64,000 nt of DNA from an uncultured virus (IMG/VR IMGVR_UViG_3300030376_008664) (IMGVR_UViG_3300030376_008664), one strand, 5' to 3'; counted from the first letter of the stretch, positions 1-64,000 are shown. A program made the numbers and translations. The notes: generated by a model not told the origin, from the letters alone.

Positions 1-2
1 GT

Positions 3-3000
3 AATCTAACTATTGATCTTACTAACGGTAACGTTGGTATAGGAATTACTGACCCAGATCAAGCATTGGAAATAGGAGCAGCGGGTAAGCTTAAATTATC
101 AAGAGCAGACAACTCAAGAAGCCTTCTTTTATATACTGACAATAACTCTGCCACAGTAGAGTCTGACACCGATCCTTTGTTGCTAAAGTCAGCAGACCGT
201 ATACAGTTTGAAGCTAACGGCGCAGAAAGAATGCGTATCACCTCCGCTGGTAGCGTAATAGTAGGAACAGCAACTGTAGCGGCGGCTAATGCAGCAGCGG
301 ATAATATTTTTATTAAAGGAGAAGGCACCGCAGTAGGCTTAACAATATCAAACTCGTCAAACGCAGGAACAGGTACAATATTTTTTGGAGACGCAGCAAG
401 TTCTACTGCCGCTGGATTTAGATACAATCACAACACTGGTGATATGGCTATTTCAGCAGAAGATAATGTAACTTTTGCTTGCGACAACGTTGGTATAGGA
501 ACAACTAGTCCTTCTTATCCATTAGAAGTAGCTAATGCAGCTAGTGTATCAATAGCTTACCTACGAACAGGAGCTTCTGCAAAAAAATGGGGCTTCCATT
601 CAGATAATGCAAATACCTATTGGCAAAATTTAACTGATAATATATTAGCTTTAACTGTATCCAATGCTGGTAACGTTGGTATCGGAGCAATTTATCCAGC
701 TACAAAACTTCATCTAGCTGAAACTACAGATGTTTACCTTACTTTAGAATCAACGTCTACAGGCACTCCAGAAGAAGTTGCTGTTAAATATAACAACTAC
801 TCGACAGGCTCTAACTACTGGTGGCAAGGCTTAAATCAGTCTGCAAACTGGTCGCTAGGTTATGGAACGTCTTTTGGAGGTGAGACTACAAAATTATTTG
901 TAAATACTGACGGTAACGTTGGTATAGGAACAACGAGTCCAAGTGCAAAGTTGGACGTAGTTGGAAGCATAAAAGTTGGTAACGCTGGAACTTCAAGATT
1001 CACAGATACAGGGGCTTATCCTTTACAATTAAATAGAGGTTTAGCGGTTGATTCAGTAGGAGCAGCAGGAGTCATATTAGGGTTAGGAGCTTACTCAACA
1101 GGTACTACTTATGTGGACGCAGTTAGAGTGGTGGGGGTTTTAGAAGCTAACGGGACTGATGGAGACTTACAGTTGCAGGTATTGAATTCAGGAAGTTATG
1201 TATCTGCTTTAACGTTAAACAATGATAATAACGCAACCTTTGCAGGTAACGTAACTGTTGGTGGAGGTCAAATATTGACCCCCTCTGGAACGAATCTCGC
1301 ATTGAATCCTAATACAGGAACGGTCTCTGTTGGAGGAAGTCTGCAATGCACAGGAAACGTAATCTTACCTGATGCTAATCCTAGTAATAGCGTAGGGACA
1401 TTAAAGTTGGGGGCAGGATTAGATCTAGCAATCTACCATGACGGTTTTAATAGTTATATAAATAACGCTACTGGAGATTTATATATACAACAAAACGCTA
1501 ATGATAAAGATTTAGTATTTAAAAGCGATGACGGTTCTGGTGGTGTAGCAGAATACTTTAGGTTAGATGGTAGTGTAGCAGATGGGTCTAATGTACTTAC
1601 GAGATTCCCTGATCAATCTATTTTAGGATTCGGTTCAGGTAATGGGTTCCAAGATGGAATGCAGATATACCATAACGGTTCTCATAGTTTTATTAACAAT
1701 TACGTAGGTAATTTAGAAATAATTAATCATACTAATGATGGTGATATTAGCTTTAAATCAGATGATGGTTCTGGTGGAGGTGCAGAATACCTTCGATTGG
1801 ATGGAGGTACTACTACTATTCAAGCTTACAAAGATCTCTTAATAGCTAATGACACAGCCAAGCTCAAACTTGGTGCAAGTCAAGATCTCCAAATCTTCCA
1901 TAATGGTACACATAGTTATGTTGATAGTAATAATACAGGCGATCTGTATCTTAGGTCTTTAAATGACGATATTGTTATACAAGCAGCAGACGATGTATTT
2001 ATATACACCGAAGGTGGTGAAGATGCTATAATCGCAAGGGGTAATGGGGGCGTAGAACTTTACTTCGACAATTCCAAGAGGCTGCAAACACAAACTTGGG
2101 GTGTGTCCCTAACGGGCAGCACAGTCTCATCTGGTAATGTCTACTCTGGCGGCACTGCTGGATTTGTTTTTGGATCATCAACTACTGAAGGCGAATACAT
2201 TTATAGGAATGGCAACGACATCACGGTCTTCGCAGGTGGGGCTGATAGACTAACGGTTGACGGGGATGCAGGTAACGTAGGCATAGGAACAACTAATCCA
2301 TCGCAGAAATTAGATGTAAACGGAGCCGCGAGATTCGGGGCAGCAACTACCCGTCTTACAACATATTCTGATTCTACGTATGCAGGTATATATAATGGTA
2401 GCTCTTTGACTTCTGATGAATCCATCTATATGGGGGGAGGTAATATATTCTTCATCGCGAATAATGCAGAAAGAATGCGTATTGATTCTTCTGGTAACGT
2501 TGGTATAGGAACAAACAGTTCACTAGGATTGCTGATGCTTCGGAAAGATCAAACAGCCCCCACTAGACTAATTATATCAAATGGAGGCACTATTAATGCC
2601 AGCACATCTGCCCGATTATCTTTTTACGAAGGGATTGCTGAAAAGAATTACATAGAAAGAAGAAGAGATGGTTCTGGTGATTTTGCTTTTGTATCACCCG
2701 CTGATGATAATCCGTTTGTATTTGAAAATGCTTCAGGTGAGTTTTTGACTCTAATCAACAGTAGAATGGGTTTAGGGACACCTAGCCCCCAGCAAATACT
2801 ACATTTAAATACTGCTGAAGCTACAATTCAATTTCAAAGCACTCATGGTAAAACAAGTTATATAAACCAAGGTGGTGGTAATTTTCATATAAAAGCTTCT
2901 CATTCTCTCGGTGTAGCGATTAACTATGGAGAGAGTAATACTGCTTTACTAAATTTATATAATAACACAACTGCTGCTGTAAGTTTAAAAGCCAATGGCT

Positions 3001-4280
3001 TTTCTTACTTCAATGGGGGCAACGTTGGTATAGGAACAACTAGTCCAAAAGGCAAATTACATGTTCTAGATGGCACTGCTGGTTCATACACTCCCGACTC
3101 TGAAGCAGACACAGTGGTTATTGAATCGTCAGTAGCAGGAGGTATATCACTTATTGGCGCAGGTAGTGGAAGCGCACAGAAACAAAAATTAGTATTTGGA
3201 ACTACAGGAGACACCACTGGCGCAGTTGTAATGCACGATCCTAATAATAGTTTCATGTCTGTTGGCACTACAGCTACTAGCAATTTCTTAAAATTCCTTA
3301 CTGGTAATGGTACAGAAGCTATGCGTTTAGCTGCTAACGGTAACGTTGGTATAGGAACAGTTAGTCCAGCTCAAAAGCTCGACGTAGGTGCTGGTCATAT
3401 AAGACTCGATGCAGGTTATTCTCTGCAATGGGATAACTCGCATGAAAGAATAGAGCAGTCGGATGCCAATTTGGAATTTTTTGTAAACAATGGACAAAAA
3501 GTGACGATATATTCTGATGGTCTAGACGTTAATGGAATCACCACCTCAAGTGGATTTAGAACTGACACTAGTAATACTGATTATAGCTTACTCACCCGAA
3601 ACAGTTCAAACAATGCGGTGGTTTATGTTCAGTCGGCTAACTCGGGTACTAATCAACCTATTGCGTTCTTCAGCTACGGCAGTACTGCTGCGGCGCAGGG
3701 ATATAAAGTATTAGTTGTGGCGAAAGATAAAACTTACTTTGATAATACTAATGTCGGTATAGGAACAAATAATCCAGCTAACAAGCTAGACGTATCTGGA
3801 GGAATAGCTATTGGAGCGAGCTATGTCGGAAACACTGCCCCATCTAACGGAGCTATTATTCAAGGTAACGTTGGTATAGGAGTAACAAGCGCTTCTTATG
3901 CACTACAAGTTGGCGGTTCTATTGTAGGTTCATCCAAGAGCTTCTTAATCAAACACCCAACAAAAGAGGGTAAACAACTGCTCCATGCGTGTATCGAAGG
4001 TCCAGAAAATGGTGTGTATTTCAGAGGAAAAAGCACCTCAAGTATACTTGAGATGCCTGATTACTGGATTGGTCTAGTCCACATTGATACAATGACTGTA
4101 GATATTACAGCGATAGGGCCGAATCAAGACCTTTATGTCGAATCAATAGCTGATGATGGAGAGGTAACGATAGGTTCAAATACAGAAGAACCTCTGAATT
4201 ACTTTTATGTAATTTACGGAGAACGTAAAGATATAGATAAGCTGGAAATAGAAATTTTAGATCCAGAATATGCTAATTAA
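3..4280 (+). CDS. Long tail fibre / receptor-binding protein, 5'-truncated by window edge
   Basis: Frame is open from position 3 (NLTIDLTNGNVGIGITDP...), so TTG at 66 is not the true start. Ten NVGIG(T..P) repeats, Gly/Ser/Thr/Asn-rich; C-terminal KSFLIKHP...CIEGPENGVYFRG domain of the kind seen on aquatic phage fibres. Confidence 0.85.
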   Translation, partial: NLTIDLTNGNVGIGITDPDQALEIGAAGKLKLSRADNSRSLLLYTDNNSATVESDTDPLLLKSADRIQFEANGAERMRITSAGSVIVGTATVAAANAAADNIFIKGEGTAVGLTISNSSNAGTGTIFFGDAASSTAAGFRYNHNTGDMAISAEDNVTFACDNVGIGTTSPSYPLEVANAASVSIAYLRTGASAKKWGFHSDNANTYWQNLTDNILALTVSNAGNVGIGAIYPATKLHLAETTDVYLTLESTSTGTPEEVAVKYNNYSTGSNYWWQGLNQSANWSLGYGTSFGGETTKLFVNTDGNVGIGTTSPSAKLDVVGSIKVGNAGTSRFTDTGAYPLQLNRGLAVDSVGAAGVILGLGAYSTGTTYVDAVRVVGVLEANGTDGDLQLQVLNSGSYVSALTLNNDNNATFAGNVTVGGGQILTPSGTNLALNPNTGTVSVGGSLQCTGNVILPDANPSNSVGTLKLGAGLDLAIYHDGFNSYINNATGDLYIQQNANDKDLVFKSDDGSGGVAEYFRLDGSVADGSNVLTRFPDQSILGFGSGNGFQDGMQIYHNGSHSFINNYVGNLEIINHTNDGDISFKSDDGSGGGAEYLRLDGGTTTIQAYKDLLIANDTAKLKLGASQDLQIFHNGTHSYVDSNNTGDLYLRSLNDDIVIQAADDVFIYTEGGEDAIIARGNGGVELYFDNSKRLQTQTWGVSLTGSTVSSGNVYSGGTAGFVFGSSTTEGEYIYRNGNDITVFAGGADRLTVDGDAGNVGIGTTNPSQKLDVNGAARFGAATTRLTTYSDSTYAGIYNGSSLTSDESIYMGGGNIFFIANNAERMRIDSSGNVGIGTNSSLGLLMLRKDQTAPTRLIISNGGTINASTSARLSFYEGIAEKNYIERRRDGSGDFAFVSPADDNPFVFENASGEFLTLINSRMGLGTPSPQQILHLNTAEATIQFQSTHGKTSYINQGGGNFHIKASHSLGVAINYGESNTALLNLYNNTTAAVSLKANGFSYFNGGNVGIGTTSPKGKLHVLDGTAGSYTPDSEADTVVIESSVAGGISLIGAGSGSAQKQKLVFGTTGDTTGAVVMHDPNNSFMSVGTTATSNFLKFLTGNGTEAMRLAANGNVGIGTVSPAQKLDVGAGHIRLDAGYSLQWDNSHERIEQSDANLEFFVNNGQKVTIYSDGLDVNGITTSSGFRTDTSNTDYSLLTRNSSNNAVVYVQSANSGTNQPIAFFSYGSTAAAQGYKVLVVAKDKTYFDNTNVGIGTNNPANKLDVSGGIAIGASYVGNTAPSNGAIIQGNVGIGVTSASYALQVGGSIVGSSKSFLIKHPTKEGKQLLHACIEGPENGVYFRGKSTSSILEMPDYWIGLVHIDTMTVDITAIGPNQDLYVESIADDGEVTIGSNTEEPLNYFYVIYGERKDIDKLEIEILDPEYAN
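30..3881 (+). repeat. Dispersed in-frame 15-nt repeat AACGTTGGTATAGGA (NVGIG)
   Basis: Exact copies at 30, 486, 915, 2496, 3021, 3342, 3867; variants with 1-2 mismatches at 672, 2274, 3750. Confidence 0.9.
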
Positions 4281-4486
4281 TCTTTGTCTTCGACAACCTC
4301 AAAATCAGTAACCTCATCAGCCAACTCTTTTGGTTGTTCAGGGGATGCCTGTTGCAAATGAGAACCTAATTTTTTAGCGAGGACAGCTCCAGCTTCCGCT
4401 ACATTGAGACCGCCAGATTTAATAGCGATATCAATGAGTTGAATAGTGACTTTGATTTCTTCTTCGGTGAATTCAATTTTTTTCAT
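4277..4486 (-). CDS. Small hypothetical protein
   Basis: 69 aa ORF with ATG start, TAAAAT 7 nt upstream; fills gap between convergent genes. Confidence 0.7.
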   Translation of the reverse strand: MKKIEFTEEEIKVTIQLIDIAIKSGGLNVAEAGAVLAKKLGSHLQQASPEQPKELADEVTDFEVVEDKD

Positions 4487-4520
4487 ACTTTAAATTTTAT
4501 TAAAATCTATATAATAATAC

Positions 4521-5213
4521 ATGCTAAACTGTGTTTTTCTAATACCAATTGATCATAGAGGTATACAAGGCAAATTATTTCCTCAATATCTAGAATTACA
4601 GTCTTGGTGTGAGAAAAATAATGCTCAAATTTTTACTTCTAATGGTCTATTTTTAAACTTTGCTCGTAATTATTTAGCTACAGGAGGGGGTGGATTTGCA
4701 AATACATCCCCACCAGATGCAGAATGGTTGTTCTGGATCGACTCTGATGTCGAATTTACTATCGAAAAGATAGAATATATGATGAGTATACCAAAAGATA
4801 AGAAATTTGTTACTGGCTGGTATAGATCTGATTACAGTGACAACGCTATGGTAGGCAACTGGGATGAAGATTTTTTTAGAGAAAACCTGCATATGCCTTT
4901 CACTTCAGTGGATTGGCTTACAAAAACAGCAGAAGAAGAGGGAAATAAATTAGTCCAAGTAGATTGGTGTGGCTTTGGATTTACCAAAGTCCATAGATCT
5001 ATTTATGAACAAATGGAATATCCTTATTACCCTTTAAGGGACGCTTTTATTGAAAAATGTAACAATCCCACCAAAAAAGGAGAGAAGTTCGATGTCAAAG
5101 ATCTTAGCTTCGAAGATGTCAGTTTTTGTCGTAACTGCTATGAGGAAACAAAAATTAAGCCTTTAGTTGTCCCAAAAATGCGAGTAGGTCACTTAAAGTC
5201 ATTTTTAGTGTAA
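4521..5213 (+). CDS. GT-A fold (GT2-like) glycosyltransferase
   Basis: ARN motif, WLFWIDSD (DxD), CGFGF, SFEDVSFC, C-terminal VGH. Confidence 0.75.
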   Translation: MLNCVFLIPIDHRGIQGKLFPQYLELQSWCEKNNAQIFTSNGLFLNFARNYLATGGGGFANTSPPDAEWLFWIDSDVEFTIEKIEYMMSIPKDKKFVTGWYRSDYSDNAMVGNWDEDFFRENLHMPFTSVDWLTKTAEEEGNKLVQVDWCGFGFTKVHRSIYEQMEYPYYPLRDAFIEKCNNPTKKGEKFDVKDLSFEDVSFCRNCYEETKIKPLVVPKMRVGHLKSFLV

Positions 5214-5252
5214 TAAAAAATAGATAAATTAAAATTAAACGATATTATTAAT

Positions 5253-5669
5253 ATGCCAACTGACGATACACCAATTGAAGATTTCGGAGCGGGAGACCCT
5301 ATCCCAAGAGACGAGCCTTTTGTAGTTCCAGCCCGACCAGAAGAAACATTTGATTCTGTATGGCTACGTAGTATTAATATTTACGCACCAAACACCTCTA
5401 CAGAAGATCCAAATGGAGGAAGTCTTAATGTAGAAATGCTGCCTTATGACGGATCTAATGAAAAAGTTCTCGTAACTGCCGATAACGAGGGAGTCGAATA
5501 TATTAATGTTCCTAGCCGTGTGAACGGAAGAAAACCTTTTTGGCAGTGTGTGGATGAAGTCCCAGAAGTTAAAGCAGCTATGGATGCTATCATCGCAGCT
5601 ATTCCAGCTTTAAGAACTTGGGCTGATACTCCTCCACCACCGCCTCCGACTGGACAACCTCCAGTCTAA
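5253..5669 (+). CDS. Hypothetical acidic protein with Pro-rich C-terminus
   Basis: 138 aa ORF; GTGTAA motif upstream at 5208-5213. Confidence 0.7.
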   Translation: MPTDDTPIEDFGAGDPIPRDEPFVVPARPEETFDSVWLRSINIYAPNTSTEDPNGGSLNVEMLPYDGSNEKVLVTADNEGVEYINVPSRVNGRKPFWQCVDEVPEVKAAMDAIIAAIPALRTWADTPPPPPPTGQPPV

Positions 5670-5675
5670 TTATAT

Positions 5676-5909
5676 TTACTCTCCTACAGAGTAAATATGG
5701 AAATGAGGGGTATTACCTTCTTGGTAATCGTTTTTAAAGATTAGGCATGGGATTTTTTTCCCATCTATGACTATTTCTCCCGAGAGATACTGTCTACCGT
5801 TGTCCTTATTCTTTATCCAAAACGACCCCACTTTGTTCTGCGTCCAAGCTGACTTTTCCGATTTCGTTGAATGTCGTTTCGAGGAGGTCGAGGAAATCTC
5901 TTTTTGCAT
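5676..5909 (-). CDS. DUF736-like small beta protein (putative ssDNA binding)
   Basis: VGSFW...G.QYLSGEI...LIFKN....P.FHIY pattern. Confidence 0.55.
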   Translation of the reverse strand: MQKEISSTSSKRHSTKSEKSAWTQNKVGSFWIKNKDNGRQYLSGEIVIDGKKIPCLIFKNDYQEGNTPHFHIYSVGE

Positions 5910-6018
5910 GATGTGGTAATTGGGTATATTGTTTCTTCAATCGACGATATACCCTTTTTGAAACTGCGTCAACAGGATTACTGATTTTTCTAAGTCTTTT
6001 AGCAACTCTTTGGTTCAT
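5806..6018 (-). CDS. Small basic hypothetical protein
   Basis: 70 aa; ATGA start/stop coupling with upstream gene at 6015-6018. Confidence 0.6.
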   Translation of the reverse strand: MNQRVAKRLRKISNPVDAVSKRVYRRLKKQYTQLPHHAKRDFLDLLETTFNEIGKVSLDAEQSGVVLDKE

Positions 6019-6473
6019 AATTTAGCGATGTATGTTTCGGAATCTTTAATAAATCCCATTTTTTCGTAGAATTTAGCCACTTTACGAGATTTAGGATGAG
6101 CTTCTACGCAACTCATCATAACGTATTTGAATTCTTTTTTTCTAGCGAACTTCATAGCTGTTCCCAAAAGTTTTTGACCGACTCTTGGGTTTTTAGAAAG
6201 CCAAATGTATTCCGCAAAAATTTCTTCTCCAAATTTCTCGTTTTTATTATTCAAAAATGCAATTACAGCATCGAATTTTCCTTCGCTATTACAATTAGCC
6301 CAAACAAAGAAATCCCAAGCTAAAATAGATTTATCACCAAAAGCATTGAATATATACTCTTTATTGTGTTTTAGTAGAGCATGACCCTGATTTTCATTCT
6401 CCATATCAAATAGAGGAAAAATGTCATCCAAAAGAGTTTTGAATTCTTTAGGGTCTAGTATCCTCTTTATCAT
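6015..6473 (-). CDS. GNAT-fold acetyltransferase-like protein
   Basis: VGQKLL..AMKFA (motif A-like), KFYEKMGF (motif B). Confidence 0.65.
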   Translation of the reverse strand: MIKRILDPKEFKTLLDDIFPLFDMENENQGHALLKHNKEYIFNAFGDKSILAWDFFVWANCNSEGKFDAVIAFLNNKNEKFGEEIFAEYIWLSKNPRVGQKLLGTAMKFARKKEFKYVMMSCVEAHPKSRKVAKFYEKMGFIKDSETYIAKL

Positions 6474-7249
6474 TTATTCAAAGCGACGATAAGCTTTCTG
6501 GCTTCTTTGGCTGGGATATCAGAGAAAGAACTCCATGTTTTAGCTTCTTCGTTTCTATATTTTTCACTCTTCCATAAGTCGCGCAGAACATCTTTGCATG
6601 ACTCAAATGAATCTACTCCATGCTTTTCTCTTAGCGTCTTCATAAGAAGCTCCACAGGAGTGACAGGGGTAGCTATGGCATCTGCCTCGACTGCTTGACC
6701 TGCTCCTTGTGACTTATCAATCTCATCTGCTCCGACAATGTGAATATTGAGATAATTACGGACACAACGAACAAAAGCTCGATTACAAGCAATAGTTTCT
6801 AGAAACTTAGCACAAAAAGCGTCTGTATTTGCTAGGGTTGCATTAGCAACGTCAGAGTAAGAGACTCCACAAGCTGATGATTCGTAATTGTTAATCCACT
6901 GTATAGTGCATTTAGCAGTGACATATCCTTCTGCGATATTCTCTGTTTTAAAGGCTACCTTGTAGTATCCACGCATCTTGGCAAGTTCCTTAATACCTCC
7001 AAGCATAATTAGGAGTTGCTTATCATCTAAGCCCTCTGTCGATGTGGGTAATGGCTTATTTCGCGCATCGAACCAACCTTTGTTGGGATACAAGAACTCT
7101 GGCTTAATCATCGCCCTCCAATCAACAGATCCATCCTCGTTGAATACATAATCCACATTCTCTAATAAACCATGCTCGTTGCGTTGATACGCATCTGGTC
7201 CATAGAATTTCTTTGCTGTTTTCTTTTTTGCTGTTTTAGTCGCGCTCAT
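6470..7249 (-). CDS. Rad52/Sak-like single-strand annealing protein (putative)
   Basis: TAKCTI...YSDVANA...LETIACNRAFVRCVRNYLNI resembles the A-x-T-R-A-x-x-R-A helix of Rad52-type SSAPs; likely start MSATK at 7249. Confidence 0.5.
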   Translation of the reverse strand: MSATKTAKKKTAKKFYGPDAYQRNEHGLLENVDYVFNEDGSVDWRAMIKPEFLYPNKGWFDARNKPLPTSTEGLDDKQLLIMLGGIKELAKMRGYYKVAFKTENIAEGYVTAKCTIQWINNYESSACGVSYSDVANATLANTDAFCAKFLETIACNRAFVRCVRNYLNIHIVGADEIDKSQGAGQAVEADAIATPVTPVELLMKTLREKHGVDSFESCKDVLRDLWKSEKYRNEEAKTWSSFSDIPAKEARKLIVALNK

Positions 7250-8378
7250 AAATATAAAAATGGTCTGATTCTCTCCAATATTCAGGAGTATCAAGCACTT
7301 TATTATTGCTGTCAAGACCTTTTTTCCAGTGAGCGTAACTTAAATATTCTTTACCCCCCTCGATAAGTCTCAAGGAAGACATGAATCTAGAATCCTCACC
7401 AAGCTCACAAGGAGCTTTTTTGTCATTGTAGTAAGGTATCACAGGAATATCGAAATATTTATTCCTTATACTGCTTAATTCGTCTTCTTTTTTGACTATT
7501 ATAGACAAGTCGATATCCATGTTTTTTAGTATTTCGAAGTAGTTTTCTGGAATAGAATCCCAAGTCTCATCTAAAAATAAATAAAATTTATTTACATTTT
7601 TTGCTATTTTTTGCAGTCCATGAGGTTGGATTAAACTGTTTGCAAAAATAGTGACAGGGTATGAAGAGCAATACTTCATAAAACAATCCTCATCGAAAGC
7701 ATAATCAGCGCGAATCGTTAATTCTTGCCCAGATTTTAACTTTAAAGGAGCAAAAGAAGTAGGAATCACTTCTACAACAGGATTTTGGAATGATGAACCT
7801 ACATATTTAGTCTTAAATCTAATGTCTTCTTTTTCTATTTCAAGAAAATCTAAAACAGATTGAGCAACAACTTCAGGTTTTATACTGTCGATTTGTTTTT
7901 TAGGATCTTCAATACTAAAACATGGTTTTTTATCCCATTTAGGCTCTAATGCCACATTTATTGACTCATCAGAAAAAGCAGGTTTTGCACTAGCAGCGAA
8001 AACATTACCAAATAAAGTGACTGTAGGTAATTTTTTAGAGCTAGATAGCTGGGCTAAAGCGCTATCGCAACCCAAATGAACTAAAGATTTAGACAAAATA
8101 AAAGACTGCTGTTTAAACGAAATATTCAAAGCAGCATCTACCCCTTCTATTTTTTTAGAACCTCCTAACTGCACAACTTTAATTTTTGCGCGTTCTAAAA
8201 AAGGTTTTAACAGACTGACTACTATATCGTAGTGAGAATAAGTTTTTGAAGAAACATTAGAAGCTTGATGGATAGTGATATACTTATCAAAACAAATGGG
8301 AAAGTAGTGGTCTTTTACAACAGGACTACTTATTTTAACGCCTAAACTTTTCGCGTATTCTTCTATTAAATGAGCCAT
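7236..8378 (-). CDS. GT9 (heptosyltransferase-like) C-terminal domain plus unknown domain
   Basis: HLIEEY, YITIH, VVQLGG, HLGCDS, PTVTLFG motifs. Confidence 0.65.
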   Translation of the reverse strand: MAHLIEEYAKSLGVKISSPVVKDHYFPICFDKYITIHQASNVSSKTYSHYDIVVSLLKPFLERAKIKVVQLGGSKKIEGVDAALNISFKQQSFILSKSLVHLGCDSALAQLSSSKKLPTVTLFGNVFAASAKPAFSDESINVALEPKWDKKPCFSIEDPKKQIDSIKPEVVAQSVLDFLEIEKEDIRFKTKYVGSSFQNPVVEVIPTSFAPLKLKSGQELTIRADYAFDEDCFMKYCSSYPVTIFANSLIQPHGLQKIAKNVNKFYLFLDETWDSIPENYFEILKNMDIDLSIIVKKEDELSSIRNKYFDIPVIPYYNDKKAPCELGEDSRFMSSLRLIEGGKEYLSYAHWKKGLDSNNKVLDTPEYWRESDHFYIYERD

Positions 8379-10270
8379 TATTTTAGTGAGAATTCATGTT
8401 TATCTAACCCGTTGTGGATATAAGATATATTTTTTTGGGTAGTAGAGTGTGGATAAAACACCATATCAAAATAACCTCCATGATCAGAAACACCCTCCAT
8501 GATCAATGAGTTTTCTACCACGGGATTGTAAGGAAGTAATTTATAAATAGCTGGGTTGTCATCAATATAAGAGTAGCATTCGGGTTTGGTGAAAATATAA
8601 ATGTTATGCTCTTTGTATTGCGACTTTAGGTTTTTCAATAAAGAGTTAACCAATAGAACATCCACCTCACTCTGGGGTATGACTACAGCTATTCTTTTAT
8701 CGTCTCCTTCTTTAGACAGCAAGTCTTCTAAAGATGGAGTTTTTAGCTTTTGAGTTTCTTGTATAGCTACTTTTTTAAAGTAATCAACTACTTCAGTCGC
8801 ACTTTTACCAGATCTTAGTTGAGTCATCCAGTGTTTAAAGCCTTGAGAATTTTCGTCAACATCATCGCATAAAATGTTTTTATAGATGTCGATTATAAAC
8901 TCTTCTTGAGAAGTATAGTTGTTTCTAGGTTGATAATTAGGATTATACTCCATCCCTTTGGAATCAAAATCATAATCTATAGGAGGCATTTCATCAATTA
9001 TCTCTTCGAGCTGTTTGCCTATGACTTCGACACTGAAATTATCTACAACCCACTGTCTAGATTTTTTCTCCATAGCCACTCTCTTCTCCTGCTCCATATC
9101 TCGAACTAACTCTAGCTTTTTAGCTATATCATCCGCAGAGGTAGACGCTTTAATAAATTGAGTCCCAGGTTCTCTATACTCACTCCACTCCAAAGGAATA
9201 CCCCCAGACCCTTCTGAACAGCTATCTTCCCCACAAGAATAATTAGTTACTAAAGTAATCATCTCTGTGAGTTTAGCTTCTTGGATCGGGATCTCTTGTC
9301 CACCACTTGTAAAAGGATGGCAGTATACGTCCATCAAATTGTAGATTTCGTTTAATTGAGAATCGCTTACCCCTCTACCTGTGTTAGTTGTGTTTACAGA
9401 TTTTTGTGTGCCACAAGAAGCGCATGTAAGTTCTTGCCCCCTAAAAGGAGATATATGATATACTCCGCATTTATTACAAATATAAGTAGTGAGAATATCT
9501 TCTGGATTAATACCCTTTTCTTTGATCAGTCTAGGGATATCCCAACCTTCAGACCAGTGTGTGTGTAGTAGCAATTTTGCTTTTGGCTCTTTTTCTTTAA
9601 ATAGTTTAAATCCTTCGAGCATATTAGGGACACTCTTTCTTAATTGGTTCCTGAATACAAACCCAACAATAAACTCATCAGATAAATTGTTAGACTTTCT
9701 TAAAGAAGATCTCTTTTCATCGCTCAATCTAAAAAATTTACTAGTGTCTAAAGATCCTCTTAAAGTTTTTACATGGTTATACCCCATCTCTTTCATCGCT
9801 GTCTCTGCGAAAGAAGCCCAAACATAATAATTTTTGATTTTAGGAGCATATTCAATAGCTTGGGGCAAAATCGGAAGACTATCCAGTGTAGTCCAAATCA
9901 TTGTATTGATTTTATTCCACCAAGGCTTCGTATGAAACGAATTGAAAGCCCAAATGTCTTCCATGCCTATATAAACATCTGGTTTGAACTCTTTAATAGC
10001 TTTATCTACTAATTTGCGCCCATAACCTTCAGCCCTTTGATCTTCAGCGCTTAACCCCTGTAATTCGTTAGGTGGTAAGCCAGACCCTCGGCAATCCCAA
10101 GGCAAAAGCTTTGTAGGAGGATCATCCCATTGAACTCCGTTGGCTAGCTCTACAATATTATACTTCCCTGTATTATATAGGTAGCGAAGAATATTTTTTT
10201 TATTTTTACCAAAACCTGTATAAGCTCGACAAAAATTAGAATGTATTAAAACAGTCTTTTTTTTACTCAT
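8378..10270 (-). CDS. Multidomain GT4-like glycosyltransferase with Zn-ribbon insert and C-terminal GT9 N-domain
   Basis: TGFG, RNQLRK, YNLMDVYCHPFTSGGQEIPIQEA; CNKC...CASC insert; C-terminal VDVLLVNSLLKNLK..Y...IDDNP. Confidence 0.75.
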   Translation of the reverse strand: MSKKKTVLIHSNFCRAYTGFGKNKKNILRYLYNTGKYNIVELANGVQWDDPPTKLLPWDCRGSGLPPNELQGLSAEDQRAEGYGRKLVDKAIKEFKPDVYIGMEDIWAFNSFHTKPWWNKINTMIWTTLDSLPILPQAIEYAPKIKNYYVWASFAETAMKEMGYNHVKTLRGSLDTSKFFRLSDEKRSSLRKSNNLSDEFIVGFVFRNQLRKSVPNMLEGFKLFKEKEPKAKLLLHTHWSEGWDIPRLIKEKGINPEDILTTYICNKCGVYHISPFRGQELTCASCGTQKSVNTTNTGRGVSDSQLNEIYNLMDVYCHPFTSGGQEIPIQEAKLTEMITLVTNYSCGEDSCSEGSGGIPLEWSEYREPGTQFIKASTSADDIAKKLELVRDMEQEKRVAMEKKSRQWVVDNFSVEVIGKQLEEIIDEMPPIDYDFDSKGMEYNPNYQPRNNYTSQEEFIIDIYKNILCDDVDENSQGFKHWMTQLRSGKSATEVVDYFKKVAIQETQKLKTPSLEDLLSKEGDDKRIAVVIPQSEVDVLLVNSLLKNLKSQYKEHNIYIFTKPECYSYIDDNPAIYKLLPYNPVVENSLIMEGVSDHGGYFDMVFYPHSTTQKNISYIHNGLDKHEFSLK

Positions 10271-10749
10271 TTATCACGCAAATTATTATTTTTGGTCAAG
10301 CGATGTATATAAAGCTCTTGAAGATAGAATTTACAGAACTCTAAAAGGTTATAAGCTTCTGACATCTCGACTCCAATACCAAATTTGTTAGCTGAATTTC
10401 TTGTCACCCCGAATGAGAAAGCAGGAGTTCCGTCCCTCTTTTGATAAGGTTTGAACGAGATAGAAGTTTTATTATCTTCGTAAGAGTGAAAGGCTGAAAA
10501 TTCAGTATACTTTTCTATAGCATGAATAAATCCACCAATTTCGTTTTCATTCAATTTGATAGAAATAGACTTATCTGGATCTTTAGCGTTTTCAGAAAAT
10601 GAACCTGTCCGTGTCTTATCGTTCCAAGAATACTGTTTTACAGCACGGATATAAACACATGGTTCTTGATTCTTATTATTAGCTCCAATATCGAAACTAA
10701 AAGCACAACCTTTATTACTAGAATTAGGTTTATAATACTGAACAATCAT
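10267..10749 (-). CDS. Hypothetical protein, possible Whirly/PC4-like ssDNA-binding fold
   Basis: Twice-repeated beta-strands+helix pattern (ISIKLNENEIG; IGVEMSEAY). Confidence 0.45.
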   Translation of the reverse strand: MIVQYYKPNSSNKGCAFSFDIGANNKNQEPCVYIRAVKQYSWNDKTRTGSFSENAKDPDKSISIKLNENEIGGFIHAIEKYTEFSAFHSYEDNKTSISFKPYQKRDGTPAFSFGVTRNSANKFGIGVEMSEAYNLLEFCKFYLQELYIHRLTKNNNLRDK

Positions 10750-10788
10750 GTAGAATATTAAGCAACTAGGGCTTTTTTTCTACATAAA

Positions 10789-11310
10789 TTAATTTTTAGC
10801 TTTTTTAATTTGATCGGGGGTTGGAGCGCCTTTATCTCCCTTTTTACGCATCTTTTCGCCAGAACCTCTTTTGATTCTTTCCTTCTTTTTCCTGATATTT
10901 TCCCAAAGACTACTATCAGATTCTTTTTCTTTTAGAATCTCATTATGTCGTTTCATAAACGACTCATGATCAGGGCCAGCCATATACATAGTTTTACCAT
11001 CATCATTTTTGTGGGTGTGAAAGCCTTTTAAACCTAGTTTTTTAGCATCTTCTAAAGCTTTTTCTTTTGTATCAAAATAATGGTCCATTTCTTTCGGACT
11101 AGACTTGGAAAAGTAATAAAATACATCGCTTTCGTCCCAAGGGTTTTGCACAACAACAGAAGCTTTACTTTCAGCTTTGTCGAATTGAGAGGCACACACA
11201 GCAGCTCTTTGTTTAATGTCTTTAAATTCGTCTTTAGCTGTGAGGTCAACCATACAGCGACTCATAAACTTAGACTTCTTTTCTCCGTCTCTAGGTGATG
11301 GTAGTGGCAT
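10789..11310 (-). CDS. Modular basic hypothetical protein (possible head-associated)
   Basis: MPLPSP...FMSRCM...QRAAVC N-module and LWENIRKKK...MRKKGDKGAP C-module; GTGTAA 10 nt upstream. Confidence 0.7.
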   Translation of the reverse strand: MPLPSPRDGEKKSKFMSRCMVDLTAKDEFKDIKQRAAVCASQFDKAESKASVVVQNPWDESDVFYYFSKSSPKEMDHYFDTKEKALEDAKKLGLKGFHTHKNDDGKTMYMAGPDHESFMKRHNEILKEKESDSSLWENIRKKKERIKRGSGEKMRKKGDKGAPTPDQIKKAKN

Positions 11311-11312
11311 AC

Positions 11313-12377
11313 TTAAGCTTTTACACCAAAAATAGGCTCACAGATCGTTTTCATGATAAAATCTCTATTTTTATTGAAAATTTCTACTTTACAAAACCTC
11401 TCGTAACAATGGGAAAAAACATCTGCTATATTCAAAATATTATCGTAACGATATGAATCGTAAATATAAATTTCTTTTATGTAATTAGAGATTAAATCTC
11501 CCATTTTTTTTCTAAGTTGAATTTCATATAGAGCTTTAAAATAACCTCTTTCTTCAGGTAATTCTCCCACTGCACAAAATTTAGATAAGATTCGATATTG
11601 ATCTTCTTCAGGTAATCCTATTTCTAAAAACAAATCAACTAAATCTATAAATGGATGCCCCATATAAACAGACTCAAAACCATCAAAATAAAACATTTTT
11701 TTATCAAAAAATATGTTATCTAAAGAAAGATTACCGTGACATTTGAATTTATAAGGGAGATGTGTTTTTTTAGTTAATTCATAAGTCTCTTCTTTTAATT
11801 GATTCATAAAGTCTCGGCATAAAGGGTAATCTGTATAACTTTCGAAAGCTTTAAGAGAGTCTTTTGGTAAATAGTTTTGAGGATCTAAATTATCAAAGAA
11901 CTTATCTAATGAAGTTTTATATGTAGGTCGAACAGATTTAGTGCATTGAAAATCAAAGTAATTGCTAAAAAATAAATCCATATTTTCCATGAGGCATGAT
12001 CTTCCGTAATCTCTCACACTTTCATAGGGCGGCACGATTGTAAGTAAATAAGAGATATTTTCTCCTATTTTAATTTCCCCATAACTTTTAAACGTAGGAA
12101 TAGTTTTCGACTTGCTGTTTTTTATAACAGAGCCTTCTTTTTTTAAAATACCATCAGAATCATCTAAAGATATTTTTAATTTGTAATTTTTTCTATTTGT
12201 ATCTATTATAGTGAAAACATCATAATTGTCATTAATCTTACCCAAAGAAATGTTACTTACATTTAATTTAGGGGCTATTTTTTCGATAACTTTACTCGCA
12301 AAAGTTAAATCTTGTTCTTGATTTTGGGTCTGTGGAAAAGCGTAGACTTTACCTTTAAAGAGAGAAGAAAGCTTCAT
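11313..12377 (-). CDS. APH/choline kinase-like phosphotransferase (catalytic Asp replaced)
   Basis: YKLKIS, E, CHGNLSLDNIFF (canonical HGD), YFDGFE, GHPFIDL. Confidence 0.65.
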   Translation of the reverse strand: MKLSSLFKGKVYAFPQTQNQEQDLTFASKVIEKIAPKLNVSNISLGKINDNYDVFTIIDTNRKNYKLKISLDDSDGILKKEGSVIKNSKSKTIPTFKSYGEIKIGENISYLLTIVPPYESVRDYGRSCLMENMDLFFSNYFDFQCTKSVRPTYKTSLDKFFDNLDPQNYLPKDSLKAFESYTDYPLCRDFMNQLKEETYELTKKTHLPYKFKCHGNLSLDNIFFDKKMFYFDGFESVYMGHPFIDLVDLFLEIGLPEEDQYRILSKFCAVGELPEERGYFKALYEIQLRKKMGDLISNYIKEIYIYDSYRYDNILNIADVFSHCYERFCKVEIFNKNRDFIMKTICEPIFGVKA

Positions 12378-12385
12378 CAACTATA

Positions 12386-12420
12386 ATAAAAGAAACCCCC
12401 CCTTTTTCAAGGGAGGGTTT
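12386..12420 (-). terminator. Rho-independent terminator
   Basis: Minus strand AAACCCTCCCTT-GAAA-AAGGGGGGGTTT followed by CTTTTATT. Confidence 0.75.
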
Positions 12421-12469
12421 CGATCATGAGCAAACCACCTAACATTAGGTGACCAATTATCCAGCAAGA

Positions 12470-12694
12470 CTAGAAGACCTTACCAAAATTCTTTTTTGCG
12501 ATTCGAACCCCAGAAATACTCGCTTTAGAAAAGCGACGGGTGCGATTGAAATTGCGATCATAGACCACAATTGTTTGATCTGTTTCTGATTCAAGTTGGG
12601 CGTTGAGTGATTCACCCTGCTTTGTGTAAAGACCAAAGAAACGCCCTTTGGAATCACGGATAGCTTTCATTACTCGCATGTTGACTTTCTTCAT
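12470..12694 (-). CDS. Small basic hypothetical protein
   Basis: 74 aa; ATGA coupling to the Clp ATPase stop; ends just before the terminator. Confidence 0.7.
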   Translation of the reverse strand: MKKVNMRVMKAIRDSKGRFFGLYTKQGESLNAQLESETDQTIVVYDRNFNRTRRFSKASISGVRIAKKNFGKVF

Positions 12695-15159
12695 GTAGAT
12701 ATCTTAGCGAATTCTAGCGATTTGTCAACTACTTTTATAGAAATTTTATCCAAATTTCTGTTTTTTACTATGTAATTCGAAATAGGAACTTGCACAATAG
12801 TTTTTACTGCGCTTTTTATTTGTCTAGCGTGGTTTTTTTGCATTTTAATTTCGTTTAGAATGTGTTGTTCTACGTTTTTATTTATGCAAACATCCATGTT
12901 TCTTTCAGAAAGTCTATCTTGTATAGCTGATAATTCAGCTCTGATAATCTTAAGCAACTCGGATTCTCCCAACTCGTTAAAAACTAGCACCTCATCTACC
13001 CTAGCCAATAATTCGGGTCTAAAATATTTTTTTAGAGAGTTTTTATAGATTTCATCTTCGTTTTCTTTTTGTTGAACGAAACCCATACTCTTTTCTGTTT
13101 TCTCTTTATATCCCACATTAGAAGTCATAACTACTATAGTTTTACTCAAGTCTATACGTCTATTAAGGTTGTCTGTGATATACCCTTCGTCTAGTATTTG
13201 CAGTAAGATATCTAAGACTTTTGGCTCACATTTCTCTACCTCATCAAACAAAACAACACAGTTAGGATTATTTCTCACGTATTCAGTTAGTAGACCGCCT
13301 TCTTCGTATCCTACATAGCCAGCATTAGCACCCATGAGTTTAGAAATACCTGTTTTATCTTGATACTCACTCATATTTAGCTGCAAAAATGATTTTTCGT
13401 TGCCAAAGAAATATTTAGCTATTTTCTTAGCTGTAAATGTCTTGCCAACACTTGTAGAACCAATAAACAAAAAGTTACTTAATGGCTTTTGAGGATCGTT
13501 TAATCCAGCTTTAACACATGCTAATGCGTTATGTATGACTTTTATGTTCTTCTCTTGACCGAAAACTTCAGAGTTCATCTGATTGTAGAATTTACTAAAA
13601 GAAGAAGTGTTTTTAGCTATTGTTTTAGGAGATAACCCCGTCTTTTCTTCAAAAACAGAAAGGATGTCTTTTTGTCTTATGTTTTGCTTTCTTCCTTTCT
13701 TTTCGGAATATCGAGCCATGACTTGTAGATAGTTCTTTAACATCAGAGTGAACTCTTCTTCATCTAACTTTTCATCCTCTGTAGTCCCCATCAAAAATTC
13801 GCAAAATGATGTTCTTACTTCCTCAACAGTAGAAGGGACTTCATTGTATTTTATTTTTGTTCTCGCTCCTAATTGATCAATTATGTCGAATGCTTTATCT
13901 GGAAACTTTTTATTGCTTAAAAATTTATCACACAAATCGATAATGGTATCTACGTCAGACTCTTTATACTTAACATGATGAAAATCTTCGTAATAAGGCA
14001 AAGTTTTCATCACAATGTCTTTAGTGTCTTTTTTAGAAGGTTCTTCGACAAAGATTTTATCAAACCTTCTTTTCATCGCGGTGTCTTTCTCAAAGAACTT
14101 TTTATATTCTTGAGAGGTGGTAGCTCCAATACATTTAATATCTCCCCTCGCTAAAGCTGGCTTAAGCATATTAGAAGCATCGACTGCGCCTTCGGAATTT
14201 CCCGCTCCTATTATTGTATGTATTTCGTCAAAAAACAAGATTATACCAGATTCTTTCTCTGCTTCTGCAATGAGAGATTTAAACCTTTCTTCAAACTCTC
14301 CTCTATACTTCGTGCCAGCTACCATAGCGCTTATATCAACAGAATAAATCTGCATTAAAGACATGTGAGGGGGGCTTTCTTGGCTAATTATTTTTTGCAC
14401 CAAACCCTCCACTATAGCAGTTTTACCCACACCTGCGTCCCCAACTAAAATAGCGTTACTTTTATTCTTTTTAGATAAAATCTCAACTAATTCATGTATT
14501 TCACGATCTCTACCAGAGATAAGAGAAGTTTTTTCAGTAACGAATTTTTCGTTTAAGTTTACGCAATATTTTGTTAAATTAGATAATGAATCTTCTGGAG
14601 GATCTTTTCTACTGCGAGCTTTTAATTTGAATTTATCTTCTATATCTAACCTTGTAGAGTCGGTCAGTATATTTTTAATTTGATCTGTCGAAGGAATACT
14701 GGTCTCTAGGATATAAGTCTCAATAATATCTCTCGCGTGTTTAATATCGATGTCTTGGCTTTTCAGATATTCTATGAAATGACCCTCCATATCCAAAATT
14801 GTATAAAGAATATGTTCGATACCTATAAAGTAACTATCAAAGTTATCTGAAAAATCTTTAGCAAAAAATATAATTTCATTTACATCTTCATGCCAACCCC
14901 CTTGTCCTTTAGTGGCTTGAAAATATTCTTTATTTTGAGCTGCATATTTCTTGAACAACTTAATAAATTTCTTTCCTACTATATGAAGGTCATAAGATTT
15001 TAACCTAACAGCGCAACTGTCAGATATGTTCATCATACAACCATAAACTAAATGAGCTGTTGTTACTAGAGTATGTCCATTGGCTTCTGCAAATTTTTGC
15101 GAATCCTTAAGTCCCTTTTTTGCTTTGGGTGTTAAATTGAAATCGGTTAGACCCATCAT
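12691..15159 (-). CDS. clpC: ClpA/ClpC-type AAA+ unfoldase
   Basis: Two Clp-N repeats, NBD1 GDAGVGKT / FFDEIH / AGTKYRGEFEER, NBD2 GSTSVGKT / GYVGYEEGG / LFDEVEK, MGF ClpP-docking loop. Confidence 0.9.
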   Translation of the reverse strand: MMGLTDFNLTPKAKKGLKDSQKFAEANGHTLVTTAHLVYGCMMNISDSCAVRLKSYDLHIVGKKFIKLFKKYAAQNKEYFQATKGQGGWHEDVNEIIFFAKDFSDNFDSYFIGIEHILYTILDMEGHFIEYLKSQDIDIKHARDIIETYILETSIPSTDQIKNILTDSTRLDIEDKFKLKARSRKDPPEDSLSNLTKYCVNLNEKFVTEKTSLISGRDREIHELVEILSKKNKSNAILVGDAGVGKTAIVEGLVQKIISQESPPHMSLMQIYSVDISAMVAGTKYRGEFEERFKSLIAEAEKESGIILFFDEIHTIIGAGNSEGAVDASNMLKPALARGDIKCIGATTSQEYKKFFEKDTAMKRRFDKIFVEEPSKKDTKDIVMKTLPYYEDFHHVKYKESDVDTIIDLCDKFLSNKKFPDKAFDIIDQLGARTKIKYNEVPSTVEEVRTSFCEFLMGTTEDEKLDEEEFTLMLKNYLQVMARYSEKKGRKQNIRQKDILSVFEEKTGLSPKTIAKNTSSFSKFYNQMNSEVFGQEKNIKVIHNALACVKAGLNDPQKPLSNFLFIGSTSVGKTFTAKKIAKYFFGNEKSFLQLNMSEYQDKTGISKLMGANAGYVGYEEGGLLTEYVRNNPNCVVLFDEVEKCEPKVLDILLQILDEGYITDNLNRRIDLSKTIVVMTSNVGYKEKTEKSMGFVQQKENEDEIYKNSLKKYFRPELLARVDEVLVFNELGESELLKIIRAELSAIQDRLSERNMDVCINKNVEQHILNEIKMQKNHARQIKSAVKTIVQVPISNYIVKNRNLDKISIKVVDKSLEFAKIST

Positions 15160-15170
15160 AATTCTTTACA

Positions 15171-17726
15171 CTATTTAAGTTCAGATAACTTCATGTAGAT
15201 TTTGTCTTTTAGAGGGAAGATCTTATCGATGAAAACAATATCGTCTCCTTTAGAGCCATATATTATCACAACATCTGACTTTTTGGGTAATTTTTTTCCA
15301 GAATCTAAATAATTTGTCAGTCTAGCATCTCTACTACCATCTAAAAATAAACCCTCTAGAACTCCCCCTTCGTCCTGCATAGTTAAACGGGCATATTTGT
15401 TACCGTTTCTGCTAGTTCTACGCATAATATCGGTTAAAACACCTACAAATTTTACATTTGCACGGTCACCAAGCTCTTTAACATCATCTGCGGAATTAAA
15501 ATCGTCTTCATAGCTAAACACTTCTCTTATATTATGAGAATAACTATAGCCTAACAATTTCTCTTCAAAAAACCAATTAGCGTATTTTATATGCTCTTTA
15601 TTCATCTCATAAATATCTTTATATGGCTTATATTTTTTACGAAATGTATTGAATCTTTTCTCTGAAAAAAGCTTTCTGTTATCATCTCCGACGATATCTG
15701 CCTTTTTAGCATTATGAATCGAGTTAATTATGTCATAATTATCTTGCTCCCCAAGCGCTACGAAATTTCTCTTTTCTCTATCTGTCAAAATATTAAATGT
15801 TTGAGCCTCTAAAACTAATCTAGGACGATTGCTTTTGACAAAAGAATCTAGTAAACCCGCTTGAATTAAAGCTGATAAAGTCCCTATATTCAAACCCGCT
15901 TGTTTTGCGGATAGAAATATTTCATATTTATTGGAGAAAGACTCCTCTCTAAAATCAAGCAAAGATTGTAAAACTTTAGTGGATACACCCTTGATAGAAT
16001 TTAATCCATACCTAATATTTTTTCCCTCTATCTTAAAATCGATGTCCGACTTATTCAAATCTGGTGGTAAAAGCTTAATATCGAAATGAGAAAGCTCTTG
16101 GGAAATTTTAGCTATTTCCTCATGAGAATTAGGTTCAAATTTTGCGAACTTCAATAAGCTTAAAAAGAACTCTTGTGGGTATGTAAATTTTAAATAAACA
16201 GTTATAGCAGCCAAGTGAGCGTAACTGATAGAGTGAGATTTATTAAATGAGTAATTAGCAGAATCCTCCGCGACCCTCCAAAGAACATCACCAATAGCAC
16301 TATCCAATTTGTTGGAAATAATCTTTTCCTCAATCTTAGCCTTCCAAGCTGGCATTTGATCGACTTTCTTTTTGCCTACAATTCTTCTTAGCTGTTCAGC
16401 TTCGTCTAGAGTGAAGCCAACCTTTACAGCCATCTTCATAAGCTGTTCTTGATAGAGCGGGATACCCCCAGTATAGCTCAAAATATCATCAAAGAATTCA
16501 TGAACAGACTGGAAATCTCCAGTTCTTACATAAGTAGCGTAACTATCCTTGAAATCTAAAGCCCCAGGTCTTGCTATAGCTACCACGGCAGACAATTGCT
16601 CTAGATTTTGAGGAGCTATTAGCTTGCAAACTTTAAAGTTTGTTTCTGCTTCTATCTGGAAAAGACCTTGGGGTGATCGAAGACAGGATAAAGCAGCATA
16701 AATCGTTTCATGATTAATATCTATGTCTGAAGCGTTTATGCCCACTTGTTTGCAAACATCATGGACAACAGAAAGAGTTCTTAGACCTAGAATATCAAAT
16801 TTGACACTAAGACTAGCTACGTCATTCATATCGTAACCAGAAATTAAAGAATCATCATTAGTTTTCTGAAGTGGCATGATGCCATCTAAATCATAATATG
16901 AAATAGAAATCCCAGAAGGGTGAACTCCAGTATTTTTGTTCAATCCTTGTAATTTTTTAGCTATATTAAATACTTTGGGGTGTTTATCAGCGTAAGATTT
17001 GAACGACTCACTCTCTTCATACGCTGCATCTAATTTAGCTACAATACCAAAATGTTTAGGGATTGTGTCGCTTATTTGATTTACTTCCATTTCAGAGAGT
17101 TCAGCTATAATCTTACCACACTCTTTCATGCAAAGTTTACCACTAAGAGTATTTAAAGTAAGAATTTTTGATGTCTTACCTTCATACTTATCTTCGATAT
17201 ATTTAATAACCTCTGCCCTTCTATCGTAGGAAATATCGTTATCTACGTCAGCTAATAAACTACCATCTAAAAATACTTCTCCATTGTGCTCGATCTTCTT
17301 AGCCCTGCTTTTTGAGACGAACCTCTCAAAGAATAAATCATATTCAATAGGATCGATATTAGTAACTCCTATGACATAGAGAACCAAGGAACCTGCTGCA
17401 CTGCCTCTACCTGCTCCTGTCGGGATATCGTTTTCTTTACAGAAATTGATAATATCCCAATTTAAAAGAATGTAATCCACAAAACCAAGTTCATCGAAAA
17501 TAGTTAACTCTTCTTTTAACCTATCGTAATAAACTTGAGAGTTTTCTAATTCATGGATGCCTTTTTCTTTAAGACGGGCAAAGCAAAGCTTTCTTAAGAA
17601 CTTAAAGTTTTCTCCCAGGTCTTTACAAGAAACCTCGTCATAATATTTTTTTTGTATTTTAATTTCTGGAAGTTTAACTCCAACTGGGAATGGCGTATTG
17701 TAACCTGTGAAATTTTTGGAACTCAT
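15171..17726 (-). CDS. dnaE: DNA polymerase III alpha (family C) catalytic part, lacking PHP domain
   Basis: GRGSAAGSL, FERF, DVDND catalytic Asps, HPSG, KFDILGL, YQEQ, YSFNKSH, C-terminal OB fold. Confidence 0.93.
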   Translation of the reverse strand: MSSKNFTGYNTPFPVGVKLPEIKIQKKYYDEVSCKDLGENFKFLRKLCFARLKEKGIHELENSQVYYDRLKEELTIFDELGFVDYILLNWDIINFCKENDIPTGAGRGSAAGSLVLYVIGVTNIDPIEYDLFFERFVSKSRAKKIEHNGEVFLDGSLLADVDNDISYDRRAEVIKYIEDKYEGKTSKILTLNTLSGKLCMKECGKIIAELSEMEVNQISDTIPKHFGIVAKLDAAYEESESFKSYADKHPKVFNIAKKLQGLNKNTGVHPSGISISYYDLDGIMPLQKTNDDSLISGYDMNDVASLSVKFDILGLRTLSVVHDVCKQVGINASDIDINHETIYAALSCLRSPQGLFQIEAETNFKVCKLIAPQNLEQLSAVVAIARPGALDFKDSYATYVRTGDFQSVHEFFDDILSYTGGIPLYQEQLMKMAVKVGFTLDEAEQLRRIVGKKKVDQMPAWKAKIEEKIISNKLDSAIGDVLWRVAEDSANYSFNKSHSISYAHLAAITVYLKFTYPQEFFLSLLKFAKFEPNSHEEIAKISQELSHFDIKLLPPDLNKSDIDFKIEGKNIRYGLNSIKGVSTKVLQSLLDFREESFSNKYEIFLSAKQAGLNIGTLSALIQAGLLDSFVKSNRPRLVLEAQTFNILTDREKRNFVALGEQDNYDIINSIHNAKKADIVGDDNRKLFSEKRFNTFRKKYKPYKDIYEMNKEHIKYANWFFEEKLLGYSYSHNIREVFSYEDDFNSADDVKELGDRANVKFVGVLTDIMRRTSRNGNKYARLTMQDEGGVLEGLFLDGSRDARLTNYLDSGKKLPKKSDVVIIYGSKGDDIVFIDKIFPLKDKIYMKLSELK

Positions 17727-18341
17727 TTATATGTTTTTTAAAGCTATTAAGTCTTCATGACAATTTGGATCTGCTAAAATTGTGTATCCAAATTTATTTA
17801 ACCTACGTATTGTTGTTTCTAAATTAGGACCATTAGATTTAAAAGTGTTTTCAGAGTGAGTATGCTCGAATCTAATATAACCTATATTATATTTTTCGAA
17901 ATCTATGTCATCTATTATTTTACAATCTAAACCCTCGACATCTATGTAAAGTCTATCTATATATTGGTGATAAAAATAATCTAAAAGATTACTAATTTTA
18001 GTTGCTGGAACTTTTTCTTTTTTAACTTTTTCAGCAGGGCGTTGATAAATATCTCCTTCAATTTCTTTGTGTTGCGTTACATGTTGCTCTAAAACTGAAC
18101 AATGAACATTGTTTGGTGTGTTAACTGGGTAGAACAGATCAATCTCGCTTTCGTCACTATCAATCACAGCCACATGGCGAAAATCAATACCTTCGAAATC
18201 TTTATAAAATGTTTTTGCTAATTCTAAAGCACTAGAAGAAGCATCCACTAATAAAACTTTATGAAGATGTTTTTTATTTTTATTTAGGAATTCGGTAACT
18301 TTATCATTACCTTCGTTGCATCCAATTTGTAGTATGTTCAT
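17727..18341 (-). CDS. FkbM-family SAM methyltransferase
   Basis: LQIGCNEG, LLVDA, LYIDVEGLD, IRFE. Confidence 0.8.
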   Translation of the reverse strand: MNILQIGCNEGNDKVTEFLNKNKKHLHKVLLVDASSSALELAKTFYKDFEGIDFRHVAVIDSDESEIDLFYPVNTPNNVHCSVLEQHVTQHKEIEGDIYQRPAEKVKKEKVPATKISNLLDYFYHQYIDRLYIDVEGLDCKIIDDIDFEKYNIGYIRFEHTHSENTFKSNGPNLETTIRRLNKFGYTILADPNCHEDLIALKNI

Positions 18342-18970
18342 ATTTCAAGATCAAATAATTGTTTACGGAATACTTTGAAGTTCATCTCGATATCGTATAA
18401 AGCATCATGCAGCCTTTTAGGGTCGTGGTCAATATTATATTTCTTCAATAAAGTGGCTTGAGATGTTTTTAAACCTCTTTCTCTGTAATTTAATAACCTG
18501 TATTGCCAACCAATAAAATCGTCTTTAACTACAGGCATTTCTTTAGCTATAGCTGTGGCTAAAGCTTTAGTATCTAAAATACGAGGTATGAAAGAATAGT
18601 CTGCGCCTAAATTCATAAGTCTTCTCCAGATATTGACCATATATACGTCAAAACCTAAAAGGTTTTGCCCGATGATTAGGTTGTCTGGATTGTATAGATC
18701 TTTAGAAAACTTTTCCCAAACTTGTTTTGGTGGTTCACATCTTCTATTATACTCCCTCTCTGTAAATCCTGTCACTTTAGCCGCGCCCTCTGAAACTTGC
18801 AAGTCGGGCCACTCAATAAACAAATCATTTTTCTCAATTATTTTGTCCCCTTCGACAACCATCCAAGCGACTTGCCAAGGTCGAGAAGTAACCAAGTTTA
18901 AGCCCTCTGTTTCAGTGTCAAAGACCACATATCTTTGTTTTTTGTTAAATCTAAGTAGTGATTCGTTCAT
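18338..18970 (-). CDS. DEDDh 3'-5' exonuclease (DnaQ/epsilon-like)
   Basis: VFDTETEG, GQN..GFD, LDT, HDALYD. Confidence 0.88.
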   Translation of the reverse strand: MNESLLRFNKKQRYVVFDTETEGLNLVTSRPWQVAWMVVEGDKIIEKNDLFIEWPDLQVSEGAAKVTGFTEREYNRRCEPPKQVWEKFSKDLYNPDNLIIGQNLLGFDVYMVNIWRRLMNLGADYSFIPRILDTKALATAIAKEMPVVKDDFIGWQYRLLNYRERGLKTSQATLLKKYNIDHDPKRLHDALYDIEMNFKVFRKQLFDLEI

Positions 18971-19704
18971 TTTTGTTTTTCTAAGTAAGATTCAAGACAG
19001 AATTCATTGCTTCCAAAGTGATCTAGATTCGGGGAGCTTAGAGTAGCAGGTCTCCCAAAGTTTCTGTTACAAATAATTTTGTATGTTTGCAGAGCTTCTA
19101 CATCCCTCTTATTCTTATAGTAAATACTTTTTACTCTCTTGGCAGGTCTATCGATTCTGCTAGAGAATGCAATAACTTTCTCTTTTAGCAACTCATCGAA
19201 TGGGAGATTGTTTTCCTCTACCCAAAACGTAGGTGTTATCTTAGCGAAATCAGGAACACATTTCCTTAAGTGGAAATTATTATTAAAGATAAATGAATCA
19301 TAAAAAGGAATAATTAATTCAACACTATCATTCCAGACAGAATTAAGAAACGCAAAATCTACCTTACCGTTACCTGTATGAGCGTTAGAATAAATCTTGT
19401 AAAGCAGTTTACATCCAACATCATCATTAGCGAACACTACGATCTTATGGTCTGAATTGTCATCTTCTTTTGTGTCGTTACAACAAGTCAACCTAAGTCC
19501 AAAAACAAGATCAATATCTTTATCTTTACATCTATTGTGAGCGGTTACAAATCCCGTCATAGAGTCTTCTACTAAGACTAAAGATTTAATGTCGTTTTCT
19601 TCGCATATGGTGAAGATGCTATCGGGACCGCCTTCAATCTCGTCTTCATCGAGAGTTAGAATACTCTTACCGATAGAGTAAGTGGACTTGAATACAGGTA
19701 TCAT
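18967..19704 (-). CDS. Stand-alone PHP domain of DnaE (degenerate metal site)
   Basis: FKSTYSIGKS (cf. HxHTxYSLLD), VEDSMTGF, FGLRL, VFANDDVGCKLLYKI, IYYKN..D. Confidence 0.8.
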   Translation of the reverse strand: MIPVFKSTYSIGKSILTLDEDEIEGGPDSIFTICEENDIKSLVLVEDSMTGFVTAHNRCKDKDIDLVFGLRLTCCNDTKEDDNSDHKIVVFANDDVGCKLLYKIYSNAHTGNGKVDFAFLNSVWNDSVELIIPFYDSFIFNNNFHLRKCVPDFAKITPTFWVEENNLPFDELLKEKVIAFSSRIDRPAKRVKSIYYKNKRDVEALQTYKIICNRNFGRPATLSSPNLDHFGSNEFCLESYLEKQK

Positions 19705-19738
19705 TAACGTAAGATACCAAATTAAACCATGAAGTCAA
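19705..19738 (-). promoter_or_regulatory. Sigma70-type promoter, likely leaderless
   Basis: TTGACT (19738-19733), 16 nt, TGg-TATCTT (19716-19711), 6 nt, ATG at 19704. Confidence 0.6.
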
Positions 19739-20763
19739 GAAGAATGTGCGGGACAACCCTGATAATATCGAAGCTCAAAAGAACCGCCTTCAGGTATCAA
19801 ATCCTCGGAAAACTCTTCTTCAAAATAAGATTTCTTAAACTGACCTTTATTGTCATAAACTTCGTAATAGAAAAAATCAAATTTCATTGGGCAATGCCAT
19901 TTAGGAGTGCCGTCCTTTTTTAACTCTCCTTTGCGCGTTGCAAATCCACAAAGAAGTTTTCCACTGAAAGAGCTATCTTTGGGAAAGCCTTGATGCGCTG
20001 CGAAATTATATCTAGCATCTCTTTCTGAAAAGTTATCAAGATATTTTTGAATCTCTGTGAGCTGCAACTCAAAGCCCTCTAATTCGTCAGGGTCTAAAGG
20101 CTTCATCCTAACAACACCAGATTTAGAAGCGTTAGGATCTAAGTCAAACTTTAGAAATAAAAATTCACTAACTCTATTTGAGTATTTTGGGAAAAGCTTT
20201 TTGACAGCTAGACTATACATCAAATCTTGCAAATTATCTGTTTGATCTTTGCCTTTGAATACGTCTTTACTTGTTTTAAAGTCTCTGATAAGAGCAAATT
20301 TTTCTTTTTTGTATAAAAAAAGTTTATCAATAAAGCCTCTTACTTTATAACTGATATCCCCCTCATTCTTGATTATGTCGAAATCTTTTTCAGAATATTC
20401 CTCTGTTGGTTTAGATAAATCACCGCCAAAGAAATCATAAGATAACCCATTGAAGATCATGTCCTTCATTAGATCTACATTTTCTTTGTCATCGACACCT
20501 TCCTTTACAGCATGTTTAAGGATAAGTCTTTTTATAGAGGGGACAGAAAAAACATCTTCAGTTTTAATTATTTTATTAAAATATTTTTTTCTTTTTTTAA
20601 CCCCTAGAACTTCAAAAACAAGGTGACATATCGAACCTCTTCTAGCTCCATCATTTCCTTTTTCTGGAAGATGGAGTTTATACTTCGACCAGTATAACCA
20701 AGAACAAGACTGCGCCGTCTTAATCCGACTAGCCGATAGAGGTGTTTGAGGTTCAGTCATCAC
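19735..20763 (-). CDS. PD-(D/E)XK nuclease (RecB/AddB/Cas4-like exonuclease)
   Basis: SASRI...C, GSICH, RGFIDKL, IRDFKTS, QDLMY; C-terminal Cys residues. Confidence 0.82.
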   Translation of the reverse strand: MMTEPQTPLSASRIKTAQSCSWLYWSKYKLHLPEKGNDGARRGSICHLVFEVLGVKKRKKYFNKIIKTEDVFSVPSIKRLILKHAVKEGVDDKENVDLMKDMIFNGLSYDFFGGDLSKPTEEYSEKDFDIIKNEGDISYKVRGFIDKLFLYKKEKFALIRDFKTSKDVFKGKDQTDNLQDLMYSLAVKKLFPKYSNRVSEFLFLKFDLDPNASKSGVVRMKPLDPDELEGFELQLTEIQKYLDNFSERDARYNFAAHQGFPKDSSFSGKLLCGFATRKGELKKDGTPKWHCPMKFDFFYYEVYDNKGQFKKSYFEEEFSEDLIPEGGSFELRYYQGCPAHSS

Positions 20764-21823
20764 TAAGTAATAGAGCAGTTTTTACTTCTTTTTTAGTGAA
20801 GCTAGAAGGATTGTTTTTAACAAAATCGCAAATAAATTTTAATTGTGCATTTTGATCTATTGATTTTTCATTCCAATATTTCTTAATGTCACATCCATCT
20901 AGATGAGCATCACCGAAATCATTATACGGCTTTGGTGGGAATTTTACACTTAAAGAGCTTAAATCAAAGTAGGTAGATAATTTCAAAAAACTTTTCAAGG
21001 CCGCAATAAAGCCTCTATTTTCCCCACTGTTGTTATCGTTATTTGTTGAAATATATATCCGATTAATACGCCTACTACTAAGGTAATTAATAATGTTATT
21101 ATTAACAGATAAACCAAAAATGACAAGAACATTCCTAATGTTTTGTTCGTAAAGAGCCAATGCATCACCTATACTTTCTACTAAAATTACTTCTTCTTTT
21201 AAATTTATTTCTTCCTCTACCCCCGTCATTTTATTGAAAGCTGGGTAAACCCAATTATTACGCTTTCCAATATGTTTCCATTTAGGGAAATCATTATGGT
21301 CATCAACTTTTCTTCCTGAAAATCCAATGATTTGTTGGTGTTCATTATAAACAGGGAAAACCATTCTTCTATACATCTTTCCTACCCCCGCTAAACCTAC
21401 TTGAAAGGCTTTTTGAGTTTCTTCAGAAATGTTTCTTTTGTTGTAGAAGTTATAATTTGGGAACAATCTCTCTAAATGAGAGTTATCGTAAATTTTTTCC
21501 ATTTCAATTTTTTCTTTGGGTTGATAAACAGTTACGTTATCTGTAGAAGAGTTTGATAAAATTTCCTCTGTCTGTTTATTATCTTTAAGAGTAAGTCTGA
21601 TTAAAGCTTCAAAAGGTTTGCACCCTTTGTTTTCAACAAAGTCCATCCAAACACCAGTGTTTTTATATATTTTGACAGCAGTGTTATTGTCTCCATCTCT
21701 ATAAAGGGCTTGGGTTCTCCAATGATCGCCACAATCTATTAGACTGTAACCTATTGATTCCAGAATTCCTTGAAATTCTTCAGAATTGATCGAAGTCTGG
21801 GATTGTTTCTTGGATTCCATCAC
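20753..21823 (-). CDS. dnaG: DnaG-type DNA primase
   Basis: RRMVFP...IIGFSGR, PKW, TOPRIM ILVES..DAL; start codon uncertain. Confidence 0.85.
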   Translation of the reverse strand: MMESKKQSQTSINSEEFQGILESIGYSLIDCGDHWRTQALYRDGDNNTAVKIYKNTGVWMDFVENKGCKPFEALIRLTLKDNKQTEEILSNSSTDNVTVYQPKEKIEMEKIYDNSHLERLFPNYNFYNKRNISEETQKAFQVGLAGVGKMYRRMVFPVYNEHQQIIGFSGRKVDDHNDFPKWKHIGKRNNWVYPAFNKMTGVEEEINLKEEVILVESIGDALALYEQNIRNVLVIFGLSVNNNIINYLSSRRINRIYISTNNDNNSGENRGFIAALKSFLKLSTYFDLSSLSVKFPPKPYNDFGDAHLDGCDIKKYWNEKSIDQNAQLKFICDFVKNNPSSFTKKEVKTALLLSDD

Positions 21824-23297
21824 TGTCTAAATCTTCCTCTCCATTTAAAACTCTTGCTATATCCCTAAGATCTCCTCTCTCTGTGATATTAAAATTATTA
21901 AAATCTAAATTAATAGCATTTTTTCTCAAAGAATCGCCAATGCTTACAGGCTCTACTGCTCCAGCGATATCGCTTCCTAAGTGTCGGGCTTTTACATTGA
22001 TAAGTTTATGTGTTCCAAATCTCCCGCCTTCCGTCTCTACTTCGTCTGTAGTTTTACTGCGAAGAATGAACATATGAGAGCAGAATTGAGTAATCCTATC
22101 TGATAGAGAAACAATAGACTCATCATCGACTATGTTTTGAGAAGTCCTGTTGGTTGTTATACCATATCTGTTGGATTGAACTGATGTGATCATAGGAATA
22201 ACAGGGTTGCCGTCATGTAGGATTTCTTTTTGCACACACTTCTTAAATTTATCAACCATTTCTCCAACGACTTGCCATTCTGATTTATTCCCATTATTTT
22301 CAGACGTTGTTTTGATATAATCGAAAGAAAAAACCATCTGGTTACCCCTGCCGACTTTAGAATAATAAAATCTCTTTAGAGTGTTGACCATAGAGTCCAC
22401 ATCCATACCTCCGACATTGTAATAGTAGAATTTTAAGTTTTTAACTCTAGGCCAGACAGCTCTGACTTTATCTACCACATCCTGTCCAGCTTGCCTCCAT
22501 TTACCATTTTCTAATAAATGCATCGGCACTCCAGATAGAGCAGCACATTGTCTCATGATCAGTTCTTCTTTACTCATCTCACCATTGTCGAAGTGCAGGA
22601 CAGGGACATCATACTGCAAGCTGACTTTGGTAGAGTAGTCCATACAAAACTGTGTCTTACCGACACCAGAACGAGCCACAATAACTGTAATATTACCAGC
22701 TCTTAAAAGAGAGCCATAAATATCATTTATCTTCCCATGTGGACCCATCATGCCGAATTCAGTAACGGGATTATTCCCACGCTCTTCAACAAGAGCTTCC
22801 ATTTCCTCGTAAATGTTCTCTGGGGTGTCGTTTCCTATCTCGTAAAGATTAATTCGAGAATTATAAACATTGTCAGCAACCTCTATGATGTCTCTATAAG
22901 AAGATTCTGGAGCTATGTTCTTCATCTTCTTCGCTATCTCTTGAGAAGACTCTAGTATTTCTCTTCTAATTGTATACTTTTTAAGTTCTTTAGCTGTCTT
23001 TAAAATATTACCTTTAGGGACTTTCCTCAAAGACAAAGACTTAATATAATCAGAAGGGTTGAGATTGTCCTCAAAAGATAATCCAACCTCATTTACTCTT
23101 TGCGCGATTATGATCTCATCAATTTCATCACCCGCATCGATAGCTTGTTTAATAATTCTAAAGATCGCAGAATGCAAAGAACTTTGTTTAGAATAAAAAT
23201 CTGAATTACTAATAAAATTAGAAATCTCCGCAAGGCTTTCTGGCTCTTTGAGCAAGCCAGCTAACAACTGTTTTTCTAGTTCGAAATTGTATATCAT
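21780..23297 (-). CDS. dnaB: Replicative DnaB-type helicase
   Basis: DnaB N-domain (E..LL..L, DFY...H..IF), Walker A ARSGVGKT, EMS, FDYIK, QSNR, KARH. Confidence 0.9.
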   Translation of the reverse strand: MIYNFELEKQLLAGLLKEPESLAEISNFISNSDFYSKQSSLHSAIFRIIKQAIDAGDEIDEIIIAQRVNEVGLSFEDNLNPSDYIKSLSLRKVPKGNILKTAKELKKYTIRREILESSQEIAKKMKNIAPESSYRDIIEVADNVYNSRINLYEIGNDTPENIYEEMEALVEERGNNPVTEFGMMGPHGKINDIYGSLLRAGNITVIVARSGVGKTQFCMDYSTKVSLQYDVPVLHFDNGEMSKEELIMRQCAALSGVPMHLLENGKWRQAGQDVVDKVRAVWPRVKNLKFYYYNVGGMDVDSMVNTLKRFYYSKVGRGNQMVFSFDYIKTTSENNGNKSEWQVVGEMVDKFKKCVQKEILHDGNPVIPMITSVQSNRYGITTNRTSQNIVDDESIVSLSDRITQFCSHMFILRSKTTDEVETEGGRFGTHKLINVKARHLGSDIAGAVEPVSIGDSLRKNAINLDFNNFNITERGDLRDIARVLNGEEDLDSDGIQETIPDFDQF

Positions 23298-23539
23298 TAA
23301 TCTTCTTCTATTATTTCGTTAGATGCATGTTGGAAATGATTTTCCAGAGCTTTTGTTAGAGCAAATTCCGTCATACCGCAATCAAATTTACAATAAATAA
23401 GTGGCTTACCGTTTTCAGAAGAAGCGGCGAGAATAACACCTTTATACTTATCAGCCCCGCCCGAAAGCTCGTAAAGCTTATCAACCATCTCTGTCGGAAT
23501 GCAAAATTCCTTGTCTTCACTGCCTTCTGGTAATTTCAT
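23297..23539 (-). CDS. Hypothetical protein
   Basis: 80 aa; coupled to neighbours on both sides. Confidence 0.7.
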   Translation of the reverse strand: MKLPEGSEDKEFCIPTEMVDKLYELSGGADKYKGVILAASSENGKPLIYCKFDCGMTEFALTKALENHFQHASNEIIEED

Positions 23540-23943
23540 AAATAAATGTCTTGCTCTGTAAATAAAGAGGCTTGGATTTCGTCTTTTGGATAAATTTCTG
23601 CTAGCTTAATATCATTAGCCTTGCAGAAGTTTAGTTTGTGCTCATCTCTTTTAAGTTGATCGGCATATTTAAAATGGTTTTTATGAAAAAACTTAACAAA
23701 TTTTGTGTGTTGCGCTCCCTGAACTTCTACGGCTATTTTTTTATTAGCATTATAAAAGTCTAAAGTTAACCTGCTGCCAACCACACGAAACTCTTCGAAA
23801 ACAATGTCATTTTTCCAGTATTTATATAAGAATTTTTTTACAGTAGTTTGAAATTTACTTCTGCTAGGTTTTTCCCAATCAATTAAATATTTCTTTGCAT
23901 TTTTAAGGTTTCTTTCTTTGCCGTATCGGTCAACGAATTTCAT
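23536..23943 (-). CDS. Vsr/DUF559-like endonuclease
   Basis: EEF...LDFY...IAVEVQGAQH...RD..K..FC..NDI. Confidence 0.75.
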   Translation of the reverse strand: MKFVDRYGKERNLKNAKKYLIDWEKPSRSKFQTTVKKFLYKYWKNDIVFEEFRVVGSRLTLDFYNANKKIAVEVQGAQHTKFVKFFHKNHFKYADQLKRDEHKLNFCKANDIKLAEIYPKDEIQASLFTEQDIYL

Positions 23944-25052
23944 GCTACAATTTGTTCTTTGAAATAGTTAATCAGAAATTCACACAAGTCTTTATTGTCT
24001 TCGATAATTTTAAATAAGTTATTATCCCCTTGTATTTTTTCTGGAAAGTCAAATTTGTTTTCTTTTAGTAACTCTAAAAAATCTTCTGTAGGTTTAATCC
24101 AAGCCCCCTTCTTCTGCATAAACTCCCAAGCGTATAGCAAGTCTACAACTTCTTTTTCTACCCAAATAGATGTGCCATTACTACGTCCATATTTTATAGG
24201 ATAAGAAATAGTCATGTTGGTGTTTTCATGAGCGGATTTTTTGATTGTTATTTTCGCGTGATGACCAATGATCGGATTTTTTTTGGAGTCTATAGTTTTT
24301 ACAGTTGGATTTTTCAAAATCAGATCGCCCTTAAATCTAGGTTCAAATTCCATGATATTGTTAGCGAAGTGTAACAACGCATTGCCTCCTGTAGCTGTAG
24401 TCTGTCGAACGGGAGCTTTTGAATAAGGATCTAGTTTAATGTCTGCTCGAACTTGGCTAATGAAGATAGCCATATGCCCTCTTTTGCCTAAAGCAGTGCT
24501 AGTTTTTTTACAAAAATCAGAAGCAATAACAGCACCACCTGCTACCTTGCTACTCTCTTCAAAGCCTTTAGCTAAATCATCCTTCTTGATTAAGCCGTCT
24601 ACAGAATCTAGAATAAAGCAATATTTAATCTTTTCATCATTATTGGTGATCAACTGTCTGATTAGAGTCATAGCAGCTTCGTAAACATTACTTTCGAAAA
24701 CAAAACAAGTTCCATCCACCCAGTCTTCTGGAGAAAACACAAATTTAACACCAGATCTTTCCTTTACTTCTGGACCTAGCCTTCCTTCCGCTTTGATATA
24801 CACACCTCTAGATTTATCCACACTAGTTAAAAAGTTCTTCATAACCTGCAAAGATTCAGAGGTTTTGCCACCTTCATTAACTCCTGTAAATCGATGCAAC
24901 CCAGGACCGAAGCCTCCTGCAAGATGGTAATCTAACTGCAAGGAACCACTGGAGACTTTATATTCTACAGTGTCTTCGAAATTAAAATGATCGTCCTTGT
25001 TTGCTTTTAAAAAATTGCCAAGGATATTTGCTGGTTCTATGTTATCACTCAT
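23940..25052 (-). CDS. recA: RecA-family recombinase
   Basis: SSGS..LD..L.GG, Walker A GVNEGGKT, ILDSV, ISQVR, TGGNAL.F, KKGAW. Confidence 0.88.
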   Translation of the reverse strand: MSDNIEPANILGNFLKANKDDHFNFEDTVEYKVSSGSLQLDYHLAGGFGPGLHRFTGVNEGGKTSESLQVMKNFLTSVDKSRGVYIKAEGRLGPEVKERSGVKFVFSPEDWVDGTCFVFESNVYEAAMTLIRQLITNNDEKIKYCFILDSVDGLIKKDDLAKGFEESSKVAGGAVIASDFCKKTSTALGKRGHMAIFISQVRADIKLDPYSKAPVRQTTATGGNALLHFANNIMEFEPRFKGDLILKNPTVKTIDSKKNPIIGHHAKITIKKSAHENTNMTISYPIKYGRSNGTSIWVEKEVVDLLYAWEFMQKKGAWIKPTEDFLELLKENKFDFPEKIQGDNNLFKIIEDNKDLCEFLINYFKEQIVA

Positions 25053-25392
25053 TTAAAAAGTCTTTTATTGTTTTAGTTTTACGAGATATATTGGCATCTT
25101 GCCCCGACTTGTCGCCTATATCATAGGTCTTATACTTAGATAAGTCAACCTTAAAATTGAAAGCTCTGAATTTTTCGTCGAGAGTTTCTTTAAGCTTGTC
25201 GCTAACAAGATAAGCTAAAGAGTCAAACTTCTTGTCGAAGTAGACAATAGCCATGAAATCCTGCGAGTAACGATCACAAAGATCGTTAAGCATTTTCATT
25301 TCCCTAGCAAAAAAAGGTCTTCTTCCTTTATCGGGAACGTCTAATAATCTAAATAAGATTTCTCTTTTATTAAGACCCTTTTTTTTGCTCAC
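25045..25392 (-). CDS. Hypothetical protein
   Basis: 115 aa within the coupled replication operon. Confidence 0.7.
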   Translation of the reverse strand: MSKKKGLNKREILFRLLDVPDKGRRPFFAREMKMLNDLCDRYSQDFMAIVYFDKKFDSLAYLVSDKLKETLDEKFRAFNFKVDLSKYKTYDIGDKSGQDANISRKTKTIKDFLNE

Positions 25393-26438
25393 GGATAAGG
25401 GTAAACCGCCGCTACATCGCGGTCAACCATTTTTTTCACAAGCTGGAAAAAACTAGTTTTTGGCTCCCAACCCAACTCTTCTCTAGCTCTAGTAGAGTCT
25501 CCCCATAACAAATCAACCTCTGCTGGTCTGTAAAAATCTTTGTTGATCTCTACAAGAAGATCAGATCCGTGAAAATACTTTTCTTCCAACCCTTCACCCT
25601 TCCATTTGCATTGACTTCTATGAAATCCAGCAAAATTAAAAGCCTCTTCCACAAACTCTCTAATAGTGTGAGTATCATTGGAAGATAAAACATATTCTTT
25701 TGGATCTTTCCTATCTTGGTTCAACATCAACCAAACACCTTGAACAAAATCTTCAGCATCACTCCAGTCTCTTTTTGCATCTACATTGCCTAATTGTAAA
25801 GGTTCGATTTCTTTACCTAATTCAAATTCTACAAGAATTCTGGCGACATTTTTTGTAATTTTGCGAGTCACAAACTCTTCTCCTCTTCTTACTCCTTCAT
25901 GGTTGAACAAAAACCCTTGCACAGCATAAATATCGTATGAATCTCTATAAACTTTGACCAAATGCCTAGCGGAGCATTTAGCAGCCCCATACGGGCTTCT
26001 AGGGCGTAAAGGGTGTTCTTCTGTTTGTGGAGACTCTACAATATCGCCAAACTCTTCAGAGCTGCCAGCGTTGTAATATCGGCAATTGGGAGAGTGTCTG
26101 CGAATAGCTTCTAATTGATGCAAAACAGCCATAGCATTTGTCTCCATATGTTGAGTCGGCATTTTCCAACTAGTTCCGACAAAAGAGTTTGCTGCAAAAT
26201 TTATAAAATAGTCAGGCTTGTGTTCAGATACAACTCTTTCTGTGTTTTGAGGGTCTGAAACATCTAAATCAATAAGAAAGAATCTATCGTTATCTTCTAG
26301 GTGTTCGATGTTTTTGTGGTTTTTGACACTAAGTCTTCTAGCCCCTCCAATAATTGTATGTTTTGTATGTTTTAAAAGATAATCAGCCATAAGGCTACCA
26401 TCTTGACCTGTAACTCCTGTAATAATAATTTTTTTCAT
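25389..26438 (-). CDS. gmd: GDP-mannose 4,6-dehydratase
   Basis: ITGVTGQDGS, PRSPYGAAK, LFNHE..RRGEEFVTRKIT, LGN.DAKRDW, RPAEVDLLWGD. Confidence 0.93.
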   Translation of the reverse strand: MKKIIITGVTGQDGSLMADYLLKHTKHTIIGGARRLSVKNHKNIEHLEDNDRFFLIDLDVSDPQNTERVVSEHKPDYFINFAANSFVGTSWKMPTQHMETNAMAVLHQLEAIRRHSPNCRYYNAGSSEEFGDIVESPQTEEHPLRPRSPYGAAKCSARHLVKVYRDSYDIYAVQGFLFNHEGVRRGEEFVTRKITKNVARILVEFELGKEIEPLQLGNVDAKRDWSDAEDFVQGVWLMLNQDRKDPKEYVLSSNDTHTIREFVEEAFNFAGFHRSQCKWKGEGLEEKYFHGSDLLVEINKDFYRPAEVDLLWGDSTRAREELGWEPKTSFFQLVKKMVDRDVAAVYPYP

Positions 26439-26848
26439 AAAATCCAATCAGAACAAACCCCGAAAGATTTGTAGTTTTTCTCTTTCCAGTTTTTTGTATT
26501 ATCTACAATAACGGATTTTTCCGAAACAGGTTTGTTTGGAAAAGTCCATATAAAATGTTTAGACGTTAAAGAAAAATCATCTTCTTCGTGCCAAAAAAAA
26601 TTTAGATATCTTGGTATAGAATTTAATGCTGATAAGTTTTTTGCATGAATCCACAATTTTGGTTTGCAAAAAAAATTTATGTTAACTTCATGCTCTGGAT
26701 GATCATGACCAAGATACCATTTGCTGTCTTCTCTCCACAAATCTATTTCACAATCAAAGCCTAACCGCAAAACCTTTTGGATCTGGTCGGGATGATTTTC
26801 TAAATTAGATGGCCCTTCTAGATTTCCTCTATGAGATATTAAGATCAT
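26435..26848 (-). CDS. Truncated GDPD/PLC-like phosphodiesterase-fold protein
   Basis: ISHRGN...EN, CEID, LGHD, WIHAKN, GVCSD. Confidence 0.7.
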   Translation of the reverse strand: MILISHRGNLEGPSNLENHPDQIQKVLRLGFDCEIDLWREDSKWYLGHDHPEHEVNINFFCKPKLWIHAKNLSALNSIPRYLNFFWHEEDDFSLTSKHFIWTFPNKPVSEKSVIVDNTKNWKEKNYKSFGVCSDWIL

Positions 26849-27993
26849 TTTTTGCTTATTCTAGTCATATGTCTACCTCCATCAAAAGATGACCTTACTA
26901 ATGTATTTATAATATCTTTAAGAGAAGAAATGGATGTATACTTAGAAGGTATAGAAAAAAAGTTAGCACAATTATGTCTGCGAGACATTTCTGCTGTATA
27001 TTCGTCAAAAATTAATGCAGCCCTTACCTCTTTTTTATCATTTGCTAAAATATTAACACCTTGACCAGTTCTGCAAAAACCTAAAATAAAATCACAAGTT
27101 TTGTTATTTAAGGATTCTACCGCTTGGTTCACATAAGCGTTGTAGTCTACATCTTTCTCTACATGGCATCCAAAATCAACGTATTCAATACCTAAAGATT
27201 CCAAAACGTTTTTAGCGTCTTGCTTCCTTTGGTAGCCAGAGTGATCACAACAAAGACCTACAGGTTTTTCACCAAATCTGTAAGCCACTTTATCAACAAA
27301 AAATTCTAATTCTTCTGGAGTTCCTAGCACATGCATTTTTTCAACCTGCTTAATACTAACGCTACGACCATCTCTAATAAGCAAATTATACATGGGGCAA
27401 ATATAAAACTCATCTTTCGTTCTAATGTCTTTTTTTACAAGCTCTTCAGCATATTCGACAAAATATCTACCTTTTTTAAAATAATAAACACCAACAGCCG
27501 CATCTGAACTAATTACTTGTTTTTCTGCTGTTTTAGTCGCGTATCCATTTTCGTCTGTAGCTACATAACTGTGAGCTGGGCTATTAGCTTTAAAAGTCAG
27601 CAAGAGGCCATCTAAATTTTCATTTATCTCATCAGGATCAAATTTGTTTTGGAAATAAACATCTGGGGTGTAAATAATTAAGGGAATATCGTTATCAATA
27701 TATTCTTTGGCTAACAAGCATGTCGAAACAGATCCATCTGTATCGTGATCAATAACTACAATCTTTACATTTTCTCCAAACTTTTGTTTTAAAATCTCAT
27801 CTATAGAGAAATTATTTATATGCTCAAGCCTTACAGCGAAAATCAAATTACAATTTTTTGTGTCGATGGACTCCATAGCCCAATCAATAACTTGTTTTGT
27901 TTTAGCCATAATTAAAGGCTTCGGCATGGTATAACCTTGATTAGCAAATCTTTGAGCCTTACCAGCTATGGGTAAAAGTAAATTATATTTCAT
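26845..27993 (-). CDS. Sugar-phosphate nucleotidyltransferase fused to RpiB/LacAB isomerase
   Basis: N-part IAGKAQRF...PKPLI...EK...GVYYF...EFY..P.YN...LGTPEEL; C-part CDHSG, DFG, FCRTGQG, RRHN.AN, FDGGRH..R. Confidence 0.85.
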   Translation of the reverse strand: MKYNLLLPIAGKAQRFANQGYTMPKPLIMAKTKQVIDWAMESIDTKNCNLIFAVRLEHINNFSIDEILKQKFGENVKIVVIDHDTDGSVSTCLLAKEYIDNDIPLIIYTPDVYFQNKFDPDEINENLDGLLLTFKANSPAHSYVATDENGYATKTAEKQVISSDAAVGVYYFKKGRYFVEYAEELVKKDIRTKDEFYICPMYNLLIRDGRSVSIKQVEKMHVLGTPEELEFFVDKVAYRFGEKPVGLCCDHSGYQRKQDAKNVLESLGIEYVDFGCHVEKDVDYNAYVNQAVESLNNKTCDFILGFCRTGQGVNILANDKKEVRAALIFDEYTAEMSRRHNCANFFSIPSKYTSISSLKDIINTLVRSSFDGGRHMTRISKK

Positions 27994-28690
27994 TTTTTTT
28001 AATAAGGTATTTGGTTGTCTCTTTTGGAGTCAATTTTATAGCATTATCTAGCGTAGAATTATAGTATATAGAAATAAATATTCCAGCAAAAATATCGCCA
28101 GCTCCATTAACATGAATATTTTCCTGTGGATCGGTGAAGCCTTCACCCACAACTTCACCTTGGATTATGCATTCGCAGCCGTATTTATCATGTAATATTA
28201 AAGGTGTTTTAAAATTAAGGTCTTTATATAAAGCTTTCCTTTCTCTAGAATCGAAAACTAATGATGATTTTTTAATTAAATGAAGATAATTTTGTCTTTC
28301 TTTAATTGTACAAAAATCTAAACTTATTTTTGTTTTTAAATTATCTAATATTTCGGGTTGAGACAAATCATCTACATATGCGATATGCAACCAATCTAAT
28401 AAATCTTCTTTGATTTCAGGTTTTGGATAATTATGTAAAGAGTGAATAATAGAGCTTCTTGTCGAGCTATCAGACTCGCTGATAATAAGCGCTTCCACTT
28501 CACTGTCTTGATAACAGTATGATACAACTAATGGAATATTCGCTTTTAAAATATTAAAAATGCCGCCAACAGTTTTATCTACTTTCAAAGCGGCATTGGT
28601 TTCACCCAAGTTCAAAGAGTTTAGATAAACTATTGTATCTAAATACTTCCTGCCAAATAAACCAAGATTAAAATCTTTCTGCTGCATCAA
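27983..28690 (-). CDS. PfkB/ribokinase-family carbohydrate kinase (short)
   Basis: GGIFN substrate loop and NGAGDIFAG signature. Confidence 0.7.
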   Translation of the reverse strand: MMQQKDFNLGLFGRKYLDTIVYLNSLNLGETNAALKVDKTVGGIFNILKANIPLVVSYCYQDSEVEALIISESDSSTRSSIIHSLHNYPKPEIKEDLLDWLHIAYVDDLSQPEILDNLKTKISLDFCTIKERQNYLHLIKKSSLVFDSRERKALYKDLNFKTPLILHDKYGCECIIQGEVVGEGFTDPQENIHVNGAGDIFAGIFISIYYNSTLDNAIKLTPKETTKYLIKKNEI

Positions 28691-29186
28691 GATCCATAAC
28701 AGATTGTAAGTCTGCTTTTTTAATTAGGTGATTAGATAATAAGTAATCGTGAAGCTCCATAATCAAATTATGGCCACCTTTACTAGATAATACATGAATA
28801 CAAGACTCTTTGACCTCTTCGCAAGAATCTATAGGACAGAAAGAATATTTTACGCTTTTTAATAAATCCACATCGAATAAATCATCACCAACGAAACAAA
28901 TATTATCTGCAACGCAATCGTAAATCATACAAAACTTCTCCAAAAAATCTTTTTTGTTTTTTCCTCTCGCGAAGTGAAAATCTATATTTCTATTGTTAGC
29001 TATAGCTTTATTGACATTTTCATCGCCACTAAGAAAACATACTTTAACCCCAGAAGCTTTTATTCTTTTGATCGCCGTAAAATCTTTATCACAGAATGAT
29101 TTCATTCGGCCAAGACCGTCTTCCGAATAGATCTTAGTTCCATCTGTCAAAACCCCATCGACATCTAATATTAATAATTTTAACAT
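28668..29186 (-). CDS. KdsC/YrbI-type HAD phosphatase
   Basis: LDVDGVLTDG, KSF..KD, LSG, K, VGDDLFD, GG. Confidence 0.85.
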   Translation of the reverse strand: MLKLLILDVDGVLTDGTKIYSEDGLGRMKSFCDKDFTAIKRIKASGVKVCFLSGDENVNKAIANNRNIDFHFARGKNKKDFLEKFCMIYDCVADNICFVGDDLFDVDLLKSVKYSFCPIDSCEEVKESCIHVLSSKGGHNLIMELHDYLLSNHLIKKADLQSVMDLDAAERF

Positions 29187-29905
29187 AAAAATTCCCCTCT
29201 AATGTTTTTGTCTATGTTGTATTCTTGATGCAATCTAGACAGCTCTAATTTATATTCAGAGTAATTCCATTTCCCTTTAACAATAGCGGTTGCTACATAT
29301 GGATATACTTTTGAGTCCCAGTGACATAACCCTCTTTGTGGTTCATTGTCATAGTAATACAAATTTTTATGATTTAGTAAGATAGACATAATGTGGGCCT
29401 TTGGCTCAAACTCATGTATATTTTCTACGTCACAATTTTGATAAAGTTTTTGAATAGACTCCCTGTTGCACAAGCTAGGTTGGACCGAAAAGTAACAATC
29501 ACCATTTTTAGGCAACTCATACAACTTATCAGAAAATTGTATCTCGGGTATACCTGTATTGCCCCCTTTGATTAGTTTTATATAATCAATATTATAAAGA
29601 GACATCATCTCTATTTTCTCGTCTATAAAATGTAAATCAGGTTTATCATATAGAGGCATATCCTCATGATGGAGTATGAAGTATTCTTCATTTATTAAAT
29701 TAAGACATGAAGCCATGCGTTTGTTATATGGTAAAGATTCATCATAAGTAATAACCTCCCAGTTTTCTGGTAAATCATTGCATTTATCCACAAACGCATA
29801 TCTTTTAATTTCTTTCGGTAGATATTTTTCTATCTGACCACAGAACATTTCCCATGCATCACTATAGCTGCTATGGGAATACATAATAATGCAATAATTT
29901 TTCAT
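29180..29905 (-). CDS. Putative GT-A glycosyltransferase
   Basis: S.SSYSDAW, YFILHHED, SVQP, FE, IVKGKW pattern; in glycan island. Confidence 0.5.
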   Translation of the reverse strand: MKNYCIIMYSHSSYSDAWEMFCGQIEKYLPKEIKRYAFVDKCNDLPENWEVITYDESLPYNKRMASCLNLINEEYFILHHEDMPLYDKPDLHFIDEKIEMMSLYNIDYIKLIKGGNTGIPEIQFSDKLYELPKNGDCYFSVQPSLCNRESIQKLYQNCDVENIHEFEPKAHIMSILLNHKNLYYYDNEPQRGLCHWDSKVYPYVATAIVKGKWNYSEYKLELSRLHQEYNIDKNIRGEFLC

Positions 29906-30729
29906 AAGTCTTTTGTTATGTCTACTAAAGATAAAGGTATTTTATTTTTGTAGGTATGCCATTTATAAAGCTTGTGATTGTCTATACATTGCCAACGATC
30001 CCACCTGTATAAATTTTTACATTTATCTTTATACTTTTTGAATCCTTCGTTACTAAACTGCTCGGTTAGATTGCTATCTACCCAACCATTTAGACAAGAG
30101 TCAACATATTCACTGTCCTTATCATAGTAGGTTGCGACATCTTCATAAAGATCTGCAATTTTAGTCATTACAGAACTGTTTCCATAAAACCAATGATCTG
30201 GTAATCCATGATTGAATTGATCCCAAAACGCGCAATGAAGGCTATCCATACTTGAATCTTTCTTTAAATTAAAATTAGTAGCGTAATATTTTTGTGAACA
30301 CTCTTTACCTCTATTGCCTAAATCAAATCTACTTAAGATTGTGCAATCATATTTAAAGTTATATTGCTTTTCATAAGAGTTTTTTAAGTATATAGATTTT
30401 TTTCGAGAGTATAAAAAACTAAGAGTTCTTTCTATTGTGTTCGTAGGCCAAGGACATCTTGCTCTGTCTATACCCTCATCGAACCAAGACTGGTTTTTGC
30501 AAACATCAAAATTTTTAAAGTCTTTTTGTGTTTCAAACTCACCCCTTATAGTTTTTTTTTCATAGTGCAAATCATATAATTGTTTTTGCTCTGGTTCCCA
30601 ACAATGAACAAAAACATCTACATCGTTCCCCTCTAATATTTTTTGGTGAATATAATGATAACCAGCTACAAAAGAATCAAGCCCTTTAGCGTTTGACATA
30701 TAGCCATGTAAACATAGAGCTATCTTCAT
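29902..30729 (-). CDS. Putative glycosyltransferase / glycan-locus protein
   Basis: MKIALCLHG, DVFVHCW, YD...SRFD, DHWFYG; in glycan island. Confidence 0.5.
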   Translation of the reverse strand: MKIALCLHGYMSNAKGLDSFVAGYHYIHQKILEGNDVDVFVHCWEPEQKQLYDLHYEKKTIRGEFETQKDFKNFDVCKNQSWFDEGIDRARCPWPTNTIERTLSFLYSRKKSIYLKNSYEKQYNFKYDCTILSRFDLGNRGKECSQKYYATNFNLKKDSSMDSLHCAFWDQFNHGLPDHWFYGNSSVMTKIADLYEDVATYYDKDSEYVDSCLNGWVDSNLTEQFSNEGFKKYKDKCKNLYRWDRWQCIDNHKLYKWHTYKNKIPLSLVDITKDL

Positions 30730-31325
30730 GAATTAAAAATATCGAATGTTGTTAAATCTCTATAGTCAGGATCTTCAATTTGATCATCTGCGTGTTTTGG
30801 ATACACGCTTAACATCATCATGCCCCACGCTGCCAACTCTGGAGTAATATATGAATTGTATCCAAGTGTAGATGGTTGGTCTTTATTGTAAGAAATATCT
30901 TCACTTCTTCCAGACCATCTTAACTTTTTAAGCTTCTCGTAAGCGTCTATGGAGTCGGTTAATATCATGCCGCCTTTTCCTAGTTTTAAGGGCTTTTGAA
31001 TACCAAAAGATAAACACATCAGCGTCCCTTTTTTATACATGTTTGAGGTCAGTCTTTTCGCAGCATCATAAATTGGGTAAGGCTTCAATTGGTATATCCC
31101 TTTCCAATCGATATCCTCAAACTTCACTTTGCCTCCAGATTGGATTATAGATTGAGCGACTGACAAGTAAGTTCTTTTCGGTATAGTAACCTCATCTACC
31201 CCATAATAATCACAACATATTTTAATCGCATTTGTGCAATTGTCACAAGCTACCGCATAGGGAGAACCTGTGTATTCAGCTATGTTTTCTTCAAACATTT
31301 GTACTACTTTATGAGGATTATGCAT
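30726..31325 (-). CDS. DegT/DnrJ-family PLP sugar aminotransferase (short)
   Basis: FEE.IA.Y.GS.YAVA..NCT.A, DAA, SFGIQKPL..GKGG (PLP Lys), GYN. Confidence 0.8.
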   Translation of the reverse strand: MHNPHKVVQMFEENIAEYTGSPYAVACDNCTNAIKICCDYYGVDEVTIPKRTYLSVAQSIIQSGGKVKFEDIDWKGIYQLKPYPIYDAAKRLTSNMYKKGTLMCLSFGIQKPLKLGKGGMILTDSIDAYEKLKKLRWSGRSEDISYNKDQPSTLGYNSYITPELAAWGMMMLSVYPKHADDQIEDPDYRDLTTFDIFNS

Positions 31326-31695
31326 AATTTAAAATGTAATATTTTTTTACAAAACCGCAAGATTTAAATAGGGAGAGACTAGCTTTGTTTTCTACATCAA
31401 TTTTAGCCTCGCATTTTGGGAAATCGCTGACAATTTTTTGCAATAGTTTTTTCCCTATTCCTTTTTTTTGATATGCAGGATCAACAGCCACTCTGACATC
31501 ATTCTCTACAACGCCAGCAAAACCTATTACCTCTCCAGTTATAATCGCTACGATATAATTCTCGTAGTTTTTCTCCATAAAATTTAAGTGGTCCTCATAT
31601 TTAATTATAGAAGAACCAATAAAGGAATGTCTAACCGAGTTTCTAATCTCTAAAACTCTCCTCCAATAACTTTTATCGCATTTCACTAATTCCAT
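31318..31695 (-). CDS. GNAT N-acetyltransferase (PseH-like)
   Basis: VLEIRN..R, YQKKGIGK, N.ASLSLF..CGF; likely start MELVK at 31695. Confidence 0.75.
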   Translation of the reverse strand: MELVKCDKSYWRRVLEIRNSVRHSFIGSSIIKYEDHLNFMEKNYENYIVAIITGEVIGFAGVVENDVRVAVDPAYQKKGIGKKLLQKIVSDFPKCEAKIDVENKASLSLFKSCGFVKKYYILNYA

Positions 31696-32504
31696 AAATC
31701 TACGTCTTGAGGAGCGGGGTTCGAAGGATCGGACCAATAAACGTTTAAATAAGTTCTCATGGCTTTCCAGCCTTCTAATTGTAAGTATGGACCTAAAGCA
31801 GAACCAATGTCCATATATTGGTTTTTGTCAAAATCTTTATAAAGTTCATAGCACAGCAAATTGCTTAAGGAAGCTGCCGCAAATAAAAATAAATGATTTT
31901 CAATGTTGTTTTCTTTTATCCAATGTTTACAAGCATCTATTAAATAGTAATCATCCTTCATGCAGTTAGGTCCAATCGGGAAGTGTTTTTTGACTTTAAA
32001 TGGTAGTTTGTCAAATTTTGAATTTTTGTTACTAACAAGAACTATTTCTTTCTTATTTAAAGTAGGAACAATTTCAGAAACAAAATGTTTATAATTGTCG
32101 TTTATAAGAACATTGCTGAAAGTTAAATGCTCATCATCTCCCTCCCCATACATTTCTTTGCAGAACTCCCAAGAAGCACTTCCATCTTGTCCGTTATAGG
32201 CTGGGATTCCTTTAAAATAATTTCTCTTTCTATATTTTAAAGACTCTACAAGTTTTGTATTAAGGTAAGGAGTTTCGTCGGGCATGAATCTTTTTTGCTC
32301 TTCGTCTTGTTTGAAAGCGTAAGAAGGTAGTTTAATCACTTGACCTTCGTAAATATCTCCTTGAACTAATATCCCATCGCCTAAAACTAGTGGTTTATTT
32401 CTAAGAACAGTTACTTCTCCATCAGAAAAACGACAAAACCCAAAAGGTTCGTCAGATTTTACCAACTCTGCTATTTTGTCGAATTCACCCTTAAATGTTT
32501 TCAT
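31686..32504 (-). CDS. GT-D fold (DUF1792-like) glycosyltransferase, putative
   Basis: FCRFSDGE near N-terminus and MDIGSALG near C-terminus match GT-D R(F/Y)GDGE / DIG motifs. Confidence 0.6.
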   Translation of the reverse strand: MKTFKGEFDKIAELVKSDEPFGFCRFSDGEVTVLRNKPLVLGDGILVQGDIYEGQVIKLPSYAFKQDEEQKRFMPDETPYLNTKLVESLKYRKRNYFKGIPAYNGQDGSASWEFCKEMYGEGDDEHLTFSNVLINDNYKHFVSEIVPTLNKKEIVLVSNKNSKFDKLPFKVKKHFPIGPNCMKDDYYLIDACKHWIKENNIENHLFLFAAASLSNLLCYELYKDFDKNQYMDIGSALGPYLQLEGWKAMRTYLNVYWSDPSNPAPQDVDLWN

Positions 32505-33553
32505 TTATAATTATCTTTAGCCCAATCATAAACACGACTTAAAGACTCTTCTAAATCAATATCAAGAGCGTATCCTAATTCTTTTTGGATTTTCTTTACA
32601 GACGGGCATCTTCTTTTGGGTTCATTTTTATATACAATGGGAGGTTCTATTAACTCTACCATGTTTTTCTTTCCAGATACCTTTTCCACTAATTTAGCTA
32701 AGTCTATCATGGATATTTCGTTATTAGGATTTCCTATGTGATACAAAATATCTTTTCCTTGCGTTAAAACTTGTATACAACCCGCTAAAAAATCCCCATA
32801 CCAACAAAAAGTTCTGCTTTGAGTTCCTGGGGCGTAAATTCTCATTTTTTCTCCTTTTAAACAGTTCGAAATAAAGTTTGGTATTACTCTTTTGTCATCT
32901 TGTCTAAAATATCCGATAATGTTAAAAGGTCTAACTATTTTGCAGTCTACATTAAACTGATCTTTGAAAACGTAAGATATTGTTTCGATATACATTTTTG
33001 TGACATCATAACAAGACCTCTTGTCTAATGTTTTGGCTGTAGGAGTATATGATTCATCCGTAGGGATAGATTCTTCAGGAGGTGTTCCCAAAACTTCTGA
33101 AGAAGAAAAATTTAATATCTTAGCGTTATTAGATAATGCTGCCTGAAGTAAATTTTTAGTTCCTTCTGTCGAAACATCCATAGTTTCAAGTGGATATCTT
33201 TCATAGTAGTAAGGGCTAGCACAACCACTACAATTGATAATGAAATCTATTTTTTCCTTATAAAGCTTTAGACTTAAATAACTGCTTGTTAAATCATGAT
33301 GCAAATTAACAAGGGTGTCATCTTCCAATAGATCTTTTTTTTCTCTCCCTAAAAAATTATCAAGAGATATAACACGACATTTATTTTTGAATTTAAAATG
33401 ATTTAAAAATAAAAGATATTTTACAAATAAAGCGCCTAAAAAACCTGCTCCCCCACAAACCAAGATTGTTTTCCCTTCAAAGGAGTAGCAATTGCTTTCT
33501 GTTTTTTTGTATATTTCTTCAAAGTCTCTTTTGTAGTGTTCTTTAATTTTCAT
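32501..33553 (-). CDS. NAD-dependent epimerase/dehydratase, UDP-glucuronate decarboxylase-like
   Basis: GGAGFLG, DNF, CASPYYY, SSSEV.G, RSCYD.TK, VIPNF, QSRTFC. Confidence 0.82.
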   Translation of the reverse strand: MKIKEHYKRDFEEIYKKTESNCYSFEGKTILVCGGAGFLGALFVKYLLFLNHFKFKNKCRVISLDNFLGREKKDLLEDDTLVNLHHDLTSSYLSLKLYKEKIDFIINCSGCASPYYYERYPLETMDVSTEGTKNLLQAALSNNAKILNFSSSEVLGTPPEESIPTDESYTPTAKTLDKRSCYDVTKMYIETISYVFKDQFNVDCKIVRPFNIIGYFRQDDKRVIPNFISNCLKGEKMRIYAPGTQSRTFCWYGDFLAGCIQVLTQGKDILYHIGNPNNEISMIDLAKLVEKVSGKKNMVELIEPPIVYKNEPKRRCPSVKKIQKELGYALDIDLEESLSRVYDWAKDNYK

Positions 33554-34526
33554 TTAATATGGAGGCTATTTTTTCTGAAGATCTACCATTACCATATGGG
33601 CAATCTTCGTCTATTTCGTAATTATAAATTAATTTTTCAAAAATTCCATGCAAATCATCTGGGGACTCACAAATGGAAAGTTGACCAGATTCTTTACCTT
33701 CAGGTCTTTCTGTTGTTTTTCTACAAACAATAATTTTCTTTTTTAAGAAACTACTCTCTTCTTGTAATCCTCCGCTATCGCTAATAACCAATTTACATTT
33801 AGCTAAAATGTCTAAAAGCATAGAGTGCTCTAATGGCTCTACAACATTTACGTGACTAAGTAAATTTCTATGTTTTGTGACTTCGGGGTTTGGGTGGATT
33901 GGCAATATAAATTCCAGATCAGAATATTTTTCTGCTAAATTATTTATTTTACTGAACCAGTTATGGATTAGTGAGTGATTTTCTCTTCTATGCAAAGTTA
34001 CTAAAATCTTATTGGTATACTCACATTTGTCTTTGTAGCTCAAAAGATTATCTAAAACTGTATTGCCTACCACATGAGAATCACCGCTCGCTAATTCATT
34101 AAGTAAATTACCTTTAGATAAAGAAGTTGGGCATAAGTTTACATCAGAAATTCTTGAAATCATTTGTCTATAAGACTCTTCTGGATAAGGATGTTTCAAA
34201 TTGTAAGTTCTTAATCCAGCTTCTAAGTGGCAAATTTTTTTACCCCTGTGAAAAGCTGCTAATGCACAAGCAAAAGCTGAAACCGTATCTCCCTGAACTA
34301 AAACAGTATCAAAATCTCCATCTGGGAATTGCAAAAGACAGTCACTGACAACTTGGTCTAGCCTATTTTTATTTTGATTTATTTTAATTTGATAGTCTGT
34401 AGATATATCTTTTAATAAATCAGTATGTTGGCCAGTAAACAAAAGTTCATAGTTTTGTAAAACCTTTGTTAAGGGTTTTATTTTTAACCATTCAGGTCGG
34501 GTTCCGAAACATAGAAGAATTCTCAT
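33543..34526 (-). CDS. wecB: UDP-N-acetylglucosamine 2-epimerase (non-hydrolysing)
   Basis: GTRPE, TGQH, QGDT, HLEAGLR, PEE, TLHRREN, HPNP, DSGGLQEE, TERPE. Confidence 0.93.
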   Translation of the reverse strand: MRILLCFGTRPEWLKIKPLTKVLQNYELLFTGQHTDLLKDISTDYQIKINQNKNRLDQVVSDCLLQFPDGDFDTVLVQGDTVSAFACALAAFHRGKKICHLEAGLRTYNLKHPYPEESYRQMISRISDVNLCPTSLSKGNLLNELASGDSHVVGNTVLDNLLSYKDKCEYTNKILVTLHRRENHSLIHNWFSKINNLAEKYSDLEFILPIHPNPEVTKHRNLLSHVNVVEPLEHSMLLDILAKCKLVISDSGGLQEESSFLKKKIIVCRKTTERPEGKESGQLSICESPDDLHGIFEKLIYNYEIDEDCPYGNGRSSEKIASILNEN

Positions 34527-35263
34527 TTTACATTTAAAAGTTTAAATCCTTTTTCATAGTAATGTTTTAAAGATAAGCCAAAATCAATTCCGTTAGAATT
34601 AACTGAAATAGCGTTATTATCAACTCCATAACGCATAGCTAGTTCAAGCTTACTCCCCCACATTTCTAAATCATCCTTCGGATGAGGTGGAACGTAAGTA
34701 TTTAAATCTAAGTATTTTTGAATAGCATAAGAAAAATGAATATCTTCTCCGCAAATATGATTTAAAGGTGGACCTGTTTCCCTCCAAAAAGCGCTTAACA
34801 AATCCCTATGGAAAAACCAAGCATGTCCTCCTGTATCTACTCTTTTTGTTTTCTCATTAGGATTATGTAAACCATCATTAGTGTAAGATTTATAATCTAA
34901 ATCGTTAAAAGTTATTCCATTTGTTAAGTAAAGACCATTTTGCTCATTCTCAATACAATTTATACAATTTTCTGTCCACTTATTTCCTGGGATTGTGTCA
35001 TCATCTAGTAAACAGATATAGTCAGATTTAGCATTTAAGGCGAAAGCAAATCTAGCCCAAACCCCATAATTATAATTGTTTTGGGAGATTTTGGCAGATC
35101 CCGTATCGTCTTGTAAGTGAAAAGCGTTTTTGGGATCTGTGGGTTGGTTTTGCCAAACCATTAACTCGTCACATTTGACTGTTTGTTTAGAGATTGCTTC
35201 TACTTGATCCTGAAGAGTATGAGGACGTTGCCAAGTGTTAAGAATATAAGTTACTTTTTCCAT
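34523..35263 (-). CDS. GT-A/GT2 glycosyltransferase
   Basis: YICLLDDDTIPG, GEDIHFS. Confidence 0.72.
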   Translation of the reverse strand: MEKVTYILNTWQRPHTLQDQVEAISKQTVKCDELMVWQNQPTDPKNAFHLQDDTGSAKISQNNYNYGVWARFAFALNAKSDYICLLDDDTIPGNKWTENCINCIENEQNGLYLTNGITFNDLDYKSYTNDGLHNPNEKTKRVDTGGHAWFFHRDLLSAFWRETGPPLNHICGEDIHFSYAIQKYLDLNTYVPPHPKDDLEMWGSKLELAMRYGVDNNAISVNSNGIDFGLSLKHYYEKGFKLLNVK

Positions 35264-36108
35264 TATTTAAATAAATCAAAATTAAGAGAATTAATATCGA
35301 AATCCCTCCATATGTTTTTATAATTGTCTTCTGAAAGATCTAAGTCTTTTAGTTCAGACCAATCATCTACTATTAAAATAGGTATCCCCATCTCTTTAAA
35401 CTTTTCTACCCCATGCCATCTAGTCACTATAGGAATACTTTTCATGTAAATAGCTTCCCAAGTTTTATGACAATCTAAACCATTACCCACAGGAGAAACC
35501 GTAAAATAAGATTTTGCTATATCTCTTAAGTAATCTTTTTGAGTAGACTCAACAAAATCGTCATGATCTTTTATCGAAGCCGCATTGGGGTAATTTTTTT
35601 TATTTTGAGGAGGGTATTGATCTGATATTTTATTTAAACAATCATGTCTGGCTGGAGGATTGGTAGAGACATTAAAATTAACATAGACTTTATTATGCTT
35701 ATCTTGATTCTCCTCCATAATCTCAAGAAACCTTGGTTGATTACCATGCGACCATTTAGGGTTAGCTATTCCTATAGGGATAGGCTTTAATCGAGGGTGA
35801 TCAATCGTTAAGTTTTGAGTATACCACTTGTTAATATTTGGGAATAAATCTAATACATAATCTATCTCTTGAGCACCAAAATTAATGTCAGAATTATGGG
35901 TAACTAGATCAAATATATCAGGGAGTTTTACAGAACCGATTTTTACATAAGTATTTAATAAACTTAGATATTCAGGTTTGCAAAATACAAGATTGTTGTC
36001 TAAAGATTGATTTTGAAAATTAACAAAAACAGAATCTCTGGCATTTTTATAATCCGTTAACTGTAAGCCACATTGATGCTTAAAATAAGTTCCACAAAGA
36101 AAATTCAT
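35263..36108 (-). CDS. Exostosin/GT47-like glycosyltransferase (putative)
   Basis: THNSD, PIPIG, SPVGNGLDCHKTWEAIY..SIPIV; likely start MNFLC at 36108. Confidence 0.6.
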   Translation of the reverse strand: MNFLCGTYFKHQCGLQLTDYKNARDSVFVNFQNQSLDNNLVFCKPEYLSLLNTYVKIGSVKLPDIFDLVTHNSDINFGAQEIDYVLDLFPNINKWYTQNLTIDHPRLKPIPIGIANPKWSHGNQPRFLEIMEENQDKHNKVYVNFNVSTNPPARHDCLNKISDQYPPQNKKNYPNAASIKDHDDFVESTQKDYLRDIAKSYFTVSPVGNGLDCHKTWEAIYMKSIPIVTRWHGVEKFKEMGIPILIVDDWSELKDLDLSEDNYKNIWRDFDINSLNFDLFK

Positions 36109-36953
36109 TTTAAAACCCTTTCCCAAAATATAGATGGAGCGTTTTCACAGCCATCTTTGAAATTTTTATAACCGACATCATTAAATTCAAGATAGGCTCC
36201 TATTTTTGATTTGTCACCTATAATTTCCTCCACACCACATAAAATTGCCTCGCCCACCATTCTACAAAATGGTTCATTTACTATAGGTTGATGAAAAATA
36301 GCTTTTGCCGACTGGAATATCGAAGGAATTTCTTCATATTTTAGCTGACCATTAAAATTAATATTATCGTAACCTTTAAAGGTTTCTTGAGGAGAAAGTT
36401 CTCCCCACCCAAAAATATCAATTTGTCTATCTGTGTTTTGCTTCGCAAACTTAAGTAAGTTGTTTAAACCTTTAAGGGAATGTAAATAACCGCAATAGAC
36501 TACATCATATGTCTTTTCATGATCCGATTTTTTAAACTTCGAAGTGTCGATAGGATCATAGACAATTTCTACATTGTGAAAATAATCCCCATACAAATGT
36601 TTAAAATAATTGTAATGGTAATTACTTAAGAAAAAATTCTTTTTAGCTTTAGAAAACAAAAGCTTTCTTGTTTCATCATCTAAATAACTACAAGAGTCAT
36701 GCTCCAACCTAACAGAATTAGGTGATTTAATAATCAATGGTATTTTGGGAGGAGATATTTTACTAATAGCCTCCAGATTAGAATTAATCACCAAATCATA
36801 AGACGATAGGAAATCAGTAACTGATGAGTTGTGATGATGTTCTTTTATATCAAGACCCAACTCTCTGCCTTTATCAATAAGCAATTTATTGCTTACTTGA
36901 GCGCCACCTTGTCTTTGTTCTAGTGTGAAGTCAGATATAAATAATACTCTCAT
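36105..36953 (-). CDS. GT4-like glycosyltransferase
   Basis: GGAQ, HD, YCG.L...KG, EPFCRMVGEAILCG. Confidence 0.75.
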   Translation of the reverse strand: MRVLFISDFTLEQRQGGAQVSNKLLIDKGRELGLDIKEHHHNSSVTDFLSSYDLVINSNLEAISKISPPKIPLIIKSPNSVRLEHDSCSYLDDETRKLLFSKAKKNFFLSNYHYNYFKHLYGDYFHNVEIVYDPIDTSKFKKSDHEKTYDVVYCGYLHSLKGLNNLLKFAKQNTDRQIDIFGWGELSPQETFKGYDNINFNGQLKYEEIPSIFQSAKAIFHQPIVNEPFCRMVGEAILCGVEEIIGDKSKIGAYLEFNDVGYKNFKDGCENAPSIFWERVLK

Positions 36954-36972
36954 GCAAATGCATGATTATATC

Positions 36973-37953
36973 CTATAAATCTTCTTCTTCAACCACTATC
37001 TTAACCTCGTTAAGAAATGGATAAGCATCTAAGAAATCATTATGATCAACAAAATTAGCATCATCCCAGCCCCACTCACTTAATACTTCTTCATCATCCC
37101 AAGCTAAAGCCTCACTAGAGGTCATCTTGTTTACTGGCTTTTTACTCCAAAATCTACAAGACCAATATCTAGCCTTGTGTTTCGGTCCTGGGTTCGAGTC
37201 ACATTTATGACGCGCTCTAAAGCTCCTACGTCTATCAGGATCGTCTCGTTTGATTTCCATATTAGGATCACCAAACTTCACCATAACTGTATTACCTTTG
37301 GGGTTTTTTACATAAACTCCAAATTTCTTTTTGGAACCAGAAGGTAATCTAAAAGGTTTATTTAAAGTTTTTTTTTCTGCTTCAGAGTAGTCTATATCTT
37401 CTATCTCTTGATCCATCTCTTCTTCGGTAGCACCAGCTTTTAAGAGGTCTATTTTAGCAAGACCAAAATCTAATTCATTGTAGTCAACATAACCCTCTCC
37501 ATCTTCCTCGTTGTAGTAATCTTCACTTCCTCTAGCAATGTCGCCATCAGCAGCTCTATAAGATTCTTTTACTTTACCTCCACGCACCATTTTTAAAAAT
37601 GTATTTACGCGAGCCATAGACCACTGACCTCTACTTTTTCCAGGACGGTGACTGCTAGAAAACGCGCCCGAACCTCTCCTGTATACCTTTTTAAGTTGGC
37701 CAAGAGTGACTTTTTTAGAATATTTCTCGTTATGTTCTTTGACTTTATTCTTGAGGGCAGTAATAACTTTTTCAGAAAAAGTAATAGATGGAGCTTTTTT
37801 GTCTCCACCTGCGGAACCTTTAGGATTCTTTTTAGAGCCTTTTTTACGCTCGGAGGGTTTCGCAGGAGTTTGAGCAGAACTGCGTGGTCCTTTACGTTTA
37901 GCACTCTGGCTTTCTAAAAACTCTTTTGCTTGGTCTGAAAAGTCGTATTCCAT
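36973..37953 (-). CDS. Modular hypothetical protein (possible head-associated)
   Basis: Basic modules (LKKVYRRG.GAF..SHRP...W.MARV; KFGD...RRRSFRARH.C...YWSC) separated by acidic linkers; GTGTAA 10 nt upstream of ATG 37953. Confidence 0.72.
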   Translation of the reverse strand: MEYDFSDQAKEFLESQSAKRKGPRSSAQTPAKPSERKKGSKKNPKGSAGGDKKAPSITFSEKVITALKNKVKEHNEKYSKKVTLGQLKKVYRRGSGAFSSSHRPGKSRGQWSMARVNTFLKMVRGGKVKESYRAADGDIARGSEDYYNEEDGEGYVDYNELDFGLAKIDLLKAGATEEEMDQEIEDIDYSEAEKKTLNKPFRLPSGSKKKFGVYVKNPKGNTVMVKFGDPNMEIKRDDPDRRRSFRARHKCDSNPGPKHKARYWSCRFWSKKPVNKMTSSEALAWDDEEVLSEWGWDDANFVDHNDFLDAYPFLNEVKIVVEEEDL

Positions 37954-37991
37954 CAAGAATTTATTACACTTTTAAATATTAAAAATGAATA

Positions 37992-39638
37992 TTATCCCTC
38001 ACAAGAGGAGCAATTTAGTATAGATCTTGCTAATTCTTGACTAGGATTTGCGCTCCTTTGATAATAGAAGCTTTTTACACCCTGTTCCCACCCAAATATA
38101 AGCAATTCACTAGCCTGTTTTGGTGGGCATTTTGGAGACACCATAACATTTAAGCTTTGTCCTTGATCAATAAATTTTTGTCTTTGGGCTGCTTGAATGA
38201 CAACTTCCTTTTGAGAAATTTCTCCAAAAGTCTTAAATACAGCTTTCTCTTCATCTGAAAGAAAATCTAGATGCTGGACAGAACCTCCTTTAACAAGGAT
38301 AGATTTCCAAGTAGTCTGGGTATTCTTTTTCTTATCTTCTAATAAGGACTCTAGGTAAGGATTCTTATAAGTAAACTTACCTTTAGCTAAATCCTTCGTG
38401 AAATAGTTACTGTTTAAGGGTTCTATAGAAGGAGATACTTGACCTAAAATAAATGAACTAGAAGTGGTAGGAGCTATAGCCATTGTTGTCATGTTCCTTT
38501 TCCCATATCCCTCTAGATGCTCTGGCTCCCCAAATAAAACAGCTAATTCTTTTGTAGCTTTGTCGCATTTTTCTGAAATAATTTTATGAATTTCAGAATT
38601 CAAGAACTTAGCATCCATGCTTTCAAAAGAAATCATTTTTGATTGCAGATAAGAATGCCAGCCCAAAACACCCAAACCTAAAGCTCTTTGTTTTTTTGCA
38701 AAATTGTGAGAAGCTTTCATAAAAGGAATATCCTTGGTTTTTTGGATATACTCTTCCATAACTGCATCTAAAAAGTAAGTTAAAATCTCTACAGCATCGG
38801 TTTCTACAATTTCATCCCACTTCAGTAAGTTTAGTGAGGATAAGCAGCAAACAAAAGACTCCTCTTCAGATGAGTGCAAGAATATTTCGCTGCAAAGATT
38901 AGAGGCGTGAATTTTAAGTTTTTTATCTTTGTAAGGTTTGGGAGCATTGGCGTTTGCAGTATCTGTAAAGAAAATATAAGGGTAACCAGTTTCGAATCTT
39001 TTTTTGACTACGTTAGCCCAAGTGGAACGTTTTTTCCTATCTCCTTCAATCATAGACCTCATCCACTCGTCAGTGATACAGACAGCAAATGACATTTCTT
39101 GGATAGCGTTACCCTCTGATCTAATCCTAAGAAATTCAGAAATATCAGGATGGTCTATCGGTAGGTAAGCAGCAAAAGATCCTCTTCGGACATTACTTTG
39201 AGAAACAACAGATGTAACTTTATCGAAAAGCTCCATGAAGTGAATAGGACCACTGGATGTTCCCCCAGCAGAAATATCTGCGCCCCTAGATCTTAAGTCT
39301 CCAAAATAAGCTGATGTTCCTGACCCATGTTTGGTTTGCATACCGACTTCAGCTTGCTTGTCAAGGATAGCATCCATGCGGTCTTCAATATACACCCCAT
39401 TACAAGATATAGGTAGACCTCTCTCTCTTCCAAAGTTAGCCCAAATAGGGCTAGATAAAGAATAAAAACCTCTAGAGAGGTAATCCTCAAATTTATCCGC
39501 AAAACCTTTTATCTTAAGAGATTTTTCAGCAGATATTGCAATATCTCGACCTCTCTTTTCGGCAGTTTCTCCAGTTTGGAGATAGCCTCTTTTTAAGAAG
39601 TCACGGGCATCCTTGTTAAGCCATTTATATTTTTTCAT
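37992..39638 (-). CDS. nrdA: Class I ribonucleotide reductase alpha subunit, no ATP cone
   Basis: ISCN, RRGS, SNLCSEI, VCCLSSLN, IAPT, IDQGQS, FYY, C-terminal CxxC. Confidence 0.95.
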   Translation of the reverse strand: MKKYKWLNKDARDFLKRGYLQTGETAEKRGRDIAISAEKSLKIKGFADKFEDYLSRGFYSLSSPIWANFGRERGLPISCNGVYIEDRMDAILDKQAEVGMQTKHGSGTSAYFGDLRSRGADISAGGTSSGPIHFMELFDKVTSVVSQSNVRRGSFAAYLPIDHPDISEFLRIRSEGNAIQEMSFAVCITDEWMRSMIEGDRKKRSTWANVVKKRFETGYPYIFFTDTANANAPKPYKDKKLKIHASNLCSEIFLHSSEEESFVCCLSSLNLLKWDEIVETDAVEILTYFLDAVMEEYIQKTKDIPFMKASHNFAKKQRALGLGVLGWHSYLQSKMISFESMDAKFLNSEIHKIISEKCDKATKELAVLFGEPEHLEGYGKRNMTTMAIAPTTSSSFILGQVSPSIEPLNSNYFTKDLAKGKFTYKNPYLESLLEDKKKNTQTTWKSILVKGGSVQHLDFLSDEEKAVFKTFGEISQKEVVIQAAQRQKFIDQGQSLNVMVSPKCPPKQASELLIFGWEQGVKSFYYQRSANPSQELARSILNCSSCEG

Positions 39639-40609
39639 TAGAAAAGATCGTCAGCGTCAAATGTTTGAGAATTTTTTGAATATTCCACTGGTCTTGAGTG
39701 GAAAAAATCAGTGGCATTATTGCCCATCAATTCTTCTTCGAACCACATTGTATCTTCCAACAATGAAGTGTCAACATCAAACGCCGAATGAAAACCAATT
39801 TTTTCTAAAGAGTCGTTAATTCTATTTTTTATAAACTCTTTAAGAATATCAGCATTCAATCCTTTCTCATTAAAGCCATTAATCATCCAATCAACGATTT
39901 GGCTTTCTGCTACAAAAGCAGCTTTAGCTTCACTAGCAATTCTTTCTTCTAACTCATCATCAAAAAGTTCAGGATGCTCACTGCGAATAGTGTTAATGAT
40001 TTTAATACCAGCAAGAGCGTGAATATTCTCTTCATTACGAGTGTATTTCACTTGCTGACCAGTATCCTTCAACACATTGCGGTAGCGGTTGAACCAATTG
40101 ATGATGTAAAACTGACTAAACAAAGATACATTTTCTACAAACAGGGTAAACAGAATGATAGAATAGACATACTGTTTCTTTGAATCTTTGTAAAATTTGT
40201 GGTTATACTTACGAAGGTATTTTACTCTCCCCTCAATAAAATCAAGCTCCAAGTTTTTCTCAAAAATATCTTCTAATCCCAAGACCTTCAACAGTCTTTC
40301 ATAAGCATTATTATGGATAACCTCGATATTAGCCATAACGTATCCCAAGTCGGTTAAACTCGGGTGTGGTAAATTGTCACCAAGTTTGCTCCAGAATTTT
40401 TTAACAGCTACTTCGATCTGACCAATGGCAGACAGGGTTCTAATTACCATTTCTTTCTCATTTGGTAATAAATTCACGTTAAAATCTTGAACATCACTAC
40501 TAAAACTAAATTCCTTATCGGTCCAAAAACCGTTATGCATTGCCTCAATAAACTCCTGCGCCCAAGGGTAATGATCGGGCTTCCTCGATACTTGTTCTTC
40601 AAAAATCAT
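39638..40609 (-). CDS. nrdB: Class I ribonucleotide reductase beta subunit (class Id-like ligands)
   Basis: QIE66VAVK70, E96xxH99...Y103, VENVSLF, EENIH, DFF...EY. Confidence 0.93.
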   Translation of the reverse strand: MIFEEQVSRKPDHYPWAQEFIEAMHNGFWTDKEFSFSSDVQDFNVNLLPNEKEMVIRTLSAIGQIEVAVKKFWSKLGDNLPHPSLTDLGYVMANIEVIHNNAYERLLKVLGLEDIFEKNLELDFIEGRVKYLRKYNHKFYKDSKKQYVYSIILFTLFVENVSLFSQFYIINWFNRYRNVLKDTGQQVKYTRNEENIHALAGIKIINTIRSEHPELFDDELEERIASEAKAAFVAESQIVDWMINGFNEKGLNADILKEFIKNRINDSLEKIGFHSAFDVDTSLLEDTMWFEEELMGNNATDFFHSRPVEYSKNSQTFDADDLF

Positions 40610-40682
40610 GGTTACAACATTTTACACTTAGTCCTGATCGAAGGCAAGCTCAAATACAACATTTCGGAAAAAAATTTTTTTG

Positions 40683-40710
40683 TTGACAAAGAAATACAGA
40701 GACGTATAAT
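40683..40710 (+). promoter_or_regulatory. Consensus sigma70 promoter
   Basis: TTGACA (40683-40688), 16 nt, TATAAT (40705-40710); A/T tract upstream. Confidence 0.8.
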
Positions 40711-40859
40711 AACCGTGAAACGGGATAAACGTAATTCTTACCTATACCGTTATAGATAAAGTATAACGTAATACTTAATCGTATACGTTTTATAAATATA
40801 TTATAAAATATAATCAGATTTTTTTAATTTCTGTGGAAAAAAGAAATACAGACGATACA

Positions 40860-41444
40860 ATGGGGTCAGTGGAAAGCGATCTGACACTAATTTCTAAAAT
40901 ACAAGACGATAATGCCGATCAGGAAAGTCTAATAGCTTTGGTAGATCGACATTCTGGGATATTTCACACGATGGTGAATCATTTTATGTCGAGTCCTCAA
41001 TGTGTCTTGGACAAAAATTTAATTGTCGAGGATAAAGAAATTACAATCTACGATTCTGCTTTGAACTACGATCCCTCTAGGAATACTAAATTCTCTACTC
41101 ACTTAGCAAACCAAACTAAGTGGAAATGCCTTAACGCATTGAACAAAAAGAAAAAAAATAGGGAATATTTCATTGACGATGAGAACAGTTACATAGAGCC
41201 TAGTTGTGATTCCTTCATTGAAGAGATCGATAAAGAAGAAGCTTTAGATGTCTTCGAAAGATGTTTGGAAAGCGAAGAGGACGAAAGAGTTAAAAAAATA
41301 GTTGACATGCGTTATGGATCGACTAATAATAAACTCACTCCTTGGAGGTCTATAGCAGAAAAGCTTGATTTAAGCATCCAAGGATGTATTAACATCCACA
41401 ATAAATTTATTAACAAAGTAAAAAAAGAAGCAAATTATGTATAA
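40860..41444 (+). CDS. Phage sigma70-family sigma factor-like protein
   Basis: Region 2-like YDPSRNTKFSTH...W; region 4 HTH IV.MRYG...W.SIAEKL.LS; start either ATG 40860 or GTG 40869. Confidence 0.78.
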   Translation: MGSVESDLTLISKIQDDNADQESLIALVDRHSGIFHTMVNHFMSSPQCVLDKNLIVEDKEITIYDSALNYDPSRNTKFSTHLANQTKWKCLNALNKKKKNREYFIDDENSYIEPSCDSFIEEIDKEEALDVFERCLESEEDERVKKIVDMRYGSTNNKLTPWRSIAEKLDLSIQGCINIHNKFINKVKKEANYV

Positions 41445-41805
41445 TTCTATTACAGCCGCAGCATATCTGGTTAAAGACCCAGAAGTAAGAACCACCAACA
41501 ATGGTAAAAAAGTAGTCAGCCTAAGAGCTGGCATCTCTACATCGAATGCGAAAACTAAGTGTTTCGTAGATGTTGAATATTGGGACAAGACAGCAGAGAT
41601 TGCTGAAAAATACTTGTCAAAAGGTAGAGAGTTTATTGTGAATGGAGAACTCTGTATGTCATCTTGGGAAAAGGATGGTAAAAAATTCAGTAAATACTTT
41701 GTTCGTGGAAAAGATCTTCAGTTTTTGAGTTCTAAAAAGTCCGAGGGAGACGGAGACGGAAACGGTAGCTCAAGTGATGTTCAAGGTGACGATGTTCCAT
41801 TTTAA
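41437..41805 (+). CDS. ssb: Single-stranded DNA-binding protein
   Basis: L.KDPEVR, FVDVEYWDK.AE..KYLSKG...V.GEL, acidic tail DDVPF. Confidence 0.92.
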   Translation: MYNSITAAAYLVKDPEVRTTNNGKKVVSLRAGISTSNAKTKCFVDVEYWDKTAEIAEKYLSKGREFIVNGELCMSSWEKDGKKFSKYFVRGKDLQFLSSKKSEGDGDGNGSSSDVQGDDVPF

Positions 41806-42887
41806 TGAACTTAATATTAGAAGCTCCCTTAAATAGTTTGAGCTTTGGTAATGTTAGTTTTAACATTATCAGAGAGCTTCATAAGCTAGACGTAAATCTG
41901 GGCATCTTTCCAACAGGTGACCCAGATTTATCTGCTTTTGATATAAATGACGATCTTAAAAAATATATTGAAGATGCTGTAAACAACAGATGGAGATTAA
42001 TTTCAAAATTAACACCCACCTTTAAATTATGGCATTTAAATGGTTCTGAAAACAGAAAGACTAAAGATCAACATTTGTTTTCATTTTATGAATGTAGCGA
42101 ACCTACAGAATTAGAAACCAAGATAGCTGGTCTTCAAGACACTGTTATCTTTTCTTCTAAATATGCCGAAAATCTTTTTAAAGAAAAAGGTCTTGCAAAT
42201 ACTAAGTTTATCCCTCTTGGTTTTGATGAAGATTTTCATATCACTGGGAGAGAATATCTAAAAGATGTCATACATTTTGGTCTCATGGGTAAATATGAGA
42301 ACAGAAAACATACTAAAAAGATCATACAAACTTGGTTAAAAAAGTATGGTAACGATCCCAAGTATCAACTTTCCTGTTGTGTAAACAATCCCTTTTTGAA
42401 TCAAGAACAAATGCAAGGAGTTTGGAATGATGTCACACAAGGGGTAAACTACAACAACCTAAACATCATTCCAAGATTAGCTAAGAATTCTGAAGTAAAT
42501 GAGTTTTTAAATGCTATAGATATTGACCTCACAGGTTTATCTGGAGGAGAAGGTTGGAACATACCAGCTTTCAATGCTACTTGTTTAGGTAAGTGGAGTG
42601 TGGTTTTAAATGAAACATCTCACAAAGATTGGGCTACTGAAGAAAACTCAATCTTGATTGAATCATCTGGGACAACACCGTGTGAAGACGGAGTATTTTT
42701 TACTAAACAAAATGATTTCAACAATGGTGTTTTTTATACATGGTCTGAAGATGAAGCTGTCTCCGCTATGGAAAAAGCTGAATCTAAAGTAGGACAGGTT
42801 AACACAGAGGGTGTCAAAATGGGGGACAATATGACGTACAAGAAAACTACTGAAGCTATTTTATCCCTTGTTTTTAGCGAAAAATAG
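41805..42887 (+). CDS. GT4-like glycosyltransferase
   Basis: SFG, PLGFD, GKYENRK, SGGEGWNIPAFNA. Confidence 0.75.
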   Translation: MNLILEAPLNSLSFGNVSFNIIRELHKLDVNLGIFPTGDPDLSAFDINDDLKKYIEDAVNNRWRLISKLTPTFKLWHLNGSENRKTKDQHLFSFYECSEPTELETKIAGLQDTVIFSSKYAENLFKEKGLANTKFIPLGFDEDFHITGREYLKDVIHFGLMGKYENRKHTKKIIQTWLKKYGNDPKYQLSCCVNNPFLNQEQMQGVWNDVTQGVNYNNLNIIPRLAKNSEVNEFLNAIDIDLTGLSGGEGWNIPAFNATCLGKWSVVLNETSHKDWATEENSILIESSGTTPCEDGVFFTKQNDFNNGVFYTWSEDEAVSAMEKAESKVGQVNTEGVKMGDNMTYKKTTEAILSLVFSEK

Positions 42888-42889
42888 AA

Positions 42890-42905
42890 TGGCATGATAA
42901 ATGTT
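42890..42905 (+). promoter_or_regulatory. Possible sigma54 (-24/-12) promoter
   Basis: TGGCATGATAAATGTT: GG-N10-GT, deviates from canonical GC at -12. Confidence 0.35.
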
Positions 42906-42917
42906 AAATAAATAAGT

Positions 42918-43232
42918 ATGAATACATTAATTAACAACATTCTTAACGATATTAACAAAACAACTAAAACTCACCCAGTCAAAGAGTCTGGAGACGTTTA
43001 TGCCGCAGAATTCGAATTAGCTGGGTTCTGCAAAAAAGATGTAGATATTAAAGTTACAGATAATATCTTAACAGTAGATGCTAAAACTGAAGATAGAAAA
43101 AAATCATACCAATTATTTCTCTATGATTTAGTAGCAGAAGACCATATCTCTGCCTCGTTGAAAAATGGTCTTTTAAAAATAACTCTCCCGAAAAAGGCAA
43201 TTGCGGAGGCAAAAAAAATAGATATTAAATAA
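42918..43232 (+). CDS. Small heat-shock protein (Hsp20)
   Basis: ELAGF.K.DVDI....NILTV...ISASLKNGLLKITLPK. Confidence 0.88.
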   Translation: MNTLINNILNDINKTTKTHPVKESGDVYAAEFELAGFCKKDVDIKVTDNILTVDAKTEDRKKSYQLFLYDLVAEDHISASLKNGLLKITLPKKAIAEAKKIDIK

Positions 43233-43621
43233 TGGCTATTTATGTTTATAAACATCCTGATACAGATGAACACCGTGAGGTGTTTCAACGGATGAATGAT
43301 GAACACATATATATAGACGAATTTGGTGTAGAGTGGGGGAGGGTTTGGACCATCCCCCACGCTTCTATAGATAGCTCTATAGACCCTTTTAATAATCAAC
43401 AATACATCGACGCTACTCACAACAAAAAAGGCACTATAGGCGATATGATGGACTTGTCTGCTGAATTGAGTGCAAAGAGAGCAGAGAAATCTGGGGGATT
43501 AGATCCAGTAAAGGAGAAGTTCTACGACAATTACAAAAAAGAACGTAAAGGCGCAGAACATCCAAACAGGATTAAAGAAAAAGGATACGAAAGTAAGAAT
43601 ATTAAAATCGATTACGATTAA
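43232..43621 (+). CDS. FmdB-like hypothetical protein lacking the Zn cysteines
   Basis: MAIYVYK....EVFQRMND...WGRVW pattern. Confidence 0.55.
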   Translation: MAIYVYKHPDTDEHREVFQRMNDEHIYIDEFGVEWGRVWTIPHASIDSSIDPFNNQQYIDATHNKKGTIGDMMDLSAELSAKRAEKSGGLDPVKEKFYDNYKKERKGAEHPNRIKEKGYESKNIKIDYD

Positions 43622-44709
43622 TAAGCGCTTCCACTAAACCTTAATCCCTTCTCTTCTGTAACTGTAAAACTAAAACTTGCGTCAAAAGTCATTTTATCAT
43701 TTATGGGCATTCCATAATTATAAGAGTCTAGTTTAGCTTCTTGTATTCCATATATCATTTTTTTATCTCCTGAAGCCAATACTAACTCAAAGTCATATTT
43801 TTTGTCATTACTTAAAACACCTGTTATAAAGCCCTCATCAAACCCAGAGACTAAAGAAGAAACTGAAAAAGTCCCTTGGGCTGGTAATTGAGCTTTTCTG
43901 TTATAAGCAAAATCATTTCCTAATCCATATGATGAAACTCTAGACATTGAGACTTGCATGTCTATAGCTTGTATAAGGTGTATCCCAGATAAACGTTGTC
44001 CTCCTACTTGTAAATTTTGCAAAGTAACGCTGCTTTGAGGATCTGTAGGATTAATTATCGGGGGATTTCTATCGTTGTTTGTTTGCGGATCAATTTGAAA
44101 TAAACATCTTCCGACATTATCGTTATTTCCTCCAGTTAAATTAATAGAGGGCATTTCCATAGAAGTCCCTGTTAGATGTTCAAAAACCATATTAGAACAA
44201 ATATAACTAGTCGAAACAGAAGGCAATGTCCCTATTCCATAAGACAAGCTATAAGAAACAGGAAAACAATTTCCGAAAGCCATACAATCAAATCCTGTTA
44301 AGTCGAAAGGATCTTCATTAAATTTAACAGAATCAAAAGCATCAGTATTCCCAGTTTCAGGAGTGTTGACTACATAAAAGTTTGTTGCTCTTTCAGAAAC
44401 ACCCGAAAACATATTTACATATGCTAAACCTAATTGAGCACTTTTAAAGTTACCAAAAGCCTCATTATCAAAAGAAGGCTCTGGTATATAAGTGAAATTT
44501 AACTGTACATCAGGCTGTTGTGTCATCTCTTTTAGAGATAAATCTTGAGAGCCTAATTGTTTTAATTCTTGTCTAGGTAAACTGACGGAATAACTAAAAT
44601 TCTGAACCAGTTTATACAAAACAATGTCTAAATTAGATTCAGAAAAAGATTGTCCGTTCTGTACAAACACAGAAGCGTTCGGGCTTTTTATTGATACTCC
44701 TCTACTCAT
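43618..44709 (-). CDS. Tail tube-like protein (paralog of 56978-58069)
   Basis: VQNFSYS.S.PRQELKQLG vs VQSANYSFSINRQDINQYG; LGNDFAY.R..QLP vs LGSKSAY.R.VDFP. Confidence 0.65.
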   Translation of the reverse strand: MSRGVSIKSPNASVFVQNGQSFSESNLDIVLYKLVQNFSYSVSLPRQELKQLGSQDLSLKEMTQQPDVQLNFTYIPEPSFDNEAFGNFKSAQLGLAYVNMFSGVSERATNFYVVNTPETGNTDAFDSVKFNEDPFDLTGFDCMAFGNCFPVSYSLSYGIGTLPSVSTSYICSNMVFEHLTGTSMEMPSINLTGGNNDNVGRCLFQIDPQTNNDRNPPIINPTDPQSSVTLQNLQVGGQRLSGIHLIQAIDMQVSMSRVSSYGLGNDFAYNRKAQLPAQGTFSVSSLVSGFDEGFITGVLSNDKKYDFELVLASGDKKMIYGIQEAKLDSYNYGMPINDKMTFDASFSFTVTEEKGLRFSGSAY

Positions 44710-44710
44710 T

Positions 44711-45667
44711 TTATGTTCCTGTTGGAATTACACCCAAAGGGTCTTCTACAAACTCTACAGTCAATGTATTAGAATTGACATAATTCCAAGTGTGAGTCCA
44801 TTTAGGACAATAGTAAACTTTCGGTCTGTTGTAAACAGAAGGTATTTGGTGTTCAAATCTTCTGTAGCCACCTTTGTTTTCTAAAAAGTGAATCATGCTT
44901 TTGGTTTGGGAATCAGAAATATTACTAAAAGTATAATTAATATTAAAAGTAGAGATGTTGTCATTTGTTTTTATTCTTTGTCTAAAAGAATTCTTATACT
45001 CAAGAACATCTGCTTTTATTACTACATTATTTTGTGTCCCAATGTCTGGTTCAAAAAAGAAATTTTGACTCCACATCGAACCTGTTCCTGTAGGACTATT
45101 TGTTTCAGTAGAAGTATGATCTCCAGTGCAATAATAAAAATTATCTAATTTATTTTGATTTATTCCTGAATATATAACGTTATATTCTTTATAACTTGAA
45201 CTAGGTGTCCAACCGTTAAAATCCAAGTTGGCAAAACAACCCATACCTGACCACTTTAATAAAGTCGGCGCGTGATCTACACTTATGGTCGATGCTACTT
45301 CATAGTGTTGATTGTTAATAAAATTAATAGCATAATTATTGCAAAAACCTGTCACCGTTTTGTATATATTTGAAGAATCAGGGGTGAAAGGGATATCTTC
45401 TACACCCGATTGATTTTCAAAAAATACAGCTAATTTTTGAGCATTAGTTTCATTTACATCATATCTTACATTGAATTTAGCAGTTAAACTATTTACTGAA
45501 TAAGGAACTAAATTATAATAAAAATCATCAGTCGCATAACTATGATTATTAGCTTCGAAGTCAACTTGTGATCCATAAACAGGAGTAAGACCTAGAGCAC
45601 CAATCGTAGAAGGAACGGCAATTCCAGAGATATTATTGTCTCTATTATAAAATAAACTTTCACTCAT
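44711..45667 (-). CDS. Distal/minor tail protein (lambda gpM-like, duplicated domain)
   Basis: FFENQSG...F and FLENKGG.RRF.....YC..W motifs; near tape measure. Confidence 0.6.
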   Translation of the reverse strand: MSESLFYNRDNNISGIAVPSTIGALGLTPVYGSQVDFEANNHSYATDDFYYNLVPYSVNSLTAKFNVRYDVNETNAQKLAVFFENQSGVEDIPFTPDSSNIYKTVTGFCNNYAINFINNQHYEVASTISVDHAPTLLKWSGMGCFANLDFNGWTPSSSYKEYNVIYSGINQNKLDNFYYCTGDHTSTETNSPTGTGSMWSQNFFFEPDIGTQNNVVIKADVLEYKNSFRQRIKTNDNISTFNINYTFSNISDSQTKSMIHFLENKGGYRRFEHQIPSVYNRPKVYYCPKWTHTWNYVNSNTLTVEFVEDPLGVIPTGT

Positions 45668-46476
45668 TATTCGTGTCCTATATAGTTAAGTGTTAAACGA
45701 ACTGCTCCATCAGAACTAGATGTCAATTGTTCTGAAACAAGTGAAGCGTTTGGAATTCCCAAAGTTTGTATTGTTGACCCGTTTTTTCCTTTTATAGTAA
45801 AAGAAACATTTTTATTTTCTCTATCATTTAAAAAATCAAACCCACTTTGCATGAATATATCATCCACTTCCATTTGCACAGAAGCTGAATACTGGATAGG
45901 GCTTATATGTTTTACTTCTGTTGGCGTTTCAGATCCAATTGTGTAGTATGGTTTTTTATTTATAGTTAATGAATAATCAAAACCAATCACACGATTACTA
46001 AAACTATTATCACAAGTAGCAGTTATAGATCCTTGGCTTGGTATATATATAGAAGTGTTAGCTGTCCCAGTAGCATTAACTCCACTCCTCATTTCATCAT
46101 AAACAATAAAGGATGCGTTAACTTTAGGTATAGCGCCTACAGCACAATTCACAGAATAAGAGGATAAATATCCACTATTAAATCCATAAGAAGCATTATT
46201 ATTATAATTAAAACTCCCCTTCATTACTTCAGACTCTCCCCTAAAATCTAAAATAGGATCTTGATAAATTAAATTTCTAGAAAAAGAAACAGTTTGACTT
46301 GTAGCTCCTCCAACTGCCGTTAATCCACGGGTAGACCCTAAAGGAGCTAAAACGTTACTGCTATTTGAATAACCTATATCAAGACTTTCTACCCCAGAAA
46401 GCTCCCTTGCACTAGGGCTTCCATCCGCTCCTGATATAAAGAAGTGACAATCGTAATTTAAAGTTGTGTCATACAT
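45667..46476 (-). CDS. Tail tube-like / tail-tip protein
   Basis: LSGVES.DI.Y, YLSSYSV.CAVG.IP.V.ASF shared with the tail tube paralogs; follows tape measure. Confidence 0.55.
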   Translation of the reverse strand: MYDTTLNYDCHFFISGADGSPSARELSGVESLDIGYSNSSNVLAPLGSTRGLTAVGGATSQTVSFSRNLIYQDPILDFRGESEVMKGSFNYNNNASYGFNSGYLSSYSVNCAVGAIPKVNASFIVYDEMRSGVNATGTANTSIYIPSQGSITATCDNSFSNRVIGFDYSLTINKKPYYTIGSETPTEVKHISPIQYSASVQMEVDDIFMQSGFDFLNDRENKNVSFTIKGKNGSTIQTLGIPNASLVSEQLTSSSDGAVRLTLNYIGHE

Positions 46477-49400
46477 TATGCTTTAGCTTGTCTTAAAGAT
46501 CCTCCTAGTCTCTTTTCATCATCAATAACTTGTTTGACAACATCTCTTATTCTTCCTGCAAGATTTGTATTTTCTTCATCTGCGTTTCCATTTTCACTAG
46601 ATGTTCCATCTGAATTTACAGTGATGTTAATTACAGTTTCTCCTTGATTGTCAGAAACAGAAATTAATTCATCAAGCTTATTTATAACAGCTCCTCCATC
46701 TCCAGCACCACCACCAGAATTCATAGAGGATAAAGCTCCTCTACCTATCTTTTGGGTCGCTGCTGCGTTCATCACAAACTCTCCTCCTGACAACATAGCA
46801 GGAACAGTATCTACTCCCGCTGCATAAGGTATAGATCCTCCTGTAGCTCTTCGGGGCATTGTGCCATGCATAGGCAGCATAGTAGGTTTACCATCTGGAT
46901 TAAACGCTAAATTAAGATCACTATTAACAGGGCGAGCTGCCGCGCTCCTACCATGTGACCCTAAATTTGGTGAACCGCCCCCTGTATTAGATAAGTCTGC
47001 TGTTTTACCACCACTAAACATTTCATTCAAACCAAAGGATATAGCGAAGGATGCTATAGAACCTAGCAAAGCTTTGTTAGCTTGCTTCTCTTGCTCTCGC
47101 ATTTGCTTTTCTTTGTTTACCTGTTGGACATACAATCCAAATGCTGATTTTTTACTAGCTTGCTCTTGTGCAAACTGTGGGCTGTTCCTACGGCCAAACA
47201 TTGTAAGAGCTGCACTTTGAGGCTCTAGCGCAACAGAGGCGAATCCAGCCCCACCAGAAACAGAATCAAAAGCTCCAGTTGTGAAAGATTGTGTCGCGAA
47301 ATCTAAAAGATTTTTCTTACCCTTCATTGCTCCCTGTCCATAAGTTCCTGGGGTAAACAAACCTCCTCGATTCATCATGGGTATTTGCCCTTGGTTAAGA
47401 GCCGACATGAAACCTGCTCCATATTTTTGGACAGCTCCTTTTTTCATGACAAACTCTCCACCAGTCAAAAGAGCTGGAACATCATCTCTAGCTCCAGATC
47501 CTCCAGTAACTTTACCTCCAGAATTAAAACCTAAACCCCCTAAAAATTTTAATATCCCTGTCCCTTCTCCTCCTCCTATTATACTATTAACAGCCTTTTG
47601 CATTAAAGCTTGAGATAAAGTGTTGAAGAAATCCGCAGCGGCGCTTCTCAATAGTCCACCTAAATCCTCTCCTTTAGCAATAGCGTCTGTCATCGCTCTT
47701 CCTATGTTCTGGGCAAATTGAGCTGATGCATCTATTATCTGGCCTGAAAATTGTTGTTCTTGTTCTAAAAGCCTTACCGCTTCTGTATCGTCTGCAATAA
47801 TAGCATTCCCCATTTCATTTCTATTTTTTTCTCGCAAGATTAGTTTTGCTCTCTGGGCTGGATCTGTAGCTAAATCGCGTTCAATAGCTCCTTGTCTTGC
47901 GCCTCTTAACATATCGATCCCCATATCATCTAAAAGTTGATCTCGACTCTTTAGGAAGAAACCTGATGCTTTTAGATTAGCTTCAGCATTTTTTTCTGCT
48001 GCATCTGCTTGATTATTCATTGATTCGCGAGATCTTGCAAAACCGTCTCTTAAATTTGAAAGCTCTTCAGCGATTTTTGGATCTGTAGCTAATTCTATTG
48101 CTTTGTCTAAAGCAAAACTTGAACCCACATTTTGAATAACAGCGGAGGCAGACGATCCTTGACTACCCGTCTGTATTGCAAGCTCTGATATAGCTTGTGG
48201 TCCTAACTTCTCTATTCTATCTGCAATTTGTTTGTCTATACTTAAATTAAGATCATCTCTTCTATTATCATTATCATCTCTGACATCAAGTAAAGCGTCT
48301 TGGGCAGCTTGTCTTTGCAAAGCCTCACTTTGCCTAGTCGAAAATGCTCCAGTCTCTCTGGCAGCTCTAGCTTGCTCTCTAGATCTTATTGCCTGTTTTC
48401 TTCCTTCCACAAGACCAAAAGTGCGCTGCTCTTCTCCTCCTACAAATGAAAGATCGCTAGCTGCTCTAATATTTGCGATTTCAGATGCTTTTACTTTGAT
48501 ATTACCGAGAACTCCTAGTTGATCAGTAAGTTTTTTAGTTTTTTTGTCTTCTACTTCTAAAGAATTTAATTCTCCTTTTAACTTTTCTTTAATTCTGCCA
48601 TCACTTTCTTCTAATAACTTATTAGTTTGTGCGATTAATTCTTTTCTTTCTTCATCCGTAAAACTAGTTTTCTTAGAAGCATCTTCTATTAATCTTTGAA
48701 GTTCTAGAGATTCACCTTCTTTGAATGTTATCTCTTCACTAGCTTTAGCCATCGCAGCTACAGTATCTAAAGTTTTGTCTCTTAAACCGACATTAGCACT
48801 TAATATGTCTTGCTCTGTTTTTAGAGCGATCATTTCACTTTCGGTAAGATTTTTTGATAACTCCGCTTTCAATACTCTTTGGTCCATTTGATCCAAAACA
48901 GTTTTATCTGCTTTAGCCAAATCAACCGAAAGCTGTATTTGTTGTTTGGCTAAGTTGCTTGCAATTCTTGCTGCTTTTTTAGCCGATTCTTCTTTTTTAT
49001 CCGCAGCTTCTTTTTCTATTCTAGCTAATTCCTTTGCAGCTACTTTCCCTTCTTCTTTTAATATTTTATCTTGGACTTTTGGATCTCTAACATTTCGATC
49101 TCTCATAGCCGCTCTCATAGTATTTATATTTGGGCTATTCAGAATCCCTGTTCTGATCTGGGGAGTGAGATTAACTAAAGGTTTACCATCTGCACCTACT
49201 TTTGACGCATTAGCAAAAGCCTCTAAACTTTTAAGTTTATTCAAATCAAGGTTTTCAAAAACTTCATCTACCTTTTTAGTGCTTGCTCTTAATGCATTGA
49301 TTTTATCAATGACTGCATCAAATTCCTCAAGATCTAGTTCGGGCAAGCTTACCGTATCACCAACCTCACCAAGTGGATCAGATACTCTTACGTTTTTTCC

Positions 49401-52400
49401 TTTTTTAGCCTCTTCCATTATAACAGAACGCACTTCATTAATATCAATACCTGTCGCTAACGCTGTGTCTATAGACTTACCTAGAGTTTCGACTAGATCG
49501 CTGCCTCCGAATATACCACTGTCTGCTATTTCTATTTCTCCAAGGTCACCTGCCAGCGCTCTCTTCCCATCTCCCGTTATATTAAAAAGCTCTTTAAGCA
49601 ATGAGTCTCTTTCCTTTCCAATACCTCTTCTTTCAACTGCCCCTACACCATCTAATCTTACAGCCGCATTGTCAGCAGATTCAGCTAACTTTTCTAAAGC
49701 TAAAGTATTAGCATCTGTTACTCCAGTCGCATCATCTACCATTTTTCCTAAACCTTTGAATAAACTTATACCAGCACTTATAGCTGCTCCATATATACCT
49801 AGTTTACTAACAACAGTGCCAGTTGCACCACCTATTGATTTTCCAAAATCATTTAAAGCACTTCCCGCAAAAGCAGCAGTTGTAAGACTAGAAGCTGTAG
49901 TAGATAGTCTATTTACAAATCGCCCTATACCGTCTTCCGCACCAGATGTCGCTCCAGATAAAGCAGAAAATCCTACTTGCAGAGCAAAAATACCGCCGAG
50001 CATATCTCTTTGGCCTTTAACATTATTCCTGTTTTGATTCGTAGAATCTTTAAGAGATTTTGTATAATCTTTTTGAGCTTGAATTGTGTTTCTATCAAAA
50101 GATCCAAAATTACCTTGATTTCTAATTGTAGATGTCGGATTTTTACCAAAACCTTCTCTTTCGGATCTTCTTGAAAAGTTAGGAATCGCTCCAGTAGGCT
50201 CATCGCGAGTATTAGTTACAGCAAGACCCATTGGGTTTCCAGAATTTCTTAATGTTGGATCTTGATTGATTCTTATTTGATTAATTGGAAGACCTGCGGC
50301 TTTTTCTCTTCCTATAGCGTCTTCAAGAGGTGAAGCAAAATTTGGAATGTAACCAGAAGCCGCTTTTAGTCTCCCCATATTTAGCTTACCCAAAATTTCT
50401 TTTTGCCCTTTGCCTCCGCTAGCGTTCTGCAACTCTTTTATACCTTTTCCACTAAGTGATTTGCCAGTAGCAGAAGCACCAAAATAACTAAATATTTTCT
50501 TAGCCATGCTATTTCTAGTGCCAGAGTTATCTCCTATTTTAGCATCTAAAAATTTGATATTAGTTTTCTTTAAAGCTGGAGATATATCTCCGATACTATT
50601 AATCGCAGATGCACCTACATAATCAAACGTAGCTGTTTCACCAAAATCAAAATCTTTACTTTTTATTATACCACTTAATGCTGTATCAAAAATAGCTCCA
50701 GATAAACTACCTATCGATCCTTGGTTTGAAAGTGTCTGTTTTTTTTCTGCTTTTGGTCTACCTCCAGTCATCGACAGGGCTTCTCTATTCGCTAAACCTA
50801 TAGCAAATTTTCCGACTACTCTTTTTAGATCTTTTTCTTCTCGGGCTTTTTCTCCTGCTGCATCAATACCAAAAATTGGAAAACTATAAGTGACAGCATT
50901 TTTTCCTTTCCCAAAAGTTCCCTGACCCCTTGTCTGCCCAGGCCGTCTTTGCGGCACAATCATACCAGCAGCATCGGTTTTTACTACTTTAGCAAAGTTA
51001 GGTATGTATCCTCCAGCAGCTCCTATCTTTTTCGCTCCAGCAGGAAGTCCCATCGAAGCAGCCATGTCCTGATTGAATATAGCAGATCCTCCAGTTCCAG
51101 CAAAATTAGGAACCATATACTCGCTGGTGTTTGCCACCATCGTTCCCTTTTGACCGCCTCCAAAATTAAAGTTTGGTATAGTAACAGGTTTAGCGGATTT
51201 AGGTGCTCCTCCTACTCCACGATTTATATCTGACTGTTCAGAACCATAACCCAGAACTGCATTAAAGTTAGGAATGTAACCTCCAGCTCCTCGACCTCTT
51301 CTAGTCCCAGCCATAACCCCAGGAGCTACTCTAGTCGCTATACCTTGCATTTTTTGCATGATACCGAGTTGCTCATTAAGAGCAGTCGTGAAAAATTTTG
51401 TCTGTTGTGCTTTTTTTTGTTCAGCGCTTACTTGTGAGTTTTCTATTTTTAGTATCGCATCTTGTACGCCTTTATTATTTAAAAGAGTGGATGCTATTTG
51501 TCCCTGTAGAGTAGCTTGCTGTTTTGCTGCGCTGTTAAGACCAAAGAAAGTTTTTAAAGAACCAATACCGAACTTCGCTAAATCCGCAGTAAGCTTTAGA
51601 ATGATAGCTCCAAAGATAGCTAACCCAGGTCCAGCAATGACACCTCCTATACCTTTTACTATTCCTTTGGCGAAATCAGATCCTGTCTCTTCTCCGTCCC
51701 CAAGCAGTTCATTCACTTTAACAAAAATATTACTAAAAAAGTCTAGAATACTTTTTAAATTATCTGTGACACCAATTTCTCCTAAAGTGTTAGCTAACTC
51801 TTTTAAATTAATAGTAGTCTCATTAAGAACAGCAGATAAAGTTTGATTTAGAGCTATATTACGGCTATAAGCTTCATTAGTAGCCTTACCAGCAATTTCA
51901 GTTACTTTAATAGCTGTAGAAGTCTCTCTATTATAATCTTCGAGAATAGCTAAGAATGGAGCAATTTGGAATTTACCTACTAGATTCTCTGCGATCTGCA
52001 ACTTTTTAGCGTCAGGTAAAGTCTCTAAAGTTTTTCCTAAATTTTGAATTAATTTTGTTGCACTTAAAACTTGTCCTGATGCATCAGTAACTTCAACGCC
52101 AAGATTTTGCATTGTCTGAAGTTTGTCGAGACTTTGAATACGAGTAAAAATTGTTTTAAAGGAGTTACCGATAACTGCTCCTCCTCGGGCGGTTCTTTCT
52201 TGCACGGCTGTAATAACACCAACCAACTCATCAAAAGAAACACCAGCCTGAATAGCAACAGAACCAGATCGCTTAATACCTTCGATCAGATCTTTTTCTG
52301 AAACAGCAGCCGAAACAGCGGCAGCAGATAATTTATTAAGAACTTCTGCACTAGTAATCCCAGTAGAATTGAAAGAGTTAATAGCTGATGTTAAACCAGC

Positions 52401-52913
52401 GACCGCTTCAGCAGCGCCCAACCCAGACAAACGACTTAAAACCAAAGAGTCATTTAATCTTTTTGTAACTTCTTCTGCTTTTAAACCTTGTCGGCTTAAT
52501 TCTAAAGCGGCGTTCGCCACTGTTTCAAATGATTGCTCTGTATTTCGAGCTACATCAAAAATAGTCCCCTTAAAGTTATTTAATTCTTTGTTAGTGGTTC
52601 CCAGAATGGAATTAATACTAGCAAGAGATTTTTCTACTTCGATAGTTGTTCTTACTAAATCCGCGAAACCTCTTTGAACTGCCGAAAGCACACCCACTGA
52701 AGCTCCAAATGCCAACACACGGGCATTAGCTGCCTCCATAGACTTGGTAAACTGGTCTGCCTTACCAGTGATCCTTCCTAAAGGTTGCGAAAGCCCCTCA
52801 ACGCTCTTCGCGTTTGCGCCTAAATTTATCTGTAATTTTCTGCCAGCTCTTTTAGCGGCAATTTCAGCGCTTTTCTCTAATCCTATAAATTCTGCTGGTA
52901 ATTGTAATGGCAT
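46476..52913 (-). CDS. Tail tape measure protein
   Basis: 2145 aa; TP901-like core (RQG...RLSGL...T.R.G..IGNSFKTIF.R), helical Ala/Gly-rich, C-terminal D.VPA.L.GGEFVM. Confidence 0.9.
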   Translation of the reverse strand: MPLQLPAEFIGLEKSAEIAAKRAGRKLQINLGANAKSVEGLSQPLGRITGKADQFTKSMEAANARVLAFGASVGVLSAVQRGFADLVRTTIEVEKSLASINSILGTTNKELNNFKGTIFDVARNTEQSFETVANAALELSRQGLKAEEVTKRLNDSLVLSRLSGLGAAEAVAGLTSAINSFNSTGITSAEVLNKLSAAAVSAAVSEKDLIEGIKRSGSVAIQAGVSFDELVGVITAVQERTARGGAVIGNSFKTIFTRIQSLDKLQTMQNLGVEVTDASGQVLSATKLIQNLGKTLETLPDAKKLQIAENLVGKFQIAPFLAILEDYNRETSTAIKVTEIAGKATNEAYSRNIALNQTLSAVLNETTINLKELANTLGEIGVTDNLKSILDFFSNIFVKVNELLGDGEETGSDFAKGIVKGIGGVIAGPGLAIFGAIILKLTADLAKFGIGSLKTFFGLNSAAKQQATLQGQIASTLLNNKGVQDAILKIENSQVSAEQKKAQQTKFFTTALNEQLGIMQKMQGIATRVAPGVMAGTRRGRGAGGYIPNFNAVLGYGSEQSDINRGVGGAPKSAKPVTIPNFNFGGGQKGTMVANTSEYMVPNFAGTGGSAIFNQDMAASMGLPAGAKKIGAAGGYIPNFAKVVKTDAAGMIVPQRRPGQTRGQGTFGKGKNAVTYSFPIFGIDAAGEKAREEKDLKRVVGKFAIGLANREALSMTGGRPKAEKKQTLSNQGSIGSLSGAIFDTALSGIIKSKDFDFGETATFDYVGASAINSIGDISPALKKTNIKFLDAKIGDNSGTRNSMAKKIFSYFGASATGKSLSGKGIKELQNASGGKGQKEILGKLNMGRLKAASGYIPNFASPLEDAIGREKAAGLPINQIRINQDPTLRNSGNPMGLAVTNTRDEPTGAIPNFSRRSEREGFGKNPTSTIRNQGNFGSFDRNTIQAQKDYTKSLKDSTNQNRNNVKGQRDMLGGIFALQVGFSALSGATSGAEDGIGRFVNRLSTTASSLTTAAFAGSALNDFGKSIGGATGTVVSKLGIYGAAISAGISLFKGLGKMVDDATGVTDANTLALEKLAESADNAAVRLDGVGAVERRGIGKERDSLLKELFNITGDGKRALAGDLGEIEIADSGIFGGSDLVETLGKSIDTALATGIDINEVRSVIMEEAKKGKNVRVSDPLGEVGDTVSLPELDLEEFDAVIDKINALRASTKKVDEVFENLDLNKLKSLEAFANASKVGADGKPLVNLTPQIRTGILNSPNINTMRAAMRDRNVRDPKVQDKILKEEGKVAAKELARIEKEAADKKEESAKKAARIASNLAKQQIQLSVDLAKADKTVLDQMDQRVLKAELSKNLTESEMIALKTEQDILSANVGLRDKTLDTVAAMAKASEEITFKEGESLELQRLIEDASKKTSFTDEERKELIAQTNKLLEESDGRIKEKLKGELNSLEVEDKKTKKLTDQLGVLGNIKVKASEIANIRAASDLSFVGGEEQRTFGLVEGRKQAIRSREQARAARETGAFSTRQSEALQRQAAQDALLDVRDDNDNRRDDLNLSIDKQIADRIEKLGPQAISELAIQTGSQGSSASAVIQNVGSSFALDKAIELATDPKIAEELSNLRDGFARSRESMNNQADAAEKNAEANLKASGFFLKSRDQLLDDMGIDMLRGARQGAIERDLATDPAQRAKLILREKNRNEMGNAIIADDTEAVRLLEQEQQFSGQIIDASAQFAQNIGRAMTDAIAKGEDLGGLLRSAAADFFNTLSQALMQKAVNSIIGGGEGTGILKFLGGLGFNSGGKVTGGSGARDDVPALLTGGEFVMKKGAVQKYGAGFMSALNQGQIPMMNRGGLFTPGTYGQGAMKGKKNLLDFATQSFTTGAFDSVSGGAGFASVALEPQSAALTMFGRRNSPQFAQEQASKKSAFGLYVQQVNKEKQMREQEKQANKALLGSIASFAISFGLNEMFSGGKTADLSNTGGGSPNLGSHGRSAAARPVNSDLNLAFNPDGKPTMLPMHGTMPRRATGGSIPYAAGVDTVPAMLSGGEFVMNAAATQKIGRGALSSMNSGGGAGDGGAVINKLDELISVSDNQGETVINITVNSDGTSSENGNADEENTNLAGRIRDVVKQVIDDEKRLGGSLRQAKA

Positions 52914-52946
52914 ATCCGTGAACCTTTACTTTAATTACACAAATAT

Positions 52947-53930
52947 TTACACATCATGCCCAGCTAATCGCATCATTTGTTTCATATCTAACTTGCCACC
53001 AGCCTTTTTTGCCTCTTCAGATAAGGAGACATTTCCCTTTTGAGCTTTTAGATTCTGCATATCTTCTTTTGTTGCTCCAAAAACAGCAGAGGCATCTGCA
53101 TCGTCTTTTATACCACCAGAATTCTTGTCACCATTTCTTTGAGACTCTGAATAAGACAGCAGTTTTTCAGGGTCATCCTTAATATGATCTGGGATGTTTT
53201 CAGTATATTGGAATATGTTATAGAACATCCTTCCAAAAAGAACCACTCTTAATTGATATATGGTTAACTCGGTTATTGGCTTACCATAAAAACCATTGAC
53301 ATCTTCACACAAAGAAAGATACATGCTAAAAAATGGCCTCAAAACAGCTTTTTGTATCGTAGAATCAGTTAATCTTTTTTGAACCTCTCTGTGGATTTCG
53401 CTCAATCTCAAAATTTGCCAAGACTCTAACTCGCCAAACTCTTCTTCAGAATATAAATGATCTGTTAATTCTTTATTTTTAAACAATAAAAATCTTAATA
53501 TTTCATCACCGCTTCTAATTTCAGCATAAGTCTCTGCTGTTTGGCCTACAATTTCTTTCCTTTTCTCTTGTAATGAGATTAGCTCCTTAGACTTTTCTTC
53601 TACTTGATTTAAAAAGTCTTCTTTTTGAGATTGTAGGAATACAGCTCTAGCTGTTTGTTTGAGGTTTTTAATCTCAAATTTTAAGTTTTCTATAGCTAAT
53701 TCATCAGAATCGTTCCAAATGCCTTCATCTCTAACATATTGTAATTGATATTCCTCTGATGGTAATCCTTTACAGAGAGCAATTTCTCTGTATTTTTCAT
53801 AATAGTTATGAAGATATCTTTGATCTCTTATGCTTACATGCTTTATGTATACAGCTTTCTCTTCAAATGAGGCTTTGGTATAACCATCAAAAGCTTCACC
53901 TACAAGAGAGATGTAAAACTCTTCCTTCAA
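52947..53930 (-). CDS. Putative tail assembly chaperone
   Basis: Coiled-coil, directly upstream of tape measure; TTG start overlapping previous stop. Confidence 0.5.
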   Translation of the reverse strand: MKEEFYISLVGEAFDGYTKASFEEKAVYIKHVSIRDQRYLHNYYEKYREIALCKGLPSEEYQLQYVRDEGIWNDSDELAIENLKFEIKNLKQTARAVFLQSQKEDFLNQVEEKSKELISLQEKRKEIVGQTAETYAEIRSGDEILRFLLFKNKELTDHLYSEEEFGELESWQILRLSEIHREVQKRLTDSTIQKAVLRPFFSMYLSLCEDVNGFYGKPITELTIYQLRVVLFGRMFYNIFQYTENIPDHIKDDPEKLLSYSESQRNGDKNSGGIKDDADASAVFGATKEDMQNLKAQKGNVSLSEEAKKAGGKLDMKQMMRLAGHDV

Positions 53931-54682
53931 AGTTTACCTTTTTCAAGATCTTCTATAAGTTTGTTAAATTCTTTAGGAGTGGAAGCTTGGTTGAAAAACC
54001 AAAAAGCTAAGACAGTTGTTACTTTCTTGATAACGGCTCCATAAAAATCTGAAGCTTCGTCTTCTTTAGAATAATAGTCTTCCATTTTTTCATCGAATTC
54101 TTCGCCTTTGAAATAAGCGATAGGCTCTTCATCATCCTCTCTTTGAATATGAGTCAACATAATAGTATACCATAAGAGTAGTCTATTTTGAGCTTTTGTA
54201 TCAGCAGTATGATCAAAAAGTGACTGCATCGAACTTTCAGCGTCTACTATTTTTCTTTTAGTTTTAGCGAGATCTTCTTTTAAAGATTCAAGTTTTTCTT
54301 TTTGCTTATCAGTCTTTTTGTCTACACTTTCCAATCGGACATATTCATTTTGGATATCAAAGATTTCTTTATAAAGTTTTCCGTAATCTTCTGCATCGTC
54401 TTCGCTCCAAACGCCTCCAGTGTCGCTATACTTCTTGTAAAGCATAGCTTTTGTGAGAATTCCCTTCTTAACACAACGGCTCATTTCTACGGAATATTCT
54501 AGTTCCGCTTCCTCTAGCTCTCTCCTAGAAGGTCTTTTTAATTTAATCTGAACAGGAGACTTCTCTTTTACTTTCTTAGTAATAGTTGTCTCTTCGCCAG
54601 TTTTTTTATTCTTGCGAGTGCTTTTCTTTTCGACTTCTTTCTCCTCATCTATAGAGAATGAATATAATTCTTTGAATGCCAT
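53927..54682 (-). CDS. Putative tail assembly chaperone
   Basis: Charged coiled-coil (GILTKAML.K..., TADTKAQN); position upstream of tape measure. Confidence 0.5.
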   Translation of the reverse strand: MAFKELYSFSIDEEKEVEKKSTRKNKKTGEETTITKKVKEKSPVQIKLKRPSRRELEEAELEYSVEMSRCVKKGILTKAMLYKKYSDTGGVWSEDDAEDYGKLYKEIFDIQNEYVRLESVDKKTDKQKEKLESLKEDLAKTKRKIVDAESSMQSLFDHTADTKAQNRLLLWYTIMLTHIQREDDEEPIAYFKGEEFDEKMEDYYSKEDEASDFYGAVIKKVTTVLAFWFFNQASTPKEFNKLIEDLEKGKL

Positions 54683-54693
54683 AACCTTTTTCC

Positions 54694-54981
54694 TTATTTA
54701 AATGTAAAACTTACTGTATAATTATCTAATTCAGAATACAAATTTCTAATAGATTCGTTGCCTTGATCTAGAATTCTTTTTCTGATCCAATTGACTTTTT
54801 GAGGAGTAAAATGATTAGCTGTATTTATGACATTATGATGCTCCTTCGGGATATTCTCATAGAGTTTTTCATAATGAAAATCATGATCAGCCTTCATGTC
54901 CTCTAATAAAGAAAGCATTTCTTTAAAAAGGCTAGAAATTTCATATTCAGCCCTTTTATTTAAACTTTTTTTTGCGTCCAT
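54694..54981 (-). CDS. Hypothetical protein
   Basis: 95 aa; TATAAT and AGGA upstream. Confidence 0.7.
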   Translation of the reverse strand: MDAKKSLNKRAEYEISSLFKEMLSLLEDMKADHDFHYEKLYENIPKEHHNVINTANHFTPQKVNWIRKRILDQGNESIRNLYSELDNYTVSFTFK

Positions 54982-55026
54982 GCCTTAATCCTATCTTATT
55001 ATAGGAATAAAAGTGTAAAAATCAAC

Positions 55027-55494
55027 ATGGCAGGTTTTTTATCAGACGATCAAATATCAAAAGTTAGAAATTTAGCAGATACCTTGCACAACACTTTTGC
55101 AAGGACTATTACTGTTTATAAAAATGCTAAAAAAACCTTAATAGCTTCTAACTCTTCATGGAACTCATTGTATAGAAGAACTAATACTGGCTCGAACAGC
55201 TCTGTAGAATACACAGAAGTTTCTCAAAGTTTTACTGCTAGAATATATTACAAAGATATGGACAGCTCTTACTTAACTGATGACGGCCCATCCCAACAAG
55301 CTGGCTCTCAAAACAAGGTAGTTGTTCCTGCTGGGACTGTAGAAATTACAGTCAAAGAAGATGGATATAACTATTTAAGCGAAGCTCGTAGAGTGGAATT
55401 CGATGGGCAAAAATTCATAATTGAAAGCGATGGTCAACCACGGGGTTTTACATCAAATCAATTTTATACTTTTACACTTAGCCCTACTGATTAA
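55027..55494 (+). CDS. Putative head-closure / neck protein
   Basis: Beta-rich, first gene of neck-to-tail-tube operon; GTGTAA 8 nt upstream. Confidence 0.5.
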   Translation: MAGFLSDDQISKVRNLADTLHNTFARTITVYKNAKKTLIASNSSWNSLYRRTNTGSNSSVEYTEVSQSFTARIYYKDMDSSYLTDDGPSQQAGSQNKVVVPAGTVEITVKEDGYNYLSEARRVEFDGQKFIIESDGQPRGFTSNQFYTFTLSPTD

Positions 55495-55495
55495 T

Positions 55496-56083
55496 ATGTC
55501 TAAAATACCACTAGATGTTCGGCAAGTAATACAAAGACAGGCTCCAAAACAGCTTAGAAAAGATGCCGAAAAAATAATTAGAGATAAATTTAAAAAAATA
55601 AAACAGGAAATGATAAAAGAGTTTTTGAGTGATCCTGTTACTATGGAAATTATGTCTGGCCCTTCATCTACAAACATTAGCGGAACATTGGGGGGAGTCA
55701 GTAACTTGTTTGCTTTTATAGGTTTTGATCAAGGAGATCAACCAATAGCGCCAATACTAAATTCTTTAGAAAATGTAAACTTTATTTATAATAAAGAACT
55801 AAAAAAAGGAAATCAAATAGGTGTTAGTTTTAATGTCTTCTTGCCTACAGCAGAAGAAATTTTTTCCATAACGCCTTTACCTTGGGCTACAGGTAGGAGT
55901 TGGGCGCAAGGAATAGAGAGAGGTTTATCAGGATTAGGGTATTTATTAAGGAAAGAAGGGGGTAGATCGGGAGCAGCGGTCCAATCGCGTGTAAACAAAG
56001 TGAGAGGGGGCAGGTTCCAGAATAGACCTTATATCTCTAGTTTTATAAATAAGTATAAAAAAAGATTTGAAGAGTTAAAATGA
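55496..56083 (+). CDS. Putative neck / tail-completion protein
   Basis: Basic protein (LFAFIGF, SWAQGIERG, RSG.AVQ); likely start MSKIP at 55496; synteny. Confidence 0.5.
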   Translation: MSKIPLDVRQVIQRQAPKQLRKDAEKIIRDKFKKIKQEMIKEFLSDPVTMEIMSGPSSTNISGTLGGVSNLFAFIGFDQGDQPIAPILNSLENVNFIYNKELKKGNQIGVSFNVFLPTAEEIFSITPLPWATGRSWAQGIERGLSGLGYLLRKEGGRSGAAVQSRVNKVRGGRFQNRPYISSFINKYKKRFEELK

Positions 56084-56928
56084 AAGAACAATTCCAACAT
56101 AAATTAACTACATCTTTCTTTTTGTGGTTTGATAATTTTCTTCTTAAACACGGAGAAGCTTACACCAATACTACTGGTCAATTTTTTTATTACGACGATT
56201 CTAGATTGGATTCCGACTACAAAGCTTACGGAAGCCCCTATAAACAATGGGTTACAGACTCATCCATAACAGGCGCTACTATCCCTTCTGGAGTTTTTAT
56301 TGATGGATCATTCTCTGGTAGAAGTGACGGAGTTGTCCTAGATTTTGATAATGGAAGAGCTTTAATCAATAATTCTGTGACAGACTCCAATATAACAGGA
56401 GAATTTTCGGTAAAAGATTTTAGTGTTTATTTAACAAATGACACAGAGGATGATCTAATAGTGGAAAACAAATATTCCATAAACTCTAGGCTACCTTCAG
56501 GCCCACTTACTTACATAGAGCCATATGATGATGTTGTTCCAGCTATATTTTTATCTACCTCTCAATCAGAGAATGAGCCTTATGCATTCGGCGGTATGCA
56601 AGAAACAAAAGTCCAAGCTAAAGCTGTAGTCATAGCCGAAGACACTTACCAGTTAGATGGGGTTTTATCTATTTTTATGGATTCTATAGACGAAACAATA
56701 ACTCCAATTCCTATGGCAGATTACCCCACAACAGAACTGGGTGATCTAAAAGGAAACACTTACAGCTATACAGGAACAACGAATGATCATACAGGACAAA
56801 TTAATTTTTATATTAATAAAGTAAGAACATCTAAACTAAGCGATAGGACGAGAAGAGAGTTAGCTAATGAGCTTTATATCGGATTTATTGATTTTGATAT
56901 AGATCAACACAGATTTAGATTCCAATAA
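56080..56928 (+). CDS. Putative tail terminator / neck protein
   Basis: Acidic (P.IFL, P.AFGG); immediately upstream of tail tube. Confidence 0.5.
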   Translation: MKEQFQHKLTTSFFLWFDNFLLKHGEAYTNTTGQFFYYDDSRLDSDYKAYGSPYKQWVTDSSITGATIPSGVFIDGSFSGRSDGVVLDFDNGRALINNSVTDSNITGEFSVKDFSVYLTNDTEDDLIVENKYSINSRLPSGPLTYIEPYDDVVPAIFLSTSQSENEPYAFGGMQETKVQAKAVVIAEDTYQLDGVLSIFMDSIDETITPIPMADYPTTELGDLKGNTYSYTGTTNDHTGQINFYINKVRTSKLSDRTRRELANELYIGFIDFDIDQHRFRFQ

Positions 56929-56957
56929 TTTCACATTTTAATAATAAAACTGTAAAC
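56928..56957 (+). promoter_or_regulatory. Bipartite motif ATTTCACA-N15-TGTAAAC (putative strong late promoter)
   Basis: Same boxes and spacing recur on minus strand at 62153-62124. Confidence 0.6.
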
Positions 56958-56977
56958 AAAAGAAAGAATCTTTAATT

Positions 56978-58069
56978 ATGGCCAGAAACAGAGTAATTTA
57001 TCAATCAGAAGCATTATTCATCAACAAAGACGCAAGCCTTTCAGGTGGGTATAAGCAATTAGAGCGTGTTCAAAGCGCTAACTATAGTTTTTCAATCAAT
57101 CGCCAAGATATCAACCAGTATGGTCAGCTTGGTAAACTCGACAGTATTCAACTAGATGCTCCGACTGTAAATGCAGATTGTAGCTACTACGTAACTGATG
57201 GATTTACCGAAAGAGCATTGGGCTTTTTCGTCCAAACTTCAAATCTTTCCTACGCAGAGGGTGGATTTGTCTCTGGTCACCTTGCTGATGGATCTGGAAG
57301 AAACTTAATTATTCTTACTACCCCAGAGGGAACGGATGCAGATTTACCAGATAGGGTTTCTGATCAAGCCGCAAACAGCACAATTGGAGTCGGAAACTGT
57401 TATCTTTCTGATTATTCAGTAGAGATGGCTGTGGGGTCTATACCTACAGCTTCTGTATCTTTTGACGCTTTAAATATTAATTCTGACAGTCAAGCAGGTA
57501 TTATTTCAAGTCCAGCGATTCATCCTGTAAATGGAACCGCTCTTACTGATAATGTCGATCTGCCTAATGCAATAACTGGTCAAGGAAGTATCGCAGCACT
57601 TCGCCCAGGAAACATCACTGTAGATATTTCTACTTTTGATGGTATTCCGTTAGCTGATATTGGAACTACCGCAAGTGGAGCACATGTTCAAAGTGCAAGC
57701 CTTAGTGTTCCAATGAGCCGAAGCACTCTTGAGCGTCTTGGGAGTAAATCTGCTTACGCTCGTAGTGTTGATTTCCCTATTCAAGCAACTCTCTCTGTTA
57801 GCGCAATCCTTAATGAAGTTGAGGACTCTAACCTAGCAGATATCGTTGACGATGAAGTAGAGAAAAATGTCACACTAACTCTAAAAGATGACGCTGGTAC
57901 TCCCGCTGTTATTTACACCTTAAAAGGAGTTTCTTTCGATGGTGAGTCTATCTCTTCGTCAATTGGATCTAATAAGAGTGTTGATTTAACCTTTAGCACT
58001 TCTGTTGGTGGTCCTAGTGACACTACTCACGGAGTGTTCATGAGCGGATCTTCAACTACAGCCGTTTAA
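56978..58069 (+). CDS. Major tail tube protein
   Basis: MARNRVIYQS..., RVQSANYSF...RQDINQ.G; Ser/Thr/Gly-rich, acidic; synteny. Confidence 0.7.
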   Translation: MARNRVIYQSEALFINKDASLSGGYKQLERVQSANYSFSINRQDINQYGQLGKLDSIQLDAPTVNADCSYYVTDGFTERALGFFVQTSNLSYAEGGFVSGHLADGSGRNLIILTTPEGTDADLPDRVSDQAANSTIGVGNCYLSDYSVEMAVGSIPTASVSFDALNINSDSQAGIISSPAIHPVNGTALTDNVDLPNAITGQGSIAALRPGNITVDISTFDGIPLADIGTTASGAHVQSASLSVPMSRSTLERLGSKSAYARSVDFPIQATLSVSAILNEVEDSNLADIVDDEVEKNVTLTLKDDAGTPAVIYTLKGVSFDGESISSSIGSNKSVDLTFSTSVGGPSDTTHGVFMSGSSTTAV

Positions 58070-58075
58070 TAATCG

Positions 58076-58291
58076 ATGAAGTTTGAACCTAAGAAAAAAC
58101 TAGATTCTCCCACGCCTAAAGCCAAAAGCTACGCTAATATTAAGAGAGATTTTAAAACTATTATCCAACTTAAAATTGCGCTTAGACGTATAGGCGAGAA
58201 ACAGTTAAAAGCTTTCGCAGAAAAATATAATATCGCTTACAGCGATGAAAGTGAAATTGCCGATAAAGCAAAAGCCAAATATTTAAAATGA
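58076..58291 (+). CDS. Small basic hypothetical protein
   Basis: 71 aa; coupled to next ORF. Confidence 0.6.
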   Translation: MKFEPKKKLDSPTPKAKSYANIKRDFKTIIQLKIALRRIGEKQLKAFAEKYNIAYSDESEIADKAKAKYLK

Positions 58292-58518
58292 GTGATTTAA
58301 AAAAGAAAACTAGCGCCAAGCCTAAATCTGTTGCTAAAAAAGAAACAGCCGAAGCACCTAAAAAAGAAGCTCCTAAAGCGATTAAGAAACCTTACAGGGA
58401 AGCTTTAGCTGACTTAAAGGCAGATTATCTTGCTGCTGTAGCCGCTGACACCAAAAAGGCAGATTCTCTTCGCGCTAAATACAAAGAGGATAAGAAAGCT
58501 CTCAAGGCTTCTTATTAA
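58288..58518 (+). CDS. Small Lys/Ala-rich hypothetical protein
   Basis: 76 aa; ATGA coupling. Confidence 0.6.
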   Translation: MSDLKKKTSAKPKSVAKKETAEAPKKEAPKAIKKPYREALADLKADYLAAVAADTKKADSLRAKYKEDKKALKASY

Positions 58519-59000
58519 ATATAAGTCACGCCAACTCCACTGGCATCAATACCACCCAGTTGTCTGGGTTGAGCTTGGTATATATTATACTGCGCGGATA
58601 GCTGTGTGACTCTATCCATGCAATCGCTGGCTAGTCCTCTGTACACTTTTGACACCTCATTGCGATTAACGAACGTAACAGCGCTTTCTCCGTCTCGTAG
58701 TGACAATACATTGTCTCCACTAGCAGTGGACGTTGTGATGCCTCTAAGGGCGTTTCTCGCTTGCTTATTGTAGTAATTGGAAAGGTATAGTTCTTTTAAC
58801 ACAGCTTGAGCCTCAATATCCATTAATCCATAAGTTCCTGAAGCTTCGGCTCCACTAAAATTGGTATACAAGTAAGTGTTTACTTGTCCTAGATTTTCAA
58901 ACAACCAACCACTGACATTAGATACAGTAGCAATTCCTGTGTCACCATCAAACTCTGTGACAACAATTCCTGAAGCGAGATCTTCTAATACGTTCGGCAT
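58515..59000 (-). CDS. Putative head-tail adaptor
   Basis: Helical N-part plus SLRDGES.VTF.N beta hairpin; downstream of capsid genes. Confidence 0.5.
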   Translation of the reverse strand: MPNVLEDLASGIVVTEFDGDTGIATVSNVSGWLFENLGQVNTYLYTNFSGAEASGTYGLMDIEAQAVLKELYLSNYYNKQARNALRGITTSTASGDNVLSLRDGESAVTFVNRNEVSKVYRGLASDCMDRVTQLSAQYNIYQAQPRQLGGIDASGVGVTYI

Positions 59001-59028
59001 ATAGTGTATTACACTAGCTTTTAGTATT

Positions 59029-59478
59029 TTAACTATCTAACCAATCAAGAAGTTCTTTATGATCTGGATTATTTGGGTCTAGCTCAATAGCTGGAACTGG
59101 TTGGGGCGCTGTAGCGATATTACCTCTGCTTTTATATCTATTAAATTCTTTGATAATATTGTCTCTTACAACTGATCTATCATAGTAAGGATTCACTCCT
59201 ACCTTCCTAGAGAAAGCTTGTAAATCTGCCTTACTCATTTTGTTTAACTTGTCTTTTAAAACCTCTAAATCGTTAGTCCCAAAAGAGTTAGTTTCCCCAG
59301 TGCCAAAAATAACCTCAATTTCCTGCATAACCTCTTTATAACGAGCGGTGCTAGTTTCTCCGTTCTCTCTAAGTTCTTCTAATTCCTCTAAAAGACCTTT
59401 CTTAGCAGGTTTCTCTTGCCCTGTAGTTACTTCTTCGAAAGGGATTTCTTTGTTTTTAGCTGTTTTCTTTTTAGCCAT
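59029..59478 (-). CDS. Hypothetical protein with HEH/Rho-N-like helix pair
   Basis: LNKMSKADLQAFSRKVG...IIKEF. Confidence 0.6.
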   Translation of the reverse strand: MAKKKTAKNKEIPFEEVTTGQEKPAKKGLLEELEELRENGETSTARYKEVMQEIEVIFGTGETNSFGTNDLEVLKDKLNKMSKADLQAFSRKVGVNPYYDRSVVRDNIIKEFNRYKSRGNIATAPQPVPAIELDPNNPDHKELLDWLDS

Positions 59479-59508
59479 ACAATATTATATACACTTAATT
59501 AATAAATT

Positions 59509-59542
59509 ACAAAAAAAAAGCCGCTCCCGAAGGAACGGCTTT
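59509..59542 (-). terminator. Rho-independent terminator after major capsid gene
   Basis: Minus strand AAAGCCGTTCC-TTCG-GGAGCGGC then T9. Confidence 0.85.
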
Positions 59543-59564
59543 CTTTATAAGTGATAGGGTTGTA

Positions 59565-60725
59565 TTAACCTCCCTTAACAAGTCCGAGGAGAACACGGTT
59601 GTCGAGGACAACTCGTCCTTCTTCAAGCTGACCGTAGTAACCAATCTTGTTCTGACGAACGCTATACTGGTCATCTGCGACGAGATTAAGCTCGCTGCTG
59701 CTATCTGGATCAGTAGCAACAACACGCATAAGTGAATCGCGAGTACGATCAACACCGACGATGATCTCGTCAGTTGCACCTGCAAATACAGCGGAACGCG
59801 CATTTGCATCAGCAGAATCTCCATACACAGAGTATTTTTGAGATCCAGCAGCAGTGTCAAAGATAGTGTTAAACTTCTCTCCTTTACCCATCTCGTTGAA
59901 TTCCAAGATGTTTACACCCATGAAGCTGTCGAGACCTGCATTCTGATAAAGCTCGTTGCGGAGTTGCTCTGGAGCAGCAAGAACAGTAGATTCAGTTGTG
60001 TCAGGCACAGCAGTGGTGTTTACAGGATTGTAAGCCATTGCGCGGATACTTCCAACAACCTCTGGAGAACAAATGAGATCAGTAATCCCACGGGTACGAG
60101 TAGTGGGAGTTCCACCAATCCAAGAGGTGTTAATACGCTTCGCAAGAGTCATGAGCTTATTGAAATCATCAATGAGAACAGTGTCTGCGGTAGCAGTTCT
60201 GAAGATTTGCCTTTGGTTCAAGTTGGGAGAACCTTTAATTTGAGCACCTGCAAGAGAAGTCATAAGAAGAGAGGCAGAAGTGCGCTCTTGCTTAAGAAGA
60301 ATCTCTTGGGCAACACGGGTAAAGGTTTTACCAACAACATCCATGCGGCTCTTTGCTGCGTAGCGGCGGTCAAAATCGACAGCGGCATCAAGAGTGTAAG
60401 TAGCCAACTTAAGCTCGGAAGCTGTAGGAAGCACTTGGTTACTTGGAAGACCACCTGCGTGACTTTGACTCCAAACTCTGACGTAATCTTCGTCAGCGAT
60501 GTCGTAGTAAAGATCAAGCGGGATGCTTGGGTTGTCATCCGCATCAAATTGAAGCGAATTGAAAAGGTTGCTAACAGTAGGAGCGTTGTTGAGAACTTCG
60601 GCCAAAACTGGTCCGATGAATTCAGCAAGTGCTACTTGAGCCTCGTATGCAACAGTGCGATTACGAGAAGCCATAGCTTTTACAAGCTCGACTTGTTCTG
60701 GAGTTCTTTTTAAAGTAATTTTCAT
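59565..60725 (-). CDS. Major capsid protein (HK97 fold, inferred)
   Basis: 386 aa; follows protease/scaffold and decoration gene; biased codons; strong terminator; C-terminal IGYYG..EEGR.V.D. Confidence 0.8.
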   Translation of the reverse strand: MKITLKRTPEQVELVKAMASRNRTVAYEAQVALAEFIGPVLAEVLNNAPTVSNLFNSLQFDADDNPSIPLDLYYDIADEDYVRVWSQSHAGGLPSNQVLPTASELKLATYTLDAAVDFDRRYAAKSRMDVVGKTFTRVAQEILLKQERTSASLLMTSLAGAQIKGSPNLNQRQIFRTATADTVLIDDFNKLMTLAKRINTSWIGGTPTTRTRGITDLICSPEVVGSIRAMAYNPVNTTAVPDTTESTVLAAPEQLRNELYQNAGLDSFMGVNILEFNEMGKGEKFNTIFDTAAGSQKYSVYGDSADANARSAVFAGATDEIIVGVDRTRDSLMRVVATDPDSSSELNLVADDQYSVRQNKIGYYGQLEEGRVVLDNRVLLGLVKGG

Positions 60726-60747
60726 GTTATAAAGTCCTTTCTAAGTA

Positions 60748-61413
60748 TTAGTTGCAGTTAAACGAGATAACGATGTAATCACCAGAGAACTGATCAGTGG
60801 TAGGACCAACGTTTGCACGGGTTCCTGTTCCAAGAACATGTCCAAAGACTTTATCCTCATCAACTAAATCACCAGTGGTAATAGTCGCAGCAGTAACAGT
60901 AGCAAAACCAGTGATTTTACCAGCGTTAGAAGAAAGCTTAATCCTATTTCCTGGGGCATAGCTAGTGAGAGGTCCGTCGAAAGCAGACGAAGCTAAAGTG
61001 AAAATACCTTTAGTTGCGATAGGAACAGCTTGCCCTGGGAGCATTGCTTGGAGTTCCTCTTGCTTTTGTGGGTTATAGAGCAGCTTCTCGCCGTTCTCGT
61101 CGTTTTTAGCGGTCTGATAGAGAGTCATGCCGATAGCATGATCTTCGTTAGCAGCGCCTGTAACTTTAATATTAACTTCAGGATACATCTCTGTAGTTCC
61201 AAGGAACGGATAGTTGGTGTTACCCAAGTAGCTGTTCGTTTGGTAAGTTACAGGATCGTTATCGAAGTTACCGTCCGACACCTTCACAAATACGCCAGCA
61301 TCGCCAGCGCCTGTTCCAGTGGTGCTGTCGAGAACATCACTATCAATGATAGAGTACATGTTCACGACATCGTGATCAGAGTATTGTCTGAATGGTAGAA
61401 TACGTAATGCCAT
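60748..61413 (-). CDS. Capsid decoration / minor capsid protein (putative)
   Basis: Gly/Thr-rich, GQAVP.AT.G.F; between scaffold and MCP. Confidence 0.6.
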   Translation of the reverse strand: MALRILPFRQYSDHDVVNMYSIIDSDVLDSTTGTGAGDAGVFVKVSDGNFDNDPVTYQTNSYLGNTNYPFLGTTEMYPEVNIKVTGAANEDHAIGMTLYQTAKNDENGEKLLYNPQKQEELQAMLPGQAVPIATKGIFTLASSAFDGPLTSYAPGNRIKLSSNAGKITGFATVTAATITTGDLVDEDKVFGHVLGTGTRANVGPTTDQFSGDYIVISFNCN

Positions 61414-61430
61414 AATTTTATTTTGTTAAA

Positions 61431-62921
61431 TTAAGAAATTTCAATGTTGTCCCGAGAGAAAGCTGATTTAAACTTATCTCGAAGAGAGGGTTCGCTAGAT
61501 GCAACAGTCTCATTTGCATTAGAGACTTCTGCGTCTACAGGTTCAGCAGCATCAAGAGCTTCTTCAATTTCAACTTCTTCAACAGAAGCTTTAGAAAGCT
61601 TTTTCGCTACTTCTTCATCAATACGAGCTTGAATTTTAGAATTAAATTCTTCTTGGACTTCTTTGTTTTTATTTTTCCAAAGAATATCGAGTTTAGAAGC
61701 GAAAGCTTCGTAAGAAGCATCATCATCTAAAGTTTTCAATTCAGAGGCAAGAAACTCACGATCTTGATCATCAAGTTCGAATTTCTCGTCAATTTGGTCC
61801 ATACGAGTGTTAAATGAAGCAATAGCTTTTTGAGCTTTTTCCTCATTTTCATAACCAGAAATACGCTCGCTAGCGTCTCCCAGTTTTTCCTCAAGCGCCT
61901 TTACAGAAGCTTTAAGGTCTTCGTATTCTTTAATTTTATCTTCTTTTTCCAATCTCTCTGCTTCGAGATCCTTACGGTACTGTTCGTCCCGTTGACGGAT
62001 TGCATCAGCAAAGGTATCAGTCATGGAAGCGACAGCTTCCTTTGAGAATTTCTTCTCATTTAGAAGATCCTTCAATTCATTTAGAGTATTTTCAAGTTCC
62101 ATATCGATAATGTTCTTTTGTGTGTTTACATTTAAATTATTATTTTGTGAAATTTTATCCCTCTTATCATTTATAAATATTTGAGTTTTTTCAGGAGGCT
62201 TCGAATATAAGCCCTTCACATCTGCTGCTGGATTTAAGGTATAAGCAATTCCTAATGGGTATATATCACCCATGATTAATCTGTTTATAGTTTCTCCTTT
62301 GTCGGTCTTTCCATTACCGCCATAACTTCTTAAATTACCTTGTAACTTAGCTATTTCTTCAGGGTCAGATATAATTCTGGCTTCACTTAATTTATCGCTA
62401 CCGACAGCTAAAACATAACTATTAAATCCAACTTCCCAACTAGCAGAAACTTTTTGATATTTATCACTTTCTGAATCTAAAGAATTTTTTACTAAATTAG
62501 TGAAATTTGGGTTTATTGTCTTATACAAAACAGCTCCCAAAGAGATATTGAAAGGCTCTTTAATAGTTTTCACCTCTTCTTCCCCCATCAACTCGCTAGA
62601 CCCAAACTTGCTGTAACCAGCAGAAACAATATGTCCAACAATCTTTTGTTTATCATGCTCTATATTTGTAGGCTTATGGATAAACTTGTCAGTATATCTT
62701 ATGGCTGTAGATGTGTCCATCCCATCGCCATTTTTGTTAAATTGATTAATTACCGCAGCATTAAATGCGACACCCATCAAATCTACGTTTTCATCGTAGT
62801 TGATGTTATCAGGCACTAAAGGAGCTAGATTTTCCAAAGAAGCTTTAGAAATCAAAGAAGCCTCGCTAATTTCACAAGAAATTAAAGGAGCCTGAAATGT
62901 TGTTGTATACTTATACTCCAT
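61431..62921 (-). CDS. Prohead protease fused to C-terminal scaffold
   Basis: N.NGD, KPTNIEH...IVGHI, SASWE, NPAAD; acidic coiled-coil C-half from MELEN (62102). Confidence 0.72.
   Translation of the reverse strand: MEYKYTTTFQAPLISCEISEASLISKASLENLAPLVPDNINYDENVDLMGVAFNAAVINQFNKNGDGMDTSTAIRYTDKFIHKPTNIEHDKQKIVGHIVSAGYSKFGSSELMGEEEVKTIKEPFNISLGAVLYKTINPNFTNLVKNSLDSESDKYQKVSASWEVGFNSYVLAVGSDKLSEARIISDPEEIAKLQGNLRSYGGNGKTDKGETINRLIMGDIYPLGIAYTLNPAADVKGLYSKPPEKTQIFINDKRDKISQNNNLNVNTQKNIIDMELENTLNELKDLLNEKKFSKEAVASMTDTFADAIRQRDEQYRKDLEAERLEKEDKIKEYEDLKASVKALEEKLGDASERISGYENEEKAQKAIASFNTRMDQIDEKFELDDQDREFLASELKTLDDDASYEAFASKLDILWKNKNKEVQEEFNSKIQARIDEEVAKKLSKASVEEVEIEEALDAAEPVDAEVSNANETVASSEPSLRDKFKSAFSRDNIEIS
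62124..62153 (-). promoter_or_regulatory. Bipartite motif ATTTCACA-N15-TGTAAAC internal to protease gene
   Basis: 21 nt upstream of in-frame ATG 62102 that starts the scaffold region. Confidence 0.6.
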
Positions 62922-63435
62922 CGCTATATTTTTTAGCCGCGATATCAGTAAGTAGTTGAGCGTAGCTCTTTTTGTCAGACTTTTCCTTCTTCATGTCTCC
63001 ACCGCCATATCCTGCATCAGACTTTTTCTTCTTTTTGCGGAGCATTTCAAAATCTTTTTTATCGATCTTTCCGTCTTTATTTTGATCTAAACCAGACTTC
63101 TGTTTTTCAGACATTTCAGCTTCCATCTTCTTTTTGCCGTTTTTGTAGCCAGCCTTCATCTTTTCTTCAGAATCTTTGTCGAACTTCATGTCTTTTTTAA
63201 GATCCTTCTTTTCAGCATCTTTTTTCTCTGAAGGAGCGCCCTTATCAAGTTTTTTCATTTTACTTTTGTCATCCTTGATAGCATCTTTTTCATGCTCGAC
63301 CTTTTCTTTTTTGCTGTCTTTCTTCAATTCTTTAGTATCGATTTTATCATACTGCTTCTTTGTCATTGCAGCTTCGATCTCTTCTGAAGAAATAGATACT
63401 TCGATTTCTGTAGGCTTAAAATTATTGTTTTTCAT
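62911..63435 (-). CDS. Lys/Asp/Glu-rich protein with EF-hand-like loop
   Basis: LDQNKDGKIDKKDF; between portal and protease. Confidence 0.65.
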   Translation of the reverse strand: MKNNNFKPTEIEVSISSEEIEAAMTKKQYDKIDTKELKKDSKKEKVEHEKDAIKDDKSKMKKLDKGAPSEKKDAEKKDLKKDMKFDKDSEEKMKAGYKNGKKKMEAEMSEKQKSGLDQNKDGKIDKKDFEMLRKKKKKSDAGYGGGDMKKEKSDKKSYAQLLTDIAAKKYSDGV

Positions 63436-64000
63436 GGCTATGATATAAAATTGCGGCTGGGTAAGTTTCTAAAGTATGTTGAGATGAAATATCTAAAACT
63501 TCTTTCAAAGTGTCTAAATTTTCAATTTCGTTAAAGTCTTTTACACAAGATTCTAACGTTTCGCCCCAATATTCTTTATTATGGGAACAAACGATAGATT
63601 CGCATAAATTTGAAACCATCTCTTCTTGAGCTTCACTAAGCTTAGAAACTTTAAGATGAGATATCATTTTATCTTTTGCATCATGAATAAAGCTGTCTAT
63701 ATCATAAATAGTTTTTTGGATATTTGATCTAGAATATTTAGCATTAGCCAAGGGGATGTCAGTTGTTCCTTCTGGTCTACCCGCTTCTTTTCTAGGCCCA
63801 CTAGCTTTATCATCTGGAGAATATACAGGCACTCCACCTACAATTGGGTTGTAGTAACCTTTTTCTCTATCTTCCAAGAAGTCTTGTTGTGCAGAGTCTA
63901 ATTGATCTGGCTCTGGGAATTTGCCATTATGGAACATTTCCATTCCTTGTTCTGGAGTGATAATTCCAAGCTCCATAAGCCTTGTAGATGCTCTCATTAG
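63422..64000 (-). CDS. Portal protein C-terminal part (5'-truncated)
   Basis: RLMELGIITPE..., AGRP motif; position upstream of protease/MCP. Confidence 0.6.
   Translation of the reverse strand, partial: LMRASTRLMELGIITPEQGMEMFHNGKFPEPDQLDSAQQDFLEDREKGYYNPIVGGVPVYSPDDKASGPRKEAGRPEGTTDIPLANAKYSRSNIQKTIYDIDSFIHDAKDKMISHLKVSKLSEAQEEMVSNLCESIVCSHNKEYWGETLESCVKDFNEIENLDTLKEVLDISSQHTLETYPAAILYHSHEKQ

Follow-up and report, generated by a model that had tools for sequence, protein, structure and literature searches.

A conserved phage gene cassette with a nucleotidyltransferase-RpiB fusion, a candidate four-step route to a nucleotide-activated sugar

The ADP-L-glycero-beta-D-manno-heptose and GDP-D-glycero-alpha-D-manno-heptose pathways share a logic of isomerase (GmhA), anomeric kinase (HldE or HldA/HddA), terminal HAD-IIIA phosphatase (GmhB), and nucleotidyltransferase (NTase; HldC/HddC), in which the HldE/HldA kinase has the PfkB fold and HddC is an NTP_transferase. 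For a pentose, a phage pathway has been experimentally established: according to the available part of the source, UDP-D-arabinofuranose is made from ribulose-5-phosphate by a SIS arabinose-5-phosphate isomerase, AfhE (an NTase and kinase fusion), and AfhF (a HAD phosphatase) in phages HY126, RB69, and DLP3 (PMC13326640). We analyzed a 64,000-nucleotide stretch of DNA (the window) from an uncultured marine phage (IMG/VR IMGVR_UViG_3300030376_008664). On balance, we consider it probable that a conserved cassette in this phage encodes a four-step conversion of a central sugar phosphate to a nucleotide-activated sugar used in making glycans.

The cassette (26435..29186, minus strand) consists of four overlapping open reading frames (ORFs) encoding a HAD, a PfkB-fold kinase, an NTase-RpiB fusion, and a mini-GDPD, with assignable folds and families, intact catalytic motifs, tight operon packing, and conserved co-occurrence. 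Adjacent ORFs share 23, 11, and 4 nt, and at its ends the cassette shares a further 7 and 13 nt with the genes that flank it; the cassette genes are therefore probably co-translated. An earlier note on this DNA had made the same four domain assignments, all of which hold against profiles, PDB sequence matches, and predicted structures. The setting is a glycan island. The phage, with its DnaE-type polymerase and long tape-measure gene, is not T4-like, and the window showed neither a thymidylate-synthase-like nor a DNA-modification gene. No SIS domain was found in the cassette or among the 54 window ORFs scanned, and none of these 54 ORFs had a Pfam GT9 match.

Profiles and motifs identify the first protein (172 aa; 28668..29186, minus strand) as a HAD-IIIA phosphatase of the KdsC/YrbI type. 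It scored above the cutoffs of both PF00702 and PF08282, and its sequence shows the DxD (LDVDG) and GDD motifs. It matched NCBIfam TIGR01670 (KdsC/YrbI) with an E value of 1.2e-23 (83.7 bits, below the cutoff of 106.95), the KdsC equivalog PRK09484 with 69.7 bits (cutoff, 208), and the KDN-9-P phosphatase model with an E value of 3.2e-22, below that model's cutoff; a profile search with the GmhB model gave no match. These scores place the protein in the HAD-IIIA YrbI-type superfamily only, short of KdsC proper. Its counterpart in Synechococcus phage SynMITS9220M01 is 43% identical. The enzyme would strip the terminal phosphate from a sugar bisphosphate to leave a sugar-1-phosphate. Since the best HAD models are Kdo-8-P and KDN-9-P phosphatases, and HldE-like kinases and aldolases occur in neighboring cyanophage modules, a higher-carbon sugar route (Kdo-, KDN-, or heptose-like) has to be weighed. 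However, the HAD is below the cutoffs of both phosphatase models, and the window cassette has no KdsA/NeuB-type synthase, CMP-sugar synthetase, or SIS or cupin isomerase; likewise, the KdsA synthase and KdsB CMP-Kdo synthetase of the CMP-Kdo pathway were not found among the island genes. We regard such a route as highly improbable.

The second gene (27983..28690, minus strand) encodes, as judged from its predicted structure and a motif, a minimal PfkB/ribokinase-fold kinase of 235 aa, whereas typical PfkB kinases are longer by about 70 residues. A Pfam search of this protein gave no match, PF00294 included; the SynMITS9220M01 counterpart scored 25.4 bits against PF00294 (cutoff, 25.8), and 2 of 91 kinase homologues carried this domain. 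The AlphaFold model (pLDDT 95.8) resembled ketohexokinase, YihV, and ribokinase (Foldseek, E about 1e-11) and aligned with ketohexokinase (VIA) over 227 of 235 residues (Z 20.5; rmsd 3.0). The NGAGD motif was invariant in 50 homologues (N195, G196, G198, and D199 fixed), and the protein combines the ribokinase fold with the GAGD catalytic/anion-hole motif. Four Arg residues were also invariant in the 50 homologues, which would fit a phosphorylated substrate. The kinase would phosphorylate the anomeric (C1) hydroxyl of a sugar phosphate to give a 1,5-bisphosphate.

The third gene (26845..27993, minus strand) encodes a 382-aa fusion protein, assigned from profiles and PDB sequence matches, with an NTase domain at residues about 1-235 (27289..27993) and an RpiB/LacAB-type isomerase domain at residues 245-381 (26851..27261). 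The NTase domain matched rmlA_long over residues 6-219 (E, 1.7e-10) and the NDP-sugar pyrophosphorylase of PDB entry 4evw over residues 5-232 (E, 8.5e-16 for the sequence alone and 5.4e-23 for a profile). Its top models, rmlA_long and the archaeal GlmU type, describe sugar-1-phosphate enzymes, and the domain would join a sugar-1-phosphate and an NTP to form an NDP-sugar. Against the four-step reading, its sole PDB sequence match is the uncharacterized 4evw, and it has no characterized close relative. The LPIAGKAQRF...PKPLI motif was invariant in 29 homologues of the fusion; the window fusion missed PF00483 at E <= 0.01, yet many homologues carry this domain. The earlier note did not recognize the fusion from a characterized pathway, and we likewise found no description of it, or of the enzyme set as a whole, in the literature searched.

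The sister cyanophages S-CAM9 and B23 have the same NTase clade (about 40% identity), fused to a HAD of the beta-phosphoglucomutase (bPGM) family (TIGR02009, 1.7e-25), and their loci gave no match to the RpiB fusion, the kinase, or the KdsC-type HAD. Such a swap is expected if the kinase and phosphatase act as a net mutase step feeding a sugar-1-phosphate NTase. The two fused domains could instead catalyze consecutive steps, RpiB making ribose-5-phosphate or keeping ribulose-5-phosphate and the NTase coupling an NMP to the terminal phosphate. The product would be an NDP-5-pentose resembling ADP-ribose or CDP-ribitol, and transferases would install pentose phosphate via a phosphodiester, with the mini-GDPD processing the diester. 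NTases acting on primary-alcohol phosphates are known (CDP-glycerol, CDP-ribitol, and CDP-6-fructose), and related NTases in S-SM2 and S-CAM9 gave weak IspD matches. A phosphodiesterase-fold protein is, moreover, an almost obligate companion of the NTase clade and is found fused to putative transferases (DUF7796 and GT61). However, this arrangement gives the strictly co-occurring kinase and HAD nothing to do, the best NTase models are those of sugar-1-phosphate enzymes, and the bPGM-like fusion fits a sugar-1-phosphate substrate better. We consider this alternative quite unlikely.

The RpiB domain matched PF02502 with an E value of 8.2e-34 (117 bits; cutoff, 24.7) and TIGR00689 with 107.8 bits (cutoff, 88.3), and by these curated cutoffs it belongs to the RpiB/LacAB family. 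PRK05571 (6.6e-31) and TIGR01120 (2.1e-26) ranked ahead of the LacA/B models (about 1e-14), but the cutoff of the rpiB equivalog TIGR01120 was missed (92.6 versus 138.65 bits). The domain matched solved RpiB 3ph3 with an E value of 1.8e-26. Its FCRTG, HN, and GGRHxxR motifs align with the catalytic motifs of solved RpiB 3ph3/3he8 and were invariant in 29 fusion homologues, which bears out the earlier observation that the catalytic Cys and His motifs are kept. Invariant residues are D250, H251, C307, H340, N341, R374, H375, and R378; we take the Cys to be the base and the Arg/His/Arg set to form the phosphate site. R308 is also invariant, and unusual in that the sequence is FCRTGQG here and CGTG in solved RpiB; the invariant R308, Q311, and K351 take the places of Gly, Leu, and Arg in the solved RpiBs. 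Because the equivalog cutoff is missed and non-canonical residues lie beside the catalytic Cys, the substrate may not be the one that classic RpiB uses. The domain would interconvert a ketose phosphate and an aldose phosphate, most likely ribulose-5-phosphate and ribose-5-phosphate.

In the 21 viral loci with a full NTase-RpiB fusion that we used for counts, the kinase was present in all 21, the HAD in 18, and the mini-GDPD in 19. Two of the three HAD misses are contig edges; one locus (L008) has the kinase and the fusion with no detectable HAD, which speaks against the four-step reading. Six MAG loci had the kinase (6/6), the HAD (6/6), and the mini-GDPD (5/6), and the cultured Synechococcus phages SynMITS9220M01 and Bellamy both have all four genes. 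The co-occurrence is strong and not chance, and it supports the earlier proposal that the four genes form a module. In L023, L031, L033, and L034 the genes come in a different order, a point in favor of functional linkage over synteny that was simply inherited.

This distribution bears on whether RpiB instead serves as an auxiliary metabolic gene, supporting nucleotide synthesis by boosting the pentose-phosphate pathway, with unrelated neighbors. In the available part of their paper, Enav et al. (2014) found K01808 rpiB, located on cyanophage scaffolds, to be enriched in viral metagenomes and proposed this auxiliary role for it (PMC4022391). However, in every locus examined RpiB forms the C-terminal half of a fusion with the NTase and lies within a glycan island, and the kinase, HAD, and mini-GDPD stand alongside it; the length range searched did not extend to unfused viral RpiB proteins (about 150 aa), which may also exist. 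Among phage records, SynMITS9220M01 and Bellamy (3 records) were the sole cultured Synechococcus phages to match RpiB, both with the fused form. An auxiliary role is thus most improbable here, and in the loci examined the viral "rpiB" earlier read as a pentose-phosphate auxiliary gene is part of the cassette.

Directly downstream of the cassette lies a GDP-mannose 4,6-dehydratase (Gmd)-like SDR (25389..26447, minus strand), which matched TIGR01472 with an E value of 2.6e-96 (322.8 bits, below the cutoff of 415). A homologue (at least 54% identity) occurs in 13 of the 21 viral loci, and the extended conserved block also has a DegT-like gene and a GNAT gene. We treat the SDR as context, possibly a consumer of a GDP-sugar. 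Its position is nevertheless one reason to consider an NDP-hexose cassette, making, for example, a GDP-hexose for conversion by the neighboring Gmd-like dehydratase, with RpiB as a hexose-6-phosphate isomerase and the kinase and HAD in place of a phosphomutase. On contig L034, from SAR116, the gene directly upstream of a 34%-identical fusion is a bona fide Gmd (555 bits; cutoff, 415), and the DegT-like and GNAT genes could extend a GDP-4-keto-6-deoxy-sugar route. Bifunctional PMI-GMP enzymes (AlgA/ManC type) would offer a parallel to the NTase-isomerase fusion, members of the RpiB family are also active on allose-6-phosphate and galactose-6-phosphate, and the invariant non-canonical residues of the active-site loop could reflect a hexose-phosphate substrate. 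However, all 13 Gmd-bearing viral loci except L014 have the order Gmd-u115-UvsX, so that they look like one phage lineage in which Gmd may merely mark the island edge, and there is no Gmd in the immediate vicinity of the cassette in SynMITS9220M01, Bellamy, or L016-L024. In addition, the LacA/B models score far below the RpiB models, and known RpiB/LacAB enzymes yield 2R aldoses, whereas mannose is 2S. We judge a hexose product to be unlikely.

The predicted fold and invariant residues of the fourth protein, the 137-aa mini-GDPD (26435..26848, minus strand), suggest a putative metal-dependent phosphodiesterase, built as a miniature barrel like that of glycerophosphodiester phosphodiesterase (GDPD). 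A Pfam search gave no match, PF03009 included, while phrog_34507 matched at 2.9e-19. The model (pLDDT 96.5) has few helices and lacks most barrel helices; the best folds were GDPD structures (1v8e, E 8.9e-4; TM by query, 0.54-0.60), with a single Foldseek match at E <= 0.001. In this model the likeness to GDPD is one of fold only, without the PF03009 profile or the full (beta/alpha)8 barrel. Residues H6, R7, N9, N18, E34, D36, H48, H68, K70, and H87 are invariant, and the N-terminal HRG...EN...ExD...GH pattern is like the GDPD motifs, whose catalytic and metal-binding roles we presume to apply here. Mini-GDPDs have about 137-155 aa, compared to about 220-250 aa for GDPD (PF03009).

The mini-GDPD family is a very large viral one (2864 cluster representatives). 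It was found in 17 phage records, all from Synechococcus phages, and the seven of these phages whose loci were retrieved all have the NTase clade. Among 16 longer family members tested, three were fused to DUF7796 and one to GT61, both putative transferases. Mini-GDPDs are fused or adjacent to DUF7796-type putative transferases, and in the window phage one lies two genes upstream. This 275-aa DUF7796-like protein (29902..30729, minus strand), a candidate transferase partner, matched the C-terminal domain of the mini-GDPD fusions (hhalign; 96.4% probability, E 1.4e-9) and a DUF7796 cluster (Atlas structure search; TM 0.67), and 2 of its 10 homologues matched PF25072. A 241-aa protein of no known family (29180..29905, minus strand), with no Pfam, NCBIfam, PHROG, or PDB-sequence match, usually lies between the DUF7796-like gene and the HAD; it has a homologue in 10 loci, in 8 of which (not L004/L005) it is directly upstream of the HAD. 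The mini-GDPD and DUF7796-like protein would act on a phosphodiester, probably at or after transfer. The earlier note listed the GDPD-like gene as a fourth member, which it is, but it is also the most widespread and most puzzling part of the cassette, and the four-step scheme leaves its role unexplained.

The succession of isomerase, kinase, phosphatase, and NTase put forward earlier is the most economical reading of the cassette; its step order, substrate, nucleotide, and acceptor are those that we infer. By similarity to the RpiB subfamily, the pathway most likely starts from ribulose-5-phosphate/ribose-5-phosphate. The pentose or pentulose assignment also draws on pentose-phosphate enzymes beside relatives: the start of a ribulose-phosphate 3-epimerase (P0248) and an L-ribulose-5-phosphate 4-epimerase-like aldolase (S-SM2), each beside a mini-GDPD relative. 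The leading candidate for the product is NDP-D-ribofuranose or another NDP-pentose, which would serve neighboring soluble transferases. However, cells already contain ribose-5-phosphate in abundance, so that an NDP-ribose route would seem to need no isomerase, and the known ribofuranose donor in bacterial glycans is PRPP, not NDP-ribose. It is possible, though doubtful, that such a donor and the mini-GDPD/DUF7796 pair form a new two-part transfer system that decorates a host or virion target in many marine phages. One example of two-part transfer would be sugar-phosphate transfer followed by "uncovering" of the phosphodiester. If true, the NDP-ribofuranose or NDP-pentose donor of this cassette would be new to characterized glycan pathways, and the widely counted viral "rpiB auxiliary metabolic gene" would be no booster of the pentose-phosphate pathway.

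The cassette RpiB shares with RpiB/AlsB the fold and the catalytic Asp-His, Cys, Thr, His-Asn, and Arg-His...Arg set, but it is always fused behind an NTase and scores below the rpiB equivalog cutoff. The island is similar to the hypervariable "LPS/cell-wall" islands of marine T4-like cyanophages, with their soluble sugar-nucleotide enzymes and glycosyltransferases; the cassette itself is common to Synechococcus phages SynMITS9220M01 and Bellamy, whereas the window phage is of another type. The ADP- and GDP-heptose pathways follow the same four-activity logic. In contrast to them, the cassette has no GmhA (SIS) sedoheptulose-7-phosphate isomerase, its HAD is KdsC/YrbI-like, its kinase is shorter and below the PfkB Pfam threshold, and its substrate is probably C5 rather than C7. 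From RpiB stereochemistry we assume that the product would not be arabinose, unlike that of the Afh pathway. As far as the available part of the source describes that pathway, it shares with the cassette, as proposed here, an isomerase, 1-kinase, 5-phosphatase, and NTase acting in the same order from ribulose-5-phosphate; both are phage encoded, and both have one activity fused to the NTase (PMC13326640). However, the cassette has neither the SIS arabinose-5-phosphate isomerase nor the AfhE-type NTase-kinase fusion described there: the isomerase is RpiB, the kinase is a separate PfkB-fold protein rather than an APH/choline-kinase-like domain, and the NTase is fused to the isomerase rather than the kinase. 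The cassette further differs in its YrbI-type HAD, its added mini-GDPD, and its glycan-island setting. The suggestion of a new activated-pentose pathway is therefore tempered by the four-step pentose logic that the same source already characterizes in phages (PMC13326640); the cassette is a non-orthologous variant of that logic and does not represent a pathway of a new kind. The cassette thus follows a known four-step logic, but with an isomerase and a kinase unrelated to those of the heptose and UDP-D-arabinofuranose pathways.

Four consecutive minus-strand genes of the window (26435..29186) encode a 172-aa HAD protein, a 235-aa kinase, a 382-aa fusion of a nucleotidyltransferase (NTase) to RpiB, and a 137-aa GDPD-like protein (mini-GDPD). 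The viral-contig scan returned 22 loci, 21 of them with the full fusion. With HMMs of the four proteins, all 21 of these showed the kinase, 18 the HAD, and 19 the mini-GDPD. Of the three loci missing the HAD, L009 and L012 are truncated by contig ends and L008 is without a HAD match; the mini-GDPD was missed in L017 and L019. Several viral loci are near-duplicates; among the about 16 that are distinct, as judged by identical hit statistics, the counts were 16/16 for the kinase, 15/16 for the HAD, and 14/16 for the mini-GDPD. The HAD-kinase-fusion order is the same in Synechococcus phages SynMITS9220M01 and Bellamy (identities to the window of 43%, 24%, and 51%, respectively), with the mini-GDPD a few genes away. 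Six further loci, a lower bound, came from a pattern scan covering 185,579 species genomes; all lie on MAG or SAG contigs, with the kinase and the HAD in 6/6 and the mini-GDPD in 5/6. Five of these six contigs, at most about 25 kb each, may be phage DNA. The gene order is mini-GDPD-HAD-kinase-fusion in L023, L031, and L033, and in L034, a SAR116 contig, the fusion lies apart from mini-GDPD-HAD-kinase. This variation in order argues for a functional linkage of the cassette genes. The earlier note had proposed the four genes as a module, and their co-occurrence in viral loci, two cultured Synechococcus phages, and six MAG/SAG loci bears this out, the set being more than chance. The idea that some loci hold just the cassette and a Gmd-like gene was dropped; unmatched ORFs were found between them.

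The window is phage DNA, and the cassette sits within a long series of minus-strand genes, with overlaps of 23, 11, and 4 nt between its members. The window encodes a UvsX-like recombinase, a DnaB-like helicase, a primase, a ribonucleotide reductase, a tape-measure-like protein of 2145 aa, and minor tail proteins, and its polymerase resembles DnaE-type phage polymerases (26-29% identity). When 20 kb of the window were compared with phage records by megablast, no match came up, and no close relative is known among those records. A sequencing-run search found DNA near-identical to the window in marine metagenome runs of several studies, and no RNA runs were listed among its matches. Neither promoter sites (53 versus 60.3 in shuffled sequence) nor terminator sites (6 versus 7.2) were in excess.

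Several other genes of the window were recorded. The replicative polymerase looks split (15171-19704, minus strand): an 851-aa DnaE-like ORF matches positions 325-1039 of phrog_405, an upstream 245-aa ORF matches positions 62-151, and an exonuclease-subunit ORF and a 204-aa ORF separate the two. An 822-aa ATP-dependent protease-like protein (12691-15159, minus strand; phrog_4871, E 4.6e-205) adjoins the replication genes. The DegT/PseC-type aminotransferase (199 aa; 30726-31325, minus strand) has only about half the usual length, seemingly as a conserved short form and not a broken gene; a form of 197-218 aa is kept in L007, L010, L016, L018, L019, and L022, always preceded by a GNAT gene. For a 287-aa protein (35263-36126, minus strand), the C-terminal domain of the animal ribitol xylosyltransferase RXYLT1 was matched (E 4.3e-09), as was, weakly, GT47.

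Residues 245-381 of the fusion form an RpiB domain (PF02502, 8.2e-34; TIGR00689 over its cutoff) that falls under the rpiB equivalog cutoff. Alignment to solved RpiB placed the DH, C-x-T-G, HN, and GGRHxxR motifs, and the catalytic-motif residues are invariant in 29 fusion homologues, as are R308, Q311, and K351, which are noncanonical. Residues about 1-235 form the nucleotidyltransferase (rmlA_long, 1.7e-10), whose only solved sequence relative, 4evw, is itself uncharacterised; a literature search on 4EVW returned nothing beyond a crystallisation-server paper. The fusion is very common in ocean viromes, with 1134 cluster representatives at an E value of <= 0.001, the best 120 of which all have >= 65% identity and >= 90% query coverage. 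It is far better conserved than its partners (in L022, 69% identity versus 46%, 41%, and 39%). The earlier note did not recognise the fusion from any characterised pathway; likewise, we found no paper on the fusion or the cassette in a literature search of the main articles. A 751-aa ORF in L032, on a high-GC contig, was rejected as a kinase-NTase-RpiB triple fusion because the kinase HMM match (571-1485) is out of frame with the ORF (543-2798).

The HAD matched KdsC/YrbI (1.2e-23) and KDN-9-P phosphatase (3.2e-22) best, both under their own cutoffs, and has the DxD and GDD motifs. It is therefore assigned from sequence as a YrbI-type HAD-IIIA phosphatase, KdsC identity being unproven. The kinase has no Pfam match. 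With a Foldseek E of about 1e-11 and a VIA Z of 20.5 (rmsd 3.0, 227 residues aligned), its predicted structure (pLDDT 95.8, from a 50-homologue alignment) overlays those of ketohexokinase, the sulfofructose kinase YihV, and ribokinase, and the NGAGD motif and four arginines are invariant in that alignment. Ketohexokinase, YihV, ribokinase, and nucleoside kinases tied at Z 19-20.5, and therefore the fold does not tell specificity. In phages S-CAM9 and B23, members of the cassette NTase clade (about 40% identity) instead carry a fused HAD of the beta-phosphoglucomutase family (TIGR02009, 1.7e-25, under cutoff), and neither the RpiB part of the cassette fusion nor the kinase nor the KdsC-type HAD was matched at these loci. 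This alternative fusion supports a role of the cassette enzyme as a putative sugar-1-P NTase supplied by a net mutase step.

A pentose is favoured as the probable cassette sugar, because RpiB models outscore LacA/B models and because enzymes of pentose-phosphate metabolism are found with relatives of the mini-GDPD. Metagenomic protein P0248 contains the start of a ribulose-phosphate 3-epimerase and P0226 a RuBisCO-large-N-like domain, and phage S-SM2 encodes an L-ribulose-5-P 4-epimerase-like aldolase. In P0226 and P0248 (the latter with its end cut), these parts share one ORF with the mini-GDPD, which could be a true fusion or a merged gene call. Formation of an NDP-5-pentose straight from the RpiB product would account for the phosphodiesterase but leaves the kinase and HAD unexplained. 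It is also possible that the cassette makes a GDP-hexose feeding Gmd, since in the SAR116 contig a fusion of 34% identity has a true Gmd right beside it. A Gmd-like gene also follows the cassette in the window and in 13/21 viral loci; however, a Gmd-u115-UvsX arrangement is shared by all of these except L014, which suggests a single lineage. By analogy with RB69, DNA glycosylation was considered as a possible target and rejected; no thymidylate-synthase-like or DNA-glycosyltransferase family was found within the 64-kb window.

The 137-aa protein has no Pfam match. Its model (pLDDT 96.5) matched GDPD structures best (TM by query 0.54-0.60), with one match only at an E value of <= 0.001, and H6, R7, N9, N18, E34, D36, H48, H68, K70, and H87 are invariant. 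We read it from the model as a probable miniature GDPD-like barrel, presumably catalytically competent. Its family is very common in ocean viromes, with 2864 cluster representatives (50% identity clusters; 1058 at E <= 1e-30), mostly 140-160 aa long. It was found in 17 phage records, all Synechococcus phages, and the cassette NTase clade is present in 7/7 of those whose loci were examined. Among 16 longer members tested, fusions were to DUF7796 (3), GT61 (1), methyltransferases (2), and a sulfotransferase-like region (1). The last, P0283, is a weak match (20.9 bits versus a cutoff of 22), and sulfotransferase-family genes adjoin the mini-GDPD in L008 (7948-8577); these neighbours hint at sulfated glycans in some islands.

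The 275-aa protein, whose gene lies two positions upstream of that of the HAD, shares homology with the DUF7796-like domain fused to the mini-GDPD (hhalign 96.4%, E 1.4e-9), a likeness backed by Atlas and 2/10 family members. DUF7796-like genes occur at 17/29 fusion loci and 3/3 NTase-only-variant loci, often immediately adjoining the mini-GDPD. PDB sequence-profile searches with this protein and the 241-aa protein, also upstream of the HAD, gave nothing below E 0.78; the 241-aa family matched no Pfam family except at chance level in one case, and no paper on DUF7796 was found. The mini-GDPD is a very widespread fourth component whose role the pathway does not explain. We infer that it and the DUF7796-type transferase would act on a phosphodiester, at transfer or after, the weakest step of the proposal.

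A second sugar module around the same NTase clade was observed in S-SM2 (L027, 713-8334) and Bellamy (L002, 10226-14315). Its NTase has 522-524 aa, including a C-terminal extension, and is accompanied by GT61, a class II aldolase best matching L-ribulose-5-P 4-epimerase, a small HAD, a DUF7796-like protein, and a mini-GDPD; in S-SM2, an HldE-domain-I-like kinase of 243 aa and a cytidylyltransferase-like protein are present as well. GT11 and GT6, the fucosyltransferase and blood-group A/B transferase families, are paired directly upstream of cyanophage NTase modules (L001, L002, L003, and L028).

In the available part of PMC4022391, viral rpiB is counted as a pentose-phosphate/nucleotide auxiliary gene. 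This view does not fit the loci examined, the search range being fusion loci rather than stand-alone viral RpiB. If the proposed pathway is right, rpiB would instead have its place in the synthesis of glycans, pentose phosphates would be channelled by marine phages into a sugar donor, and the miniature GDPD barrel, together with the unstudied transferase family to which it is fused, would offer a tractable new enzyme pair. Because the cassette is complete in two cultured Synechococcus phages, it is open to direct testing.

By analogy, the predicted cassette activities match the known ADP/GDP-heptose and phage UDP-D-arabinofuranose routes, in which the RpiB isomerase, PfkB-fold kinase, HAD phosphatase, and NTase would have their counterparts. 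The ADP/GDP-heptose route uses the same four activities. The pathway kind is thus already known, and the enzyme set of the cassette is a variant of it. In the phage UDP-D-arabinofuranose route, as described in the accessible portion of PMC13326640, the sole relevant paper found on AfhE/AfhF, a SIS isomerase converts Ru5P to Ara5P, the AfhE kinase domain forms Ara-1,5-P2, the AfhF HAD yields Ara-1-P, and the AfhE NTase domain produces UDP-Araf. Compared with that description, the cassette differs in its isomerase and kinase folds, and its NTase is joined to the isomerase, whereas that of AfhE is joined to the kinase.
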